NCBI GenBank assembly: GCA_948443845.1
Contig: CAOJUE010000003.1
Location: forward strand, 25,610-89,609
DNA from: an uncultured Eubacteriales bacterium
Lineage (GTDB): Bacteria > Bacillota > Clostridia > TANB77 > CAG-508
Length of the DNA stretch: 64,000 nt
Reading direction: 5' to 3'
Every line of letters begins with the position of its first letter. Position 1 is the stretch's first letter. This document shows positions 1 to 64,000 of the stretch, in pieces. The notes under the pieces were generated by a model. The model was not told where the DNA came from. It saw only the letters and a list, made by a program, of their open reading frames with translations, and made no database searches. The position numbers and the translations under genes are program-made.

Positions 1-1
1 T

Positions 2-259
2 GTTGTACAAAAAATAATCGATATTGCAAGTGGAAAAGACAATACTTTGATTTTTGACATTAAGCAAATTCTCTCAGAACCAATCAAATTGCAAATACCT
101 AAAATTGTTTTAGTACACAATCATCCTAGTGGAAGTTCTGCGCCGAGTAAAGAAGATATCGAGGCAACGCATCGTGTGCGAGAATCTTGCGAATTAATGG
201 GAATTCAATTGCTAGATCATATTGTTATAGGTGATGGAGAATATCACAGTGCCATGTAA
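2..259 (+). CDS. radC: RadC-like JAB/MPN domain protein (UPF0758), 5' truncated by window edge
   Basis: Open frame from position 2. C-terminal HNHPSGxxxPSxxD JAMM motif and LLDHIVIGDG tail are typical of RadC. Confidence 0.75.
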   Translation, partial: VVQKIIDIASGKDNTLIFDIKQILSEPIKLQIPKIVLVHNHPSGSSAPSKEDIEATHRVRESCELMGIQLLDHIVIGDGEYHSAM

Positions 260-285
260 ATTTAAAATTAGAAAGGAAGAAAGAA

Positions 286-1101
286 ATGAACAGAAATAAG
301 CAATCCAATATATTAGGTGGAATATTAACTTTAATTTTATTAATTCTCTTAATATTTCTTTCGAATGTTCAAATCGATAAATTATCCTTTATTGAAAGCG
401 CAGTTAGTTCCATTGTTACGCCAATTCAACGAGTTTTCACAGATTTAAAATACAAAATTCAGGGAAATTCTGCTTATTTTACCGACCTTGAAACCCTTCA
501 GGCAGAAAACCGAGAACTAAAAGAAACCAACAGCAAACTAGAAACAGAGCTAAGAGAACTCGAAAGCATCAAAGCAGACAATGTTACCTTGCAAGAATAC
601 ATGAATTTAACGCAAAAATATGCAGATTACAACACCATTCCAGCTTACGTCATCAACAAAGACGTAAGCAATTATAGCAGTGATTTAGTCATCAACGTAG
701 GAAAAGCAGATGGTGTAGATGTAAATATGACAGTTATTGCGGACAAAGGTTTAGTGGGGCACATCATATCTGCTACAGACCACACAGCCAAAGTGCAAGT
801 CATCGTAGATGCTGCAAGTACAGTAAGTTGCAATATCAGCACAACTGAAAAAAGTATCATTTGCAAAGGAACCATAGAAAATAACCAGATTTTGCGTGCA
901 TCCTACATTCCAACAGATGCTGAATTAATTCAAGGAGATAATGTATACACTTCTGGCTTAGGTGGAATTTACCGAAAAGGCATTTTAATTGGCACAATCG
1001 AAGAAATCATAACAACCAGTAATATTACAGATCGTTATGCCAAAATCAAACCGGCAGTCGATTTTTCAATGGTAGATACAGTTTTAGTTATCAACAATTA
1101 A
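286..1101 (+). CDS. mreC: rod shape-determining protein MreC
   Basis: N-terminal TM segment, coiled-coil (LQAENRELKETNSKLETELRELES), C-terminal beta domain; good RBS (ggaag) upstream; sits immediately before mreD and PBP2. Confidence 0.8.
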   Translation: MNRNKQSNILGGILTLILLILLIFLSNVQIDKLSFIESAVSSIVTPIQRVFTDLKYKIQGNSAYFTDLETLQAENRELKETNSKLETELRELESIKADNVTLQEYMNLTQKYADYNTIPAYVINKDVSNYSSDLVINVGKADGVDVNMTVIADKGLVGHIISATDHTAKVQVIVDAASTVSCNISTTEKSIICKGTIENNQILRASYIPTDAELIQGDNVYTSGLGGIYRKGILIGTIEEIITTSNITDRYAKIKPAVDFSMVDTVLVINN

Positions 1102-1165
1102 ACTTAGGGGTGATTTTTAATCGTCTGCCATTTCGTCTGTTTGTTAAAATCATAAGGAGGAAATC

Positions 1166-1699
1166 ATGAAAAAAACAACCGTAATTCTATTATTAATTTT
1201 AACATTTTTCATTGTATTTTATCTACAAGCTAACTTTTTCCAAATGTTTACCATAGCAGGAATTATGCCAAATTTATTTGTTATTTTCATATTAGTCATC
1301 GGACTATCCTCCAATGCGACAGTTGGAATTCTATTTGGTACAATTTCAGGATTAATGATTGATTTTGTCTATAGTAAAACCATTGGAATAACGGCTGTTA
1401 TGTTATGCGTAATCGGCTATTTAGGAGCTTATTTTGACCGAAATTTTTCCAAAGAAAATAAAATAACAATCATCATCATGTCAGCGCTAGCAACAATTTT
1501 GTTTGAATTAGGATATTACTTATTAAATTCTGTTATCGTAGGATTTGATTTAGAAATGCTTTACTTTATAAAAATATTAGTAATCGAAGTTATATATAAT
1601 ATTTTACTAGTCATCATTTTTTATCCTCTTATCCAAAAAGCAGGATATACAATGGATAGAGCATTCAAAAGAAACAATATTTTAACAAGATATTTTTAG
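1166..1699 (+). CDS. mreD: rod shape-determining protein MreD (polytopic membrane protein)
   Basis: 177-aa very hydrophobic protein between mreC and PBP2; strong RBS aaggagg. Confidence 0.7.
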   Translation: MKKTTVILLLILTFFIVFYLQANFFQMFTIAGIMPNLFVIFILVIGLSSNATVGILFGTISGLMIDFVYSKTIGITAVMLCVIGYLGAYFDRNFSKENKITIIIMSALATILFELGYYLLNSVIVGFDLEMLYFIKILVIEVIYNILLVIIFYPLIQKAGYTMDRAFKRNNILTRYF

Positions 1700-1760
1700 A
1701 ATTTCAGATAAGTAAGATAGGAAGGTGAGATAAACGAGGCCAAATAACGAATTAAAGAAA

Positions 1761-3848
1761 TTGAATTTTCGATATAATGTTCTATCGATTTTAGTGTATG
1801 TGATAGGAGTTGTCATATTAATTACATTATTTAATATTCAAATTGTCAATGGACAAGAATATCGAGAAAATTCCAATACAAGATTATCCAGAAAAGCCAC
1901 CATTGAAGCAGCAAGAGGCAACATTGTAGATCGCTATGGCAATACTTTAGTTAGTACCGACATGGATTTTTCCATTGAAATGTACAAAACCAAAGTCGAT
2001 GACGAGCAACTCAACAAATCCATTCTATGGATGACCACCATTCTCGAAAACAATGGCGATAGTTACATCGACGATTTCCCAATCAGCATCAATCCATTTC
2101 AGTACAATTTTGAGTCAGATGAAAAGTTAAAAGAATGGTTAAAAAAATACAAAATTCCAGAAACCGCCTCAGCAGAAGAAGCATTTTATTTAATGCGCGA
2201 CAAATACAAAATCAAAACAGACGACATAAATGACATCAGACGAATTCTAGCCATTCGCTATGGAATCTCCACAACCGGATATTCTACAACCAAATCCATT
2301 AGCATTTCGAATAAAATTTCAAGAGAAAGTGCGATTCAGTTGCAGGAAAGAAGCGAGGAATTGACGGGCGTGAATATTGTCATCGAGCCAGTTCGAAAAT
2401 ATCATGTTGGAAGCATGGCTTCGCATATTGTAGGATATATGGGAAGAATTGGCAAAGAAGATTTGGAGGAATTAGAAGAAAAAGGCGATGATTATCCTTA
2501 CAAAACCACAGACAAAATCGGAAAAACGGGTATCGAAAAAGTATTCGAAGAATACTTAAGAGGCGAAGATGGCGAAAAACAAATCGATATGTCAGTTGAC
2601 GGAACGATTACAGGAGAATATACTTCCAAAGAAGCCATCGGCGGTTCTGATGTGGTATTAACCATTGATTCCAACTTACAACAAATCACAGAAAATGCAC
2701 TTTCTGCTAATATTCAAAAAATAAAAGCTGGTGGTTTTTCAGAAAGGTATGATGCCAAAGGTGGTGCGGTCGTTGTTACAAACGTAAAAACAGGAGAAAT
2801 CTTAGCGATGGCAAGCAATCCAGACTACGAGCCAGCACTATTTTATAATGGAATTAAACAAGAAAAATACGACGAATATAGAAATAACCCATTAAAACCG
2901 TTGAACAATCGAACCATCTCAAGTGCTTATGCGCCAGGTTCCACGTTTAAAATGGTTACAGCAATTGCGGCGTTGGAAACAGGTGTAACCAACACAGTAG
3001 AAAAAATTAATGACAATGGACCCTATCCAGCAGCTAATCGTCCGGCGTGTTGGTATTGGAATAGCTATAAAAGAGGGCATGGTCCGCTAAATGTGGTTGG
3101 TGCGATTGAAAAATCGTGTAACTATTTTTTCTACGAAGTTAGCAACCGAATGGGAATTGACAATTTGGAAAAATATACAAGATATTTTGGACTAGGTCAA
3201 AAAACAGGAATTGAACTCTATAACGAAAGAGCAGGAACAGTAGCCAACCGAACTATCACAGAAAGCAAAAACACACCATGGATGATAGGAGATACTTTGT
3301 CTGCAGCCATTGGTCAAGGTTACAACAACTTTACGCCAGTGCAAATGGCAAAATATATTTCGATGGTTGCCAATGGTGGACATAAAATTGACTTAAGCAT
3401 TGTGAAAAGTGTGATTAAATCAGACGGAACTCAAATTCCTGATTCAGAAATCAGGCAATTTACCGATCAAAAATTAGGCATTGAGCCAGATACCACAGAA
3501 GATTTACAAATCAACCCAGACACGATGAGAGCTGTATTAGAAGGAATGAGAGCTGTTACAGAAGGAGAAAGTGGAACAGCGCGTTCAATATTTGCTGATT
3601 TTGATATTTCCGTTGGCGGAAAAACAGGTTCAGCAGAAGTCAATACAGGTGACGTAAATGCGTGGTTTGTGGGGTTTGCACCATTTGAAGACCCAGAAAT
3701 TGCGGTTGTCATTATCGTAGAAAATGGCGGACATGGTTATTATACCGCAGAAGTTGTTAAAGAAATTATTGCAGAATATTTTGGCATGAATGTCAAACAA
3801 ATATCAGAAAATATGAATGCTGAAAATGAAACCGAACGTTTTACCTAA
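1761..3848 (+). CDS. mrdA: penicillin-binding protein 2 (peptidoglycan D,D-transpeptidase, elongasome PBP)
   Basis: N-terminal TM, PBP dimerisation region, transpeptidase motifs STFK, SCN, KTGS. Confidence 0.85.
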   Translation: MNFRYNVLSILVYVIGVVILITLFNIQIVNGQEYRENSNTRLSRKATIEAARGNIVDRYGNTLVSTDMDFSIEMYKTKVDDEQLNKSILWMTTILENNGDSYIDDFPISINPFQYNFESDEKLKEWLKKYKIPETASAEEAFYLMRDKYKIKTDDINDIRRILAIRYGISTTGYSTTKSISISNKISRESAIQLQERSEELTGVNIVIEPVRKYHVGSMASHIVGYMGRIGKEDLEELEEKGDDYPYKTTDKIGKTGIEKVFEEYLRGEDGEKQIDMSVDGTITGEYTSKEAIGGSDVVLTIDSNLQQITENALSANIQKIKAGGFSERYDAKGGAVVVTNVKTGEILAMASNPDYEPALFYNGIKQEKYDEYRNNPLKPLNNRTISSAYAPGSTFKMVTAIAALETGVTNTVEKINDNGPYPAANRPACWYWNSYKRGHGPLNVVGAIEKSCNYFFYEVSNRMGIDNLEKYTRYFGLGQKTGIELYNERAGTVANRTITESKNTPWMIGDTLSAAIGQGYNNFTPVQMAKYISMVANGGHKIDLSIVKSVIKSDGTQIPDSEIRQFTDQKLGIEPDTTEDLQINPDTMRAVLEGMRAVTEGESGTARSIFADFDISVGGKTGSAEVNTGDVNAWFVGFAPFEDPEIAVVIIVENGGHGYYTAEVVKEIIAEYFGMNVKQISENMNAENETERFT

Positions 3849-3856
3849 AAAGGAGG

Positions 3857-4474
3857 ATGTCAATGTTAAACAATATAAGAATCAAACAAACCACAGAAGA
3901 AATTGTTTTAAATGTCAATGCGCAAACCGATAATACAGAAATATTTGAAGAATTACAAGAAAAATTGCCCAAATTGAAGGAATTTTATAAAAACTCCAAT
4001 GTTCCCATTCGAGTTGCGGGAAAATTATTCACGGAAACTGGGCGAAAAAAAATTGCTCAAATGATTGTTGAGGAAATTGATGTACAAGTCAAATTTGATG
4101 AACCATCTGATCTTTTGGGTTTGCATGCCATTAAAAAAACATTTGAAGCCGAAACAGAAATTTCGGAGACAAAATATGTCTATAATTCCATTCGTTCTGG
4201 AACGAAAGAAGAATACGTTGGGAGTCTAGTTATTTGTGGTGATGTAAATTCTGGTGCAGAAGTGGTTGCAGGTGGAAATATTATTATTTTGGGAACTTTG
4301 CGAGGTGTTGCACACGCAGGTGCAAATGGCAATAACAAAGCCATTATTGCAGTCAACACAATCGAAACAACTCAAATTAGAATATCGAATTTGGTAAAAG
4401 AAGTTGTTGAAAAAGAAGAAAGATGTCCGATTTTTGGCATCAAAAATGACAACATCGAAATGCTAAAAAATTAG
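3857..4474 (+). CDS. minC: septum site-determining protein MinC
   Basis: C-terminal MinC beta-helix motif GDVNSGAEVVAGGNIIILGTLRGVAHAG; no minD/minE follow it. Confidence 0.8.
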   Translation: MSMLNNIRIKQTTEEIVLNVNAQTDNTEIFEELQEKLPKLKEFYKNSNVPIRVAGKLFTETGRKKIAQMIVEEIDVQVKFDEPSDLLGLHAIKKTFEAETEISETKYVYNSIRSGTKEEYVGSLVICGDVNSGAEVVAGGNIIILGTLRGVAHAGANGNNKAIIAVNTIETTQIRISNLVKEVVEKEERCPIFGIKNDNIEMLKN

Positions 4475-4897
4475 CAAAAATAAAATGAGCATTAAAATAA
4501 AATCGTAATTTGAATCTTTTAAAAACTGAAAAGAATGTTTCTCATCTAAAGAATCTAGAACAGATAGAAGGTTGGCAATCTTCATATATTGTTCTAGTTT
4601 TTCTTTTTTGGTGTCTTCTAAATAAGGCTTCAAAGATTTGAGTAACTGGTTTCTAGGTCCATTTTGATTGTTCATACTACCCATAATATTTTTGATTTTC
4701 AAAATTGTGTTAATATCAAATGAAAAATCATCACCAGACTTCTCATCAGTAGGCGGATTTTCTCCGCCCAAGATGTTATTTAGGTCGATGTCTTTTTCTT
4801 TTAAAATTTCTGAAAAATTATTTAAAATGTTAGAAAAATCTTCATTCATATACAAATAGTCGATGCCCCTTTCTGCTGATTTAATCTTTTTTATCAA
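4463..4897 (-). CDS. hypothetical protein (C-terminal hydrophobic segment)
   Basis: 144-aa ORF on the opposite strand after minC; no recognisable domain. Confidence 0.4.
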   Translation of the reverse strand: MIKKIKSAERGIDYLYMNEDFSNILNNFSEILKEKDIDLNNILGGENPPTDEKSGDDFSFDINTILKIKNIMGSMNNQNGPRNQLLKSLKPYLEDTKKEKLEQYMKIANLLSVLDSLDEKHSFQFLKDSNYDFILMLILFLLIF

Positions 4898-5108
4898 ACT
4901 CTTTTTTAATGTCAGAATTGTTTAAAATTTGCTGTGCACGATAAATATTTTTTTCCAATTCTGCTTTATCCATTTTTGAAAGAACAGAAAGTAATTTATT
5001 AATATCCATGTTATTATTCAATAAAAACGCCCCCTTGATAAGATACTTTATAACAGTATATGCAGGAGTATGGGAAAAAGTAATAAATTCTGTTAAAAAA
5101 TCTTTCAA
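4881..5108 (-). CDS. hypothetical small protein; overlaps the downstream ORF by 17 nt and shares an LLSVL motif with it (possibly one gene split by a frameshift)
   Basis: 75-aa ORF. Motif NKLLSVLSKMDKAELEK is echoed in the neighbouring ORF (ANLLSVLDSLDEK). Confidence 0.3.
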   Translation of the reverse strand: MKDFLTEFITFSHTPAYTVIKYLIKGAFLLNNNMDINKLLSVLSKMDKAELEKNIYRAQQILNNSDIKKEFDKKD

Positions 5109-5563
5109 GGACTTGTCTCCCTAAGAATAAATAGATGACAAAAGTATCGTAAAATAAAATTGTAGTTGGTTAATTTACATATTAAGTTTCCTAAAATTTG
5201 ACAAAACTTCTGTCAAAACGACAACAAATTTTATCAAACTGTTGAAAAAAGCAGAGAAAAAAGTTAAAAATTTTTGAAAAAATGTCAAAAAAAGGTTGAG
5301 AAATAATGAAAAGTATGATATAATGAAAATAGGAACTTATGAAAATTAGGCAGAAAATGCAAAAGATAACATGTAACAAAAATTTTATATTTCGAAAACA
5401 AAGTAATCTAAGGCTTTATTTCCGTAAATAAAAAATTTTGGAACTTAAGAAAATCTATGATTATCAACAGTTTAGCCTATTGACTATGCAAAAAAAAGTA
5501 GTAAAATAGAATGTGATAATATAGTATAATTATAAGTAAAGTTTGTTTTTAGGAGGAAGAATT

Positions 5564-8500
5564 ATGGTAAACAGAAAAAAACTAATTGCAATGTTTCTGG
5601 TTTTCACACTGACATTTTCACATTTTGCAGTGTTGACGGAAAGCCTTGCGACAACAGGTTTTGTGTCCTTATTTGGAGCAAGTTCGGATACAGGAAACGA
5701 AAATGTTGAATTTGAGGCGTATCTAGCAAACGAAGAAGAAACGTCAAATGCGCTTGTAAGTGATGTCAACAATCAAAACCTTGCAATTGGCTTAAAACTT
5801 GACGTCAAAGAAAGCGGATATTTGAAAAACGGAAAAGTAGAAATTAAACCGCAAGAAAACGAAGAATTGAACTTCAAAATCAAGGAAGAAAATGGTGTTG
5901 CAGAGCAAGAACATGTTCAAAACTTAGAAGGGAATATTCTTGAATTGAATAAAATTGACTATTCTTCTGATGCGATTGAAATTTCCATTCCAATCAAATA
6001 TTATAACGAAGAATATATAAGCGAAACCAAACTAAATAGTACAGCCAAAGTCATTCTTTCCGGAATTTATATCGATGACGAAGGCGAAGAAAATGAGATT
6101 TCTAAAGAAGTAGAATTAACATTGGCTTGGGAAGATAATCGAACCGCCAAAGTGGAAGAAGAAATTTCAAAATATATTCAATTTGGCGATAACGGAATCA
6201 TTTTGCAAACTGTTGTCAAAGTGGATACTTCGGCTGAAAATCAGAATTCTTTACCAGTGAAAGAAACAAACTTAAGAGTTGATGTGCCACAAATCAAAGG
6301 TCAAAAGCCAAGTGAAGTGAGCGTTGTTGCCAATTCTACCAGGGGAACCAATGGTAAAGGAGTCGGAGAAGTAGAATTCACAGACGAAAACTGGGCTTAT
6401 GACCAAGAAAATGGTACGGTTCAAATCAAAGTAGAGAATCAAAAACAATTGGTAGAAGTTAGCGAATTTGACGAATATTTGAAAGTAGAAGGCGAAGAAA
6501 CCAAACAAGAAGAAAGATATTTCAGCCAAGCAGGAACGGATGAATTTGTCCTTACTTACACATTCCAGAATATTTCAATTGAAGAAGAAATGCAAGTTTC
6601 TTCGAATATTGAAGCCAAAGCAGTTTTATTTAGTGGTATCACATCGGAAAATCAGGAAACAACTACAACAGCCGAGAGAACTGATGAAATTCTTCTAACA
6701 GGACAAACCGGAAATATCATCTCCTACAACGTCGAAAACGAAACAGAGGAAGTTTCAAAATCATCAGCATACTTAAATAAAGAGCAAGAATACAATTCTA
6801 AAACTTCCATCAACGTTTCCTATACAGACATCGTAGAAGAAATGATTGTCGAAGACATTGAAAACAACTACATTGACAAATCAGGCAACAAAACGCAAAC
6901 AGAAGATATCTATTACAAACAAATTTCAGTTAGCCAAGAAAACTTTAACCAAATTTTAGGGCAAGACGGAAATATTCAAATATTAGATGATTCTGGCAAT
7001 GTTGTTGCAACAGTTAATAAAGAAACTCAAACAGACAAGAACGGAAATTTTGTAATTGATTTTCCAAACAAAATTTCAAAAATCAGCATCAAAACATCAG
7101 CGCCAGTTAATACAGGAAACTTAATTATTGCTAGCAAAAAAGCAGTTTCCAATATAAGCATCAGCAAAGACGATTATGCTAATTTAGAAGCAATCGAAAC
7201 CACAACCGTGCAAAAAGCAAAATTAACCTATGTATCAGAAATAACAGAACTAGGAAATATTTCAACAAAGACAAAACTAAGTGACACCACAACAAACTTC
7301 AACTTAAAAATTGATCGAGACAGTTTATCAACCGTAACAACAAACACAAACGTAGAAATGCGTTTGGAACTAAACAACGACAAAAAAACGTCTGACAAAT
7401 ATGGAAACTCCGTATTCGAAATCGAAATGCCAGAACAAATTACCAATATGAACATAACAAACGCAAGCATGATTTACGGAGAAGGCTTAGAAATTGTGAA
7501 TGTTGAATCATATGTAAGAGACGGAAAAATTATCATCAAAATCACGGTCGCAGGAAATCAAACTGATTTCAACTCAGGTGTTTTAACCAATGGTACCAAC
7601 ATTGTCCTAAATGCCGATATCGATGTTGACCGATTTACACCAGCCATTTATCAAGCAATTAAGGCATATTGTTATAATAGTGAAGCCACAAATTATGCAA
7701 ATTCTGTGGAATATCAGTTAGAAAATACGAACGCCGTTGCTTACCAAGAAGCAGAAATCAAATATTCTGCACCAAGCGGAGTTGTTGCAATCAATACATT
7801 ATCGAATTATAACAACAAAGGAAGCATTTTAACTTCTATGAAGCAAGGTAACAAAATCGATTATATCGATACTTATGCCGAAGCCAAACGTGCAAAAATG
7901 GAAATTGCCATCATGAATAACAACGAAAATGCCATTACCAATGTTGCGATTTTAGGAAGAATCCCATTTGAAGGAATAAAAGATTTAACAACAGATGAAA
8001 ATTTAGGAACCACACTTGACACCAAAATGGTTAGCCCAATTACTTCAAGTGAAAATAATAATGGAGAATTCACGATTTATTATTCCGAAAACAGAGAAGC
8101 AACTGGGGACCTAAATCGTGAAGCAAATGGCTGGACTACCAATCCAGAAAGTTTGGAAAACATCCAATCTTACTTAATCATTCCAAACAACGAGAATCAA
8201 ACAATTGAAGCAAAACAAGTATTAAAATTTACTTACGAATATGAAATACCAGCCAACCTAAATCATAATGAAACTATCTATGGAACCTTTGTTGCAACCT
8301 ACACAAATAACATCGATGGCAACCAAATAGAAGAACAAGTAAAACCAGACCAAATCGGTTTAACAACAGGTGCAGGTCCAGAACTAGAAATTGACTTAAA
8401 AGCAGACGTAACTGAAGTCAAAGAAAACGACGAAATCAAACTAACAACAACCATAAAAAATGTTGGTCAAGATACCGCGCAAGACGTTTTAGTGGCAATT

Positions 8501-10651
8501 CCACTACCAGCCAATACTTCTTTCGTATCCGCAGAAGCAGACAAAGACATTGCCAATATTGAATTTGCAGACGGAAAAGTCATTGTAAGAATCGAAAACT
8601 TGCCAAAAAATACATCACTTGAAATAACTACAGTTGCAAAAGTAGAAAAAATTTATTCAGAAGACACAGTCAATGTATTTGCTACAGTAGAAGCAAAAGA
8701 CTTAAATGCGCAATTGTCTTCTAATAAAATAGAAATAAAACTAGAGCCATCAGAATGGAACATTTATCAATTTATCGATTCAGAAGTGCCAGCGGATTTC
8801 TACTATAAAAAAGGCGATGAACTAAACATTACCATACGTGCTGAAAATTTAACAACTGAAAATAAAAAAGATGTTACTGTCGTGACCAAACTTCCACAAG
8901 GATTAACTTTCCAAAAAGCCTATATGGTAGGTCGTGAGGACCAAGGAAACTATGATTCTTCAAAAGGCGAAGTAACTTGGAAAATTGGCGACTTAGAAGC
9001 AAACAAAGGTCAAACCTTAAAATTAGTTGTAAACGTGGGCGATTTAAGCGAAGGAACCACAGCAAGCACGGTTTCTGTTGCAACTGAGATTTCAGCAGAA
9101 AATACGAAAAACTATTTGGCAAAAGACATCAAAATTAATATCGGAAAAAGCAGTATTCAATTTACACAAAATTCTTCAACTTCAACCTATGTTGCAGAAG
9201 GAGAAATCATCAATTATGAATTTACGATTAAAAATGAAGGCATGAAAGAAGCAAGAAATGTTGTTTTAACAGACAACATACCAGAAGGAATTGTGGTTAC
9301 GAAGATGACTTATCGAGCAGGAGAAGTGGAGTCAACAAGAAGTGTATCCGAAACAGAAAAAACGGAATTAACCTTATCTGTTCCAGCGGGTGACGAAGTA
9401 ACCGTCAACATTCAAGCCGTGGCTTCTAACTTAAATGGAAGCAAAGAAAAAACTGTTACCAATGTGGCAACACTAGCCAATGCTGGAAGGGAAGAGATTA
9501 CAAGTAACTCCGTAACGCACATTATTCAAGCAACCGAAAGTGATGAAGACCCAGAAGGTTCAGCTGTTACAGATAACAATTCTACAACCAATAATAATGG
9601 AAGCCAGTTAGGTACTAACACCAACACTGATATCACCAAATCGTACAAAATTTCAGGTGTTGCATGGCTAGATGCGAATGAGAATGGCATGAGAGATGAC
9701 GGCGAGCAAAGAATGAGTGGCGTTACAGCAATGTTAGTTGAAAGTAGCACTGGTGTTATCAAAGGAACAATGACAACCAACCAAAATGGAGAATACTCCT
9801 TTGCAGGAATTGGAAATGGTTCTTACTTAGTATTGTTCAAATATGACACGATTTTATATACAACCACAACCTATCGCAAAGAAGGAATCGAATCCAACAT
9901 CAACTCAGATGTTGTTACAACGAAGATTGAACAAAATGGAAAAAGAGAAAATGGCGCAGTAACGGATGTAATTTCCGTAAATGGTGCCAATGTAACCAAC
10001 ATAGACGTTGGACTTGTTGAAGCTGCGAAGTTTAGTTTAGGAATTGACAAAGCGATCACCAAAGTAACAGTTCAAAATGCACAAGGAACTGTAACCGAAG
10101 AATTTGACAAAACCAAACTTTCACAATATGGTATTACAGCCAAATATCTAGCAGGAACGACAGTTTATGTAGAATACACGATGACAGTTACCAACAACGG
10201 AGACCTTGCAGGATTTGCCTCAGAAATTGTAGATTATATTCCACAAGGAATGACATTCAACTCCAACCTAAATCCAGACTGGTACACAGGAGCAGGTGGA
10301 AACTTATACACCAAAGCCTTAGCGGATAAAGAATTAGCAAGTGGTCAAAGCCAAGAAATTAAGTTAGTATTAACCAAACAAATGACAACAGAAAATACGG
10401 GCTTAGTAAGTAATACAGCAGAAATCGCAGATGATTTCAATATCTACGGTGTATCAGATAGAAATTCTGTACCAAATAACAAAGCACAAGGCGAAGACGA
10501 TATTTCAACAGCAGATATTATCTTAACCGTAAAAACAGGTGAAACATTAATTTATGTATCAGCAATGATTATCAGTATTTTAATCGGTGGCGCAGTAGCG
10601 TTCATCGTGTACGAAAAAGTATTAAAGAATAAGAGAAAAGGAGGTGTTTAG
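5564..10651 (+). CDS. giant surface adhesin-like protein with Cna-B/SdrD-B-type repeat domains; signal peptide; C-terminal VKTGE motif + hydrophobic segment + KR-rich tail
   Basis: RBS aggagga then ATG at 5564 (MVNRKKLIAMFLVFTLTFS signal peptide). SdrD-B-like segment GVAWLDANENGMRDDGEQRMSGVTAMLVE...NGEYSFAGIGNGSYLVLF. C-terminus TVKTGETLIYVSAMIISILIGGAVAFIVYEKVLKNKRKGGV. Confidence 0.8.
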   Translation: MVNRKKLIAMFLVFTLTFSHFAVLTESLATTGFVSLFGASSDTGNENVEFEAYLANEEETSNALVSDVNNQNLAIGLKLDVKESGYLKNGKVEIKPQENEELNFKIKEENGVAEQEHVQNLEGNILELNKIDYSSDAIEISIPIKYYNEEYISETKLNSTAKVILSGIYIDDEGEENEISKEVELTLAWEDNRTAKVEEEISKYIQFGDNGIILQTVVKVDTSAENQNSLPVKETNLRVDVPQIKGQKPSEVSVVANSTRGTNGKGVGEVEFTDENWAYDQENGTVQIKVENQKQLVEVSEFDEYLKVEGEETKQEERYFSQAGTDEFVLTYTFQNISIEEEMQVSSNIEAKAVLFSGITSENQETTTTAERTDEILLTGQTGNIISYNVENETEEVSKSSAYLNKEQEYNSKTSINVSYTDIVEEMIVEDIENNYIDKSGNKTQTEDIYYKQISVSQENFNQILGQDGNIQILDDSGNVVATVNKETQTDKNGNFVIDFPNKISKISIKTSAPVNTGNLIIASKKAVSNISISKDDYANLEAIETTTVQKAKLTYVSEITELGNISTKTKLSDTTTNFNLKIDRDSLSTVTTNTNVEMRLELNNDKKTSDKYGNSVFEIEMPEQITNMNITNASMIYGEGLEIVNVESYVRDGKIIIKITVAGNQTDFNSGVLTNGTNIVLNADIDVDRFTPAIYQAIKAYCYNSEATNYANSVEYQLENTNAVAYQEAEIKYSAPSGVVAINTLSNYNNKGSILTSMKQGNKIDYIDTYAEAKRAKMEIAIMNNNENAITNVAILGRIPFEGIKDLTTDENLGTTLDTKMVSPITSSENNNGEFTIYYSENREATGDLNREANGWTTNPESLENIQSYLIIPNNENQTIEAKQVLKFTYEYEIPANLNHNETIYGTFVATYTNNIDGNQIEEQVKPDQIGLTTGAGPELEIDLKADVTEVKENDEIKLTTTIKNVGQDTAQDVLVAIPLPANTSFVSAEADKDIANIEFADGKVIVRIENLPKNTSLEITTVAKVEKIYSEDTVNVFATVEAKDLNAQLSSNKIEIKLEPSEWNIYQFIDSEVPADFYYKKGDELNITIRAENLTTENKKDVTVVTKLPQGLTFQKAYMVGREDQGNYDSSKGEVTWKIGDLEANKGQTLKLVVNVGDLSEGTTASTVSVATEISAENTKNYLAKDIKINIGKSSIQFTQNSSTSTYVAEGEIINYEFTIKNEGMKEARNVVLTDNIPEGIVVTKMTYRAGEVESTRSVSETEKTELTLSVPAGDEVTVNIQAVASNLNGSKEKTVTNVATLANAGREEITSNSVTHIIQATESDEDPEGSAVTDNNSTTNNNGSQLGTNTNTDITKSYKISGVAWLDANENGMRDDGEQRMSGVTAMLVESSTGVIKGTMTTNQNGEYSFAGIGNGSYLVLFKYDTILYTTTTYRKEGIESNINSDVVTTKIEQNGKRENGAVTDVISVNGANVTNIDVGLVEAAKFSLGIDKAITKVTVQNAQGTVTEEFDKTKLSQYGITAKYLAGTTVYVEYTMTVTNNGDLAGFASEIVDYIPQGMTFNSNLNPDWYTGAGGNLYTKALADKELASGQSQEIKLVLTKQMTTENTGLVSNTAEIADDFNIYGVSDRNSVPNNKAQGEDDISTADIILTVKTGETLIYVSAMIISILIGGAVAFIVYEKVLKNKRKGGV

Positions 10652-10655
10652 TCGA

Positions 10656-13600
10656 ATGATAAAAAATAACAAAATGAAAATCGCAATTGTCTTTATCTTA
10701 TTCATCATGTTAATGCCAATCTTTTTGTCAGGCAGAACGTATGCCAAAATGATTGACGAAAGTTATGTGGAAAATGATCCATGGGGACCACGCTCAATCA
10801 GCTATAACCAATTGGCTGCATTATGGGAACTATTATGTACGGAGCATATCCAACATATTCCAAGTGATAATAATGTTCGATATGCCAAAGATGGTGGTAG
10901 CACAATTGATACCACAACATTAGGAAGTAATGAATCAACTTATAATTTATTACTTGGTCATTATTATCAAAGTGAGGAACTTGCCTATTATGCCAAGATA
11001 GAGGACAAAATTTGTCCTCCAAAGGCAGCCTATATTTTGAATCATATTAAAGAAAATGAAGGTGGTTATCCATGCCCTGTACAGGTTGCATGGTGGACGA
11101 CAAAGGAAAACGTAGGTAATGTGCATCCAGAAGATAATGAATTAGCAGCAATTGGAACAGCTTACCAAGATTTTGTCAAGAAAATTGCAAAAGATAAAAA
11201 TGGCGATATTGAAGATACATCTAAATATAAGCCAATGACGCATACATTTGAAGATGGAAAAACAGTAGAAATCATGTTTCCTGAAACAGATGTGCCATCA
11301 ACCATTGAGTTTGATACATCAAAAGCAACCGTTAGTTTTGATGAAAAAAGACAAAAATGGATTGCTGGGCCTTACAATATAAAATATGTAGATGATTCTT
11401 TTAATAGCATCGATTTTGGCTTACTTGACAAATTTGATATTTACACAGATGCTAGTACAGAACCTCTAAAAGACGATGAATGGAGATTTATTTTCCCAAA
11501 AGAAAAACAAGACAAAGAAAAGAAATATCCTGCGTCAAAAGAGCCTTTCTACATTGAGCTAAATTATAAGGAAAAAGTAACCAAAATAACAGGAATTGAT
11601 GTAGATTACAAATATTTGGTAGCAGGTGGTAAATACCAAAAGTTAAGCGGAACGTATGACAAAATTGCTTGGTCTTGTACAAGAACCTGTACAGCCTCTA
11701 CTTCTTGTAGTACACTAGGACATGTGCATCAATGGAGTTATCATTTAAAAGCGGAAAAACAGAATCTTGATTTGAAATCACAAACATTAGCTGTAGAAAA
11801 CATGGCTGCAAGATGGTATGAAATCGAGAAAGTTTCGATTAAACTAAATCAATCGACTTTGAAAATTCAAAAGAAAGCATTAGATGAAAATGGAAATGAA
11901 TTGTCAGCAGATGAGGTAAAAGACAGATTTGGAAAAAATCAATATTTTGATTTCAAAATAAAAATTTCCCATAGTGATGGAAGGGTTGAAAACAGCGTTG
12001 TAACCGTAAAAGCAGGCTCAACTGCAACAGTTGGAACCTATGGCTGGACAGATAAACAAACCCCACCAACCTATGAAATCCAAGAGGTTTCAACACCATC
12101 AAATACCAGTTGGGAAGCTAAATCCATTAGTTCATCTTCTGGAACCTTGGCGGTGAACCAAACCATAACAGCAACAGCAGTCAACCAAATTAAATATAAA
12201 CGAAATAAAATACAGATTTCAAAAACGGTAAGTAGTCCCGCAGAAAAAGACGAAACCTTTAAATTCAGCGTAGATGTAACCATGCCAAACGGTAAACATG
12301 ATGTATCGACTGCTACAATCGTGGTAAAACAAGGTAAAACAACGGGAAATGTATGGAAATCCAAAGAATATACTTGGGGAGGAAAACAGGCTCCAACCTA
12401 TGAAATTACAGAGATTGAAACCGAAGACAGCAAAAAATACACACCAAGTATCACACCATCCAAAGGAAAATTGGACGGAAGCGGTTCGACGATAAAAGTA
12501 AATGCATTAAATGGTTCAGCAATGAGTTATTTGACAGTAGAAAAAGCAGTAAAAGATGGTCAGACGACAGATGACACATTCGATTTTAGAATAAAGGTAG
12601 ATGGTGTAAAAAACACAGATAGCGGAACTGTTGAATTTGAAGTGTATGACGTAAAAGCAGGCGAAAAAATTGGTCCATATGGATTCGAATGGAAAGATGC
12701 CAATAAAGCACCAACTTATCGAGTAGAAGAAATCAACATGAATTCGGATTCTAGTGTGGATATGATTGAAGAAATCGGTTCTTCTAAAGTAGTAAAAGGC
12801 AAGAATTATATTGAAGGTACATTAGTAAAAAATAAAGAAACCAATTTGACAGCCGTAAAATTTACGAATAATGTAAATCAGCATCAAGGAAATATCAAAG
12901 TTATCAAAAAGTTTTTCTCAAGCGAAAAGATGACAGAAGAAGAATTAAAAGAATTGGCTAGCCAATTGAATGTTAAATTTGATGTCGAAGTAACGATTGA
13001 AGGAACTTTCGTGTATGGTGGCGAAACCATTCAAAATTCTAGCAAAGTAATTAAACAAACTTTATCTGCAGCAAATGGCTGGGAATTCACGATTGATAAT
13101 GTTGTTTGGTATGGTCAAGAAACACCAACTTACACAGTAAAAGAGGTAAGTCTTCCAGACAAATGGGTGTGCAGGTCAATTGATTATAGCTATACAGAAA
13201 ATGAGTCGACTGATACACCAGGACATAATTTGCTAGACGGTGGAACAGTAGAAGTAACCATTGTCAACGAAATTCCGTCTGATACCGAAATTGATTTAAC
13301 TTTTGAAATGTCAGGACTTGTTTGGGTAGATGGTATCTTAGATCAAAAGAATGATGACAAATATTACAATTCGCCAAATGGTGTATACGACGAAGGCGAG
13401 CCACTAAAGGAAAACGCAGAAGTAACGGTTTATAAAGTCATTTATGATGGTGCAGGAAATGTGGTTGAAAGAAATGTGGCAACTGCTTATCAAGATGACC
13501 AAGGAAATGAAATAACCTTTCCAATTATCACAAAGTCAGATGGTAAATGGGATGTGCCAAGAATTGGTGTTCCAGGCGTAGAGCAGGAAGGCTATAGCGC

Positions 13601-16600
13601 AAGTTATGATGTAGAATTTGCGTATGATGGTCAAACGTATGAAACAACAACTTTCTTAGCTACAGCAAATGGAGATGGAGCCAGTTTTATAAATGCAACA
13701 ACAGCAGGCAAAAAAGCTTATGAAAACAACTCGATGGCAATTGAAGTTTCCAACAATAGCAAAAACATCAAAGAAGTATCTGGAAAAACAGCCATCAACG
13801 CAAATGGAGATACAACAGGTTATGTAGGCTTGAAAGACGGTGAGCAGGCTGAAATTAGTTATTCTTCTGCTAACGCAGGGACGGCGTATCCAACAATATC
13901 TCGTTTAAATACATCAAATCCTTATGATGGCAGAGTATTAGATTTATTTAAGGCAACAGCCACAACATCAGCAGGCGGATTAACGTTCCCATTTGATGTA
14001 GACGGCTACGATGGAAGTGCTTTGACAGAAGTTAATAAAACAATTGATGATTCAGGCTTCCATACAAAATATAAATTCTTAGCAGTTTATAATTACTGTT
14101 TACACATCAATCTAGGCTTGAAAGAAAGAGAAGTCGTTGATGTTGGTTTGACAAAGAACCTAACACAGGCTAATGTAGTGGTTAATGAGAGAATGTATCA
14201 ATACAAATATAGTGGACTTTATGATTTGACAGAGGAAAAACTTGGTTCGCTAAGTAAAGATATTTATGTAGGAAATAATACCGAAGAAATAGAATATACA
14301 TTAGGACTTTATCAATCCGATTATTACTACAGAGCAGAAATGTATAAAAAAGAAAATGATGATTTATATGATGTGTTAGATACATTCTATAAGAAGATTG
14401 GAAAAAATCTAAAAGATACAGAATTAGATATTTATCTAACCTATGAAATAAAGATTAAAAACACGTCACCAATTTATGATGTACAAATCAATAGCTTAGA
14501 TGACTACTATGATAGCAGTTTTACTTTGATAAGAGAAGATCAAAAGAAATATTTGAAAACGAAGATTATTGGTGGAGAAGAATTTGACGTAAACAACGAC
14601 CAAACAACCGTGGCATATGCTTCTGATTATGCAAACAATTGGAGTTCAGATAGAAAAATAAGAATGCCAGGTTCAGACATGGATGAAAACGGAAACAACA
14701 TTATCTATAACAAAATGACGGCAAACGATTTAGGCATTGTTCTAGGTCCAAATGATGAAAAAACTTTAACTTTAACCTTTAAAGTAAACAAAGCCGAAAC
14801 CAAAGCCGAGACTGAAAGTGGTGAGTATACCATTGAAAATGCGATCATCTTGGGACAAAAATGCAATGTCGCAGAAATTGCAAATTACTCTGTTTTCAAT
14901 AAAGGAACCAGAGAGTTAGCCGGAAAAATCGACCGAGATTCTGCACCAAGCAATGTCAACTTACCAGTTTACAATACAAAACCTTGGTATGAAGACGATA
15001 CGTTCGGAGCACCAAGAATTAAAGTAAACTTAGTTGGAGATGGTGTTGACAGAAACATTAATGGTGTTGTTTGGGAAGATAACAGCAATGGATCTGATAC
15101 AGCAATTCAAGAAAATCCAGATCGACGCTATAACCAATGGATTGGTAATGGTAAAAAAGATTCTGGTGAAAAAGAAATTGAAGGTTTGACAACCCAATTA
15201 GTACAAAAAATACCAGTGCAAAACGAAGATGGAACTTATACCGAATATGAATACATCTGGCCAACCGATGAACCTTTTGATTTCTTAGGCGGAGCAACTT
15301 TAGAAAAAATTACAGGATTTGATACAACCATTAAAACAGAGGGAGAAGGAAAATACAGATTCCAAAATGTAATTGCAGGCGACTATGTTGTAAGATTTAT
15401 TTATGGCGACAAGCCAATTGACTCAGCAAAATATTCAACAGTATCAACGGCAGAGTGTTACAACGGTCAAGACTACAAATCATCGAAGTTTAGGGGAATA
15501 TTAGAAAATGATGGAACAACTTTGCAGGCAGACAGTTATTTAGACATTGAGACTTATTTGGGGGCTGATGAAGGCGGAGACCGATTAAACACAGCAATTG
15601 ACAGCGAAATCGAAAGATTAAAAGTTGTACAAAAATCAAGAGAAATTACCTATGGAAATTCTTCGATTATGGCTAAATTTGATGAAAACAGCGCATTATA
15701 TACAGATTATACAATGTTTGCCGATACGCCAAAAATTGATATGAATATCGAGCTTCCAACCTTTAAACATGATGACAATGGTAAAAATGAAGTAAACAAA
15801 GATTACACATATACTGTAAAAAATGTGGATTTCGGTGTAGAAGAAAGACCAATTACAGAGATTACATTAGATAAACAAATCGAAGAAATCATTTTAACCA
15901 CGTCTGATGGAAACAATATCATGGATGCAAAATATACGATTGATTATGATGTTGATGAACATGGAAAAGTGAAAGCAAAGGTTGAATTAGACTCAGCAAA
16001 TTCATATGGAGTTGACAATTTGCAAGCATTAAACAGAGATCAAGCAACAACACGCGGTTTCAGATATATTAGTATTGACACAAGCATTTTAGAAGGAACT
16101 ACGATTACTGTTAAATACAGATTTACGGTTCTAAACACAGGAGAAGTTGACAGAACAGGCGAATTGGCAAATATGAGTTATGCAGAAGATAATATCAAAT
16201 TCCCTGAAATAATTAGCGCATTAGCAAGGAAACTTGCAACTTACAGCAAAGAAGAAAATAGCTTGAAAAATGGCACCTTGTTTGGAAACTATCTAGGAAA
16301 TATTTACTACTACGGTGCTACAGACAAAAAATTATTCGACTACAATGCCGATGGTACAAAGGATGACGACTTTGTTGTTACCTCAACCGTAAGACAATTG
16401 GTTGACTATGTTGATAATAGCGTTGTATTTAGTGGAAATCTAAATAACTTTGAAAATTCAAGTTGGAGTAATATTACAACGGAGGAATTGAAAGGACACA
16501 TTGACCCAGAGATTAAGCTTATAGACAGCAAGGGAATTGAGTATGAAACACAAAATCGAAACAACTTGATTGTAAGTGTGGACAGTACAGAAAGCACGTT

Positions 16601-17036
16601 AAATAACAAAGGATTTATTGTTGAACTATTACCTTTTGCAGCAGATAGCACGCAAGATAAAACAGACTATAAAGCGGCTATGAATTTAACAGTTACCAAA
16701 TACGTTGGTAGTGATTCCGACGACCTACAAATCGATAATGTAGCAGAAATTATAAAATACAACAACAAAGTAGGTAGACGTGATGAACTTTCTGTTGCAG
16801 GTGACCAAAATCCAGCAACAGCATTTGAGAAAACGCCAGAGTTATGGCAAGAAGAAACAGTAAGTGCAGGAATGCCATATCAAAGAGATACGAGTGCTTC
16901 TGAAATGATTACATTATCACCACCATTTGGTAGCGGACTTAGCTCATGGAAATTACAGGTAATTGGAACAATTGCAGTAAGTTTAGTAGTTGTAGCAGGT
17001 GGAATTGTAGTGATTAAGAGGAAAATTTTGAAATAG
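10656..17036 (+). CDS. second giant surface protein (~2127 aa) with repeated Cna-B-like isopeptide-type modules (TYEIQEV / TYEITEI / TYRVEEI / TYTVKEV) and SdrD-B-like segments; signal peptide and C-terminal TM anchor
   Basis: RBS aaggaggtg upstream of the ATG at 10656; the ORF overlaps the stop of the previous gene, so the two are co-transcribed. Segments GLVWVDGILDQKNDDKYYNSPNGVYDEGEPL and NGVVWEDNSNGSD...GKYRFQNVIAGDYVVRFIYG. C-terminal TM LQVIGTIAVSLVVVAGGIVVIKRKILK. Confidence 0.8.
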   Translation: MIKNNKMKIAIVFILFIMLMPIFLSGRTYAKMIDESYVENDPWGPRSISYNQLAALWELLCTEHIQHIPSDNNVRYAKDGGSTIDTTTLGSNESTYNLLLGHYYQSEELAYYAKIEDKICPPKAAYILNHIKENEGGYPCPVQVAWWTTKENVGNVHPEDNELAAIGTAYQDFVKKIAKDKNGDIEDTSKYKPMTHTFEDGKTVEIMFPETDVPSTIEFDTSKATVSFDEKRQKWIAGPYNIKYVDDSFNSIDFGLLDKFDIYTDASTEPLKDDEWRFIFPKEKQDKEKKYPASKEPFYIELNYKEKVTKITGIDVDYKYLVAGGKYQKLSGTYDKIAWSCTRTCTASTSCSTLGHVHQWSYHLKAEKQNLDLKSQTLAVENMAARWYEIEKVSIKLNQSTLKIQKKALDENGNELSADEVKDRFGKNQYFDFKIKISHSDGRVENSVVTVKAGSTATVGTYGWTDKQTPPTYEIQEVSTPSNTSWEAKSISSSSGTLAVNQTITATAVNQIKYKRNKIQISKTVSSPAEKDETFKFSVDVTMPNGKHDVSTATIVVKQGKTTGNVWKSKEYTWGGKQAPTYEITEIETEDSKKYTPSITPSKGKLDGSGSTIKVNALNGSAMSYLTVEKAVKDGQTTDDTFDFRIKVDGVKNTDSGTVEFEVYDVKAGEKIGPYGFEWKDANKAPTYRVEEINMNSDSSVDMIEEIGSSKVVKGKNYIEGTLVKNKETNLTAVKFTNNVNQHQGNIKVIKKFFSSEKMTEEELKELASQLNVKFDVEVTIEGTFVYGGETIQNSSKVIKQTLSAANGWEFTIDNVVWYGQETPTYTVKEVSLPDKWVCRSIDYSYTENESTDTPGHNLLDGGTVEVTIVNEIPSDTEIDLTFEMSGLVWVDGILDQKNDDKYYNSPNGVYDEGEPLKENAEVTVYKVIYDGAGNVVERNVATAYQDDQGNEITFPIITKSDGKWDVPRIGVPGVEQEGYSASYDVEFAYDGQTYETTTFLATANGDGASFINATTAGKKAYENNSMAIEVSNNSKNIKEVSGKTAINANGDTTGYVGLKDGEQAEISYSSANAGTAYPTISRLNTSNPYDGRVLDLFKATATTSAGGLTFPFDVDGYDGSALTEVNKTIDDSGFHTKYKFLAVYNYCLHINLGLKEREVVDVGLTKNLTQANVVVNERMYQYKYSGLYDLTEEKLGSLSKDIYVGNNTEEIEYTLGLYQSDYYYRAEMYKKENDDLYDVLDTFYKKIGKNLKDTELDIYLTYEIKIKNTSPIYDVQINSLDDYYDSSFTLIREDQKKYLKTKIIGGEEFDVNNDQTTVAYASDYANNWSSDRKIRMPGSDMDENGNNIIYNKMTANDLGIVLGPNDEKTLTLTFKVNKAETKAETESGEYTIENAIILGQKCNVAEIANYSVFNKGTRELAGKIDRDSAPSNVNLPVYNTKPWYEDDTFGAPRIKVNLVGDGVDRNINGVVWEDNSNGSDTAIQENPDRRYNQWIGNGKKDSGEKEIEGLTTQLVQKIPVQNEDGTYTEYEYIWPTDEPFDFLGGATLEKITGFDTTIKTEGEGKYRFQNVIAGDYVVRFIYGDKPIDSAKYSTVSTAECYNGQDYKSSKFRGILENDGTTLQADSYLDIETYLGADEGGDRLNTAIDSEIERLKVVQKSREITYGNSSIMAKFDENSALYTDYTMFADTPKIDMNIELPTFKHDDNGKNEVNKDYTYTVKNVDFGVEERPITEITLDKQIEEIILTTSDGNNIMDAKYTIDYDVDEHGKVKAKVELDSANSYGVDNLQALNRDQATTRGFRYISIDTSILEGTTITVKYRFTVLNTGEVDRTGELANMSYAEDNIKFPEIISALARKLATYSKEENSLKNGTLFGNYLGNIYYYGATDKKLFDYNADGTKDDDFVVTSTVRQLVDYVDNSVVFSGNLNNFENSSWSNITTEELKGHIDPEIKLIDSKGIEYETQNRNNLIVSVDSTESTLNNKGFIVELLPFAADSTQDKTDYKAAMNLTVTKYVGSDSDDLQIDNVAEIIKYNNKVGRRDELSVAGDQNPATAFEKTPELWQEETVSAGMPYQRDTSASEMITLSPPFGSGLSSWKLQVIGTIAVSLVVVAGGIVVIKRKILK

Positions 17037-17043
17037 AAGAAAG

Positions 17044-17075
17044 AAGGATGAATGGAAACATTCGTCCTTTTTTTG
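17044..17075 (+). terminator. rho-independent terminator after the giant surface-protein operon
   Basis: Hairpin ggatgaatg-gaaa-cattcgtcc followed by a T7 run, 8 nt after the stop. Confidence 0.7.
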
Positions 17076-17178
17076 TCCAGAAATGTAAGAAAATGGCAAA
17101 TTTGTCAGTGATTACAAATTTCCATAAAACTCTTGAAATTGTTATTTTTTTGTGGTATAATGAAAAAAAGGTCGAAAA

Positions 17179-17364
17179 ATGGAGGTGGTAAAAATGTCAA
17201 TATGTGATTCCAGTAAGTGTACAGGGTGTATGGTTTGTTATAATATTTGTGGGAAAAACTGTATTAAGATGGAATATGAAAGTAATGGGATTTTATCACC
17301 TGTAATAAGTGTTAATGTGCAAATTAGTAATGTATTTTGGCTCTCGAATCACAAGTGTGTCTAA
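17179..17364 (+). pseudogene. N-terminal remnant of an FrhB-like (coenzyme F420 hydrogenase beta-like) 4Fe-4S protein of the kind often paired or fused with polysaccharide pyruvyl transferases
   Basis: 61-aa ORF with CTGCMVCYNICGKNC (CxxCxxCxxxC ferredoxin motif) then a premature stop; the downstream pyruvyl transferase is in another frame. Confidence 0.45.
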
Positions 17365-17452
17365 ATATAAAATATTAGAATGCAAAAATTACTTATTAGG
17401 GTATAAGATAAATGTACTTTTAATGAGTAATTTTTTGCGGATGGGAGAGTTT

Positions 17453-18478
17453 ATGAAAAAAAAGGATTTGAAGCTAGAAGAATATGGGTTTACAAAGGTA
17501 AATAAATCGGATAAAAAAGTTTTTATTGCATTATCTGCAAATTATGGAAATATAGGAGATATAGCAATCACAATTGCACAACAAAGTATGATAAAGCAAG
17601 TTTTTTCAGATAGAAAGATAGTTGAAATTCCTATGGATGATGCTTTTGATTATGAAGAAGAAATCAAGAAAATTTTGAATGATGATGATATTTTAACAAT
17701 CATTGGTGGAGGAAATTTAGGGAATGCCTATTTGTGGTTTGAAGAAAGACGTAGATTTATTATAAAATTGTTCAAAAATAATAAATCAATTTCATTTCCT
17801 CAGAGTGTTAGTTTTGATGAAGATGAAATTGGGCAAAAAGAATTAGAAATATCAGTAGAAGATTATGCTCAAAATCCTAATTTAATAGTTTTTGCAAGAG
17901 AAAAGAAATCATATGATATTATGAAGGCTAATTTCAAAAATAAAGTATATTTGGTTCCTGATATTGTATTATCCTTAAAAGATAGAATTTCGAAAGAAAC
18001 TGGCAATATAAGAACAAATATAACATTATGCTTGAGGAGTGATATGGAAAAAACGACATCAGAGAATATTGTTGACGATTTAAGAAATTTATTAAATGCA
18101 AATGCTTTTGAAAATATAGTTATAACAGATACTCATCTTGGGCATGATTTAGTGAAAATATTAGAAAGAAGAAAAATATTTGAAACATCTTTGCAAGAAT
18201 TTAAAAACTCTAAAGTAGTAATAACAGATAGGTTACATGGAATGATTTTTTGTATTATTACGAATACACCATGTATTGCGTTAGATAATTCAAACCATAA
18301 AATTTTATCAACTTATTATACTTGGCTAAAAGATGTACCACTTGTTAAGTTTTTGGAAGATTATGATGAAGAGAAAATTTTAGGATATGTAAAAGAACTT
18401 AGTTCAATAGAAAATCCAAAGATTGATTTTAATTTTGATAAACATTTTGAGGAATTAGTGAATACTTTAAAAGAATAA
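17453..18478 (+). CDS. polysaccharide pyruvyl transferase family protein (CsaB-like)
   Basis: PS_pyruv_trans signature region ITDRLHGMIFC; alternative start at 17444. Sits in a glycosyltransferase cluster. Confidence 0.7.
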   Translation: MKKKDLKLEEYGFTKVNKSDKKVFIALSANYGNIGDIAITIAQQSMIKQVFSDRKIVEIPMDDAFDYEEEIKKILNDDDILTIIGGGNLGNAYLWFEERRRFIIKLFKNNKSISFPQSVSFDEDEIGQKELEISVEDYAQNPNLIVFAREKKSYDIMKANFKNKVYLVPDIVLSLKDRISKETGNIRTNITLCLRSDMEKTTSENIVDDLRNLLNANAFENIVITDTHLGHDLVKILERRKIFETSLQEFKNSKVVITDRLHGMIFCIITNTPCIALDNSNHKILSTYYTWLKDVPLVKFLEDYDEEKILGYVKELSSIENPKIDFNFDKHFEELVNTLKE

Positions 18479-18510
18479 ATAAAAAACTTGGTATAATCCA
18501 AGTTTTTTTA

Positions 18511-19518
18511 CTAATCATTATTTTTCCACCCGGGATAAATAAGTGGCAATTTTGTATTATTTGTTATATATCCTGCTTTATCACAAATTAAGTAATAAAA
18601 ATGTAATTTTTTTACATTAGAGGAATTTTCTGCAATGACTTTTTCGTATTCTTTATTTTCAAATATTTTGCAAGTATCTTTATATAACTTGTTTACAATA
18701 TCTTCTTCTAACATATAATCCATATCAAACAAACCAATGTCATTATAGGTTTTTATTGTTATATGAGCCACATTATAAGCACAATATGCAATTAAACTTT
18801 TTTCTTTCTCTTTTATGAAATTCATGATTTCTAAAGCACTATTGATATAAGATAGTCTTAATTCCTTCGTTTGAACGTGAAGAATACTGCCTTTTCTTTG
18901 CCTATAATAATATTTTGGTTGATCATCAAGCACTACTTTTTTTGCTTTATCAAATAGTTTTGGAATTGTTAAAATGTCTTCAAATACCTTTCCTTTTGGA
19001 AATCGAATCTCTTTAAAAAGTTCTTTAGCAAAAAGTTTATTCCAAGCATAAGAACGCACTTTTTCATCTAATAAGATTTCTTTTAAAACTTGAACTCTAT
19101 TATAAATATTAAGTTCACCAGTTCCTTCTGGAGTGCATTCTTCTTCTGTTAATATATAATGAGAACACATTGAAATGTCGGTATCATATTTTTTTGCATT
19201 TTTATATAATAGTTCAATCATATCAAAATCAATATAATCATCACTATCCACAAATTGGATATATTCTCCTGTTGCAATTTCAATTCCTGCATTTCTAGCA
19301 TCAGATAAACCGCCATTATTTTTATGAATAACTTTAATTCGATTATCTTTTTTAGCAAATTCATCGCACATTTTTCCAGAATTGTCAGTAGCGCCATCAT
19401 CTACTAAGATAATTTCCAAGTTTTTATAAGTTTGGTTGATGATACTGTTAATACATTCTTCTAAATATTTTTCTACATTGTAAACTGGAACAATTACTGA
19501 TATTAAAGTTTCTTTCAT
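18511..19518 (-). CDS. glycosyltransferase family 2
   Basis: N-terminal ISVIVPVYNVEKYLEECINSIINQTY...VDDGATD GT-A DxD fold signature. Confidence 0.8.
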   Translation of the reverse strand: MKETLISVIVPVYNVEKYLEECINSIINQTYKNLEIILVDDGATDNSGKMCDEFAKKDNRIKVIHKNNGGLSDARNAGIEIATGEYIQFVDSDDYIDFDMIELLYKNAKKYDTDISMCSHYILTEEECTPEGTGELNIYNRVQVLKEILLDEKVRSYAWNKLFAKELFKEIRFPKGKVFEDILTIPKLFDKAKKVVLDDQPKYYYRQRKGSILHVQTKELRLSYINSALEIMNFIKEKEKSLIAYCAYNVAHITIKTYNDIGLFDMDYMLEEDIVNKLYKDTCKIFENKEYEKVIAENSSNVKKLHFYYLICDKAGYITNNTKLPLIYPGWKNND

Positions 19519-19521
19519 ATT

Positions 19522-20157
19522 TTACCTTTCTTCTTTAAGCTTTGACAAATGATTCAAATCATTTAAAAGTACCAACAGAAATTTATTTTTCTCACAATCA
19601 TATTCTACAACATTCAAACTTGTATTTTTCTGACTATACTCCTCACGTTTTACCACAAAAGGTTCCCCAGTTACTTTTCGTAAAAATGCCTCAATAGCAA
19701 CACCATGTGAACCAATTAAAATTGTCTTTCCAGCATTTTCTTGACATATTTTTTCAATACAAGCATACATTCTATTAGCAACTGCTTCTGTTGGCTCTTG
19801 CTCTGGAATTCCCATAATTTCATTCGTTAGCATATGATCTTCATGAATTTTGGGGTTAATTTTATTGACTTCATCCCATGTCCAACCATCATAAATACCA
19901 AAATACATTTCACATAAGTTTTCATTTGGTAAAATTTCCAAATGATTTAATTTTGCCAAAGGTTCAACAGTTTTGATGGCTCGACTTGATGTACTTGCAT
20001 AAACTTTGTCAAATTTTACATTTTTTAAACGATTAGTCATGAGATTTATGTAAGTATTTCCAGCTTGAGTAATTTCGAAACTTTTTCTACCGGTTAAACG
20101 TTTTTGGACATTACCAGTTGTTTGGGTATGTCTAACTAAATAAATTTTTGTTTGCAT
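19522..20157 (-). CDS. histidine phosphatase family protein (phosphoglycerate-mutase-like)
   Basis: N-terminal IYLVRHTQTTGN (RHG-type catalytic motif); lies in an operon between two GT2 genes. Confidence 0.7.
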   Translation of the reverse strand: MQTKIYLVRHTQTTGNVQKRLTGRKSFEITQAGNTYINLMTNRLKNVKFDKVYASTSSRAIKTVEPLAKLNHLEILPNENLCEMYFGIYDGWTWDEVNKINPKIHEDHMLTNEIMGIPEQEPTEAVANRMYACIEKICQENAGKTILIGSHGVAIEAFLRKVTGEPFVVKREEYSQKNTSLNVVEYDCEKNKFLLVLLNDLNHLSKLKEER

Positions 20158-21190
20158 TTTTTTTATTTCTCACTTTCAAATCGAAATTCAATCCAGTTGC
20201 AGCAATTTGTGGTTTTGCTGAAACCAAGCCATAGTCAGAAATTTCGACTGTTGGAACAACAATGGGAATAACTTTTGGATTTTCCGATGTTACTTTAGAG
20301 TCATCTTCTACAATAGAAGGTGTTTCTTCTGTGAAAGCATAATGCCTTTTTGGAAATACTGGTGTATAAGTGGAATCTTTTAGTGATTTTAAAATTCCAT
20401 CTAATCTTTCAGGTACGCCAAATGTTTCATTTTTGATGAAACTTAGCAAATAAGGTTGTAAATTTTCTGGAGTTTGCTCATATAATTCCATTAAATAATA
20501 AAGCATTTTGTACATATCTTTACATCTTTTAATATTTGGAGTCGCCATAATGCTACCTTCTCTGTTTCGATAATAAACATAAATAGGAAATTCTCCAAAA
20601 GTTGTCTTTTTAGCTTTTATGGCTGATTTTATCGAGTAAACCATATCTTCATAATACATTTCTTCAATAAAAGTAATGTTGTTTTCTTCTAAAAATTCTC
20701 TTCGCCAAACTTTGCTTGCAACAGCAAAATGCATATCACAAACAATCCTTGCTTTCTGCGTTGAATTTTCAGCATTTGGCAAGTATAATTTATTTTCTCC
20801 ACCAGCATATTGAACGCCGAAATAGGCAATATCATAGGTTTCATTTCCAAGAGTATCATTTACTTTTTGCAAAGTTTCCGTATCGTATAAAGTGTCATCT
20901 CCATCAAGATATACGATATATTCACCTTTAGCTTGAGCGATTGCTTTATTTCGTGAAGCACTCAAACCAATATTTTTTTCATTATTAATAACTTGAATTT
21001 TATCGTTAAAATTTTTTTTGTAATCTTGTAAAATAGATAATGTATTATCTTGGGAGCCGTCATTTACGATTATTAGTTCATAGTTTTTATAATTTTGTTT
21101 TAGGACACTATCAATCGATCGATTGACCATTTTCTCCAAATTATAAACAGACATAATAATCGAAAATCTTATTCCACTATTATTTTGCAT
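20132..21190 (-). CDS. glycosyltransferase family 2
   Basis: FSIIMSVYNLEKMVNRSIDSVLKQNY...VNDGSQD signature. Confidence 0.8.
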   Translation of the reverse strand: MQNNSGIRFSIIMSVYNLEKMVNRSIDSVLKQNYKNYELIIVNDGSQDNTLSILQDYKKNFNDKIQVINNEKNIGLSASRNKAIAQAKGEYIVYLDGDDTLYDTETLQKVNDTLGNETYDIAYFGVQYAGGENKLYLPNAENSTQKARIVCDMHFAVASKVWRREFLEENNITFIEEMYYEDMVYSIKSAIKAKKTTFGEFPIYVYYRNREGSIMATPNIKRCKDMYKMLYYLMELYEQTPENLQPYLLSFIKNETFGVPERLDGILKSLKDSTYTPVFPKRHYAFTEETPSIVEDDSKVTSENPKVIPIVVPTVEISDYGLVSAKPQIAATGLNFDLKVRNKKNANKNLFS

Positions 21191-21452
21191 ACTATTTCCT
21201 CCTTTGGATACTTAAACAGTATCTTTTTTCATTTTTTCAACAAGATATGAAAAATGCAATTTGTGAAACTATAATATATTTTTATAATCTCTTATTACTA
21301 TTATACTAAAAATTTTAGCATTTGTCAAATTTTAATATATTTATGATATAATATAGTTTACATATACTTTACAGTCTTCATAAAAAATTAAGAAATTAAG
21401 AATAAAACACTTCAATACGACAAAAACTAACCCAAAGAAAGGAAACAAAAAA

Positions 21453-22395
21453 ATGTTATACCAAATCCTACTCATGCTAATCGGCTTCATCCTACTCATC
21501 AAAGGTGCCGATTTCATCGTCAAAGGTGCCAAAAATATTGCACAAAAATTTCATTTATCCGAAATCTTAATCGGAATTGTCATCGTCGGAATCGGTACCT
21601 CCCTTCCAGAAATCATCGTCACAATTACTTCAACAATGACAGGAAATCCCGACATCATCATCGGAAATTCCATCGGAAGTTGTATTTGCAATTTGCTACT
21701 CGTAATGGGAGTTGCCAGTATCTGCAACCCACTAAAAATAGACGACAATATTTTGCGCGTTCATTTGCCAGTTTCTGCCATTTCCATTCTGCTTTTAGCA
21801 ATATTTTGCAATTTTGGTGCCGGAAACTACGTCATCAGCAAATTCGAAGGAATTGTCCTACTCATTTTTGCAATTCTATATATTATTTATACCGTTCACG
21901 AAGGCAAAGAAGAAGTCCAAGAAACGCGGGGAAAATAACACAAGGCAAACAACTTTTATTTGGATACTGATTTACATCATACTAGGCGTTATCGGCTTGA
22001 AATTTGGTGCAGATTTTGTAGTCAATGGTGCAGTATCCATTGCCGAATATTTTGGCGTCAGCCAAAGTGTTATCAGCATGACGATTGTCTCCGTTGGAAC
22101 TTCGCTTCCAGAAATTGTAACATGCATTATTGCGACAATCAAAAAAGAAAGCGATTTGGCAATCGGAAATGTCATTGGTTCCAATATCTTCAATATATGT
22201 CTATTACCAGCAATTGGCGCCGTCATCACACCAATTCATTATGATTTGAGTTTCAATCGTTCCTTAATATTTTTACTACTAATCACAATTTATTTGCTAG
22301 TCTTTGACTTATTTAGAAATCAAAGAACCATAACCAAACATCATGGTGTTGTATTTGTATTATTATTTTGTTTATATGTCAGTTGTTTATTTTAA
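21453..22395 (+). CDS. Ca2+/Na+ antiporter (YrbG/NCX family), apparently frameshifted in the central loop near 21,900-21,925
   Basis: Two alpha-repeats, each with a GTSLPE motif, are split between frame 0 (21453-21938) and frame 1 (continuing to 22395). The shift lies near cgcggggaaaa in the lysine-rich loop. Confidence 0.7.
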
Positions 22396-23479
22396 AAATC
22401 GGCTTTAAAAAAAGCCGATTTTCTTCATGATAAACATATTTTGTATATCGTCCACCAGCAATTTTCAAGATTTTTTCTTCTTTCAACAGTTGGCTTAGAG
22501 CTCTTTCAATACTTCCTTCACTAATATCTGGACATAAATTCACAATCTCACTTTTCGATATTTTTTCTAAATGATTTTTGATAATTATTTCTGTTCTCTC
22601 CTTTACCGTCAACTTTTTATTTGTTATATATTCTACTCTGTCCGAAAAATCCTTATAAGCCGCCAAAATAATTCCCAAATAATATTCCACAAAAGGTTGA
22701 TAATTATTGAAATTTTCATACCAACCAATCGAACTTTTTCGCAACGTGTCATAATAAGATTCTTTTGTGTTCTCAATAATTTTCTCAATACTAATATATT
22801 TTCCCACCATATAACCACTTTTATAAAGAAGCAACAAAGTCAAAAGTCTACTCATGCGCCCGTTTCCATCATTAAATGGGTGAATTGACAAAAAATCCAA
22901 AATAAAAATAGGAGTCAAAAGTAAAGGGTCAATTTCCTCTTTCAAAATTTCTCGCGTATAAGATAAACAAAGCTGATGAATTGCTTCAGGCGTTTCAAAA
23001 GCCGAAACAGGCTTAAATCTCAGTTTTCGATTTCCTAGTGCATCAATTTCCTCAATCGCATTATCCGAATTTTTAAATCTCCCACCAATTCGTTTTGCAC
23101 TATATTTATACAAATATTTATGCAATTGCAACATCACATTTGGACTTATTTCAATATGATCGTGATTTTCGTGAATCAATTCCAATACATCTCGATAACC
23201 TGCAATTTCTTCTTCATTTTGATTTTTCGGCGTCACTTTTTCCTGGATTAACTCATTAATTCTCTTATCGGTTGTTTCAATCCCCTCTAGTTTATTGGAA
23301 AATTCCGTACTTTGAATTTTTGCAATATCTAGCAAATTTGTCAAAATATCAGGATTTGCTTCAATGTACAAAGTCTGCTTGCCTTTATATTCATGGATTT
23401 TAGAAAGCAAATTCACAATTTCATTTGTGAATAAATTTTCAGTTTCCTTTTTTAAATCATAAATTCTCAATTGCCACAT
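22379..23479 (-). CDS. Fic family protein (AMPylator-type) with N-terminal inhibitory SxxxEG helix and C-terminal winged HTH
   Basis: Canonical Fic motif HPFNDGNGRMSR; inhibitory motif SNKLEG; 366 aa. Confidence 0.8.
   Translation of the reverse strand: MWQLRIYDLKKETENLFTNEIVNLLSKIHEYKGKQTLYIEANPDILTNLLDIAKIQSTEFSNKLEGIETTDKRINELIQEKVTPKNQNEEEIAGYRDVLELIHENHDHIEISPNVMLQLHKYLYKYSAKRIGGRFKNSDNAIEEIDALGNRKLRFKPVSAFETPEAIHQLCLSYTREILKEEIDPLLLTPIFILDFLSIHPFNDGNGRMSRLLTLLLLYKSGYMVGKYISIEKIIENTKESYYDTLRKSSIGWYENFNNYQPFVEYYLGIILAAYKDFSDRVEYITNKKLTVKERTEIIIKNHLEKISKSEIVNLCPDISEGSIERALSQLLKEEKILKIAGGRYTKYVYHEENRLFLKPIFKINN
22395..22425 (+). terminator. terminator hairpin after the antiporter (lies inside the 3' end of the convergent fic gene)
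   Basis: Perfect 12-bp stem aaaatcggcttt/aaagccgatttt with an aaaa loop, then a T-run. Confidence 0.6.
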
Positions 23480-23719
23480 CTCCTCTACAATTACTACATT
23501 ATACTATTAATTGTTGTAATTGTCAAGGAGAGTATGGCAATTAAATTGATTTAATTGATACAACACTATAATAAAAGTTGCAATTAAATCAAAGGTGTAG
23601 TAATTAAAATTAAATATAGTATATGTAATAAATTATTTTATATGAAAAATGCAAAATTCATTGCCCAAAATGGCATATTTTGATATAATCAAAATATCAA
23701 ATAAAGAGAGGAGAAAAAT

Positions 23720-24202
23720 ATGGAAGAAAATTGTGCCAATCAAAGAATCCAAGCCCAAACAAAAGAAATTTTACAAAAATACCGAAAAGAAAAAGACTTA
23801 CTCATCACCATTCTAAATGATGTTCAAGAAAAATTTGGGTTCATTCCCAAACAAGCCCAAATGGTTATTTCAGAATATTTGTCTATTCCGATGGCAGAAA
23901 TCTATGGAGTCATCACTTTTTATTCTCGTTTCACACTAGCCCCAAAAGGAAAATACAATGTATCCATTTGTTTAGGAACCGCTTGCTATGTAAAAGGTTC
24001 TCAAAAATTACTAGACAGAGCCAAAGAAAGGCTCAAAATTGAACCCGGAGAAGTTACCCCAGACGGAAAATTTTCCATTGACGACGTAAGATGTGTCGGA
24101 GCCTGTGGTCTAGCACCTGTATTTATGGTAAACGACGAAGTCTACGGCAACGCAACCGTAAAACAACTAGACGAAGTCATCGACAAATACATGAACTTGT
24201 AG
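23720..24202 (+). CDS. [FeFe]-hydrogenase NuoE-like 2Fe-2S subunit (HydC/HndA type)
   Basis: Thioredoxin-like 2Fe-2S cysteines CLGTAC...CVGACGLAPV; first gene of a NuoE-NuoF-HydA cluster. Confidence 0.8.
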   Translation: MEENCANQRIQAQTKEILQKYRKEKDLLITILNDVQEKFGFIPKQAQMVISEYLSIPMAEIYGVITFYSRFTLAPKGKYNVSICLGTACYVKGSQKLLDRAKERLKIEPGEVTPDGKFSIDDVRCVGACGLAPVFMVNDEVYGNATVKQLDEVIDKYMNL

Positions 24203-24345
24203 GGGGCGATGCCCACATCCGCCCAATAAACCAAATGCCACATCATTAATTGACCACAATTAAAATTGCACAAAGTAGGGGCACGGGGCACCGTGCTCAC
24301 CCAATCGAAATCCCAATGACCCAAAATATAAAAAGGAGGAAATCC

Positions 24346-26203
24346 ATGAAAACAATCCAAGAAATAGAAAAAATAAGAAACGAAAAAAGAACCGAATTAG
24401 ATTTAAGAATCAACACACAAGCAAACACAAGAGAAAAACATATTCTAGTATGTCGAGGAACTGGTTGTACTTCTTCAAAATCTCCTAAAATTATCGAAAC
24501 TTTTCGAAAAATTATAGAAGAAAAAAATTTACAAAATGTGCGCGTTATACAAACAGGCTGTTTTGGACTTTGTGCCAAAGGTCCCATTGTCATCATTCGC
24601 CCAGAAGAAACCTTTTATGCTCATGTCAAACCAGAAGACTGCGAAGAAATTATTCAGTCGCATATTTGTGAAGGAAAAAAAGTAGAACGATTGCTTTGCA
24701 AAAACATAGACGGAAAATTAGTCCATCAACTAAACAAACTCGATTTCTATAAAAAACAAAAAAGAATTGCTCTTAAAAATTGTGGTCTCATCGATCCCGA
24801 AAATATCGACGAATACATAGCATTTGATGGCTACAAAGCTATTCAACAAGTGTTGACTGAAATGAAACCAAATGATGTCATTGATATGATTACAAAATCT
24901 GGTCTAAGAGGACGTGGCGGTGCTGGTTTCCCAACTGGAAAAAAGTGGAGTTTTGCCCAAAAAGAACAAGAAGACCAAAAATACATTGTCTGCAACGCAG
25001 ATGAAGGCGATCCCGGAGCATTTATGGACAGAAGTATTCTAGAAGGCGACCCACATTGTGTCTTGGAAGCAATGGCAATTGCAGGATTTGCAATAGGAGC
25101 AAATCAAGGGTACATCTATGTCAGAGCCGAATATCCAATTGCTGTACAACGCTTGAAAATCGCCATTAACCAAGCAAGAGAATATGGACTTTTGGGTGAT
25201 AACATTCTTGGAACAGGTTTCCAATTCGATATTGACATTCGATTGGGTGCTGGTGCATTTGTTTGTGGAGAAGAGACGGCACTTCTGGAATCGATTGAAG
25301 GAAGAAGAGGTCAGCCAAGAGTAAAACCACCGTATCCTGCCAGTCAAGGCTTATTTGGAAAACCAACGGTTATCAACAATGTAGAAACACTTGCCAATAT
25401 TACTAAAATTATTTTAAATGGTGCAGATTGGTATGCCAGCATCGGAACAGAAAATTCCAAAGGCACAAAAGTATTTGCTTTGGGTGGAAATGTCAACAAT
25501 GTAGGATTGGTAGAAGTTCCAATGGGAACGACTTTGCGAGAAATTGTATACGACATTGGTGGTGGAATTCCAAACGGCAGAAATTTCAAGGCGGCTCAAA
25601 CAGGTGGTCCTTCTGGTGGTTGTATTCCAGCGGAACATTTAGACACACCAATTGATTATGAATCACTTGCCCAAATTGGCTCTATGATGGGCTCTGGTGG
25701 ATTAATTGTTATGGACGATACCAAATGTATGGTAAATTTGGCAAAATTTTATTTAGAATTTACTGTCGCAGAAAGTTGCCGGAAAATGTACGCCATGCAG
25801 AATTGGAACCAAAAGAATGCTAGAAATTTTAGAAAAATTGTGTAATGGAGAAGCTTCTGAATATGACATTTATCGCTTGGAAAAATTAGCAGTCAATATC
25901 AAAAAAGCAAGTGTTTGCGGATTGGGGCAAAGTGCGCCAAACCCAGTGCTTAGTACATTAAGGTATTTTCGCGAAGAATTCAAAGAACACGCCATCGAGA
26001 AGAAATGTCGAACCAATGAATGCAAGAAAATTGCCAAAATCGAAATCGACCCAGAAAAATGCAAGGCTTGCGGTTTATGCCAAAGAAATTGCCCAGTAGA
26101 AGCAATTGAAGGCGGAGCAAGGGAAAAAAGAGTGATAAACCAAGAAAAATGCATTAAATGCGGAACTTGTATCGCAAGTTGCCCATTTCAGGCGATTAAG
26201 TAA
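24346..26203 (+). CDS. [FeFe]-hydrogenase NuoF-like NADH-binding/FMN subunit (HydB type), interrupted by a +1 frameshift (extra C) at about 25,779
   Basis: RBS aaggagg then ATG at 24346; FMN/NADH motif GRGGAGFPTGKKW. Frame 0 ends ...FTVAESC-RKMYAM*; removing one base restores ESCGKCTPCRIGTKRMLEILEKL, which continues into ORF 25817-26203 with its 2x[4Fe-4S] domain. Confidence 0.8.
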
Positions 26204-26263
26204 GAGGTTGAGGCTTTGCCGATTACAGATTGCATACCTTATAAAAGAAAGGAAAATGAATTA

Positions 26264-28018
26264 TGGAAGAAGAATTCGTAACACTAACAATTGATGGAAT
26301 CGAAGTAAAAACCAAAAAAGGAAACACCATATTACAAGCGGCGCGGGGAAGTAGGAATTGATATACCAACCTTATGTTTTTTAAAAGAAATCAACGAAGT
26401 AGGCGATTGTAGAATGTGTATTGTGGAAGTCGAAGGTAGAAAAGGATTTGCTACATCTTGTATCCAGAAAGCAGAAGAAGGAATGGTAGTACATACACAT
26501 ACACCAGAAGTGTTAGAAGCAAGACATATTATTCTTGATTTGATTTTATCCAATCATAAAATCGAATGTTTAACGTGTACGCGCTCAGGAAACTGCGAAT
26601 TGCAAAAATTAGCGGAAAAATTTAATATACAAAAAATTGAATATCCAGGCGAAATGACCAAACACGAAGTTGATGATAAATCCCCATCCATTGTAAGAGA
26701 TTTCAACAAATGTATTTTATGCAGAAGATGCATTGCAACTTGTAAAAACGTGCAAGAAATCGGAGCAATTGATTGTATCGAACGTGGCTTCGAATCCTGC
26801 ATTTCTACAACTTATGACAACAGTTTAAATGATGTAGATTGCACTTTTTGCGGACAATGTATTGAATCTTGCCCAACAGGCGCTTTGCACGAAAAAGAAA
26901 ATATTGACGAAGTTTGGACGAAATTAAAAGACCCAGATACATATGTTGTTGTGCAAACAGCGCCAGCAGTAAGAGTGGCTTTAGGCGAAGAATTTGGCAT
27001 GCTGATTGGAACCAATGTAAAAGGTAAAATGGTAACTGCCCTAAAAAGAATGGGATTTAACAAAATTTTTGACACCAATACTGGCGCCGATTTGACCATT
27101 ATGGAAGAAGCAAACGAATTTATCGAAAGAATCCAAAACGGTGGTGTTTTGCCAATGATTACGTCATGTAGTCCAGGTTGGGTTCGTTTTGCTGAAAAAA
27201 ATTATGGAGAACTTTTGAGTCATTTGTCAAGTTGCAAATCGCCACATCAAATGTTTGGCGCGCTTATTAAATCGTATTTTGCTGAAAAATATGGAATTGA
27301 CAAAAACAAAATTTGTACCGTATCAATTATGCCATGTATTGCGAAGAAATATGAATGTAGCCGAGAGGAAATGGAAGTGGATGGTCTGCGCGATGTTGAT
27401 TATGTGCTTACCACAAGGGAACTTGCCAGAATGATTAAACAAGCCAATCTTGATTTCACGGAATTAGAAGATAGTAACTTTGACGAACCAATGGGAGAAG
27501 CCAGTGGAGCAGGAGCAATATTTGGCACAACTGGGGGCGTAATGGAAGCTGCGATTCGAACAGCGATTGACACATTGGAAGGAAAAAATGTGGAGCAATT
27601 CGAGTACAAGGAAGTCAGAGGCGAAAAAGGAATCAAAGAGACTACTTTACAAATTGCGGGAATTGATGTAAAGATTGCTGTTGTGAGTGGCTTGGCAAAT
27701 GCGAGAAAAATCATGGAGCAAATCAAAGCAGGAAATTTGCCATATCATTTTGTGGAAATCATGGCGTGTCCTGGAGGATGTGTCATGGGTGGCGGTCAAC
27801 CGATTAAAAGTTCGAAAGTAAGGGCTACCGTTGATGTCAGAAAATTAAGGGCAGATGCTTTGTATTCCATTGATGAAAAAAGTGTGATTCGAAAATCGCA
27901 TGAAAATCCAGTTATGAAGCAGTTATATGAAGAATTTTTGGAGAAACAAGGAAGTCATGTGGCGCATAAGTATTTGCATACGGAGTATAGGGCGAAGGAA
28001 AAATATGAGATAGAGTAG
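26264..28018 (+). CDS. hydA: [FeFe]-hydrogenase catalytic subunit HydA with N-terminal 2Fe-2S/4Fe-4S domains, interrupted by a +1 frameshift (extra G in a GGGG run) at about 26,345-26,348
   Basis: ATG at 26264 gives MEEEFVTLTIDGIEVKTKKGNTILQAAR then a stop; a 1-nt shift continues EVGIDIPTLCFLKEINEVGDCRMCIVEV... H-cluster cysteines TSCSPGW, MPCxxKK and CPGGC are present. Confidence 0.8.
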
Positions 28019-28072
28019 ATATATATTTTGCCCTAACCTTTTATTATATCATAAATTTTGGGAAAAGTCAAG

Positions 28073-28101
28073 TTGACATAAGAATAAAAATGTGATATAA
28101 T
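28073..28101 (+). promoter_or_regulatory. consensus sigma-A promoter (TTGACA-17-TATAAT)
   Basis: ttgaca at 28073, 17-nt spacer, tataat at 28096. Confidence 0.55.
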
Positions 28102-28112
28102 GAAAAGAGAGG

Positions 28113-28149
28113 ATTTTGTAGTTGTTATGATTTATAACAACTACAAAAT
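28113..28149 (+). promoter_or_regulatory. perfect 16-bp inverted repeat (attttgtagttgttat / ataacaactacaaaat, 5-nt loop) immediately downstream of the promoter; operator or attenuator hairpin
   Basis: Seen directly; followed by a T-rich tract. Confidence 0.5.
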
Positions 28150-28173
28150 TTATATTTTCTAATCAACAAACCA

Positions 28174-28202
28174 TTGACATTTTATGTGAATTATAGTATA
28201 AT
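28174..28202 (+). promoter_or_regulatory. second consensus sigma-A promoter (TTGACA-17-TATAAT) 50 nt upstream of the 28254 gene; near-identical copy at 62164-62192
   Basis: ttgacattttatgtgaattatagtataat versus ttgacattttatgtaaaatatagtataat at 62164. Confidence 0.55.
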
Positions 28203-28253
28203 TTTTCTGTAATAGTAGATTTAGATTTCTAGAAAAAGACAGGAGGACGATTT

Positions 28254-28679
28254 ATGACTACTAAGCAAAAAATTTTGTTTCTGGAGGAAATTAAGAAGGT
28301 TCCCAATCGGGACGTTCTAAAGGTGGCAACATGGGAAGAGATCTTGAGAATTGCTAGAGAGATAGATTTTCAAGCAGTTGAGCAAATCTATTTTAAAGCA
28401 AATGGTCTAAAGTTGAAAAAACGCGATATTTCGGCAGAAGAACTGTTTGAAGCCAATTTCTTTTTCAATTTATCATCAGAATTTGAAGAACAGTTGAAAA
28501 CGATAGGGGAATGGACAGTTCATAATGTGTGGGATTTGAATGATTCAGACACATGCAAAATGTTAGAAGACTATGCGACTCTTATCGTTGGAGAAAAAGC
28601 ATGGATGTATGATGCCTACTTTTTTAATTTGGATGCTGTTTTAAAGTATGCCAAGTCTGATAGACCAGATCTTACATGA
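28254..28679 (+). CDS. hypothetical protein
   Basis: 141-aa ORF with RBS aggagg; no recognisable domain. Confidence 0.5.
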   Translation: MTTKQKILFLEEIKKVPNRDVLKVATWEEILRIAREIDFQAVEQIYFKANGLKLKKRDISAEELFEANFFFNLSSEFEEQLKTIGEWTVHNVWDLNDSDTCKMLEDYATLIVGEKAWMYDAYFFNLDAVLKYAKSDRPDLT

Positions 28680-28780
28680 TTTTATAAAAATATCACAGGA
28701 CCATTTGGAACTGTGATATTTTTATTGACAAAATTCTCCTTAAATATTATAATAAAAAGAAAATAAAAGGAGAACCAAAT

Positions 28781-29680
28781 ATGAATCATGTATTAACTGC
28801 CAAACAATACACAAAAGAAACCCTAGAAGAATTATTCACACTAACTGATGATATAAAAAGCAATCCACAGAAATATGCTAAAACATTAGATGGAAAAATT
28901 GTTGCTGTCATGTTTTATGAACCAAGCACAAGGACCAGACTATCTTTTGAAACAGCAGCATTAAGACTAGGCGGACAAGTCATTTCAACCGAAAATGCTT
29001 CTGCCAATTCTTCTGGAAAAAAAGGCGAAACCCTAGAAGATACGGTAAAAGTTCTACAAGGTTATGCAGATGCCATTGTTATCAGACATTCAAGCGACAC
29101 TTGGCCACAAGATGCCATAAAAGTTGCTCAAGTTCCAATTTTAAATGCAGGTGCAGGAAAAGGCGAGCATCCAACCCAAGCATTATTAGATGTTTACACA
29201 ATTCGAGAACACAGGAAAACGTTAGATGGCGTAAAAGTTGCTATTTTAGGTGATTTGCTAAATGGTAGAACCATTCATTCATTGCTAAGATTAGTGAGTC
29301 TTTACAACAATGTTGAGGTTTATGGCTTAAGCAAAGAATGCTTTGCGCTTCCACAAGAATACATTGATATGTTAAGCGCAAAAGGAATCGAATATAAAAA
29401 ATGCAACAGTTTTGATGATATTCCAAAGGATGTCGATGTTTTGTATCACACAAGAATTCAATCTGAACGATTTGAAGGAGATTTTGGAAAAGAAGAATAT
29501 ATTATTAACAAAGAGGTTTTAAACAAGTTTTCAGAAAACACGATTGTACTTCATCCACTACCAAGAAATGAAGAAATTGCAACGGATATCGACGATGACC
29601 CAAGAGCAATGTATTTTAGACAGGCTCACAATGGATTGTATGTCAGAATGGCGTTATTTGTACAAGCATTAAGCAAATAA
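28781..29680 (+). CDS. pyrB: aspartate carbamoyltransferase catalytic subunit
   Basis: STRTR carbamoyl-phosphate motif, HPLP motif, 299 aa; no adjacent pyrI or other pyr genes. Confidence 0.85.
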   Translation: MNHVLTAKQYTKETLEELFTLTDDIKSNPQKYAKTLDGKIVAVMFYEPSTRTRLSFETAALRLGGQVISTENASANSSGKKGETLEDTVKVLQGYADAIVIRHSSDTWPQDAIKVAQVPILNAGAGKGEHPTQALLDVYTIREHRKTLDGVKVAILGDLLNGRTIHSLLRLVSLYNNVEVYGLSKECFALPQEYIDMLSAKGIEYKKCNSFDDIPKDVDVLYHTRIQSERFEGDFGKEEYIINKEVLNKFSENTIVLHPLPRNEEIATDIDDDPRAMYFRQAHNGLYVRMALFVQALSK

Positions 29681-29684
29681 AAAA

Positions 29685-29719
29685 TATAGGGGCGATTGAT
29701 AGTCGCTCCTATATTTTTA
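29685..29719. terminator. bidirectional rho-independent terminator between pyrB and the convergent gene
   Basis: 13-bp stem tataggggcgatt/agtcgctcctata with flanking A/T runs. Confidence 0.6.
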
Positions 29720-30238
29720 TAATTTCTCAACCTTGTTTCCAAAGAAATTTCCCCAAACCGAATTTGCTTTTGTTCCATCTTGAATCGGATCATCAGGTGT
29801 ATCAATTTTGCAAGTATCATGAATTTCACTTGTTTTGATGATGGATGATGCTACTTTTTCTCTGCTTTGATTTGAGAATCCATTTAATTTGTTGTTGTCC
29901 CAAATTTGAATGCTGTATTGTGAAAGCACAGGTCGCGCCTTGCTTGAAATGGCTGAATTTCCCGGAATCAAAATAATGTTGTGATAATGTGATTTTGTTG
30001 CAAATTCACCCAAGCTATGTACGCTAAAATTTGACACATTACAACCCGGTCTCATGACTTCAAACAAATAATTATCTCCATGAAAATTAGCACTCATCCA
30101 ATAACTTGAAGCATTTTGACGGATTGTAGAAATATTGCTAAAACCTTTGTTTTGCAAAATTGAGGTTATTTTCATTGATGAATTGTTGTATTTTTTGTAA
30201 ATGATATAAATAATAAAAATGATAATGATGATATCCAT
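29717..30238 (-). CDS. hypothetical membrane-anchored (N-terminal TM) extracytoplasmic protein
   Basis: 173-aa ORF with hydrophobic N-terminus MDIIIIIFIIYIIY. Confidence 0.45.
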   Translation of the reverse strand: MDIIIIIFIIYIIYKKYNNSSMKITSILQNKGFSNISTIRQNASSYWMSANFHGDNYLFEVMRPGCNVSNFSVHSLGEFATKSHYHNIILIPGNSAISSKARPVLSQYSIQIWDNNKLNGFSNQSREKVASSIIKTSEIHDTCKIDTPDDPIQDGTKANSVWGNFFGNKVEKL

Positions 30239-30333
30239 ATTTTTTTCTCCTAGATTTGTTTCTTAAATTAATTATAGCATAAAATTTGCATTTTGGCAAG
30301 GAGAAACAAGAAAAATCCAGTTTCAAATTTCTT

Positions 30334-31536
30334 TTATTCTTCTAACAACCAATCCACAACATTTTTCTTCACAATTCCGTTATAATCCGCTTCTAAGTCG
30401 AAATCTAAGGTTAATAAACATTTTGGATAGTGGTCACCCGTTCTTTCCAACGATTTTAATTCTCGTTCTAATACTTTTTCATCTCTCGTAGTAAGAGCCA
30501 CTTGATAATATTTCAAACCGTCTCTATTTTCCGCCACAAAGTCAACTTCCAATTCATCAACTTTTCCAACATAAACTTTATAGCCCCTTCTTAACAATTC
30601 CAGATATACAATATTTTCTAATATATGCCCCATATCACGATCCGCTTTTTTTCCTAGTAAATAACTTCTTAATCCTGTATCAACCGAATAATACTTGTAA
30701 TCTCGTGCTAATAAATTCTTTCCTTTAATATCAAATCGTTCCGCTTTATAAATCAAAAAACATTCTCCAAATGCCGTAATATAATTTTCAACCGTATGAT
30801 TACTTGTTGCAATTCCTTTGCTTGTCAACGTATCACTTATTTTTTTTGTTGAAATAGGACTTCCGACACTGTCATAAATAAATTTAATAACACTTTCTAA
30901 AATGATTTTGTCATTTATCTTATTTCTTGCCATAATATCCTTATAAACCACCGTTGAAAAGATTCCTTCTAAATATTGATCCAAATCATTCGGATTGGTT
31001 TCTAATATGCTCAAATTTCCTGGCATCCCGCCATTTCTCATATACTCCAAAAACATTTTTTCTGTACTTTTCCTTTTTTCTGGAAATGCTGATAAATATT
31101 CTTTAAACGACAATGGCAACATTTTAATTTCAATATATCTCCCTGACAAAAGCGTAGCAAGTTCACCAGACAACAAATAAGCATTTGAACCCGTAATATA
31201 TAAATCAACGTTTTTCTTAATATACAAGCCATCTACTGCTTTTTGAAACTGCGAAACATTTTGCACTTCATCTAAAAAAACATAATATTTTTCATCATTT
31301 CTTATTTTTTGATTGACAAAATCGTACAATTCCTTATAATCCTCAAATTGAAACATTGGGTCTTCCAAATTGATATGAATAATTTTATCTTCTGATACAT
31401 CATTTTCTTTCAAGTAATCAATAAACAAATCAAACAGTGTAGATTTTCCGCATCTTCTTATACCAGTCACAACTTTTATTAAATCTTTATCTTTAAACCT
31501 TTTTAGCATTTCCAGATATTCCATTCTTTTAATCAT
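30334..31536 (-). CDS. AAA+ ATPase of the AAA_14/DUF4143 family
   Basis: Walker A GIRRCGKST, Walker B VFLDEVQ, DUF4143-like C-terminal region; start could be a few codons earlier (31545). Confidence 0.7.
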   Translation of the reverse strand: MIKRMEYLEMLKRFKDKDLIKVVTGIRRCGKSTLFDLFIDYLKENDVSEDKIIHINLEDPMFQFEDYKELYDFVNQKIRNDEKYYVFLDEVQNVSQFQKAVDGLYIKKNVDLYITGSNAYLLSGELATLLSGRYIEIKMLPLSFKEYLSAFPEKRKSTEKMFLEYMRNGGMPGNLSILETNPNDLDQYLEGIFSTVVYKDIMARNKINDKIILESVIKFIYDSVGSPISTKKISDTLTSKGIATSNHTVENYITAFGECFLIYKAERFDIKGKNLLARDYKYYSVDTGLRSYLLGKKADRDMGHILENIVYLELLRRGYKVYVGKVDELEVDFVAENRDGLKYYQVALTTRDEKVLERELKSLERTGDHYPKCLLTLDFDLEADYNGIVKKNVVDWLLEE

Positions 31537-31737
31537 AAAAATCATCCCCTTATTATATTATACCATTTTTATTTATTTTAGTCAAGTTTTGGAAATATTT
31601 TTCCAAAACTATCAAGAATTATGAAGTTATGGAAAAAATGTACAACATATATCATAACCATTTTCTAATATTTTATGAATTCTTATTGAAAAAACTACAA
31701 AAATAATATATAATAACGAAAAAAACGGAGAGAAAAA

Positions 31738-33996
31738 ATGGAATTATTATCGCCAGTCGGCAATTTTGATAACTTAATCGCAGCCGTGCAAAACGGCGCA
31801 GATGCTGTATATTTGGGTGCAAATAGCTTTAATGCGAGAGCCAATGCACAAAATTTTGATGATGAAGAATTAAAAGAGGCTTGTTTTTATGCCAGAAAAA
31901 GAAATGTTGATGTGCATTTAACTCTCAACATTTTAATGTTTAACAATGAACTAGAAGACGCCCTAAAACTTGCTAAATTTGCCTATGAATGTGGCGTTTC
32001 CGCCATTATTGTACAAGACATTGGTTTGGCAAAAGAAATCATCAAGCTTTTTCCTGATTTGCCCATTCATGCCAGCACGCAGATGACAATTTCCAATTTG
32101 GCAGGCGTCCAAGTAATGGAGGAAATGGGCTTTCGAAGAGTTGTTTTAGCCAGAGAATTGTCTTTGCAAGAAATTGCCAATATTCGCAAAAATACGAACA
32201 TGGAACTAGAATGCTTTGGGCATGGCGCATTGTGCGTTTCATATTCAGGACAATGCTTGTTTAGCAGTATGGTAGGCAAAAGAAGTGGAAATCGCGGTTT
32301 GTGTGCAGGTCCATGCAGATTAGATTATAATTTGTTAAAAAATGGAAATGCTATCGATAAAGGCTATTTGCTAAGCCCAAAAGACATTTGCACATTGCAA
32401 ATTTTACCACAATTAATTGATTTGGGAATTGACAGTTTAAAAATCGAAGGTAGAAAAAAATCGTATGAATATGTTTCAATCGTTACCAAAATGTACCGAA
32501 AATACATTGATTTGGCGAAAAGTAATCCACAAGAATACAAAGTCGAAGAGGAAGATTTAAAGCAAATTTTACAAATCTACAATCGAGGTGGCATGGGAAC
32601 TGGCTATTTTGAAAATAGACAAAATATGGTTTATCCTAAGAAACCAAATCATTTAGGAATTTATGTGGGCGACGTCAAAGCCATTAACCCAAAGAAAAAG
32701 CAGATAACCATTGATTTGACAGACGAAATTCAAATGGGAGATGTGCTTAGTATCAAGGATAATACGTCGTATGTTTCCCAAATTGTAGAAGGAAATACGG
32801 TTGGCGAGATTAAGGACATAAAAAATATCAAATTAAATGACGAAGTTTATAAAATTGTGAGCAATACGCTCAATAAAAAACAATGGGAAATTTACAAAAA
32901 AGAAATCAAGAAGGTAGATATTTCGTGCAAACTGTACAAAAACGGTGAAAATATATGTCTGGAATTGTATAATGACCATATTTGTACAAAATCGTCTATA
33001 AAGTATGAAAAATCAGACGTAAACGAACTTGACAAATCCAGAATTTTATGCCAAATCCAGAAAACAGGGAATACGATTTTTCAAATAAAAGATGCCAAAA
33101 TTGAGGTCGAAAATTTAAAATTGCCAGTAAGTAGCCTAAATCAATTGCGCCGAGAGGCAATCGAGAAGTTTGAAAGTTGCTTGGAAAATAGTATTCAAAG
33201 AAAATCAGATGTAGAAATCAATGTGGTCCCCAATTTGCATAAATTGAAACAACAGGAAATGCCCAAAATTAATTTATTTTTGCAAAAATTTGACGAAAAA
33301 ATTAATTATCAAAGTTTGGACTATCATGAAATTTATGTGCCATTTAAAGAATTGATAGGACGCAAGAAAATACGAGATTACATTGCTATTTTACCCAATA
33401 TTGTAGATGAAACATATGAGAAATTAATCATGCAAAATAGGCTAATATTGGACGAGGCTAAAGCAGTCATGATTTCCCATATATCACAAATTGAGATTTT
33501 AAAGAAATTTAATATTACCAAAAAAGTCATGGCAGATTATTCACTAAATATTATGAATATTTTATCGGAAAAAGCATTACAAGACCTGAAAATAGAACGA
33601 TTTACGATGTCACCGGAACTTGATAGAAGGCAAATTAGTGAATTTTCAGATAATTTAGAAAAAGAATTGGTTGTGTATGGAAGAACATGCTTAATGACTT
33701 CCAAATACTGCCCAATTGGCAAAAACGCAGAGTGTAAAAGGGCTTGTCAAAATGGAAATTATGCTTTAAAAGATAGGAAAAATTTTGTATTTCCAATTGT
33801 TTCGGATCATATCAATTGTCATTGCCGAATTTACAATTCGAAAATCTTGTCAAATGATTATCAGAATATGGATATTGATTTTGTAAGAATTGATGTACTA
33901 AATGAAACGGAAGAAGAAATTCACAAAATCATTTCCACCGTAAAAGCAGGCAAAAGATTGACAGGAGAAAATTATACAAACGGAAATTTAGCGTAA
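31738..33996 (+). CDS. U32 family peptidase (collagenase-like PrtC type) with C-terminal DUF3656-like extension
   Basis: N-terminal MELLSPVGNFDNLIAAVQNGADAVYLG and the E..C..C peptidase U32 signature region. Confidence 0.8.
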   Translation: MELLSPVGNFDNLIAAVQNGADAVYLGANSFNARANAQNFDDEELKEACFYARKRNVDVHLTLNILMFNNELEDALKLAKFAYECGVSAIIVQDIGLAKEIIKLFPDLPIHASTQMTISNLAGVQVMEEMGFRRVVLARELSLQEIANIRKNTNMELECFGHGALCVSYSGQCLFSSMVGKRSGNRGLCAGPCRLDYNLLKNGNAIDKGYLLSPKDICTLQILPQLIDLGIDSLKIEGRKKSYEYVSIVTKMYRKYIDLAKSNPQEYKVEEEDLKQILQIYNRGGMGTGYFENRQNMVYPKKPNHLGIYVGDVKAINPKKKQITIDLTDEIQMGDVLSIKDNTSYVSQIVEGNTVGEIKDIKNIKLNDEVYKIVSNTLNKKQWEIYKKEIKKVDISCKLYKNGENICLELYNDHICTKSSIKYEKSDVNELDKSRILCQIQKTGNTIFQIKDAKIEVENLKLPVSSLNQLRREAIEKFESCLENSIQRKSDVEINVVPNLHKLKQQEMPKINLFLQKFDEKINYQSLDYHEIYVPFKELIGRKKIRDYIAILPNIVDETYEKLIMQNRLILDEAKAVMISHISQIEILKKFNITKKVMADYSLNIMNILSEKALQDLKIERFTMSPELDRRQISEFSDNLEKELVVYGRTCLMTSKYCPIGKNAECKRACQNGNYALKDRKNFVFPIVSDHINCHCRIYNSKILSNDYQNMDIDFVRIDVLNETEEEIHKIISTVKAGKRLTGENYTNGNLA

Positions 33997-34182
33997 AATT
34001 CATCATAAATTACAATAAAATATAATATGATTAAATAAACCTACCAAAAATGCTATACAAAAATTATTTTTTGCGATATAATTAAGTCAGTCGTATGAAA
34101 CGAAGTGAATTACGAATGACTTAAGATAGGTTGCAAAACCTATCTACCTTAGAAAAATTTCGATGAAAGGATTGATTAATCA

Positions 34183-35652
34183 ATGAAATTAAAAGAATTA
34201 TTAACAGGAATAGAAAATTTCAAAATGAAAGGCGACGAAGAACTAGAAATCAAATCAATTGAAAATAATTCCAAAAAAGTAAAACCTGGAAGTTTATTTG
34301 TAGCAATCCAAGGTTACGATTTTGATGGGCACAAATTTATCGACGAAGCAATTGAAAATGGTGCAGTTGCGCTTATGCTAGATATGTCAGCTGATTTAAA
34401 ATCCATTAAATTGCCAAAAGATATGACCGTTATCTTAACTGATAACACAAGAGCCAATTTGGCAATCATGGCTTGCAATTTCTATAAAAATCCATCTAGA
34501 CATTTCAAATTAATTGGTGTTACAGGAACAAAAGGAAAAACCACAACGACCTATATGATTAAATCAATCCTAGAAAAAGCAGGCTACAAAGTCGGCTTAA
34601 TTGGAACCATTGCCAATTATATTGGGGAAGATATGATTTCGGAAAGCAATCGAACAACGCCAGAGAGTTTGGAGTTGCAGGAACTATTTTATAAAATGGC
34701 GGTTGCCAAAGTAGATTATGTTGTTATGGAAGTATCTTCCCAAAGTTTGAAATTGCACAGAGTCGATGGCTCAAATTTTGATATGGCGGTCTTTACCAAT
34801 TTTTCAAAAGACCATATCAGTTTAAAAGAACATACTGACATGGACGATTATTTCAATTCCAAATTGAAATTATTCCAAATGTGCCCAAAAGGATTTGCAA
34901 ATAGTGATGATTTCAAATGCGAAAGATTGATGCATTATGCTAAAAATTGCGATATCAAAACCTATTCAGTTGATAATGGCTCAAATTTAATTGCAAAAGA
35001 TATCACAATTACCAATGCAAGTGTTGATTTTAAAGTAAAATTGGGGCAAAAAAATGAGAGAATGAAAGTCAATATTCCAGGAAGATATAGCGTTTATAAT
35101 GGATTGGCAGCGATTTCTGTGGCGATTTCATTGGGAATCGATGCCGAAAAAATCAAAGAAGGGTTGCTAGAAATTGTCATCCCTGGCAGAAATGAATTAG
35201 TGCCAAATGAAAAAGAATTAACGATTATGATTGATTATGCCCATACAGCCGAAAGTTTGGAGAATTTATTGAATTCCGTAAAAGCCTATACAATGGGAAG
35301 AATTATTTGCGTGTTTGGCTGTGGAGGCGATAGAGATAAAACAAAACGTCCAGAAATGGGAGAAGTAGCAGGAAGATTAGCCGATTTTTCAATTGTAACA
35401 ACCGATAACCCAAGAACGGAAAAACCAGAAGATATTATTAGCGAGATTGAAGAAGGAATTTCCAAAACAAAAGGAAATTATAAAATAGTTATCGACCGAA
35501 AAGAAGCCATTCAAACAGCAATTGACATGGCAAATAAAAGAGATATCGTTATTTTAGCGGGAAAAGGACATGAAACTTATCAAGAAATAAATGGTGTAAA
35601 AAATGAATTTGATGAGCGTAAGATTGTAAAAGAAATATTAAAAAATAAGTAG
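34183..35652 (+). CDS. murE: UDP-N-acetylmuramoyl-L-alanyl-D-glutamate--2,6-diaminopimelate (or L-lysine) ligase
   Basis: Mur ligase P-loop GVTGTKGKTTTTYM; first gene of a murE-mraY-ftsW-murG order. Confidence 0.85.
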   Translation: MKLKELLTGIENFKMKGDEELEIKSIENNSKKVKPGSLFVAIQGYDFDGHKFIDEAIENGAVALMLDMSADLKSIKLPKDMTVILTDNTRANLAIMACNFYKNPSRHFKLIGVTGTKGKTTTTYMIKSILEKAGYKVGLIGTIANYIGEDMISESNRTTPESLELQELFYKMAVAKVDYVVMEVSSQSLKLHRVDGSNFDMAVFTNFSKDHISLKEHTDMDDYFNSKLKLFQMCPKGFANSDDFKCERLMHYAKNCDIKTYSVDNGSNLIAKDITITNASVDFKVKLGQKNERMKVNIPGRYSVYNGLAAISVAISLGIDAEKIKEGLLEIVIPGRNELVPNEKELTIMIDYAHTAESLENLLNSVKAYTMGRIICVFGCGGDRDKTKRPEMGEVAGRLADFSIVTTDNPRTEKPEDIISEIEEGISKTKGNYKIVIDRKEAIQTAIDMANKRDIVILAGKGHETYQEINGVKNEFDERKIVKEILKNK

Positions 35653-35660
35653 GAGATTTT

Positions 35661-36632
35661 ATGAGTGTACAAATTATTTATTTAATCGCATCATTTCTAT
35701 TGGCAGCCATTTTAGGAAAATTAATGATTCCGATTTTGAAAAAATTGAAAGTCGGGCAAAGCGAAAGAGAAGACGGACCACGTTCCCACCTGAAAAAACA
35801 AGGAACGCCAACCATGGGTGGAATCATGATGATGATCACAATTGTTGTTTTTACATTAATTGTATATCTATTTCATTCCGATTTTGAATTTATCAAGCCA
35901 ATATTAATCATTTCAATTGCAAGTTTAGGTTTTGGGATTGTTGGATTTGTGGACGATTTCAAAAAAGTAGTTTTGCATAATACAGAAGGCTTAAATCCCA
36001 AATTGAAAATGCTTGGATTATTGATTGTATCCTGCATTTTCACAATTGTTTTAATGAATTATACGAATGTAACAACAGAAATTTTTATTCCATTTACTGA
36101 TTTTACGCTAACTTTCCCAAAATGGATTTTCATTCCATTTACGATTTTAGTTATGCTAAGTGCAACAAATGCAGTGAATTTAACAGACGGAATCGACGGT
36201 TTGGCAGCAAGTGTATCTGCGATTATGATAACCGCATTGTCAATCCTTGCAATCAAACTTGGAAATGTGGAAATATCGATATTTGGTAGCATTGTAGTGG
36301 GAACTTGTTTGGGATTTTTAGTTTATAATTTTCATAAAGCAAAAGTGATGATGGGAGATACTGGCTCCTTGCTTCTTGGTGGAGTGGTTTCAAGTATGGC
36401 AATTTATTTGCAAATTCCAATCTTTTTGTTATTAATAGCAATTATTCCAATATTGGAAACAACATCGGTTATTTTGCAAGTTTGGTATTTTAAAAGAACA
36501 GGAAAAAGACTTTTTAGAATGTCGCCATTGCATCATCATTTTGAATTAACTGGTTGGAGAGAAAATCGAGTGGTTGGCGTATTTTCACTAATTACCTTTA
36601 TTTTCTCTATCATAGGAATATTGGCAATATAA
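35661..36632 (+). CDS. mraY: phospho-N-acetylmuramoyl-pentapeptide transferase
   Basis: Polytopic membrane protein with MraY motifs (NAVNLTDGIDGLA, DTGSLLLGG). Confidence 0.85.
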   Translation: MSVQIIYLIASFLLAAILGKLMIPILKKLKVGQSEREDGPRSHLKKQGTPTMGGIMMMITIVVFTLIVYLFHSDFEFIKPILIISIASLGFGIVGFVDDFKKVVLHNTEGLNPKLKMLGLLIVSCIFTIVLMNYTNVTTEIFIPFTDFTLTFPKWIFIPFTILVMLSATNAVNLTDGIDGLAASVSAIMITALSILAIKLGNVEISIFGSIVVGTCLGFLVYNFHKAKVMMGDTGSLLLGGVVSSMAIYLQIPIFLLLIAIIPILETTSVILQVWYFKRTGKRLFRMSPLHHHFELTGWRENRVVGVFSLITFIFSIIGILAI

Positions 36633-36662
36633 AATTACCTAGAAAGGAAACTTTTAAGGAAA

Positions 36663-37829
36663 TGGCAAAAAAAGCTCAAAAAGAAAAAAAGAAATTTAGC
36701 CTTTTTACCAAAGGCTCACTCGATTACTTTATCTGGATTACCGTTATGATTTTGGTGGCTTTTGGTTTGGTTATGGTGTTATCGGCAAGCGCTCCTTCTG
36801 CTTTAGCAGAATCCAATGGAAAAAGTAGTTATGGGTACATAAGTAAACAGGCATTTTCAGCAGTTCTTGGCTTGGTCGCCATGATGGCGCTTTCGAAAGT
36901 AGATTATCATATTTATCGAAAACTAAAATGGCTTATTTATATTATTTGCATTGTTTTGCTGGTGCTTGTTGGATTTTTTGGGATAGATGCAAACCGGTGC
37001 GAAACGTTGGATTAAGATTGCAGGAATCAACTTCCAGCCTTCTGAATTTGCCAAAATTGGTTTCATCTTGTTTTTCGCTTCGCTGTTATCCGATGTCAAA
37101 GAACATGGAAAAATTAAAGATTATCGATATGGTTTCATTTATCCGATGGTATTTATGGTTCCCATTATTGGTGCTATTTTGATTTTGCAAAACCATTTTA
37201 GTGCGACATTTATTATTGCTGTTGTAACCGTTGTGCAAATGTTTGTAGCAGGCACAAAAATCACTCACTTTTTATTAACTGGACTCATTGGTGGCGTATG
37301 TGGTGCAGGTGCTCTCATGGTTAAAAACGGTGGTTCAACACTTGGTACAGACTTCAGAAGTACGAGAATCGAAACATGGCTTGACCCATTTACTGACCCA
37401 ACAGGCGATGGTTGGCAAATCATACAAAGTTGGTATGCCATTGCTTCCGGAGGCTTATTTGGAGTAGGACTTGGCAATAGCAAACAAAAATATTTATATT
37501 TGCCAGAACCACACAATGATTTCATTTTTTCTGTTTTAGCAGAAGAATTAGGCTTTGTGGGATGTGTGGTCGTTATTTTATTGTTTACTATTTTTGTGTG
37601 GAGAGGTGTTGTAATTGCCATGAAAGCACAAGACAATTTTGGTTGCCTAATTGCGATTGGAATTGTTACGATGTTGGGACTTCAAGCGATGGTTAACATT
37701 GCGGTTGTAACAGGAACGATTCCAGTAACTGGAATGCCACTACCGTTTTTTAGTTATGGTGGAACATCACTCATAGCCAATCTAATGGCAGTCGGAATCC
37801 TGCTCAACATCTCCAGAACCGCCAAGTAG
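36663..37829 (+). CDS. ftsW: FtsW/RodA/SpoVE family peptidoglycan glycosyltransferase, interrupted by a +1 frameshift (extra C) at about 36,994
   Basis: Frame A ends ...GFFGIDANRCETLD*; removing one base gives GIDANGAKRWIKIAGINFQPSEFAK, the conserved SEDS motif, which continues in ORF 36987-37829. Confidence 0.75.
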
Positions 37830-37872
37830 GGGGGCGAGGAGTTAGGAATAAATAACAGAAAGGAAAAAATAT

Positions 37873-39003
37873 ATGAGAGTAATTGTCTCAGCAGCAGGAA
37901 CAGGGGGACACATCAATCCTGCAATTGCGATTGCAAACAAAATACGTCAGAAAAATCCAGATTCAGAAATTATTTTTATAGGAACCAATCGCGGTTTGGA
38001 AAATGATTTAGTTCCAAGAGCTGGTTTCGAACTAAAAAGAATTGAGGCATATGGTTTGAAAAAGGAAATATCTTTCAAAAATTTGAAGCATATTTTTCAA
38101 ACGATAAGAAGTACGAAAGAAGTCAAAAAAATAATTGATGAATTTAGACCAGATTTAGTGCTAGGAACAGGCGGTTATATTTGTGGACCAGTTTTTGCGG
38201 CAGCGACTTCTAAGAAAATTCCTGCGGTATTGCATGAGAGCAATGCGTATCCGGGAAAAGCGGTGAAAATGTTCGCTAAGGAAGTAGATTGCGTTTTGGT
38301 GGGGTTTGAAGAGGCAAAAGAAAGATTGAGTGAAGCAAAAAAAGTGGTTGTTACAGGTACGCCAACGAAAATCAGAAAATTGACAATTGCACGAGATGAA
38401 CGTCAAAAGATTTTATCCGATTTGGGCGTGAAAAGTGAATTGCCAATTGTGCTAATATTTGGCGGAAGTCAAGGGGCGCAGGCAATTAATGAGGCGACGG
38501 TTGATTTAATCAAGGCAAAATTGAATAAAGATTATCAAATTATTTGGGCAACTGGGCAAAATCAATATGATGTTGTAAAAGAAAGTTTTGAGAAAGAGTC
38601 ATTATCGATTAAAAATATCAAAGATGTAAAAGTTGTGCCTTATATTTATAATATGGAAGAACTCATTAATTTGGCAGATTTGGTCATTTGTAGAAGTGGC
38701 GCGATGACGATAACAGAACTTGCAATTTGTGGAAAACCAGCCATTTTCATTCCGCTTCCATCAAAATCAGCCAATCGTCAAGAAGATAATGCGAGGGTAT
38801 TGGAAAAACTGGGCGCTGCGAAAATTATTTTAAATCATGAATTAACGGGTGAGAAATTGTCGAGCGAAATTAATGATATTATTAAAAATAGAGCAAAACT
38901 AGAGAAGATGGGAAAATTAGCGAATCAGATTGCGCCAAATCATGTGGAAGAGAAGATTTATGATGAGATTTTGAAGATTGTTAAAACGGAAACAAAGATT
39001 TAA
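37873..39003 (+). CDS. murG: undecaprenyldiphospho-muramoylpentapeptide beta-N-acetylglucosaminyltransferase
   Basis: N-terminal VIVSAAGTGGHINPAIAIA motif; 376 aa. Confidence 0.85.
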   Translation: MRVIVSAAGTGGHINPAIAIANKIRQKNPDSEIIFIGTNRGLENDLVPRAGFELKRIEAYGLKKEISFKNLKHIFQTIRSTKEVKKIIDEFRPDLVLGTGGYICGPVFAAATSKKIPAVLHESNAYPGKAVKMFAKEVDCVLVGFEEAKERLSEAKKVVVTGTPTKIRKLTIARDERQKILSDLGVKSELPIVLIFGGSQGAQAINEATVDLIKAKLNKDYQIIWATGQNQYDVVKESFEKESLSIKNIKDVKVVPYIYNMEELINLADLVICRSGAMTITELAICGKPAIFIPLPSKSANRQEDNARVLEKLGAAKIILNHELTGEKLSSEINDIIKNRAKLEKMGKLANQIAPNHVEEKIYDEILKIVKTETKI

Positions 39004-39083
39004 AAATTTTCATTTTCCTATTGCAAAAGTGAAAAGAAAAGAGTATACTTACTTGAATGAATAAACTTAAGAAGGAGAAAAAA

Positions 39084-41190
39084 ATGATTGATAAATTAGT
39101 GATTGTGGAGTCTCCTGCTAAGGCGAATACAATCAAAAAATTTCTTGGTGGAAAAAGTAAAGTAGTGGCATCGATGGGACATATCCGCGATTTGCCAAAA
39201 TCGAAAATGGGAGTGGATATTGAACATGATTTTGAGCCACAATATATTAATATACGCGGAAAAGCGCCACTCATTAATTCTTTAAAAAAGGAAGCCAAAA
39301 ATGCGAAACAAGTTTATCTTGCAACTGACCCTGACCGTGAAGGAGAGGCAATTGCATGGCATTTGGCGTACATTTTGGGAATTGACCCAAACTCGATTTG
39401 TCGTGTGACATTTAACGAAATCACGAAAGACGCTGTCAAAGAGGCGATTCAAAATCCAAGAAAAATCGATTTGAATTTGACGGACGCGCAGCAAGCAAGG
39501 CGCGTTTTGGACCGCATTGTTGGTTATAAAATTAGTCCAGTTTTGTGGAAAAAAGTAAAGCGTGGTTTGTCGGCAGGTAGAGTGCAGTCAGTGGCTGTTG
39601 CTTTGATTGTAAATCGTGAGGAAGAAATTGAGAAATTTGTTCCAGAAGAATATTGGAATATCAATTTGAAAGCATCTGACAAGAAAACCAAAACGAAATT
39701 TGATTGCAAATTTATTGGAAAAGATGGCAAAAAAATTGAACTTCATTCCAAAGAAGAAGTGGACAAGATTTTGGCAGATTTAGAAGGGGCAAAATACAAA
39801 GTTGTGGACATAAAAAAAGGCGAGAAAAAGCGCAATCCTGCTCCACCATTTACGACAAGTACGATGCAGCAGGAAGCGTCCAGAAAATTGAATTTTGCCA
39901 TTAAGAAGACGATGTCAGTTGCGCAAGGTTTGTATGAAGGGGTCAAATTGCCAGAACAGGGAACAACGGGTTTGATTACGTATATGAGAACTGATTCTAC
40001 TAGAATTTCGAATGAAGCAAGAGCAGCTTCGAAAGAGTATATTGTGAGAGAATATGGCGAAAAATACTACGAAAATCGTTTCTTTAAAACCAAGGCAGAA
40101 GCGCAAGATGCGCACGAAGCGATTCGTCCAACTTATGTGGAACTTGCGCCAGATAAAATCAAAGAACATTTGACGCCTGACCAATATAAATTGTACAAAT
40201 TAATCTATAATCGCTTTATTGCCAGTCAAATGACGGCTGCGGTGTATGATACACTTGCAGTTTCGATTGACGGAAATCACTACAATTTTAGGGCAAATGG
40301 GCAAACGTTGAAATTCAAAGGATTTATGACGTTGTATGTAGAGGGCGAAGACAACAAGACTGCAGAAGAATTTACGCAGATTCCAGAATTGGAAGTGGGA
40401 GAAGAGGTCAAAAAAGAGAAAATTGACAGCAAGCAAAGTTTTACAGAGCCACCACCACGTTATACGGAAGCAAGTTTGGTTAAAACATTGGAAGAAAAAG
40501 GAATTGGTAGACCGAGTACCTATGCGCCAACGATTACAACGATTTTAGCCAGAAGATATGTGGAAAAAATTCAGAAGCAATTGGCTCCAACTGATTTGGG
40601 AAGAATTGTGAATAAATTATTAATTGAGAATTTCTCAGACGTTATCAATGTGGAATTTACAGCAAAAATGGAAGAAGAATTTGACAAAGTCGCAGAACGG
40701 AAATGAAAAATGGAAGGCAGTGATCCATGAGTTTTACACACCTTTTGCAAAAATTGTGGAAAAGGTTGACAAAGAATTGGAGCATGTCAAATTAGAATAT
40801 GAAGTTTCGGATGTACCTTGTGAAAAATGTGGCAGAATGATGGTGATTAAATATGGAAAATATGGTAAGTTTTTGGCGTGTCCGGGCTACCCAGAATGTC
40901 AGAATGCGAAGCCAATTATTGAAACAATTGATGTTCCATGTCCAAAATGCGGAGGCGTGGTGCAGGTTCGAAAAACGAAGAAAAAACGTAATTATTATAT
41001 TTGTGAGAACAATTTTGAGGGAAATGAAAACAGGTGTGATTATATTTCTTGGAACAAACCAAAGCCAGGAGAGAAATTCGTGGAAGGGGAAGATGTTTCA
41101 GAGATAGAGAAGGAGACGAAGAAGGAGAGCAAGAAGAAAAGTACGACCAAGAAAAAGTCTACGACGAAAAAGAAGACGGCTAAGAAATAG
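39084..41190 (+). CDS. topA: DNA topoisomerase I with C-terminal zinc ribbons, interrupted by a +1 frameshift at about 40,697-40,700
   Basis: Toprim start MIDKLVIVESPAKA. Frame A ends ...EFDKVAERK*; a 1-nt shift continues ...GNEKWKAVIHEFYTPF and the Zn-ribbon CEKCGRMMV...CPGYPEC, CPKCGG. Confidence 0.85.
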
Positions 41191-41262
41191 GAAAATTATA
41201 AAATATCAAAACGAATGCTTTTTTCATATTATATATAAATACTATGAAAGGAGCACTTTTTT

Positions 41263-41661
41263 ATGGCAAAAATTTTAGTATACAACAGTAACTCAAACCG
41301 AATGGAAACGTATTATAGAGGGCTATCAGAGGCAATGCCGTATGTTACTAATCGAACATTAACCGTTCGAGAGTTTCGTTCAAATAGCAATACAGAAATT
41401 TTATGGACCAGCAGAAGAACTATGGAGTCATGGAACCGATTCCGAACACTTTATGGACGTTCGATTTATGTTGGATTTGCATTTAAACGTCCGTGGGAAG
41501 GTGGCCATGCGAACCAGTCACAGCATTATGCGGGTGTAGCATTTGATGTAGGACAAAATCTGTCGGCAGAAGGAAGGCTTGCGATGAGAAATTTGGCGGA
41601 AAGTTCGGGGATTTGGACGTATGTGGAAGGTGCAACACAGGTTTTGAGCAAGAAACGATAA
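41263..41661 (+). pseudogene. 5' part of a peptidase M15 (Peptidase_M15_3/VanY-like) + PG-binding cell-wall hydrolase gene, disrupted by insertion of the mobile element; 3' part at 59,686-59,975
   Basis: Zn-ligand motif SQHYAGVAFD (SxHxxGxAxD). The gene ends just after the att core and lacks the final fvHvDvR motif, which is found in frame at the right junction (WVHFDDR). Confidence 0.6.
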
Positions 41662-41784
41662 TTGAGGAAATGCTTACAGTAAAGTGCGTTTAAGGGTTAA
41701 AGAAAAAATAGAGGACAAGTTGAAAAGAGTGAATTAATTTGGGATTAATTTGCTCTTTTTTATACTGCATAGAAAGGAGTAAAA

Positions 41785-42459
41785 GTGGAGGAAAAGCAAA
41801 ATATAGGGTATTATTCTATCATACCAGCAACAATTTTGTATAATAGGGATTTAAAAGCAAATCAAAAGATTTTGTATGCAGTTATAACATCACTTAGCAA
41901 TAAGGAAGGTTATTGTTTTGCATCGAATAAATATTTAGCGGAAAAGTTGAATGTTGGAGCAAATACAGTTTCTGGTTGGATAACGGATTTGCGAAGGAAG
42001 AATTGGGTTCAAGTGGAACTGATTAGAAATGATAAACAAGAGATTATTCAGAGGAGAATTTATATAAAGGATATACCGTATAATTTTTATAAAGAATACC
42101 CCTATACGCAAAAAGAAGAAGAGGGTATTCCTCAAAAATGGGAAGAGAATAATATAATAAATAATAATATAAGCACACACACCTTATCGAAAAATCAATA
42201 TCAAGATAAGGTGTTTTTATATGAGTATGAATATGAAGATTTGGTTGAAAAATATGGGCAAGTTAAAGCAGATAAATGTATTGAAGAATTGTCTTTGTAT
42301 AAGAGATCCAAAGGTGTAGAGTATGAAAGTGATTACGATACAATTAAGAGATGGGTAATTGATAGAGTTGAAGGACAAAAGAGAAAGCCAAATAAGTTTA
42401 GAAAAACAGATTTTGAGCAGAGAGATGAAGAATTTTGGAGTAATTTTTATGATAATTAG
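41785..42459 (+). CDS. RepA_N-like replication initiator / HTH protein (GTG start)
   Basis: N-terminal IIPATILYNRDLKANQKILYAVITSL resembles the RepA_N family of Firmicutes plasmids and ICEs. Confidence 0.5.
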   Translation: MEEKQNIGYYSIIPATILYNRDLKANQKILYAVITSLSNKEGYCFASNKYLAEKLNVGANTVSGWITDLRRKNWVQVELIRNDKQEIIQRRIYIKDIPYNFYKEYPYTQKEEEGIPQKWEENNIINNNISTHTLSKNQYQDKVFLYEYEYEDLVEKYGQVKADKCIEELSLYKRSKGVEYESDYDTIKRWVIDRVEGQKRKPNKFRKTDFEQRDEEFWSNFYDN

Positions 42460-42474
42460 AAAGAGGTGGAATGT

Positions 42475-43407
42475 ATGAAAAAAGATGAAAAATTTAATCT
42501 TCCTACGTTAGATGATTTGTTTGAAAGAACGCATGGAAGTTATGTAGGGAGAATTGAAAAGATTGAGACGAAAAAATTGAATGAATTTAAAGGGCATCCC
42601 TTTAAAGTGAAAGAGAATGCAGAAATGGAACAGTTAGTCGAAAGCATAAAAGAAAATGGAGTTTTAAATCCAGTGATAGTAAGAGAATTGGAAGATGGAA
42701 GTTTTGAAATGATATCAGGGCACAGAAGAAAAAGAGCAGCAGAAATTGCAAATATGGAAGAAATACCTTGCATTGTGAGAAACTTAACAGATGAAGAGGC
42801 GACAATTTTGATGGTTGACAGCAATTTGCAAAGGGAAGAAATTTTGCCAAGTGAAAAGGCTTTTGCGTATAAAATGAAAATGGAGGCAATGAAAAGACAG
42901 GCAGGTAGACCTAGTAAAAATAATTCTGCCCCAATGGGACAGAATTTAGAAAATAAAACTACAAGAGAAAAAATTGCAGAAGAAACAGGCGAAAGTGCTA
43001 CCAATATTCAAAGATATATTAGACTGACAAATTTGATACCAGAAATATTAAATATGGTAGATGAAAAGAAAATTGCTTTTAGACCAGCAGTTGAGATTTC
43101 TTATTTGAAAGAAGATGAACAATATACATTACTGGACGCAATGCAATTTAATGATTGTACGCCATCATTGGCACAGGCAATTAGTTTGAAAAAGAGAAGT
43201 CTTGAAAATAGCTTAACGGCTGAGAAAATAGATGAAATTATGGAAGAAGAAAAGTCGAATCAGATTCCTAAATTTAAAATGAATATGGAGAAAATAGAAA
43301 GTGTACTTCCACGAAATGTTGTGAGTCAAAAGGATAGAGAAGATTTTATTATTATGTGTGTGAAAGAGCATAATAAAAGGCAGAAACAAAAAGAGTATGA
43401 CAGATAA
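42475..43407 (+). CDS. ParB/Spo0J-like nuclease-domain protein
   Basis: ParB N-domain motifs VIVRELEDGSFEMISGHRRKRAA and IPCIVRNLTDEEA. Confidence 0.7.
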   Translation: MKKDEKFNLPTLDDLFERTHGSYVGRIEKIETKKLNEFKGHPFKVKENAEMEQLVESIKENGVLNPVIVRELEDGSFEMISGHRRKRAAEIANMEEIPCIVRNLTDEEATILMVDSNLQREEILPSEKAFAYKMKMEAMKRQAGRPSKNNSAPMGQNLENKTTREKIAEETGESATNIQRYIRLTNLIPEILNMVDEKKIAFRPAVEISYLKEDEQYTLLDAMQFNDCTPSLAQAISLKKRSLENSLTAEKIDEIMEEEKSNQIPKFKMNMEKIESVLPRNVVSQKDREDFIIMCVKEHNKRQKQKEYDR

Positions 43408-52393: not shown

Positions 52394-53452
52394 ATGGATA
52401 AGAAAAAAGATTGGAATTTAGAGTTATCAGAATATATTAAACAAGGCGAACCAAATCAAGTTGAGAAAACTAAAACATGGGAAACAGCGATTGGATTGCA
52501 AGATGTTGATGGATTAAAACCTTCAAAATATTTAATAAAAACTGCTAAAGAACATATTGAAGGATCAATAGATATTGAAGAAGTCAAAGCAAGAATAGAT
52601 GAATATTATGAAGTTCAAGGCAGCAGAAAAGATTTTGAAAAAGAAAATGAAGAAGCAGATAAAGTTGCAGTTAGAATAACAGAAATATTAAGCGAAAAAG
52701 CATTCAATTTTTCTCCTACAGAACTATTGAGTATTCATAAGAGATTATTTAAAGATATATTTGATGGAGCAGGTGTATATAGAGATTATAATTTTACTAA
52801 AAAAGAATGGGTATTAAATGGAGATACAGTGATATATGCACCATTTGATACAATAAAAGAAACATTGGAATATGATTTTGAACAAGAAAAAACCTTTTCA
52901 TATAAAGGATTAAATTTAGATGAGTCTATAAGTCATCTATGCAAATTTACATCAAATATATGGCAAGTACATCCATTTTGTGAAGGCAACACAAGAACAA
53001 CAGCAGTATTTATGGTAAAATATCTAAGAACTTTTGGATTTAATATTAATGATGAAGTATTTGCAGAAAATTCATGGTATTTTAGAAATTCATTAGTAAG
53101 AGCCAATTATAAAAATTTTGAAAAAAATGTATTTGAGGATACATCATTTTTAGAAAAATTCTTTTATAACTTACTTACAAATGCTAATAATGAATTAAAA
53201 AATAGATATACACATATAGATAATATTCAAAGTGCAGAAAATGACAATTTAAAGTGCAATAATTACACTTTAGAAGAACAGGCAATTATAAATATATTAA
53301 AGAAAACCCCTGCTACTACACAAGAAGAAATAGCAATGCAAATTAATAAATCTTTAAGAACTGTAAAAACATATATGGCAGAAATGCAAGAAAAAGGGTT
53401 GATAGAAAGAATAAATGGTAAGAAGAATGGCGAATGGATAGTGAATGAGTAA
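52394..53452 (+). CDS. Fic family protein with a degenerate active-site motif (HPFCEGNTRT) and a C-terminal HTH
   Basis: Fic core HPFCEGNTRTTA (G-to-T and R-to-A relative to the HxFx(D/E)GNGRxxR consensus); C-terminal winged-helix region. Confidence 0.8.
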   Translation: MDKKKDWNLELSEYIKQGEPNQVEKTKTWETAIGLQDVDGLKPSKYLIKTAKEHIEGSIDIEEVKARIDEYYEVQGSRKDFEKENEEADKVAVRITEILSEKAFNFSPTELLSIHKRLFKDIFDGAGVYRDYNFTKKEWVLNGDTVIYAPFDTIKETLEYDFEQEKTFSYKGLNLDESISHLCKFTSNIWQVHPFCEGNTRTTAVFMVKYLRTFGFNINDEVFAENSWYFRNSLVRANYKNFEKNVFEDTSFLEKFFYNLLTNANNELKNRYTHIDNIQSAENDNLKCNNYTLEEQAIINILKKTPATTQEEIAMQINKSLRTVKTYMAEMQEKGLIERINGKKNGEWIVNE

Positions 53453-53474
53453 TTTTATAATATAAAGCAAAAGT

Positions 53475-53702
53475 GTGAAAATGACTTTTAATCTAAAGAG
53501 TCAAACTTCACACTTCTTACAATTTTACCACAAAGTAAGAAAAACTATAAATGGAAAGCTAGTAACCTTTATAGAGGTTATGGAATGTGATGTGTTTGGT
53601 GTAGAAGAAATGGTATATGGGGATTATTTAAATAAGTTTCCCGTAACCCCCGAAAATCACAGTAAAAATATATCAGTAGAAGAAATAGAATTACCATTTT
53701 AG
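53475..53702 (+). CDS. hypothetical small protein
   Basis: 75-aa ORF; no recognisable domain. Confidence 0.3.
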   Translation: MKMTFNLKSQTSHFLQFYHKVRKTINGKLVTFIEVMECDVFGVEEMVYGDYLNKFPVTPENHSKNISVEEIELPF

Positions 53703-53821
53703 AAGCCTTTATAGATAAGGTTTCTTTTTATGTGCATAAAGTTTTATATAAATTAGCATAAATATAGATTTTTATTATAAATGTGATAAAATATAGAAAA
53801 CAAAAAAGTAGGTGATAAAAT

Positions 53822-54658
53822 ATGAAATTTATATATGCATGTGATATACATGGAGATACAAATAAATATGAAAAATTATTTCAAAAGGCGAAGGAAGAAA
53901 ATATTAAATACATAGTTTTAGGAGGAGATATACTACCTAAGAGAGGATTTAGAGTAATAATACAGCCTGAATTTATAAAAGGATATTTAGAAGAATATTT
54001 TAAAAGATTGAATGAAAATGATATAAATTGTATATTAATTCCTGGTAATGACGACTTAGAAAAATTTGATATACAAATAAATGAACTTTGCAAAAAATAT
54101 CCTAATATATACAATATTGATGAGAAAAAATTAGATATAGAAGATGTAAGTTTTATAGGATTATCAAAAGTATTAGATCATCCATTTGGAAGTAAAAATA
54201 GGGTAGTAATAGAAGAAAATTTGAAAATGCAGTCACAATTATCTGAAGATATTTATATAAAAAAAGATACAGCAGTCATTACAATTGAAGAATGGGAAAG
54301 ATATAGAGAAACTGATATTGAAAGAATGGAAGATATATTAACTAGTTTACCAAAAGTAGATAAAAATAGAAAGGTTATATATGTATTGCACAATCCACCA
54401 TATGGAGTCGGATTAGATGTATGTGCGAATGGATTACAAGTGGGTTCAAAAGCAATAATGAAATTTTTAGAAAATAGTAATAGTTATATGTCATTGCATG
54501 GACATATACACGAAGCACCTAGAATCTCTGGGCTATGGTATAATGAACTGGGGAAAACGATTTGTATACAACCAGGACAAACAGAACTAGGAGAAAGAAA
54601 ATGTTACTATGTTATAATAGATACAGAGCTAAACGAACAATATAGATATGAAATGTGA
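53822..54658 (+). CDS. metallophosphoesterase (calcineurin-like phosphoesterase)
   Basis: MPE motifs DIHGD, GGD, GNDD, HNPP, GHIH. Confidence 0.75.
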   Translation: MKFIYACDIHGDTNKYEKLFQKAKEENIKYIVLGGDILPKRGFRVIIQPEFIKGYLEEYFKRLNENDINCILIPGNDDLEKFDIQINELCKKYPNIYNIDEKKLDIEDVSFIGLSKVLDHPFGSKNRVVIEENLKMQSQLSEDIYIKKDTAVITIEEWERYRETDIERMEDILTSLPKVDKNRKVIYVLHNPPYGVGLDVCANGLQVGSKAIMKFLENSNSYMSLHGHIHEAPRISGLWYNELGKTICIQPGQTELGERKCYYVIIDTELNEQYRYEM

Positions 54659-54674
54659 TAGGAGAAATGTTTAA

Positions 54675-55499
54675 ATGATGAAGTTAGAAGAATATATTGA
54701 AAAACGAAAAAAAGAAGATGGATTGAATGAATTTGATAAAAATAAGAAAGATGAAAACATCAAAATATGTGTAAATTATATTTTTGAGTATTTTAATAAT
54801 TATTTAAATATTACAGAATTAGAAGAAATAACAATAGCTAAGGAAGAAAAGTTAGATAAATATTGCAAGCAATTAAAAGAGTATGACTCAGATATAAAAG
54901 AATGGCTAGTAAAGATATATGCTGAATATGGGAACTTTTTGGATAAATCAATAGGTAGAAGAGTTAGAAATGAACAAACTTATTTTTATTTGCTAAGTGA
55001 AGATAGTGAATTCAGAAGTTTATCTTATGAGTGTTATGCTGAATATATAAAGAAATTTCCATATTTAAAAGGACAAGAAGAGATGTTATACAAATTTTTA
55101 AAAGAATATCATAGAGTAGAAAGTAATCAATCTTTATGGAATATTCCAATAATAAACGAAGAAATAGATGAGTGGATAGAGACAACGAAAAATAAATATG
55201 GAGTAAACTTGTATCAATTTGCTTCTAATTGGGTAAATTATTTTTTTGATACACCAGAAATATGGGGAACGAAACATAGAAAGAAAAATAATGATGCATA
55301 TAAGGGATATGAATATGATTATAAAAATGGTGATAATTTATTTAATATAGACTCACTATATAGAAATATGCCAAAAAAACCATTTACAAAAGGGAAAAAA
55401 CAAGAATTTGAAATATTACTTATGTATTATTGGTTAAATGATATAGTAGGCGATGATGATAATTATTGGGATGAATATTTAAAAAAATTTGAAAAATAA
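54675..55499 (+). CDS. hypothetical protein, probably co-transcribed with the metallophosphoesterase
   Basis: 274-aa ORF 16 nt downstream; no recognisable domain. Confidence 0.5.
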   Translation: MMKLEEYIEKRKKEDGLNEFDKNKKDENIKICVNYIFEYFNNYLNITELEEITIAKEEKLDKYCKQLKEYDSDIKEWLVKIYAEYGNFLDKSIGRRVRNEQTYFYLLSEDSEFRSLSYECYAEYIKKFPYLKGQEEMLYKFLKEYHRVESNQSLWNIPIINEEIDEWIETTKNKYGVNLYQFASNWVNYFFDTPEIWGTKHRKKNNDAYKGYEYDYKNGDNLFNIDSLYRNMPKKPFTKGKKQEFEILLMYYWLNDIVGDDDNYWDEYLKKFEK

Positions 55500-55575
55500 A
55501 TTTTATAAATTTAAGAAATACTATTGATAAATAAAATTTTTTATAATAAAATGTGACCAAAGGAGGCGAGGTATA

Positions 55576-56019
55576 ATGGTAGATATTAATGAATTAGCAA
55601 ATGAATTTCTTGCAATAGAAAGCATGACACAAAAGAAAGTACAGAAGTTATGCTATTATGCACAAGGTTGGTATGGTGCTATTACACAAAAGAGACTATT
55701 TAATGAACAACTACAAGCATGGGTTCACGGACCTGTTTCGCCTAAATTATATGATAGATTTAAAATGTATGGATATAATAAAATACCTCAAAAAGAATCT
55801 AGAACTACAAATGAAGAATTAAAAGGAATAGTAAAAGAAATATATAGAATATATGGAAAATTAGACGGAGATCAACTTGAAGAATTAACTCATCAAGAAA
55901 TGCCATGGATAAATGCAAGAGAAGGATTAGAAGCTCACGAATCATCAACCAACCCAATAAAATTTGATGATATGGTAAACTTCTTTAAAACAAAACTATT
56001 AGAAGAATCAAATGCCTAA
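55576..56019 (+). CDS. Panacea (DUF4065, SocA/PanA-like) antitoxin-domain protein
   Basis: KLCYYAQGWYGAITQKRLFNEQLQAWVHGPVSPKLY matches the Panacea domain core; overlaps the next gene by 8 nt. Confidence 0.65.
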   Translation: MVDINELANEFLAIESMTQKKVQKLCYYAQGWYGAITQKRLFNEQLQAWVHGPVSPKLYDRFKMYGYNKIPQKESRTTNEELKGIVKEIYRIYGKLDGDQLEELTHQEMPWINAREGLEAHESSTNPIKFDDMVNFFKTKLLEESNA

Positions 56020-56653
56020 ATTTAATGAACAAAAACTAAAGGCTATTCCAGAAGCAAAACCACCAAAGAATAATGTAGTAGGTACATTAAGTAGATTAAC
56101 AGAAGAAAATGCAGGTGAAATTGAAAATAGAAAAATAAAAATATCCTTTGAATTTTTCGATTCTAAAAACAAATATTTTTCATTAGGTGATATAGAAATA
56201 GAATGGTTTTCAGATTTGTTTGAAGAATTAAAAGAATTATCTAAGATTACAAAAAAACAGCTGTTTACGGAATATAAAAAGAAATATAAACCACATCCAT
56301 ATAACAATGAAAAAGCATTAAATTATAAGGATGAGTATTTAACTAATCCTCAATATGATGGAGTACAAATAAGACTGGACAAGTCATCGGGAAGGATACA
56401 TGGTTTTTTTATAGAAAATGTTTACTACATAAGATTTTTAGATAGAAGGCATAATATGTACAATTCAGAGGGATATGGAGGCGTAGTATTTGTACCATTT
56501 CCAAAGACAATAGTAGAAAAATTAGAAGATGAAAATAAAGAACAAAGACAGAAAATTATTTTTTTACAAGAAAGAAATGAAAGAAATGCAGAAATTTTAT
56601 GTAATAATTGCTTAAACTGTCCGAAAGAAATACAGAATAAATTTGAATTATAG
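56012..56653 (+). CDS. putative toxin partner of the Panacea antitoxin (unknown family; possible HEPN-like Rx5H)
   Basis: Translationally coupled to the upstream Panacea gene; RFLDRRH candidate motif; 213 aa. Confidence 0.45.
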   Translation: MPKFNEQKLKAIPEAKPPKNNVVGTLSRLTEENAGEIENRKIKISFEFFDSKNKYFSLGDIEIEWFSDLFEELKELSKITKKQLFTEYKKKYKPHPYNNEKALNYKDEYLTNPQYDGVQIRLDKSSGRIHGFFIENVYYIRFLDRRHNMYNSEGYGGVVFVPFPKTIVEKLEDENKEQRQKIIFLQERNERNAEILCNNCLNCPKEIQNKFEL

Positions 56654-56677
56654 GATGAGGCAACTCATCTTTTTTTC
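56654..56677 (+). terminator. rho-independent terminator
   Basis: gatgag-gcaa-ctcatc hairpin followed by a T8 run, directly after the stop. Confidence 0.7.
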
Positions 56678-56840
56678 TATGTTTTCTTTGTCACACTTTG
56701 GTCACACTCACCATAAAAATAGCAACTTTTTTCAATATGAGGAATAAATGTTTATTGAAATCACCAAATATTAGATTTTTTCTAGATTCGTAATATAAAT
56801 TTTTATTTTAACATTTTAAAGTACAATTCTATAAAACGAT

Positions 56841-56890
56841 CTATAAGTTCCAAAAAGTTAGTTCAGCATATGGTTTTTTGGAACTTATAG
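56841..56890. repeat. 16-bp perfect inverted repeat (ctataagttccaaaaa / tttttggaacttatag) with an 18-nt spacer
   Basis: Seen directly in non-coding DNA inside the element. Confidence 0.6.
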
Positions 56891-57101
56891 GTCAATTTCA
56901 TTTTTCTATAAAAAATTACTTCGATATTCTAGAAACACAAATATTTCGTAAATTAAAATTCTTATAAATACTTAAATGCCACTCAAAACATAGAAGAAAA
57001 ATCTTTTATGTTTTATTTTTTGCAGATTTTTTAGAAAAATGGGTTCAAAAATAGTCTTTAAGTGAGGAAACATATGAAGGAAATTTAAAAAATTAAAAAA
57101 G

Positions 57102-57480
57102 ATTTCAATTTACTAACAAGAAATGCTACCCTAAAGTGCTTTATAAGTAGAGGGGTATTTTTCAAAAAATAAAAAAATTTCTAAAATAACCTAAAAAATG
57201 GTGTGTGAAAGTGCTTTACAAGTAGGGGGAATATATTTTTTCTAAAATATATAAAAAATTTCAATTTACTAACAAGAAATGCTACCCTAAAGTGCTTTAT
57301 AAGTAGAGGGGGATTTTTCAAAAAAATAAAAAAATTTCTAAAATGACTTAAAAAATGGGGTGTGAAAGTGCTTTACAAGTAGGAGAGATATATTTTTTTC
57401 TAAAATATATAGGAAATTTTAAATTAGGGGTAAAAAACGTATGTCTAAATTGCTTTACAGTTAGAGGGGTAAATTTTTTA
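57102..57480. repeat. tandem direct repeat, ~157-bp unit x2.4; each unit has two copies of a GTGCTTTAYAAGTAGRGGGG + T-run submotif (5 submotif copies in total)
   Basis: Units at 57102 and 57258 are about 95% identical; submotif starts at 57136, 57211, 57293, 57368 and 57450 (spacing 75/82 nt). Confidence 0.8.
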
Positions 57481-57718
57481 GTAATTTGAAAATACATCCT
57501 TATATAAAAATGCACATTGAAAACTAAATAAAAATCATTAAATACACTCAAAGAAACTCTTATTCAGTCATAGCACGAGCGCGATAAAACCGTCCCACGC
57601 GGTGAGAATAAGTCTGATGATCAGATAGGTGAAACTCCTGAGGGCTTGACCAAGCCGTTTAATGATTACAGTAATTATTATTTTTATTTGAAATATATTT
57701 GAAATAGAGGTGTTTCAT

Positions 57719-57901
57719 TTGAAGAAAGAATACAAATTGGAAACAAACGAAAATGGGCAAAAAGTTATAAAAAAATTTTGCCAAGAAAATACCGAAGAAA
57801 TCAATATTATTTTTGAAGAAAGTGAAACAGATATTATGTCCGATATTCTAAAACAATTGTCGAAATATTATATTGAAGAAATCTTGAAAATGGAAATGTG
57901 A
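57719..57901 (+). CDS. hypothetical small acidic protein upstream of the recombinase (non-ATG start; possible accessory or directionality factor)
   Basis: 60-aa ORF with RBS agaggtg then TTG. Confidence 0.25.
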   Translation: MKKEYKLETNENGQKVIKKFCQENTEEINIIFEESETDIMSDILKQLSKYYIEEILKMEM

Positions 57902-57979
57902 AAATAGCGATAAAAGAGAAAATTTGCACATTTCTAAAAGCGAAAAATAAATGCTATTCTAAAAGAAAGGGGGAAAACA

Positions 57980-59683
57980 ATGAAAAGAGTTCGATGTTTA
58001 TATAGAGTATCAACTGTGAAACAGTTGGATAAAAACGACATTCCAATGCAAAGAATTGAATGTATGAAATATATAGAAATGATGTCAGATTGGGAATTTG
58101 ACAAAGAATACATTGAGAAAGGCGTATCAGGCTACAATAAAAAATTGGAAGACAGAGATGTTTTGCAAGAAATCCGAACCGATGCTATCAAGAAAGAATT
58201 TGATGTTTTGCTAGTATTTATGTTTGATAGGCTCGGAAGAAGAGATGACGAAACTCCTTTCATTGTAGAATGGTTTGATGAACACGGTATCGAAGTATGG
58301 TCGACGCAGGAAGGTCAGCAAAAGTTCGAATCACGAGCAGACAAATTGATCAACTATATAAGATATTGGCAATCTGGTGGCGAAAGCGAAAAAACTTCGA
58401 TAAGGGTTCGAACAAAGCAAAGGCAAATGATTGAGCAAGGCATTAATATCAGTTCCGTTCCTCCTTATGGTTATAGAATGATCAAAACTGGAATTCTCAC
58501 GAAACGAGGTGTGGAGCGAAAAACGTATGAAATCGTGCCGACTGAGGCAGAAATTGTAAGAAAAATATTTGATTTATTTACCGAAGAGGGCTATGGCGGA
58601 ATGCGAATTGCCAAATACCTGAATGAGAAAGGATACAAAACGCACAAAGGTTGCGAGTGGAGTTACAGCACGATTAATAATATGCTTCGAAATCCAATTT
58701 ACACAGGATATTTGTGTTTTCACAAAACGAGTGTGCCAATTGGTGGTGGAAAGCGAAAAAGAGTGTCTAATAGAGAAGATTGGATTTATTCAACGGATAA
58801 AATTCCAGAAATTCAAATTATCTCAGAAGAACAATTTGAAAAAGTGCAAAAAATCAAAAAGGCAAGATGTGATAAAAATAAACAATGTGAAGAAGAAAAT
58901 AAGGAATGTTTCAGTTATCAAACCAAAGGAGATATGCTTTTTACTGGGCTGATTGTGTGTGGTGGTTGTGGCTCGAAACTAACGACTAGAACCTCGAAAA
59001 GAACAATAAAATTGGAAGATGGAAGCAAAGGATATACAAGATATAAATATTATATGTGCAGTCATAAGGCTTGTGGCAGGGAGTGCAGTTGTCAGAAGAA
59101 AAGTCATAAAAATAATTGCATAGAAGAACCTGTTTTGAATGAAATTTACAAATATTTTGATTTACTAGAAAAACGAGATTTGTCAGAATACATAAGAAAA
59201 ATTCATAAAAATACAAATGATAACGAAGGAAAGCAAATTAAAGAATTGGAGAAAAATATAAAAGAATATGCCAATAAAAATGATTTGCTAAAAGAAGAAA
59301 TTATGAATGTGATAACAGGGAAAAGTACGTTTTCGCGAGAATTAATTTCTGAATTAATGGAAGAAAATAAACAAAAGATAGAAGATTTTCAAAAACAAAA
59401 GATAAGATTAGAGCAGTTAAAAAAGCAAAAAGAAGTAGATTTTGAACAAATGCTAAAAATGAAAAGTATGATTCCAGATTGGAAAGAAGTTTTAAAAAAT
59501 TGTAGTATAGAAAGGAAAAAAATGATATTATCAGCGATGATAAAAGAAATTATCGTTTATGATCAAAAAATCGATATTCATTTAAGAATTAGTTTTGACG
59601 AATTCTTGCGAACAGCACAAAAACTGGGTTCTGAGAAGAATAGCAAATTTGCTAAAAACCTGTGTAACACGAGAACCAATTAA
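57980..59683 (+). CDS. large serine recombinase (TnpX/TndX-type)
   Basis: Resolvase N-domain with catalytic Ser in RVSTVKQ; recombinase domain; Cys-rich zinc ribbon CGGCGSKL...C..C; coiled-coil C-terminus. The last 4 codons lie beyond the att core. Confidence 0.85.
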   Translation: MKRVRCLYRVSTVKQLDKNDIPMQRIECMKYIEMMSDWEFDKEYIEKGVSGYNKKLEDRDVLQEIRTDAIKKEFDVLLVFMFDRLGRRDDETPFIVEWFDEHGIEVWSTQEGQQKFESRADKLINYIRYWQSGGESEKTSIRVRTKQRQMIEQGINISSVPPYGYRMIKTGILTKRGVERKTYEIVPTEAEIVRKIFDLFTEEGYGGMRIAKYLNEKGYKTHKGCEWSYSTINNMLRNPIYTGYLCFHKTSVPIGGGKRKRVSNREDWIYSTDKIPEIQIISEEQFEKVQKIKKARCDKNKQCEEENKECFSYQTKGDMLFTGLIVCGGCGSKLTTRTSKRTIKLEDGSKGYTRYKYYMCSHKACGRECSCQKKSHKNNCIEEPVLNEIYKYFDLLEKRDLSEYIRKIHKNTNDNEGKQIKELEKNIKEYANKNDLLKEEIMNVITGKSTFSRELISELMEENKQKIEDFQKQKIRLEQLKKQKEVDFEQMLKMKSMIPDWKEVLKNCSIERKKMILSAMIKEIIVYDQKIDIHLRISFDEFLRTAQKLGSEKNSKFAKNLCNTRTN

Positions 59684-59685
59684 TT

Positions 59686-59975
59686 TAACCCCTCGATGGG
59701 TTCACTTTGACGACAGAACAACAGCAGCAGGCTATCCAACAGTTCGTTATGGTAGTAAAGGAAATTATGTCTGTGTAGCACAAGATTCATTAAATGCTTT
59801 AGGCTATGGAACAGGAGGACTAGATGGCATATTTGGAACACAAACCAGAAATGCAGTTTTAACTTTCCAGAGCAGAAATGGCTTATCAGCAGATGGAATC
59901 TTAGGACCAAATACTTGGAGCAGATTGATGCCACAAGTAAATGGGATTGGAAGAGCTAGTACAGTTGTGAATTAA
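59686..59975 (+). pseudogene. 3' part of the insertion-disrupted peptidase M15 / PG_binding_1 cell-wall hydrolase gene
   Basis: In-frame WVHFDDR (M15_3 C-terminal motif), then the PG_binding_1 domain GYGTGGLDGIFGTQTRNAVLTFQSRNGLSADGILGPNTW. No start of its own; continuous with 41263-41638 across the att core. Confidence 0.6.
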
Positions 59976-60004
59976 AAGTGGGAGAAAATTTCCCACTTTT
60001 TATA
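59975..60004 (+). terminator. rho-independent terminator
   Basis: aaagtgggaga-aaa-tttcccacttt hairpin plus a T-run. Confidence 0.65.
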
Positions 60005-60105
60005 TATTATTTTTTAAATACTTGTAATTTACATAAAAGTATAGTATAATTATACATATGTTTTTTAGTAACCCCAAATTTTTCTTAAAAAAGGAGGCAA
60101 ACATC

Positions 60106-60204
60106 ATGGAAGTAAAAATAAAAGGCGTAGAAGTGCGGTCAGAAGAAGTGAGTCTGGAGGTGAACTTTCAGGATTTGACGTTAAAGGGGCAGAAAGATAA
60201 TTAA
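60106..60204 (+). CDS. possible 32-aa small protein (MEVKIKGVEVRSEEVSLEVNFQDLTLKGQKDN)
   Basis: Strong RBS aaggagg 7 nt upstream; promoter-like tatagtataat upstream. Confidence 0.25.
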   Translation: MEVKIKGVEVRSEEVSLEVNFQDLTLKGQKDN

Positions 60205-60239
60205 GGAAAGAATTGAGAGCTTGAAAAAAACTGCTTAAG

Positions 60240-60295
60240 CCTAAAAAATAAAGAGTAAAGAACTGCTATACTAGCAAACTTTACTCTTTATTTTG
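60240..60295. terminator. bidirectional terminator downstream of dxr
   Basis: 11-bp stem aaagagtaaag/ctttactcttt with an 18-nt loop, flanked by A/T runs. Confidence 0.55.
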
Positions 60296-60301
60296 TGAAA
60301 G

Positions 60302-61441
60302 TCAAATCAATTTTTCAGCAACTTCCCTAGCGTCTTTATCTAATTTTAGGACATTTTCAATGCTCGAAATTTCAAGAGATGGATAGTGATTTAGTGTCTT
60401 CTCCAAAATCTCTGGAATATCCACAAATTTTATTTTTTTATCTAAAAATGCTTGCACGGCAATTTCATCAGAAGCGTTTAGAATAATTTGCTTACCTAAA
60501 TTTCCGGCACAATCGTATGCCAATTTGAGACATTTGAATTTTTCGAAATTTGGTTTTCGGAAAGTAAATGTTGGCATGTTAAAAATGTCCAATTTTTCAA
60601 CTGTATTTTCCAATCTGTTTGGATAATCAAGTGCATAGGCAATTGGAATTTCCATCGATTTTGGACCAATATTTGCCATAATGGTTCCATCACAAAATTG
60701 GACCATCGAATGAATTAGACTTTGTGCATGCACAACTACTTGAATTTTTTCCTTTGGCACGCCAAACAAATACATTGCCTCTATCACTTCAAATCCTTTA
60801 TTCATCATAGATGCAGAATCAATCGTAATTTTTGCACCCATTGACCAAGTTGGATGATTTAAAGCCTGTTCAGGTGTGATTTTGTCTGTTATTTCTTTGT
60901 CAAAGAATGGTCCGCCAGATGCAGTTAGCAAAATTTTATCAATCGGATTGTTTGTTTCGCCATTCAGACATTGCATAATCGCACTATGTTCGCTATCAAC
61001 TGTCAAAAGTGTTGCATGATATTTTTTTGCTGCCTCAATAATTAGATCCCCGCCAGTTACCAGCACTTCCTTATTTGCCAAAGCAATGATTTTTCCAGCT
61101 TGAATCATATGATACGTTGGTTTCAAACCTGCAATTCCAACCAAAGCAGACACACCAATATCATAATCCGTAAGACGAGATATTTCGTCCATGCCTTCTT
61201 CATCACAATAAATATCTAAGTTTGGAAACGTATTTTTTAGAGTTTGTGCATTTTCTGCAGAAGAAATATAAACATGTTTGGGGTTAAATTCTTTGATTTG
61301 TTCAATTAATTTCGTAATATTTTTTCCAGCCACTAAAATGGAAATTTCAAATTTATCACGATGCGTACGAACAACATTTAAGGTGCTTGTTCCAATCGAA
61401 CCTGTGCTACCAAAGATAGCAATTCTTTTTAAATCAGCCAT
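60302..61441 (-). CDS. dxr: 1-deoxy-D-xylulose 5-phosphate reductoisomerase
   Basis: N-terminal MADLKRIAIFGSTGSIGTSTLNVV NADPH-binding motif; the ORF track's upstream extension (to 61693) is unlikely to be translated. Confidence 0.85.
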   Translation of the reverse strand: MADLKRIAIFGSTGSIGTSTLNVVRTHRDKFEISILVAGKNITKLIEQIKEFNPKHVYISSAENAQTLKNTFPNLDIYCDEEGMDEISRLTDYDIGVSALVGIAGLKPTYHMIQAGKIIALANKEVLVTGGDLIIEAAKKYHATLLTVDSEHSAIMQCLNGETNNPIDKILLTASGGPFFDKEITDKITPEQALNHPTWSMGAKITIDSASMMNKGFEVIEAMYLFGVPKEKIQVVVHAQSLIHSMVQFCDGTIMANIGPKSMEIPIAYALDYPNRLENTVEKLDIFNMPTFTFRKPNFEKFKCLKLAYDCAGNLGKQIILNASDEIAVQAFLDKKIKFVDIPEILEKTLNHYPSLEISSIENVLKLDKDAREVAEKLI

Positions 61442-61559
61442 AAAAGTCCTCCTTAATATTAATATTTTCATTATATAATGATGAGAAATCTCTGTCAAGA
61501 AATAAAGGAGTATTTTTTTCGTTTGCCAGAATATATATAAATAAGTTTTGGAGGAATTT

Positions 61560-62129
61560 ATGGGATTTTTAGAAACCATTTTATTAAGCGTAGCGCTTGC
61601 CATGGATGCTTTTGCAGTGGCGATTTGCAAAGGTTTGGCAATGGCAAAAATGAATTGGAAAAAAGCTGTTATTATCGGCTTATATTTTGGCATTTTCCAA
61701 GCACTTATGCCAATGATAGGTTATTTTTTAGGAAGCAGATTTGAAACAATTGTAACAAGTATTGACCATTGGATAGCCTTTATTCTATTAACCATAATTG
61801 GTGGGAAAATGATAAAAGATGCTTTTGAAAATACTTGCCCCAATTGCGACGACGACACCAGCCCTAAATCCATGCTCATGCTTGCAATTGCTACTAGTAT
61901 TGATGCTTTGGCGGTAGGAATTATGTTGGCGTTTTTGAATGTTAATTTGATACTGGCAACTAGTTTGATTGGGGTGATAACATTTGCGTTGGCAATAGTA
62001 GGTGTAAAAATTGGCAATATTTTTGGTGATAAATATGAGAAAAAGGCGGAACTCGTAGGTGGTTGTATTTTGATTTTAATGGGAATTAAGATTTTGTTGG
62101 AACATTTGGAAATTGTGATGATTTTTTAA
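61560..62129 (+). CDS. mntP: manganese efflux pump MntP (DUF204)
   Basis: [22 protein letters not shown]... two-repeat DUF204 membrane protein; RBS ggagga. Confidence 0.75.
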
Positions 62130-62228
62130 AGAGTATGGTTTCTTTTTGCACAGCAAAAAAATGTTGACATTTTATGTAAAATATAGTATAATTTAAGTAG
62201 AAATCATATAGTACAAAGGAGAATGATA

Positions 62229-64000
62229 TGAAAAATGAAGAAGTATTAATTAAAAAAGTTGCTGCCCAAATAGCTCAAAAAGGTGGGAAGATTTATTTTG
62301 TTGGTGGCTGTGTAAGAGATAAGAATTTGGGCTTAGAGAATAAAGATATTGATGTAGAAATGTATGGACTAGATTTGGGAGAAATAAGAGAGATTTTAGA
62401 GAAATTTGGAAAAATTGATTTGGTAGGAGCATCTTTTGGAATTTATAAAATTCATGGTGTGGATATTGATTTTTGTTTTCCTAGAAAAGAAACGTTGATT
62501 GGTAAAGGGCATAAAGATTTCGAAGTCAGTATAGAACCTTATATATCGACCAAAGATGCTGCCAAAAGAAGAGATTTTACCATTAATTCGATTATGCAAG
62601 ATGTCAATACTGGGGAAATCATCGATCATTTTGATGGAATAGGAGATTTGAAGAGAAAAATAATCAAACATATTGATGATGGAACTTTTATGGAAGATCC
62701 TCTGCGTGTACTTAGAGCCTGCCAATTCTCAGCAAGGTTGGGTTTTGAAATTGATGAAAGAACAGTGGAATTATGTAAAAAGATTGACATTACTACATTA
62801 CCAATCGAAAGAATTTATGAAGAGATAAAAAAGGGATTCATGAAAGCGGAAAAACCTTCTGTTTTTATACAAAAATTAATGCAGATAGAAAAATTAGAAG
62901 CAATATTTCCTAATATTTGTATAGAACAAGAAAATATGCAACAAATCTGTGATTTATTGGATAATTCTGCTCACAATAAGGGAAAGTCCAACCATCCAGA
63001 ATATTTTATGTTTGCTTCTTTTGTGTATGGATTGAAGAAAATGGATCGAAAAGCAGATGTAAAAGAACTGGTACAAGCATTATCCAAAAATAAAGAATTT
63101 GGTGTAGCTGTGGAGAATTTAATAAATAAAAAGTTGGAATTAGACGAAATGATTGAAAATAGGAAAGAGCTTACAGACTATCAATTAAAAAAATTGGCGA
63201 TTGAAAGTATCGATAAGTACCATGTTTTTAATATTGATGATGTCGTATTATTGGAGCAATCTAGTCAGTTACAAGGAGAATTGATAAGTGAGCAATTGAG
63301 CAAAAGAGTCAATCAAATTGGCTTAAATGAAAATCGAACCATTGAGCGAAAATATACAGGGAAAGATTTAAAAGAATTAGGAATTTCGAAAGGTAAAAGG
63401 TGTGGAGAAATTTTAGATGAGATTTTTGAATTGCAGTTACAAGATGTTCCAGATGAAGAAATTCAAAAGTATTTAAACGATATCTCCCAAAAAGAATTCG
63501 TCAAAAAGATTGCTAACAAAGTAGCTCAAAAAGGAGGAAATTGTTACTTTTTTGGGGGGTATGTAAGAGACAGAATTATTGGGAAAAAGCCAAATGATAT
63601 GGATATTCAAATAATTGGTATGGCAAATGAGGAATTAAAGAAGGTTTTAGAGAATTTTGGAGAGGTTGTATTGATTGGAAAATCTTTTCCAATATTGAAA
63701 TTGAAAAGTGGTGTTGATATTGATTTTTTGACACCTGAAGATGAAAAAGGAAATTTATTATCTGTTAAAGATGCACAGAAACGTATTGATTTTACAATGA
63801 ATAGTGTTTTTGAAGATGTTTTGACAGGAGAAAGAGTGGATTATTTTCGTGGGGTAGAAGATATCAAACGAAAAGTTATTCATATGACAGATAAAGAAAC
63901 TTTTTCCAAAGATAAAGTGCGAAGTCTGAGAGCTTGTCGATTTGCAAGCGAATTGAATTTTGATATTTCACAAGATACAATGAATGAATGCCAGAAATTT
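62229..64000 (+). CDS. CCA tRNA nucleotidyltransferase / poly(A) polymerase family protein with two tandem head domains; 3' truncated by window edge
   Basis: Open frame with no stop from 62229 to the window end. NTase motifs GGCVRDKNLG..DIDVE at the start and again GGYVRDRIIGKKPNDMDIQI near 63,540. Promoter TTGACA-17-TATAAT at 62164-62192. Confidence 0.65.

Follow-up and report, generated by a model that had tools for sequence, protein, structure and literature searches.

A translationally coupled pair of giant stalk proteins, one with a probable thioester-domain head, in uncultured gut Clostridia

Two giant proteins, P1 and P2, encoded next to each other in the 64-kb stretch of DNA analysed here (the window), make up a single two-gene operon and would constitute a new branch within an already known class of adhesins from Gram-positive bacteria. 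The explanation that we favour as a whole, and regard as somewhat better than an even bet, is that in an uncultured gut Clostridium this operon encodes giant stalk proteins that Sec exports to the cell surface as fibrillar adhesins, P2 being of the TIE type, P1 its partner stalk protein and the C-termini of both being derived from sorting signals. The head of P2 most likely holds an internal Cys61-Gln376 thioester, which would react with a nucleophile on the target and so tie the cell to it covalently. Below it would lie a rigid stalk made up of four CnaB-like isopeptide-type domains plus two SdrD_B-like/CLIPPER-like modules, and homologous C-terminal modules (CLIPPER-like domain, last strand, x-x-[T/F]-G, transmembrane helix and basic tail) would hold both proteins at the cell. 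The initial annotation of this DNA had proposed co-expressed, secreted giant proteins of the adhesin type, for which the operon, the signal segments and the stalk domains (Table 1) give support.

Table 1. Features of the P1-P2 operon, with positions in the window.
Feature	Position	Strand	Basis and remarks
Promoter-like site TTGAGA-17-TATAAT, extended TG	5296..5324	+	consensus scan only
Second promoter candidate	5480-5507		consensus scan only
P1 gene	5564..10651	+	1695 aa; ORF and translation; conserved stalk protein
P1 signal-peptide-like N-terminus	5564..5656	+	MVNRKK, hydrophobic stretch, SLA; sequence inspection
P1 Ig-like beta-sandwich string, aa 36-945	5669..8398	+	AF2 pLDDT 87, all-beta
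Three CLIPPER/DUF11 (CnaA-like) domains, P1 aa 946-1330	8399..9553	+	PF01345, TIGR01451
P1 SdrD_B domain, aa 1363-1454	9650..9925	+	PF17210, 54.9 bits; DxNxNG calcium-loop motif
P1 C-terminal CLIPPER/DUF11 domain, aa 1471-1657	9974..10534	+	PF01345, 29.4 bits scanned alone
P1 motif TVKTGE, aa 1655-1660	10526..10543	+	T1658, G1659, E1660 invariant
P1 transmembrane helix (aa 1661-1683) and basic tail EKVLKNKRKGGV	10544..10648	+	
Shine-Dalgarno GGAGG for P2	10640..10644	+	within last codons of P1 (K-G-G-V)
P2 gene	10656..17036	+	2126 aa from ATG 10656; putative TIE-type adhesin
P2 signal peptide, aa 1-30	10656..10745	+	ends TYA, next residue K; A30 invariant
Thioester-domain-like head, P2 aa 31-399	10746..11852	+	class II type layout; motifs, AF2, Foldseek
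Four CnaB-like isopeptide-type repeats, P2 aa 400-876	11853..13283	+	triads, hhalign, Foldseek
P2 SdrD_B-like module 1 and CLIPPER-like domain with insertions, aa 877-1459	13284..15032	+	hhalign
P2 SdrD_B-like module 2 and C-terminal CLIPPER-like domain, aa 1460-2087	15033..16916	+	hhalign
P2 motif SPPFG	16917..16931	+	family consensus [ST]PPTG
P2 transmembrane helix (aa 2101-2119) and tail IKRKILK	16956..17033	+	
Intrinsic-terminator-like hairpin and U run	17036..17077	+	closes operon; RNA fold

Both large plus-strand reading frames lie where they had initially been placed, P1 running from its ATG to the stop codon at 10649-10651. The lengths first given, 1695 and 2127 aa, hold for P1, and P2 comes to 2126 aa from the ATG or 2130 aa from an alternative GTG at 10644. 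Only with that GTG would start and stop overlap, as had been claimed; the GTG is part of the Shine-Dalgarno sequence of P2, and the ATG, 11 nt 3' of GGAGG and 4 nt past the P1 stop, is taken as the start (the database copy of P2 begins at an internal Met, 10674). The terminal codons of P1 (AAA GGA GGT GTT TAG) thus contain the P2 ribosome-binding site, a feature that the initial annotation did not mention. Co-expression is supported by this embedded site and not by overlapping frames, and since the site lies in the last four codons of P1 the two proteins would be made together. Junctions of the same kind are seen in homologous loci, with an exact GGAGG in 34 of 61 distinct P1/P2 junctions and the ATG 6-12 nt downstream. 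The hairpin that follows P2 has a folding energy of -21.4 kcal/mol (z = -5.9; 0/200 shuffles equally stable). Embedded site, conserved junction and terminator together bear out the co-transcription originally suggested. No Rfam family matched the leader (4900-5600). The pair is kept in 65 of 68 related loci, in differing flanking contexts.

In P1, approximately 900 aa of Ig-like sequence are followed by CLIPPER/DUF11 domains, a single SdrD_B domain and, last, another CLIPPER domain. The Ig-like string is the better conserved half of the protein and has no Pfam match. Its best Foldseek match is to the Ig-like stalk domains of the Enterococcus aggregation substance PrgB (PDB 8BEG, E 7e-18), followed among the top matches by integrin alpha legs and alpha-2-macroglobulin MG domains; the likeness to PrgB is, however, generically Ig-like, at 10% sequence identity, and the PrgB adhesin domain is absent from P1. 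Against Pfam PF01345 (DUF11/CLIPPER) P1 scores 112 bits over four stretches, the CLIPPER repeats match each other at 95-97% in hhalign, and the C-terminal copy, scanned by itself, exceeds the cut-off of 24.6 bits. This last copy, a homologue of the P2 C-terminal domain (hhalign 88%), has K1500, E1537 and N1617 as invariant columns, and these are candidates for the residues of an isopeptide bond. Structures have proven the CLIPPER domain of fibrillar adhesin stalks to be a CnaA-like isopeptide domain (PMC12617251). As in those adhesins, PF01345 domains stand in tandem in the stalk, here too that of a long protein that is secreted, and the Lys and Asn positions are conserved in the C-terminal copy of P1. 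Some other copies, however, lack the conserved Lys (e.g., an invariant Gln at 1202), the Pfam-unannotated Ig-like region of 900 aa is an addition, and the length of P1 is constant at approximately 1700 aa whereas theirs varies with repeat number. The many Cna-B modules first ascribed to P1 were an error, as Pfam returned DUF11/CLIPPER and SdrD_B and no Cna_B; the SdrD-B-like calcium-binding segment was confirmed. That domain matches Staphylococcus aureus SdrD structures in phmmer (PDB 10PS, 4JDZ) and resembles the SdrD B repeats, Dx[ND]xNG calcium loop included; unlike SdrD, P1 has a single B copy, no tandem array, and no Ser-Asp repeat, A-domain ligand-binding region or LPXTG.

In P2 the head is followed by four CnaB-like repeats, which match each other at 98-99% in hhalign and carry Lys/Glu/Asn triads in invariant columns (K406/E477/N510, K523/E586/N619, K630/E692/N738 and K758/E830/N871). 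Scanned one at a time, and only then, the repeats match DUF7601, DUF5979 and Cna_B, all CnaB-like families with Lys/Glu/Asn isopeptides: repeat 2 passes DUF7601 (27.5 bits vs. a cut-off of 27) and repeat 4 matches Cna_B below threshold. Foldseek relates them to pilins and to BaTIE. The assignment of Cna-B modules to P2 stands in so far as the four TYxxxE repeats are CnaB-like, although its Pfam support depends on single-repeat scanning. The two SdrD_B-like modules are diverged: hhalign gives module 1 a probability of 72% and module 2 one of 97% against the P1 SdrD_B domain (90% against each other), but Pfam SdrD_B reaches 18 bits, under its cut-off, so that the SdrD-B segments earlier assigned to P2 are upheld by the former and not by the latter. 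The middle CLIPPER-like region matches the P1 C-terminal domain at 89% and has K1167 and N1404 as invariant columns of aa 877-1459. Its C-terminal counterpart contains K1740 and N2028 and terminates in a conserved last strand, ERDTSASEMITL; conservation over aa 1460-2087 is 0.88.

The head of P2 had gone unremarked in the initial annotation. Three motifs define thioester domains, [YFL]C-phi-zeta, TQXX-phi-W and phi-Q-zeta-phi-phi (PMC6194298), and the head fits all of them, with C61 in LLCTE, Q143 in VQVAWW and Q376 in SQTLA. These three residues and W146 are among the few invariant columns of the P2 alignments, and C61 has no conserved partner cysteine. The AF2 model (pLDDT ~80) places C61 in a strand and Q143 in a helix. 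With P2 as Foldseek query, BaTIE (PDB 6FWV) was the second-best match, E 3e-14 over 672 columns, to which the head and the isopeptide-type domains contribute inseparably; the models comprise several domains, which keeps the TM-scores low (0.14-0.20). Sequence motifs and model together indicate that the head probably carries a thioester domain. It may instead be an ordinary non-covalent binding or structural domain whose conserved Cys and Gln are otherwise used, in catalysis or metal binding, a distinctly less probable reading with which several negative searches agree: thioester-domain profiles and PDB sequences gave no match, Pfam TED none even at E <= 1, profiles of the head matched no PDB chain and no Pfam family, and only 66 relatives were found among 1.84 billion representatives (0/7 scanned have Pfam annotation). 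Thioester domains are, however, highly divergent, Cys and Gln being their only universal residues (PMC6194298), and the correct order of three invariant motifs on the expected secondary-structure elements, together with the end-to-end alignment to full-length BaTIE, argues for the thioester.

BaTIE, from Bacillus anthracis, has a class II thioester domain (PMC6194298) and shares with P2 a signal peptide, a head with the three motifs and a beta-sandwich inserted between helical bundle and Gln strand, a CnaB-type isopeptide stalk and, at the C-terminus, a motif followed by a transmembrane helix and a basic tail. P2 differs in being four times longer, in a head that the Pfam TED and TQXA models miss, in its additional two SdrD_B-like and CLIPPER-like modules, in ending with SPPFG (in the family [ST]PPTG) instead of LPATG, and in its translational coupling to a second giant protein.

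P1 and P2 have exactly two hydrophobic segments each, one N-terminal (aa 6-26 of P1 by Kyte-Doolittle; aa 4-30 of P2) and one C-terminal, the latter followed by a K/R tail, as the initial annotation had described; TVKTGE in P1 and SPPFGSG in P2 (aa 2088-2094) were likewise found as reported, and the C-terminal motifs are conserved in orthologues, so that their absence there, which the initial annotation had named as refuting its reading, is not what is seen. The conserved form in P1 is [VI][KR]TGE; among unique P1 tails, 54/62 have [VI][KRSG]TGE, position 2 is never Pro, and the transmembrane helix starts directly after TGE. No part of P2 is more strongly conserved than the motif: 90 of 96 distinct P2-type tails have [ST]PPTG, then a spacer of 9-10 aa, the transmembrane helix and a basic tail of 6-7 aa, an arrangement that agrees with the tripartite sorting signal. 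An LPXTG-like signal of the clostridial (S/P)PXTG type is thus present in the family, and the description of these proteins as lacking LPXTG motifs fails at the family level. SPPFG of the window is a derived, recurrent Thr-to-Phe variant; the change arose in at least three independent branches, and Ser, Ala or Ile was never seen. We infer that, at family level, the C-terminal module is a diverged form of the clostridial (S/T)PxTG type of cell-wall sorting signal, and that ancestrally an unlinked housekeeping sortase would have cut after Thr and joined the protein to peptidoglycan. Since P2 of the window has Phe for the scissile Thr, it would more likely be left tethered by its transmembrane helix.

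A close parallel is SrtB of C. difficile, which recognizes (S/P)PXTG (PMC4155245) and cleaves it between T and G; in vivo, processing is confined to SPKTG/PPKTG proteins (PMC5569036), and NVQTG is uncleaved in vitro. Its substrates CD2831, CD3246, CD3392 and CD2537 (PMC4155245, PMC5569036) are clostridial surface adhesins with (S/P)PXTG signals, in which a non-LPXTG pentapeptide (SPKTG/PPKTG) precedes an acidic residue, after which come a hydrophobic helix and a basic tail, the layout common to the P1/P2 family; there too the sortase is encoded apart from its substrates. The SPPTG form of the P2 family fits (S/P)PXTG, and KTGE-T-L of P1 resembles PKTGDETQL. Unlike these substrates, the P2 family most commonly has TPPTG, P1 has Val or Ile in place of the required Pro, P2 of the window has Phe at the scissile position, and no c-di-GMP riboswitch was detected upstream of P1 by Rfam (leader 4900-5600).

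As the initial annotation had noted, no sortase or pilus-assembly gene lies nearby. Pfam scans of the flanking reading frames gave no sortase, the 64-kb window has neither a sortase nor a TLxTC-type motif in any ORF of at least 120 aa, and no sortase was found in the 68 loci (~1.6 Mb). Membrane anchorage and a distant, variant-specific sortase both remain live options. P1 and P2 could be permanent, uncleaved type I membrane proteins, xxTG and PP[T/F]G being simply where the last CLIPPER-like domain and its linker end as structures; with P3, a third paralogue, where present, they would form a side-by-side membrane-anchored hetero-complex with stalks crossing the wall, and the helices and tails would be conserved because of this assembly. 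We give this a substantial but minor probability. It is consistent with several observations counted against a sortase: the repeated Thr-to-Phe change without intermediates, the P1 motif without Pro at position 2 and with its helix abutting TGE, the P2-family cytoplasmic tail IKKKVLK, kept as sequence and not only as charge (conservation 0.92), and, in lineages near the window, a P3 that stops right after ISPPTGL with neither helix nor tail. Translational coupling, which suggests fixed stoichiometry, the homologous C-terminal domains, and the lack of a linked sortase or of a match to NCBIfam C-terminal sorting-signal models also agree with it. On the other side, [ST]PPTG with helix and basic tail is the exact layout of a sortase signal of the clostridial (S/P)PXTG kind, Gram-positive TIE proteins and CLIPPER/SdrD_B adhesins are typically sortase-anchored (PMC6194298), the KGGV end of P1 is conserved because of the embedded ribosome-binding site and not through protein interaction, and the hetero-complex itself is without direct evidence.

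It is improbable that the tails represent a novel sorting signal recognized by a membrane-embedded protease or transpeptidase other than a sortase, encoded elsewhere, in the manner of exosortase, archaeosortase or rhombosortase. Phe is tolerated where sortases need Thr, polar Q2101 and G2116 in or near the P2 helix are invariant, known sorting-signal models do not match and the literature search found no description of the tail motif; but no candidate enzyme recurs across the 68 neighbourhoods, a dedicated sorting enzyme usually has many substrates that are linked to it or co-occur with it, and the tail, negative with the NCBIfam models, is nearly confined to P1/P2 paralogues (one other sorting-signal-like protein in ~1.7 Mb). 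A pilus polymerised by sortase, in which P2 would be the tip adhesin and P1 the shaft or base, is very unlikely. It is suggested by pilins and tip pilins among the best P2 Foldseek matches (T-antigen, PitA, SpaC, BcpA) and by the islet-like clusters of two or three paralogues, not all of which have the adhesive head, but is largely refuted by the absence of a class C sortase from the window and the 68 loci and of the YPK pilin motif from both proteins, by sizes 5-8 times those of pilins, and by the setting of the pair among core cell-shape and division genes.

P1 homologues of approximately 1700 aa each make up more than 525 clusters at 45-68% identity, and all loci of the P1-P2 family come from uncultured gut Clostridia.

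Two very large ORFs follow each other on the plus strand and encode the proteins P1 and P2 (for coordinates of all features, see the table). The initial annotation gave their sizes as 1695 and 2127 aa; the former was confirmed and the latter was not, P2 being 2126 aa long from the ATG at 10656 or 2130 aa from a GTG at 10644. Its database copy, which starts at an internal Met, has 2120 aa. The two genes had also been described as co-translated through an overlap of start and stop. The pairing is upheld but the overlap is not, as it requires the GTG, which is itself within the ribosome-binding site. The junction reads AAA GGA GGT GTT TAG tcga ATG, and a perfect GGAGG is situated inside the last four P1 codons (K-G-G-V), with the P2 ATG 11 nt past it and 4 nt past the P1 stop. 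An exact GGAGG was found in 34 of the 61 distinct homologous P1/P2 junctions, the ATG lying 6-12 nt downstream. P1 proteins end in ...KGGV because the ribosome-binding site of the next gene is embedded there, and conservation of these residues at the protein level is thus driven by a translation signal. A hairpin followed by a U run is located 3' of the P2 stop (-21.4 kcal/mol, z = -5.9 by RNA folding). The P1 leader has no Rfam match, which argues against riboswitch control of the kind known for C. difficile adhesins.

Positions of the features discussed, in the window unless a related locus from another genome is named
Feature	Coordinates	Strand	Remark
144-aa ORF	4463-4897	-	approximately 1 kb upstream of P1
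Promoter-like sites	5296-5324; 5480-5507		consensus match only
P1	5564-10651	+	ATG 5564; stop 10649-10651
K-G-G-V of P1 and stop	10637-10651	+	P2 Shine-Dalgarno in coding sequence (AAAGGAGGTGTTTAG); compared with 61 homologous junctions
GGAGG	10640-10644	+	
P2	10656-17036	+	
Phe 2091 of P2	16926-16928	+	Thr to Phe in PPxG
Wall-polymer cluster	17309-21190		straight 3' of P2
Calcium/sodium antiporter	21453-22395		ORFs 21453-21938, 21680-21970, 21814-22395
[FeFe] hydrogenase operon	23720-28018		
HTH_36, ParB, TnpV	41785-43906		
Low-GC region	42000-58000		GC 0.24-0.26, strong positive GC skew
Two-helix ORF, locus L007	~3270-3640		between P3 and P1
Two-helix ORF, locus L009	~3730-4100		between P3 and P1
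356-aa protein, locus L030	17093-18163	-	ends ...NFPYTGSNKPYFLLIAFSIIISSLSVYLYIRIKKH

Both proteins start with basic residues, a hydrophobic segment and an AxA-like site, that is, a predicted Sec signal peptide, and both end in a hydrophobic segment with a basic tail at the extreme C-terminus, so that hydrophobicity bears out what had been claimed for the termini. In each protein the signal-like N-terminal segment and the C-terminal one, followed by K/R residues, are the only hydrophobic segments. Pfam assigns DUF11 to four stretches of P1 (112.3 bits) and SdrD_B to aa 1363-1454 (54.9 bits), both above the gathering score, and the latter domain aligns to the S. aureus SdrD structures with the calcium loop included. 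DUF11 (PF01345) now goes by the name CLIPPER; structures have established it as a CnaA-like isopeptide domain, and it is characteristic of the stalks of fibrillar adhesins (PMC12617251). The last domain ahead of the membrane segment (aa 1471-1657) is likewise CLIPPER when scanned alone (29.4 bits) and is the best-conserved segment of the protein (0.76). No Pfam match was obtained for the first 900 residues; their model is confidently all-beta (pLDDT 87), and the best structural matches of the N-terminal half are strings of Ig-like domains, namely the PrgB stalk, the integrin alpha legs and the MG domains of alpha-2-macroglobulin. Conservation in this half exceeds that of the CLIPPER repeats (majority fraction 0.65 vs 0.51). 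Homologues of P1 fall into more than 525 clusters, each of approximately 1700 aa, at 45-68% full-length identity.

Searches with the whole P2 protein yielded nothing in Pfam, NCBIfam or the PDB sequences, and its family profile gave only a chance match to a phage tail in the PDB (E 0.38). The domain layout is based on an alignment of 20 homologues and a model of aa 27-880 (pLDDT 82). Four repeats at aa 400-876 are mutually homologous (hhalign 98-99%), and their Lys/Glu/Asn triads, K406/E477/N510, K523/E586/N619, K630/E692/N738 and K758/E830/N871, are invariant in the 20 homologues. Scanned singly, repeat 2 passes the DUF7601 threshold (27.5 bits vs 27) and touches DUF5979, repeat 4 matches Cna_B at 18.1 bits against a cut-off of 22.3, repeat 1 matches weakly and repeat 3 not at all; the full-length Pfam scan gave no Cna_B, DUF7601 or DUF5979 match. 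All three are CnaB-like Lys/Glu/Asn isopeptide families (triad definition in PMC12617251, Table 1). The TYxIxE-type Cna-B modules that the initial annotation saw in both proteins are therefore real in P2 as CnaB-like repeats, where they number four rather than "many", and have to be withdrawn for P1, in which Pfam gives no Cna_B. New protein-ligation tags might be derived from these four isopeptide-type repeats. Two SdrD_B-like modules follow (aa 877-1459 and 1460-2087). Their opening segments match the P1 SdrD_B domain at 72% and 97% (hhalign) and stay below threshold in Pfam (SdrD_B, 18 bits), so that the SdrD-B modules proposed earlier amount to one clear case in P1 and two diverged segments in P2. 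In each module a CLIPPER-like domain comes next, which has large insertions and conserved Lys and N-x-A-E-I positions, its link to CLIPPER being through hhalign to the P1 C-terminal domain only (88-89%).

The head of P2 (aa 31-399) contains, in order, all three published motifs of the thioester domain (TED), [YFL]C-phi-zeta, TQXX-phi-W and phi-Q-zeta-phi-phi (PMC6194298). The first is present as LLC61TE, on a strand in the model, its C61 being invariant in 21 homologues and having no conserved partner cysteine. The second, VQ143VAWW, has invariant Q143 and W146 and is helical in the model, in the second of three helices. The third, SQ376TLA, with the candidate bond-forming Gln, is also invariant and is placed as expected after a putative class II beta-sandwich insert, the model having a beta-rich insert ahead of the Q376 strand. 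C61, Q143, W146 and Q376 belong to the small set of columns that are invariant in P2, and the modelled layout resembles that of a class II thioester domain. In Foldseek searches with P2 a full-length B. anthracis TIE adhesin (6fwv) ranked second (E 3e-14, 672 columns) amid pilins and tip adhesins; the TM-scores, kept low by the multi-domain models, count against a thioester domain. So does the sequence level, at which P2 has no match to Pfam TED, TIGRFAM TQXA or the solved thioester-domain sequences, Pfam found no TED in 21 P2-type N-terminal domains at E <= 1, and the head profile had no PDB match at E <= 10. The family is rare, with 66 relatives among 1.84 billion representatives (phmmer), and of the seven that were scanned with Pfam none was annotated with a domain. 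Judging from motifs and model, the P2 head is likely to be a thioester domain, and a head family that current thioester-domain models do not see is new. Should it form a thioester, the range of covalent "harpoon" adhesion would widen to include a large uncultured clade, by way of a domain family missed by these models.

How the two proteins are held at the surface is less straightforward. The motifs TVKTGE of P1 and SPPFGSG of P2 are indeed where the initial annotation had placed them. Many related loci encode a third giant protein, P3, a paralogue of P2, and the 96 distinct P2/P3-type tails carry TPPTG (57), SPPTG (26), another xPPTG (7) or SPPFG (6). In P2-type tails the motif is followed by a spacer of 9-10 aa, a hydrophobic helix and a tail of 6-7 aa (IKKKVLK), and motif plus preceding strand form the most conserved part of P2 (0.88 vs a protein mean of 0.58). 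P1-type tails have [VI][KRSG]TGE with the helix directly after; T1658, G1659 and E1660 are invariant, and at position 2 the 62 tails have Val or Ile and in no case Pro. Absence of the motifs from orthologues, named beforehand as a ground for doubt, is thus not what was found, [ST]PPTG being present in 90 of the 96 homologous tails. The statement that LPXTG is lacking is correct for P2 of the window, where Phe replaces the scissile Thr and no Thr-Gly is left, but not for the family, since [ST]PPTG is an xPxTG pentapeptide. The C. difficile SrtB motif is (S/P)PXTG, cleaved between T and G, to which SPPTG conforms (PMC4155245).

The likeness to SrtB substrates invites a plain sortase reading of the P1 and P2 tails. 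Several features argue against it. The change from Thr to Phe is found on no fewer than three separate branches, that of the window among them (also in the homologous proteins P0012, P0015, P0020 and P0029), and needs two nucleotide changes; only Phe replaces Thr and neither Ser, Ala nor Ile is seen there, and in the C. difficile model the sortase contacts the hydroxyl of this Thr, at motif position P1. The P1 protein never has Pro at motif position 2, and C. difficile SrtB failed to cleave the comparable NVQTG in vitro; in vivo only SPKTG/PPKTG proteins are processed in that species (PMC5569036). In lineages close to that of the window (loci L003, L004, L007, L009, L010 and L012), P3, upstream of the P1 homologue, keeps the motif and ends 2-3 residues past ITISPPTGL, with no helix or basic tail in any frame. 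More distant lineages have P3 with a spacer of 16-20 aa, helix and tail. Finally, even the sequence of the P2 cytoplasmic tail is conserved (0.92). Compared alone with the curated NCBIfam sorting-signal models (LPXTG, NPXTG, PEP-CTERM-type, Firmicu-CTERM and others; E <= 10), no tail scored above threshold, the only match being Rumino_NPXTG (16.1 bits vs 23.5), which covers the P2 helix and tail alone. The 64-kb window has no sortase gene, as had been noted, and no TLxTC-type signature was recognized in it or in the ORFs of 68 related loci, the few pattern matches falling within antisense ORFs or the genes for a histidine kinase and an antiporter. The only other sortase-signal-like tail in approximately 1.7 Mb is that of the 356-aa protein of locus L030, which hints at possible use of an xPxTG sortase signal in one or more of these genomes. 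TPPTG, SPPTG and VKTGE are not mentioned as sorting motifs in the literature searched, and the tail variants [ST]PP[T/F]G and [VI]KTGE are new. Their natural variation (SPPTG/SPPFG/[VI]KTGE) offers a test set for the tolerance of clostridial sortases, or for tails acting as plain membrane anchors.

The best reading, which we hold to be slightly better than an even bet, combines paired stalks, a thioester head and anchors derived from sorting signals. P1 and P2 would be co-translated surface stalks stiffened by isopeptide bonds, and P2 would carry a thioester warhead for covalent adhesion. Their tethers would be homologous C-terminal modules that go back to a sorting signal of the clostridial (S/T)PxTG kind. 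Processing of this signal in most relatives would probably fall to a housekeeping sortase encoded at an unlinked site; here P2, with SPPFG, would more likely stay a type I membrane protein. Among known systems, those most similar are the class II TIE proteins (BaTIE), the C. difficile SrtB substrates, the CLIPPER fibrillar adhesins and the SdrD B repeats.

Among the alternatives, the strongest, though an unlikely one, is that none of P1, P2 and P3 is ever cleaved, the motif being structural and the conserved helices and tails reflecting a membrane complex; the conserved cytoplasmic tail and the Phe variants suit it, the conformity of SPPTG to the SrtB motif does not. It is doubtful that P1 and P2, with P3 where present, make up a lineage-wide surface apparatus without sortase, either tethered by the conserved transmembrane helices and tails or cut by an unknown enzyme at PP[T/F]G / [VI]KTGE as a signal not described before, and acting jointly as a single hetero-complex whose thioester-type warhead would come from a family with no sequence relationship to known TED models. 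Reading of the tails by an unknown non-sortase sorting enzyme is improbable, the curated PEP-CTERM-type and similar models having found nothing above threshold. A sortase-assembled pilus can be practically dismissed, because P1 and P2 have no YPK motif and no sortase, including class C, was found in the window or the 68 loci. The PP of the motif also raised the idea of a site for a Pro-Pro endopeptidase, like the one in CD2831 of C. difficile. The PPEP-1 consensus, VNP↓PVP, is absent.

A scan of one genome per species found 64 loci, all in MAGs of uncultured gut Clostridia, some labelled Candidatus Scatovivens; the hosts of the cassette genomes are human, mouse, rabbit, chicken and ruminant. 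In 65 of 68 loci a P2-type gene comes directly after a P1-type gene, and in many P3 lies just upstream of the pair, the window having none. PBP2 and MinC recur upstream and SpoIIE, a WG-repeat protein, ACPS and TatD downstream, a few loci having other flanking genes. Clustering of approximately 1150 ORFs from the 68 loci returned core genes as the recurrent neighbors (PBP2, MinC, SpoIIE, ACPS, TatD and Mur ligase) and no recurring accessory gene or enzyme. Conservation of the cassette at one fixed site on the chromosome extends to at least 64 species-level genomes, and such a fixed, translationally coupled pair at a core site across a large uncultured clade is new. P1 and P2 probably provide these commensals with a main means of attachment to something in the gut.

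In L007 and L009 a small ORF with two transmembrane helices (MKSVKGKV...AIKYISAAPSEKAEIKK...), resembling a VirB2/TrbC-type pilin, is found between P3 and P1. The 144-aa ORF on the strand opposite to P1 has no Pfam or NCBIfam match; its position is kept in 15 loci, and it may simply belong to the conserved core gene order. The wall-polymer cluster, which occurs in this genome specifically, encodes a polysaccharide pyruvyl transferase, two glycosyltransferases of GT2 type and a histidine phosphatase; in most relatives P2 is followed by SpoIIE. The antiporter is spread over three overlapping ORFs and may represent a frameshift or a pseudogene. NuoE-like, NuoF-like and group A6 [FeFe] hydrogenase genes form an operon for an NADH-dependent hydrogenase of the electron-bifurcating type. 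Within the low-GC region, TnpV is followed in order by DUF3427+NOV_C, a Schlafen-type helicase, a KAP NTPase, an overlapping pair of DUF6414 and AAA ATPase genes, Fic+wHTH, a metallophosphoesterase and a SocA/Panacea antitoxin with an unknown partner, and the whole set resembles a mobile element with an anti-phage defence island after it.

What the first reader, a model, noticed from the sequence alone, without database searches (positions are those of the whole stretch)
41263..59975. ~18-kb serine-recombinase element inserted inside a peptidase-M15/PG-binding cell-wall hydrolase gene, with a palindromic att core
The 132-aa ORF at 41263-41661 carries the SxHxxGxAxD zinc motif of Peptidase_M15_3 but stops prematurely. 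Some 18 kb downstream, just after the recombinase gene, an ATG-less frame encodes WVHFDDR (the missing M15_3 C-terminal motif) followed by a PG_binding_1 domain. Both junctions share AACAC (41634-41638 and 59666-59670). Joining the flanks gives ...IWTYVEGATREPINLTPRWVHFDDRTT... in frame. Joining the element ends gives gctaaaaacctgtgt-a-acacaggttttgagc, a near-perfect palindrome typical of a serine-recombinase attP. Inside the element are RepA_N-like, ParB-like and TnpV-like genes and a large serine recombinase, but no relaxase or T4SS genes, so it is probably an integrative (possibly mobilizable) element of the Tn4451/TnpV lineage. The AT content of the cargo is higher than that of the flanks.
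Basis: partly seen in the sequence, partly recalled or inferred. Interest (0 to 1): 0.85.

Follow-up and report, generated by a model that had tools for sequence, protein, structure and literature searches.

The report
Serine-recombinase defence island splitting hydrolase gene
An 18-kb mobile DNA cassette full of anti-phage defence genes has been inserted by its own serine recombinase into one exact spot of a conserved cell-wall hydrolase gene of a gut Clostridium; relatives with other defence genes sit at the same spot in other species, so this is a clear but fairly ordinary example of a known kind of element.

Summary
Uninterrupted homologues of the split gene (221-225 aa, up to 88% identical) and empty-site DNA show the crossover lies in a shared GAA (41626-41628 and 59673-59675), not in AACAC. 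The element is 18,047 bp (41628-59674). Its reconstructed attP is a 46-bp imperfect palindrome (17 of 22 per arm) centred on the dinucleotide GA.

The target is a chromosomal gene next to topA and dxr. It encodes a zinc peptidase of the LAS fold plus a PG_binding_1 domain. It does not reach the Pfam threshold for Peptidase_M15_3. The insertion separates the HxxxxxxD zinc ligands from the third histidine.

The cargo is anti-phage defence: Dodola (DolA/DolB) plus candidate systems, and a SocA-type antitoxin next to an unassigned ORF. There is also a replication-initiator/ParB/TnpV module. No relaxase, T4SS or virion genes were found.

Seventeen related recombinase loci from other Clostridia MAGs all sit at the same codon. 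Complete elements are 5.7-18 kb and carry type I or II restriction-modification, Gabija, a PARIS-like pair or Dodola.

The recombinase is not TnpX-like (23% identity, no DUF4368). I found no excised circle and no empty site in the same species. Verdict: new member of a known kind, moderate interest.

The parts
41263..41628 (+). 5' part of the target gene, codons 1-122. It encodes most of the LAS-fold zinc peptidase domain, with the H88/D95 ligands. The called ORF runs on to 41661, adding 10 element-encoded residues before a stop.
   Evidence: tblastn and alignment with uninterrupted homologues; invariant H82/H88/D95; LAS fold
41604..41649 (+). attL: attB left arm 41604-41625, crossover dinucleotide GA 41626-41627 (shared GAA 41626-41628), attP right arm AGGTGCAACACAGGTTTTGAGC 41628-41649
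   Evidence: Empty-site alignment; same junction in L006-8 and L015; symmetry scan
41628..59674 (+). The integrated element, 18,047 bp, counting one copy of the GA core
   Evidence: Breakpoints; low GC
41785..42459 (+). Replication-initiator/DnaD-like protein (HTH_36)
   Evidence: Pfam HTH_36 1e-13; PHROG replication initiation protein 4e-18; 79% aa identity to the homologue in L019
42466..43407 (+). ParB-like protein (ParB_N + HTH_ParB); no ParA partner was identified
   Evidence: Pfam 5e-20; TIGR00180 above its cut-off; PHROG 4e-54
43517..44213 (+). TnpV-domain protein (43517-43906) and DUF6664 protein (43869-44213)
   Evidence: Pfam TnpV 5e-39, DUF6664 5e-11
44784..48408 (+). Candidate defence block: DUF3427+NOV_C nuclease-like protein (44784-45797), 102-aa unknown, MazG-like (46105-46422), Schlafen-group-3/DUF2075 helicase (46435-48408)
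   Evidence: Pfam; PADLOC PDC-S36 2e-35 and PD-T4-1 1e-19, weak AbiO/Nhi; the 44365-46467 module is shared at 93% nt with L014
48766..50037 (+). KAP-family P-loop NTPase (candidate defence gene PDC-S20)
   Evidence: Pfam KAP_NTPase 7e-32; PADLOC PDC-S20 1e-38
50158..52123 (+). Dodola defence system: DolA (DUF6414, 50158-51003) and DolB (AAA+ ATPase, 50984-52123)
   Evidence: PADLOC DolA 4e-79, DolB 1e-136; Pfam; shared at 82% nt with L018
52394..53452 (+). Fic/DOC + winged-helix protein (candidate defence gene PDC-S72)
   Evidence: Pfam Fic 2e-12; PADLOC PDC-S72 3e-126; 90-95% aa identity in L005, L009, L011, L012 and L014
53822..55499 (+). Metallophosphoesterase (53822-54658) and a 274-aa protein with no family hit (54675-55499)
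   Evidence: Pfam Metallophos 4e-14; no hits for the 274-aa ORF
55576..56653 (+). SocA/Panacea-domain antitoxin (55576-56019) overlapping a 213-aa ORF of unknown family (56012-56653). Reading this as a toxin-antitoxin pair is an inference from the adjacency.
   Evidence: Pfam SocA_Panacea 4e-20; NCBIfam SocA below cut-off; weak MAG6450 match for the partner ORF
57118..57468 (+). Array of five ~37-nt direct repeats spaced about 78 bp apart (core AAAGTGCTTTAYAAGTAG). Iteron- or centromere-like; this role is inferred.
   Evidence: 5 matches against 0.16 expected; also present in L009 and in diverged form in L016-19 and L021; absent from the elements that lack the Rep/ParB module (L006-8, L014, L015)
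57510..57672 (+). Conserved, relatively GC-rich non-coding block upstream of the recombination genes. Possible structured RNA or DNA site.
   Evidence: 85-96% nt identity over the aligned portion in 11 loci, higher than the LSR gene in most of them, especially the diverged clade; predicted 4-way junction with a 50-nt insertion inside a hairpin loop in L013/L014; z = -1.79; no Rfam match
57710..57901 (+). Small acidic ORF (63 aa, pI 4.8), always 83-158 bp upstream of the LSR gene. Candidate accessory or directionality factor (inferred).
   Evidence: Alignment across lineages; present in 15 of the 16 loci that include sequence upstream of the LSR gene; 71 clusters, no Pfam domain
57980..59683 (+). 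Large serine recombinase, 567 aa, with the catalytic motif YRVSTVKQ (Ser11). The last two codons and the stop lie in host DNA beyond the crossover.
   Evidence: Pfam Resolvase/Recombinase/Zn_ribbon_recom; homologue lengths of 567-595 aa vary with the host flank; the circular-form tail would be 21 aa
59651..59696 (+). attR: attP left arm GCTAAAAACCTGTGTAACACGA 59651-59672, crossover GA 59673-59674 (shared GAA 59673-59675), attB right arm 59675-59696
59673..59975 (+). 3' part of the target gene (codon 122 to the stop): third zinc ligand (WVHFD) and the PG_binding_1 domain

Best explanation
This is an 18,047-bp integrative genomic island. It was inserted by its own large serine recombinase (LSR) into a fixed site (codon 122, GAA) of a conserved chromosomal gene, and it serves as a carrier of anti-phage defence genes.

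Shown:
- The LSR gene lies at the right end of the element.
- The element ends, when joined, form a 46-bp imperfect inverted repeat centred on GA.
- The same GA(A) lies at both junctions and in the empty sites of related genomes.
- Insertion splits the zinc site of a LAS-fold peptidase/PG_binding_1 protein.
- Related recombinases in at least 15 other host backgrounds sit at exactly the same position, with different and partly shuffled defence cargo.

Inferred:
- Integration was attP x attB recombination with a 2-bp staggered cut at GA.
- Excision, if it still happens, needs the LSR plus a directionality factor. The best candidate is the conserved 63-aa acidic protein encoded just upstream.
- Excision would restore the hydrolase gene exactly.
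- The replication-initiator/ParB pair and the five-repeat array maintain the excised circle.
- Transfer between cells relies on helpers (transduction, conjugative mobilisation or transformation), because the element has no transfer genes.
For: - Junctions and empty sites.
- Same codon in 17 LSR loci (L005-L021), which carry at least 15 distinct flank sequences.
- attP symmetry of 17/22 only at GA, against 2 of 63,940 positions across the window.
- LSR domain architecture.
- Chromosomal flanks (murE, mraY, ftsW/spoVE, murG, topA on one side; dxr and mntP on the other).
- Cargo: Dodola (DolA 4e-79, DolB 1e-136), PDC-S72, PDC-S20, PDC-S36.
- Relatives carry type I R-M + HEC-06 (L015), type II R-M + Tmn (L019), Gabija (L017), PDC-M46B (L016); Fic + AAA_15/DUF4435 (L006-8); and Dodola (L018).
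- Cargo modules are shared piecemeal between elements.
- LSR nt identity (90-94% and 81-82%) exceeds that of the target gene (80-87% and 68-75%) and of dxr (77-80%).
- GC is 23-29% over most of the cargo, against 31-39% in the flanks.
- L013 holds a scar in which an LSR 3' end abuts an element left end, so the two ends were once joined.
Against: - There is no direct evidence of current mobility. The exact attP 30-mer is absent from IMG/VR and from JGI metagenome contigs. The exact reconstructed attB is absent from JGI metagenomes.
- Every same-species contig whose sequence reaches the junction (identical Dxr protein) is occupied.
- The transfer route is unknown.
- The roles of the small ORF, the repeat array and the non-coding block are inferred from position and conservation only.
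- Most defence assignments other than Dodola are PADLOC 'candidate' families that have not been tested experimentally.
Confidence: 0.85

Rival explanations
1. A developmentally regulated gene-intervening element, like skin in sigK, SPbeta in spsM or gin in gerE. The island stays in the germ line and is excised by the LSR plus a directionality factor in a terminally differentiated cell, such as the sporulating mother cell. Excision rebuilds a hydrolase that is needed only there.
For: - The insertion disrupts the coding region of a widely conserved gene, and excision would restore it exactly.
- The element is not a prophage and carries an LSR plus a conserved small partner ORF, as gin carries GirC/GirX (PMC5595907).
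- All informative same-species contigs are occupied, as expected for a germ-line-fixed element.
- By inspection, the target protein has no N-terminal signal peptide, and residues 2-8 form a strand of the fold.
- Its PG_binding_1 domain most resembles those of SleB, SleC and CtpB.
- An invariant TTTCATAnnATATA box about 30 nt upstream of the ATG resembles the CATA-type -10 box of sporulation sigma factors. That comparison is from memory of the B. subtilis consensus and was not tested.
Against: - There is no evidence that the target is a sporulation gene or that the host sporulates. The ftsW/spoVE call is ambiguous.
- I saw no sporulation-type promoter upstream of the small ORF or the LSR gene, by inspection only.
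- Most homologues in the database are uninterrupted.
- The variable defence cargo and the shuffled modules fit a mobile island better than a fixed developmental switch.
Confidence: 0.12
2. An integrative mobilisable element of the Tn4451/Tn4453 (TnpX/TnpV) family. It would move by TnpX-type transposition and conjugative mobilisation.
For: There is a TnpV-domain gene (5e-39). The crossover is at a GA dinucleotide. TndX targets always contain a central GA (PMC4430133), and Tn4451 recombines at 2-bp identical cores (PMC5704250).
Against: - The LSR is 23% identical to the DUF4368-type LSR of a TnpV/Mob/TnpW module and lacks DUF4368.
- No Mob/Pre relaxase or TnpW was found.
- TnpV is missing from the complete family members L006-8, L014 and L015.
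- Targeting is strictly site-specific, whereas Tn4451 has low specificity (PMC5704250).
Confidence: 0.05
3. A decayed prophage, phage satellite or integrated plasmid that merely happens to carry defence genes.
For: Replication-initiator and ParB-like genes hit phage and plasmid families. There is an iteron-like repeat array. The nearest LSR relatives in the phage collection are unannotated 'Bacteriophage sp.' contigs from human faeces, at 35% identity.
Against: - No capsid, terminase, portal, tail, lysis, primase or packaging gene turned up in any ORF.
- Complete relatives are as small as 5.66 kb and hold only the LSR, the small ORF and defence genes.
- The exact attP junction 30-mer is absent from IMG/VR; the LSR itself was not searched there.
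Confidence: 0.05
4. An immobilised relic. The element integrated once in an ancestor and is now fixed, and the LSR no longer works on attL x attR. This concerns present activity only and is compatible with the best explanation for the element's origin.
For: Every same-species contig whose sequence reaches the junction is occupied, and no circle junction was found. L013 shows that att sites can be deleted.
Against: - The LSR ORF is intact and has the catalytic serine motif.
- Both att half-sites are intact.
- The recombination module is more conserved than the host genes across species.
- Cargo turnover at the same site in many hosts implies repeated recombination.
Confidence: 0.15

Closest known systems
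Staphylococcal/enterococcal cassette chromosomes (SCCmec, ECC) moved by Ccr large serine recombinases
   Same: Non-conjugative, non-phage cassettes that one LSR system inserts at a single chromosomal site. Cargo is highly variable and mosaic, and the cassettes have no transfer machinery of their own. CcrB is the best NCBIfam match for this LSR (1e-34).
   Different: The CcrB score is 120 bits against a cut-off of 900, so this is not a Ccr. SCC inserts at the 3' end of rlmH without inactivating it, whereas this element splits the catalytic domain of its target. The cargo here is phage defence, not resistance. There is one LSR plus a small ORF rather than a ccrAB pair.
Gene-intervening elements of spore formers: skin (SpoIVCA, in sigK), SPbeta (SprA/SprB, in spsM), gin (GirC/GirX, in gerE) (PMC5595907, PMC5499854, PMC4191935)
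   Same: LSR-mediated insertion inside a coding region, with exact restoration on excision. gin is likewise not a prophage and uses an LSR plus a small directionality factor.
   Different: The target here is not known to be a sporulation gene, and no developmental excision has been shown. The elements are variable defence carriers found at one site across many species.
Tn4451/Tn4453 and Tn5397 (TnpX and TndX large resolvases)
   Same: Clostridial LSR elements with a GA crossover dinucleotide (PMC4430133). A TnpV-domain gene is present in the window element.
   Different: 23% identity to a DUF4368-type LSR and no DUF4368 domain. No Mob relaxase. Strict site specificity instead of loose targeting.
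Serine-integrase prophages and LSR islands catalogued for genome engineering (PMC10083194)
   Same: An attP of about 46 bp with imperfect dyad symmetry around a non-palindromic central dinucleotide, and a short attB inside a conserved gene.
   Different: No phage genes. The LSR stop codon lies beyond the crossover, so its C-terminal tail changes with the host flank and between the integrated and circular forms.

Membership tests
Large-serine-recombinase integrative elements | Recombinase with Resolvase catalytic domain + Recombinase domain + zinc-ribbon domain and an N-terminal catalytic serine | tested here: met
   Pfam PF00239 1.5e-17, PF07508 1.2e-26, PF13408 1.6e-9; YRVSTVKQ motif at residues 8-15
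Large-serine-recombinase integrative elements | attP of about 40-50 bp with imperfect dyad symmetry around a 2-bp crossover that is identical in attB | tested here: met
   17/22 complementary positions per arm, only when centred on GA; GAA is shared by attL, attR and the empty sites
Large-serine-recombinase integrative elements | Uninterrupted attB in related genomes | tested here: met
   L001-L004 carry the intact gene; in blastn against L004 the flank matches end at window 41628 and begin at window 59672
Large-serine-recombinase integrative elements | Excised circular form or reversible excision | tested here: inconclusive
   No exact attP or attB match in IMG/VR or JGI metagenome contigs; same-species contigs that reach the junction are all occupied; an attP scar in L013 shows that the ends were once joined
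Tn4451/Tn4453 mobilisable transposons | TnpX-type LSR (with the C-terminal DUF4368 domain) | tested here: not met
   No DUF4368 hit at E <= 1; 23% identity to the DUF4368 LSR of a TnpV/Mob/TnpW module on CP123681.1. Tn4451 itself was not compared.
Tn4451/Tn4453 mobilisable transposons | TnpZ (Mob/Pre) relaxase and oriT for mobilisation | tested here: not met
   No relaxase family in any element ORF
Tn4451/Tn4453 mobilisable transposons | TnpV gene and GA crossover | tested here: met
   TnpV 4.7e-39; GA centre
Sporulation gene-intervening elements (skin/SPbeta/gin) | Target is a sporulation-specific gene and excision is developmentally timed | not testable with these tools
   Only indirect hints: no signal peptide by inspection, a SleB/SleC-like PG_binding_1 domain, and a conserved CATA-type box
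SCC-type cassette chromosomes | Ccr-family recombinase and insertion at rlmH | tested here: not met
   CcrB 120 bits and CcrC 87 bits against a cut-off of 900; the target is a LAS/PG_binding_1 gene
Peptidase_M15_3 (the target gene) | Pfam PF08291 at its gathering threshold | tested here: not met
   No hit on the full-length protein; on the N-domain alone E 0.025, 15.1 bits against a cut-off of 23.2
LAS (Hedgehog/DD-peptidase fold) zinc peptidases (the target gene) | H-x6-D plus a downstream His as zinc triad, on the LAS fold | tested here: met
Dodola anti-phage system (cargo) | Adjacent DolA (DUF6414) and DolB (ClpB-like AAA+) genes | tested here: met
   DolA 4e-79 over the full model, DolB 1e-136 over the full model, in overlapping genes 50158-52123

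The most novel reading that the evidence does not exclude
The family is a 'regulated gene integrity' switch. The defence island is kept in the germ line inside a signal-peptide-less LAS peptidase gene. The LSR plus the 63-aa protein excise it only in a terminal cell state, such as the sporulating mother cell or a stressed or infected cell. Excision rebuilds an autolysin while the lineage keeps its defence cargo. A weaker version is that the conserved non-coding block upstream of the small ORF is a new structured RNA that controls excision.
Probability: 0.12. Interest if true: 0.7.

Novelty: new member of a known kind. Interest (0 to 1): 0.42.

Why it matters
- It gives a precisely mapped attP/attB pair (46-bp attP, GA core). 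Their LSR has no match above 36% identity in the annotated plasmid and phage collections searched here, so it could be tried as an integration tool.
- It defines a defence-island hotspot in gut Clostridia that is created by a dedicated recombinase rather than by a phage or an ICE. Complete elements can be as small as 5.7 kb.
- Because the same site holds Dodola, Gabija, restriction-modification systems, Tmn, a PARIS-like pair and several untested candidate genes, the family is a useful place to look for new defence systems.
- It is also a plausible, still untested, case of a reversible gene disruption.

Tried and rejected
- AACAC as the crossover was rejected. It adds 5 residues that are absent from all homologues, and it gives an odd-centred palindrome.
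- Pfam on the joined protein gave no peptidase hit, so I used a structure model and fold searches instead.
- An HMM of the target family against PDB sequences gave only sub-threshold Hedgehog-N matches for the N-domain.
- Rfam found nothing, either at gathering thresholds on the whole window or at E <= 5 on 56650-57990. No tRNA genes were found.
- Exact attP searches in IMG/VR and JGI metagenomes, and an exact attB search in JGI metagenomes, found nothing.
- A search for an empty site in the same species, using the identical Dxr protein, found only occupied sites.
- A prophage or satellite reading was rejected for lack of any virion or packaging gene.
- Tn4451 membership was rejected.
- I tried to decide whether the host sporulates from the spoVD/spoVE models. 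The result was ambiguous: pbp2/mrdA passes its cut-off, and the split ftsW/spoVE gene is undecided.
- RNAalifold on the conserved non-coding block gave a plausible fold, but only 1 compensatory pair. The sequences are too similar to test covariation.

Full report
**1. Observation**

- ORF 41263-41661 (132 aa) contains SQHYAGVAFD.
- After the recombinase gene, a frame without a start codon encodes ...PRWVHFDDR... followed by a PG_binding_1 domain.
- AACAC occurs at both stated positions, and the proposed join is in frame.
- The recombinase at 57980-59683 has the full large-serine-recombinase (LSR) architecture.
- GC falls to 23-29% over roughly 43-58 kb, against 31-39% outside the element.

**2.

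The joined protein finds more than 2,700 homologues. The best are 221-225 aa, cover 100% of the query and are up to 88% identical.
- A contig with the uninterrupted gene (L004) matches the window up to 41628 and again from 59672.
- The four-way DNA alignment shows attL tracking the empty site up to GAA and attR tracking it from GAA.
- The shared sequence is therefore GAA (41626-41628 and 59673-59675), and the element is 18,047 bp (41628-59674).

Joining the true ends gives GCTAAAAACCTGTGTAACACGA-GA-AGGTGCAACACAGGTTTTGAGC.
- A symmetry scan scores 17 of 22 complementary positions only when centred on that GA. Every neighbouring centre scores 9 or less. Only 2 of 63,940 positions in the whole window reach 17.
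Deleting the 15 bp between them produced an odd-centred palindrome, which a 2-bp staggered cut does not fit.
- The direct AACAC repeat is part of a half-site motif (TGnGTnnCAC) that occurs in both arms.

**3. The target gene and its setting**

The flanks are ordinary chromosome. Upstream lie mreC, mreD, pbp2, minC, and then murE, mraY, ftsW/spoVE, murG and topA. Downstream lie dxr and mntP. The element is therefore not nested in a phage, plasmid or ICE.

Pfam sees only PG_binding_1 in the restored protein. The N-domain alone gives Peptidase_M15_3 at E 0.025, which is 15.1 bits against a cut-off of 23.2.

Fold and motif evidence is stronger.
- An AlphaFold2 model built from 42 homologues is confident (pLDDT 92.9).
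- H88, D95 and H132 are invariant.

The gene therefore encodes a LAS-type zinc peptidase with a peptidoglycan-binding domain. It is not a Pfam-level member of M15_3. The insertion lies between D95 and H132, so it removes one zinc ligand and the binding domain. By inspection the protein has no N-terminal signal sequence.

**4. Content of the element**

From the left end:
- a replication-initiator/DnaD-like protein (HTH_36; PHROG 4e-18);
- a ParB-like protein;
- TnpV and a DUF6664 protein.

The cargo that follows is a defence island:
- DUF3427+NOV_C (PDC-S36 / PD-T4-1-like), MazG-like, and a Schlafen-group-3/DUF2075 helicase;
- a KAP NTPase (PDC-S20);
- Dodola, with DolA at 4e-79 and DolB at 1e-136;
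- a Fic protein (PDC-S72, 3e-126);
- a metallophosphoesterase plus an unknown 274-aa protein;
- a SocA/Panacea antitoxin next to an unassigned 213-aa ORF, which may be its toxin (inferred from the adjacency).

The right end holds four features:
- five ~37-nt direct repeats about 78 bp apart;
- a conserved non-coding block (57510-57672);
- a 63-aa acidic ORF;
- the LSR gene.

No relaxase, coupling protein, T4SS, capsid, terminase or lysis gene was found.

**5. It is one of a family with a single target**

The LSR has 4,847 database relatives. I examined 17 loci with 81-96% identical recombinases. They come from metagenome contigs and from MAGs labelled uncultured Clostridium or Clostridia, including mouse-gut MAGs.
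- In all 17, the 3' fragment of the same gene, starting at residue ~122, directly follows the LSR.
- The junction always reads ...GTAACAnnn|GAACC....
- The left junction is visible in L006-8, where the element is only about 5.66 kb, in L015 (about 10.5 kb) and in L014. It lies at the same codon.

Cargo differs from locus to locus:
- type I R-M plus HEC-06 (L015);
- type II R-M plus Tmn, with the Rep/ParB/TnpV module (L019);
- Gabija, with GajA at 1e-240 and GajB at 4e-196 (L017);
- PDC-M46B (L016);
- Fic plus an AAA_15/DUF4435 pair that resembles PARIS (L006-8);
- Dodola (L018).

Individual modules of the window element recur singly in different relatives. The Fic gene is 90-95% identical at the protein level in five loci. 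The 44365-46467 block is in L014, Dodola in L018 and the left module in L019. Cargo has therefore been exchanged between elements.

The recombinase is more similar between hosts (90-94% or 81-82% nt) than the target gene (80-87% or 68-75%) or dxr (77-80%). This fits horizontal spread, although stronger purifying selection on the LSR could contribute.

The 63-aa ORF sits 83-158 bp upstream of the LSR gene in 15 of the 16 loci that include sequence upstream of the LSR gene. It belongs to a small family of 71 clusters with no known domain.

**6. Mechanism**

Shown:
- a site-specific insertion at a GA core within a fixed codon;
- half-sites with dyad symmetry;
- an intact LSR with the catalytic serine motif.

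Inferred:
- attP x attB integration by the LSR alone, as is established for serine integrases;
- excision needing a directionality factor, for which the conserved small acidic ORF is the obvious candidate;
- maintenance of the excised circle by the Rep-like and ParB-like proteins acting on the repeat array.

The array is present where that module is seen (the window and L019). It is absent from the elements whose left junction is in view and that lack the module (L006-8, L014, L015). Transfer between cells must use outside help.

One curious detail: the LSR reading frame crosses the crossover. Its last two residues and its stop codon are host-encoded in the window. Its length varies from 567 to 595 aa among hosts. 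The circular form would encode a different 21-residue tail.

**7. Evidence for present-day mobility is lacking**

- The exact attP and attB junction sequences are absent from the collections I could scan.
- Thirteen contigs (L022-L034) recovered with the identical LSR or Dxr protein, hence probably from the same species, include none with an empty site. All that reach the junction are occupied.
- The one positive trace is in L013. There, the 3' end of an LSR gene abuts the left-end sequence of an element, with about 52 bp, the attP core, deleted between GCAAA microhomologies. That shows the two ends were once joined, either in a circle or in a tandem array.

**8. Comparison with known systems**

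Functionally the family behaves most like SCC-type cassette chromosomes: a recombinase-defined single site, variable mosaic cargo and no transfer genes. It fails the membership test, with CcrB at 120 bits against a cut-off of 900 and a different target that is disrupted rather than preserved.

- The LSR is 23% identical to a DUF4368-type LSR that sits next to TnpV, Mob and TnpW genes, and it has no DUF4368 domain.
- There is no Mob relaxase.
- Target specificity is strict, whereas Tn4451 has low specificity (PMC5704250).
- Only TnpV and the GA core are shared (PMC4430133).

The skin/SPbeta/gin class (PMC5595907, PMC5499854, PMC4191935) shares the in-gene insertion, the LSR-plus-small-factor arrangement and, for gin, the non-phage nature. 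Whether this target is a developmental gene cannot be decided here. The hints are the lack of a signal peptide, a PG_binding_1 domain closest to those of SleB, SleC and CtpB, and an invariant TTTCATAnnATATA box about 30 nt upstream of the start codon. I give this reading about 0.12.

**9. Verdict**

The finding is real and well supported once the junction is corrected. It is a new member, and in fact a whole uncharacterised family, of a known kind: LSR-borne genomic islands. It has a clean attP/attB pair and a clear role as a defence-gene carrier at a dedicated hotspot in gut Clostridia. It is useful and tidy rather than surprising. Interest is about 0.4.

Noticed in passing
window 57118-57468: Five ~37-nt direct repeats about 78 bp apart (a 156-bp unit x 2.2), each with the near-palindromic core TAAAGTGCTTTA. 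L009 also has five copies, and diverged copies occur in L016-19 and L021. The array was seen only where a Rep/ParB module is present or where the left end is out of view, so it may be iterons or a centromere.
   Followed up: partly
window 57510-57672; L009, L011-L014, L016-L019, L021: A non-coding block more conserved over its aligned portion (85-96% nt) than the adjacent LSR gene in most loci. It is predicted to form a four-way junction closed by an 11-bp stem. L013 and L014 carry a 50-nt insertion inside one hairpin loop. There is no Rfam match and only 1 compensatory pair. It may be a new regulatory RNA or part of a replication origin.
   Followed up: partly
L013 997-1530: An attP 'scar': 190 bp of an LSR 3' end is joined to the left-end sequence of an element, and the ~52-bp attP core is precisely deleted between GCAAA microhomologies. 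This is a relic of a tandem or circular junction.
   Followed up: partly
window 57980-59683: The LSR reading frame crosses the crossover. Its last two codons and stop are host DNA, homologue lengths vary with the host flank (567-595 aa), and the circular form would encode a 21-aa alternative tail (RCNTGFEQETIIEEMLTVKCV).
   Followed up: yes
window 41225-41240; alignment A6: An invariant TTTCATAnnATATA box about 30 nt upstream of the target gene's ATG in six diverged homologues, while the rest of the upstream region diverges. It resembles the CATA-type -10 boxes of sporulation sigma factors (comparison from memory).
   Followed up: no
window 36554-37829; 39057-41190; 21453-22395; 24250-26203: Several conserved genes appear split into two overlapping ORFs: ftsW/spoVE, topA (an essential gene), a Na/Ca exchanger and a NuoF-like hydrogenase subunit. 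This suggests frameshift errors in the assembly rather than pseudogenes.
   Followed up: partly
L025-L034 (contigs encoding the identical Dxr protein): No empty site was seen in this species. Three contigs end inside or just after the LSR 3' end, as if the assembly graph branches there, possibly because several element variants share the LSR end.
   Followed up: partly
window 5543-17036: Two very large adjacent ORFs (1,702 and 2,130 aa). The first carries DUF11 and SdrD_B repeats; the second has only weak sub-threshold matches. They are probably cell-surface proteins and are unrelated to the element.
   Followed up: no
window 22379-23479 (-) and 30334-31545 (-): A second Fic-domain gene and an AAA_14/DUF4143 ATPase lie in the chromosome outside the element.
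   Followed up: no
L010 132-1328 (-): This is the one related locus without the small ORF. A 398-aa reverse-strand ORF directly abuts the LSR gene. It may be an insertion or deletion and was not examined.
   Followed up: no

Follow-up and report, generated by a model that had tools for sequence, protein, structure and literature searches.

The gene pair at 55576 to 56653 of a 64,000-nt stretch of DNA from an uncultured Eubacteriales bacterium, referred to here as the window, raises two questions: whether a Panacea-domain antitoxin is partnered with a toxin of a new family, and by what activity such a toxin might act. The original prediction had described a Panacea antitoxin with an uncharacterised partner, which it took to be a possible undescribed PanT family with a HEPN-like site. 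The explanation that we propose, with a probability of roughly 0.7 for the whole, is that the locus is a PanA-PanT module of the catalogued T1 class, in which PanA would hold a RelE-like RNase toxin inactive. The analysis is chiefly of value because it corrects the claim that the family is undescribed and disposes of the HEPN lead.

The upstream gene, panA (55576 to 56019, plus strand), encodes a 147-aa standalone Panacea (DUF4065) protein, the candidate antitoxin. The downstream gene, panT (56012 to 56653, plus strand), encodes a 213-aa toxin candidate, recognised from the ORF, its homologues, a remote match to NCBIfam NF046006 and homology to T1 toxins. These ORFs coincide exactly with those first proposed, and the two peptide strings cited in support of them were recovered, KLCYYAQGWYG...AWVHGPVSP inside PanA and YYIRFLDRRHNMY inside the product of the downstream ORF. 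The ATG of panT occupies 56012 to 56014 and the TAA stop of panA 56017 to 56019, bearing out the predicted 8-nt stop/start overlap (gap, -8; ATGCCTAA, 56012 to 56019, plus strand). The panT start thus lies within the panA stop region, an arrangement implying that the two genes would be translationally coupled. A promoter-like site 5' of panA (TTGATA-17 nt-TAAAAT; 55524 to 55552, plus strand) agreed with the consensus at 10 of 12 positions in a consensus scan; this is a consensus match only, and such sites are not more frequent in the region than expected from shuffled sequence. The Shine-Dalgarno sequence GGAGG was read directly at 55562 to 55566 (plus strand), 9 nt 5' of the panA ATG. Directly after the panT stop, an intrinsic-terminator-like hairpin followed by a T-run (56652 to 56671, plus strand) was the one such site returned by the terminator scan of the locus, compared with 0.4 expected. 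The sole match in an Rfam scan of the locus was a chance miRNA model far below threshold. With its own promoter-like site and terminator, panA-panT looks like a self-contained bicistronic unit.

The Panacea identity of the upstream gene, for which an HMM check had been proposed, was confirmed in Pfam. PanA matched PF13274 (SocA_Panacea) with an E value of 3.9e-20 and a score of 73.3 bits (cutoff, 25.7); the match covers the domain core at residues 22 to 111 (55639 to 55908, plus strand; Pfam envelope). It therefore exceeds the Pfam threshold for DUF4065/Panacea by which Kurata et al. (2022) define a PanAT pair. Because Pfam finds only PF13274 in it, with no N-terminal HTH, PAD1 or ZBD domain, PanA is regarded as a standalone Panacea protein.

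Relatives of the toxin candidate were collected at several depths. A word-index search returned PanT homologues in 45 clusters at 41 to 100% identity, and the family recovered by an exhaustive profile search comprised 627 clusters at 50% identity (E ≤ 1e-3), 234 of them with E ≤ 1e-10. The close subfamily of PanT, with proteins of 213 to 222 aa, occurs in gut and other metagenomes and in viral contigs. It is absent from the GTDB species representatives, a scan of which with the close-subfamily alignment gave no match, and deposited phage and plasmid records held no DNA or protein match to the locus. When GTDB was scanned with a narrower wide-family alignment, 142 relatives were found, and the best 80 of these 142 loci were examined. 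Firmicutes and numerous filamentous Cyanobacteria were represented among these 80, along with isolated cases, for example, Sulfuricurvum and Victivallales.

At every evaluable locus, a same-strand Panacea gene lay directly upstream of the toxin gene (101/101; 79 from GTDB, 11 metagenomic and 11 viral). The GTDB count, 79 of 79, refers to the evaluable loci among the best 80 of 142, the toxin gene of L083 being cut by the contig end; the viral count represents 11 of 11 IMG/VR contigs. In an independent Pfam scan, all 89 of the non-redundant upstream partners matched PF13274 and no other Pfam family. Metagenomic relatives at 45 to 66% identity were preceded by a Panacea gene of 145 to 147 aa with the identical 8-nt overlap. 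The -8 geometry was present in L001 to L011 and in L022, and short overlaps or gaps separated the two genes in the wider family. The pairing of Panacea gene and toxin is essentially obligate. The flanks of the metagenomic loci differed, comprising prophage lysis cassettes, integrases, a transposase and restriction-system subunits, and some PanT relatives sat at prophage ends. Variable flanks, together with the promoter-like site and terminator of the pair itself, place the module within the PanAT definition that allows no operon longer than three genes.

The two proteins have also diverged together. Pairwise identities among PanA proteins and among PanT proteins were correlated with a Pearson r of 0.97 over 90 pairs (Mantel, 0 of 500 permutations), a value to which common descent alone contributes; such co-divergence fits the co-inheritance of cognate pairs. 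A natural fusion was represented by P0175, a 335-aa protein from five metagenomic contigs in which a Panacea domain (residues 22 to 114) is followed by a T1 toxin domain (residues 163 to 320). This fusion would be a useful construct for determining the structure of the neutralised state. A separate variation was seen in Hormoscilla, where, at four loci (L030, L033, L054 and L075), Panacea ORFs stood in tandem (two or three) before the toxin gene, or the upstream Panacea ORF was about 316 aa long. Fragmentary second matches to the toxin domain lay near these loci, which suggests local duplication of the module.

The class of the toxin could be read from one of these loci. L022 belongs to Paenibacillus herberti R33, and an exact-sequence look-up identified its toxin ORF as WP_089522514.1. 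In their Dataset S1, Kurata et al. (2022; PMC8832971) pair this protein, as a predicted PanT of cluster pT1/T1, with PanA WP_089524501.1, in A-T gene order (antitoxin first) and with a gap of -8. The geometry found here for L022 agrees with that listing in order and gap. By BLASTP, the PanT of the window was 32% identical to WP_089522514.1 over 170 residues (E value of 3e-25), and the PanA of the window was 47% identical to the PanA of the P. herberti pair. T1 is listed as noNTD with A-T order, its toxin being a "hypothetical protein" without CDD or Pfam domains (PMC8832971). The window pair has the same build, with the antitoxin encoded first, a PanA of 147 aa that lacks an N-terminal domain, and only PF13274 in each of the 89 partners mentioned above. 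Judged on homology and gene layout, the locus is very probably a PanAT module of PanT cluster T1. The proposal of an undescribed PanT family is unsupported because a homologue of the toxin, WP_089522514.1, is already listed as T1. With T1 already catalogued, no new family is represented by the toxin; novelty is confined to the close subfamily. The remainder of that proposal holds, namely, a Panacea protein with a conserved, coupled partner that has no Pfam family.

T1 accounts for 217 of 1,268 predicted PanAT pairs and T2/MqsR for 218 (PMC8832971), so that no Panacea-partnered toxin class is larger than T1 and the MqsR cluster, which are on a par. Once worked out, the T1 target would give a mechanism to about one sixth of predicted PanAT systems. 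Oscillatoria nigro-viridis PCC 7112 is likewise listed under T1 (PMC8832971), and it belongs to the cyanobacterial group that dominates the loci examined here. For the T1 representative, Clostridium cadaveris WP_074844970.1, SI Table S1 of PMC8832971 gives toxicity in E. coli, no neutralisation by the cognate PanA and the class "mRNase"; this protein is tied to the window PanT through the clustering of Kurata et al., not by direct alignment. The class thus has no Pfam family, and its sole tested pair is atypical, toxic but not neutralised. In the later literature we found no paper characterising the T1 class, and T1 accessions looked up in the NetFlax supplement were not found there. With this locus, T1 gains a member that is intact and well delimited, carried on an AT-rich, Firmicute-like mobile element associated with the gut.

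Database searches with the toxin candidate gave few leads to its activity. PanT had no Pfam or PADLOC match, its PHROGs matches were weak and to function-unknown families, and the PDB, searched by sequence with PanT itself and with the profile of its family, yielded nothing above noise (for example, beta-secretase). The one informative match was to NCBIfam NF046006, "MAG6450 family protein," which aligned end to end with residues 46 to 150 (E value of 3e-4). Its score of 21.3 bits lies below the curated cutoff of 40. Of 82 diverse PanT relatives, 75 matched the same model at E ≤ 0.01 (best E value, 3.9e-9), and coiled-coil noise was all that appeared among the Pfam matches listed for these 82. 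By these alignment scores, the window PanT is a remote relative of MAG6450 and not a member of that family. MAG6450 of Mycoplasma agalactiae has only ever been called a "conserved hypothetical protein" in the literature, and the name therefore conveys no function.

Structure prediction delimited a compact core in PanT. The full-length model reached a pLDDT of 80.6, whereas that of the core alone (residues 38 to 165, 123 sequences) reached 95.4 with a pTM of 0.88. The N-terminal 37 or so residues (56012 to 56122, plus strand) are lysine/proline-rich and of low confidence, with a pLDDT of 53 to 66 in the full-length model. In the model of the core (56123 to 56506, plus strand), a strand (residues 43 to 45) is followed by helices at 63 to 76, 81 to 85 and 89 to 92 and by antiparallel strands at 116 to 123, 127 to 134 and 137 to 144, giving a beta-alpha-alpha-beta-beta-beta order. 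This is the order of RelE/ParE-superfamily toxins. A long, coiled-coil-like C-terminal helix, assigned by DSSP on the model to residues 167 to 198 (56510 to 56605, plus strand), ends in a C197-x2-C200-x2-C203 cluster (56600 to 56620, plus strand). The helix gave leucine-zipper-type Pfam noise in 13 of 82 relatives, and it is considered accessory because it is missing from cyanobacterial members of about 145 aa. Within the close subfamily, C200 and C203 are invariant and C197 nearly so; a CxxC within the last 45 aa was present in 43 of 43 close members and in 18 of 119 wider ones. A part for CxxCxxC in zinc-mediated dimerisation is speculation.

Conservation was counted by column over 123 members. 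D144 and H147 were kept in all 123, followed by H95 (121), Q119 (118), N148 (112) and R128 (112), so that D144-x-x-H147-N148 (56441 to 56455, plus strand) forms the signature of PanT. S45, W65, H95, Q119, G127, R128 and N148 were each conserved in 112 to 121 members. The invariant polar residues are located on the sheet and the C-terminal loop, and together these nine positions make up a candidate active site. From this pattern, PanT is read as an enzyme rather than a mere binding protein. The confident core-domain model and the short list of invariant residues are what the analysis supplies; it establishes no new principle.

Which activity this core might have was judged first of all from its shape. 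Foldseek searches of the PDB with the full model placed RelE-superfamily toxins in ten of the top eleven ranks, including 1wmi_A (archaeal RelE), YoeB, YafQ, HigB, RelK, ParE and 4ltt of H. pylori; with the core model, the top three were 8yxv_E, 4ltt and 1wmi_A. These matches were weak, all with E values of at least 0.084 and a best probability of 0.72 to 0.75; the TM scores were 0.41 to 0.43 on the query and, for the top three of the core model, 0.47 to 0.59 when normalised on the toxins. Sequence comparison gave no corresponding signal. None of the RelE/ParE clan Pfam models (ParE_toxin, YoeB, YafQ and HigB) matched PanT at E ≤ 1, and none was among the families listed for the 82 relatives (the 25 of 94 with the most members matched). 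An hhalign comparison of the PanT family with E. coli RelE, whose query sequence was verified against the PDB, was not significant (probability of 0.65% with the single sequence and 0.38% with the profile), the RelE profile being shallow (107 sequences, all at least 68% identical) and of little power. In its register, Q119, R121 and R128 lay against K52, K54 and R61 of RelE. On the strength of the core topology, the structural matches and the conserved residues, a RelE-like RNase is favoured. That this PanT is an endoribonuclease of that type, inhibiting translation, is a tentative proposal from the model which we put a little short of an even chance.

A scaffold of this kind does not by itself fix the activity, as proteins of the RelE/ParE fold either cleave RNA or poison gyrase (PMC10440598). 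The ParE structures 6x0a, 6xrw and 8c26 were also among the Foldseek matches, as they would be if PanT were a ParE-like gyrase poison or another non-nucleolytic inhibitor. They ranked below the RelE, YoeB and YafQ matches, however, and the invariant Asp, His and Asn with the conserved His, Gln and Arg resemble a typical enzyme active site. The "mRNase" label of the T1 representative (PMC8832971) points the same way, and a poison of this kind is improbable. Somewhat less so, yet still unlikely, is an enzymatic toxin of a new fold, for example, a nuclease or nucleotide-modifying enzyme using D-x-x-H-N, to which the likeness to RelE would be superficial. The E values of at least 0.08 and the TM scores of 0.41 to 0.43 on the query, the lack of profile-level similarity to RelE and of a Pfam family, and the size of the domain (about 128 aa, with an extra helical insert, compared with 85 to 95 aa for RelE toxins) would all agree with such a fold. 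Against this, RelE-superfamily toxins came out on top for both models while the unrelated matches were scattered, and the order of secondary-structure elements fits beta-alpha-alpha-beta-beta-beta. The HEPN-type RNase that the original prediction had suggested from RFLDRRH (Rx4-6H) fared far worse. The string R141-x5-H147 is present in the window PanT and its H147 is invariant, but of 123 members only 9 keep R141, which is replaced by V in 70, and 19 keep R145, with P in its place in 83; at position 146, H, Y or L is usual. HEPN domains are all-alpha, with the motif on a helix pair, whereas the segment here comprises the strand at 137 to 144 and the following loop of an alpha/beta domain; Pfam, PADLOC and Foldseek returned no HEPN match. 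We reject this reading as highly improbable because its motif is neither conserved nor placed outside a beta-strand and loop.

Taking PanT as a RelE-like RNase held by PanA, the module may work as follows. PanA would be made first, and PanT would be translated by coupling through the 8-nt overlap. PanA would bind PanT directly and keep it inactive, by analogy with validated standalone-PanA systems; the PanAs that have been validated are found in complex with their toxins (PMC8832971), and a Panacea domain without further domains neutralises its toxin directly (PMC10440598). Such direct binding would fit the order of the genes, with the antitoxin first, as well as the 8-nt overlap, the co-divergence and the natural fusion. 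If PanA were lost or triggered, for example, by phage infection, PanT would arrest growth, its core cleaving mRNA or other RNA with the result that translation is inhibited. The C-terminal coiled coil and Cys cluster would be accessory, possibly serving dimerisation or zinc binding. The module may plausibly serve to defend against phage, to abort infection or to stabilise the element. We infer the toxicity of this PanT, like its neutralisation by PanA, from relatives and comparable systems.

The only T1 pair assayed bears on this scheme from both sides. Its toxin was not neutralised by PanA in E. coli (PMC8832971), a result to be expected if the pair were not a TA module at all and PanA served as a required cofactor, chaperone or sensor for an effector harmless in its native host. 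Ernits et al. (PMC10440598) have indeed proposed a sensory role for Panacea, and a fused PanA-PanT protein would be unusual if the antitoxin must be degraded. Nevertheless, the representative was toxic (PMC8832971), and the pair has the gene order, size, overlap and mobility of a type II TA or abortive-infection module and, like such modules, is placed in prophages and defence islands. CapRel and other fused toxin-antitoxin proteins, moreover, are known to work without dissociating (PMC10440598). We give this interpretation a small chance and retain the TA module.

In the window, panAT sits near one end of an integrated element, in a region of defence genes, and the exact PanT of the window was always found in the same element. 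The pair is cargo of this mobile element, which also carries a topoisomerase, ParB, a Schlafen-like helicase, a KAP NTPase, a DUF6414 protein paired with a DolB-like AAA protein, a Fic-wHTH protein and a metallophosphoesterase. Beyond panAT, a region at 57980 to 59975 encodes a large serine recombinase (567 aa; Resolvase, Recombinase and zinc-ribbon domains), the 3' end of which overlaps a 126-aa ORF with a peptidoglycan-binding domain. This region adjoins the host gene dxr (60302 to 61693) on the opposite strand and probably marks the junction at which the panAT-bearing element integrated.

Several neighbours of the pair were annotated in passing. Defence-like genes include a NOV_C/DUF3427 protein (44784 to 45797), a Schlafen group-3-like helicase (46435 to 48408; E value of 2e-103) and a KAP-family P-loop NTPase (48766 to 50037). 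The DUF6414 protein (50158 to 51003; E value of 1e-42) overlaps a ClpB-like AAA ATPase (50984 to 52123) matching PADLOC DolB (E value of 1e-136), and by these matches 50158 to 52123 looks like a complete Dodola-type defence pair. The Fic-domain protein at 52394 to 53452 has a winged helix at its C terminus and, weakly, a VbhA-like segment at its N terminus; in PADLOC it matches candidate system PDC-S72 (E value of 3e-126). Immediately 5' of panA, at 54675 to 55499, a 274-aa protein without a family match is encoded. It was 93% identical to the copy at 3666 to 4490 of L001, from a human-gut metagenome, whereas the adjacent PanT proteins were only 66% identical, a difference suggesting that the panAT cargo diverged or was exchanged in place on a backbone that was conserved. 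This ORF was considered as a third component of the module and rejected, as it recurs only in L001 to L004 and, being restricted to one related element, belongs to the element backbone. Between the panT terminator and the recombinase gene lies a tandem array (57088 to 57470) of five copies of a unit of about 37 nt, AAGAAATGCTACCCTAAAGTGCTTTATAAGTAGAGGG, spaced 75 to 82 nt apart and forming a 156-nt super-repeat (2.2 copies, 91% matches). A CRISPR reading of the array was rejected since the intervening segments are themselves repeated, and Rfam gave no match to it; from its repeat structure, the array could represent iterons or protein-binding sites of the mobile element.

The module can be set against four known systems. 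RelE, YoeB, YafQ and HigB mRNA interferases, the top Foldseek matches with TM scores of 0.54 to 0.59 on the toxin, appear to share with the PanT model an N-terminal strand and two helices that lead into an antiparallel sheet of three strands; conserved basic and His residues sit on this sheet and in the C-terminal loop. The interferases differ in lacking significant sequence or profile similarity to PanT, in having a core about 35 residues shorter and no such N- and C-terminal extensions, and in their partners, which are RelB, YefM, DinJ or HigA and not Panacea; the PanT residue set of H95, Q119, R128, D144, H147 and N148 is likewise distinct. The 103-position MAG6450 model (NF046006) spans residues 46 to 150 of the PanT core, with the window protein remaining below its cutoff at 21.3 versus 40 bits. 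A further-reaching proposal is that the T1/MAG6450-like domain constitutes an unrecognised, very divergent branch of RelE/ParE toxins or a new toxin fold. It would have a catalytic set of its own (H95, Q119, R128 and D144-x-x-H147-N148), an obligate standalone Panacea partner and, in the close subfamily, a coiled coil with CxxCxxC for a zinc-hook-like dimerisation. We consider this composite proposal doubtful.

SocAB of Caulobacter, a type VI TA system and the founding Panacea system, also has an antitoxin with a Panacea domain. PanA, however, scored 54 bits against the NF047745 SocA equivalog, the cutoff of which is 190, and its partner matches no toxin family in Pfam, NCBIfam or PADLOC. SocA works as an adaptor for proteolysis, in contrast to validated PanAs, which bind their toxins (PMC8832971). 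The closest counterpart is T1 of Kurata et al., in which a standalone noNTD Panacea gene comes first and the toxin gene second with a gap of -8, and to whose member WP_089522514.1 the toxin of the window is homologous. The window protein, itself not in the table of Kurata et al., represents within T1 a close subfamily of 213 to 222 aa with a C-terminal CxxCxxC, in a class found across Firmicutes, Cyanobacteria and other phyla.
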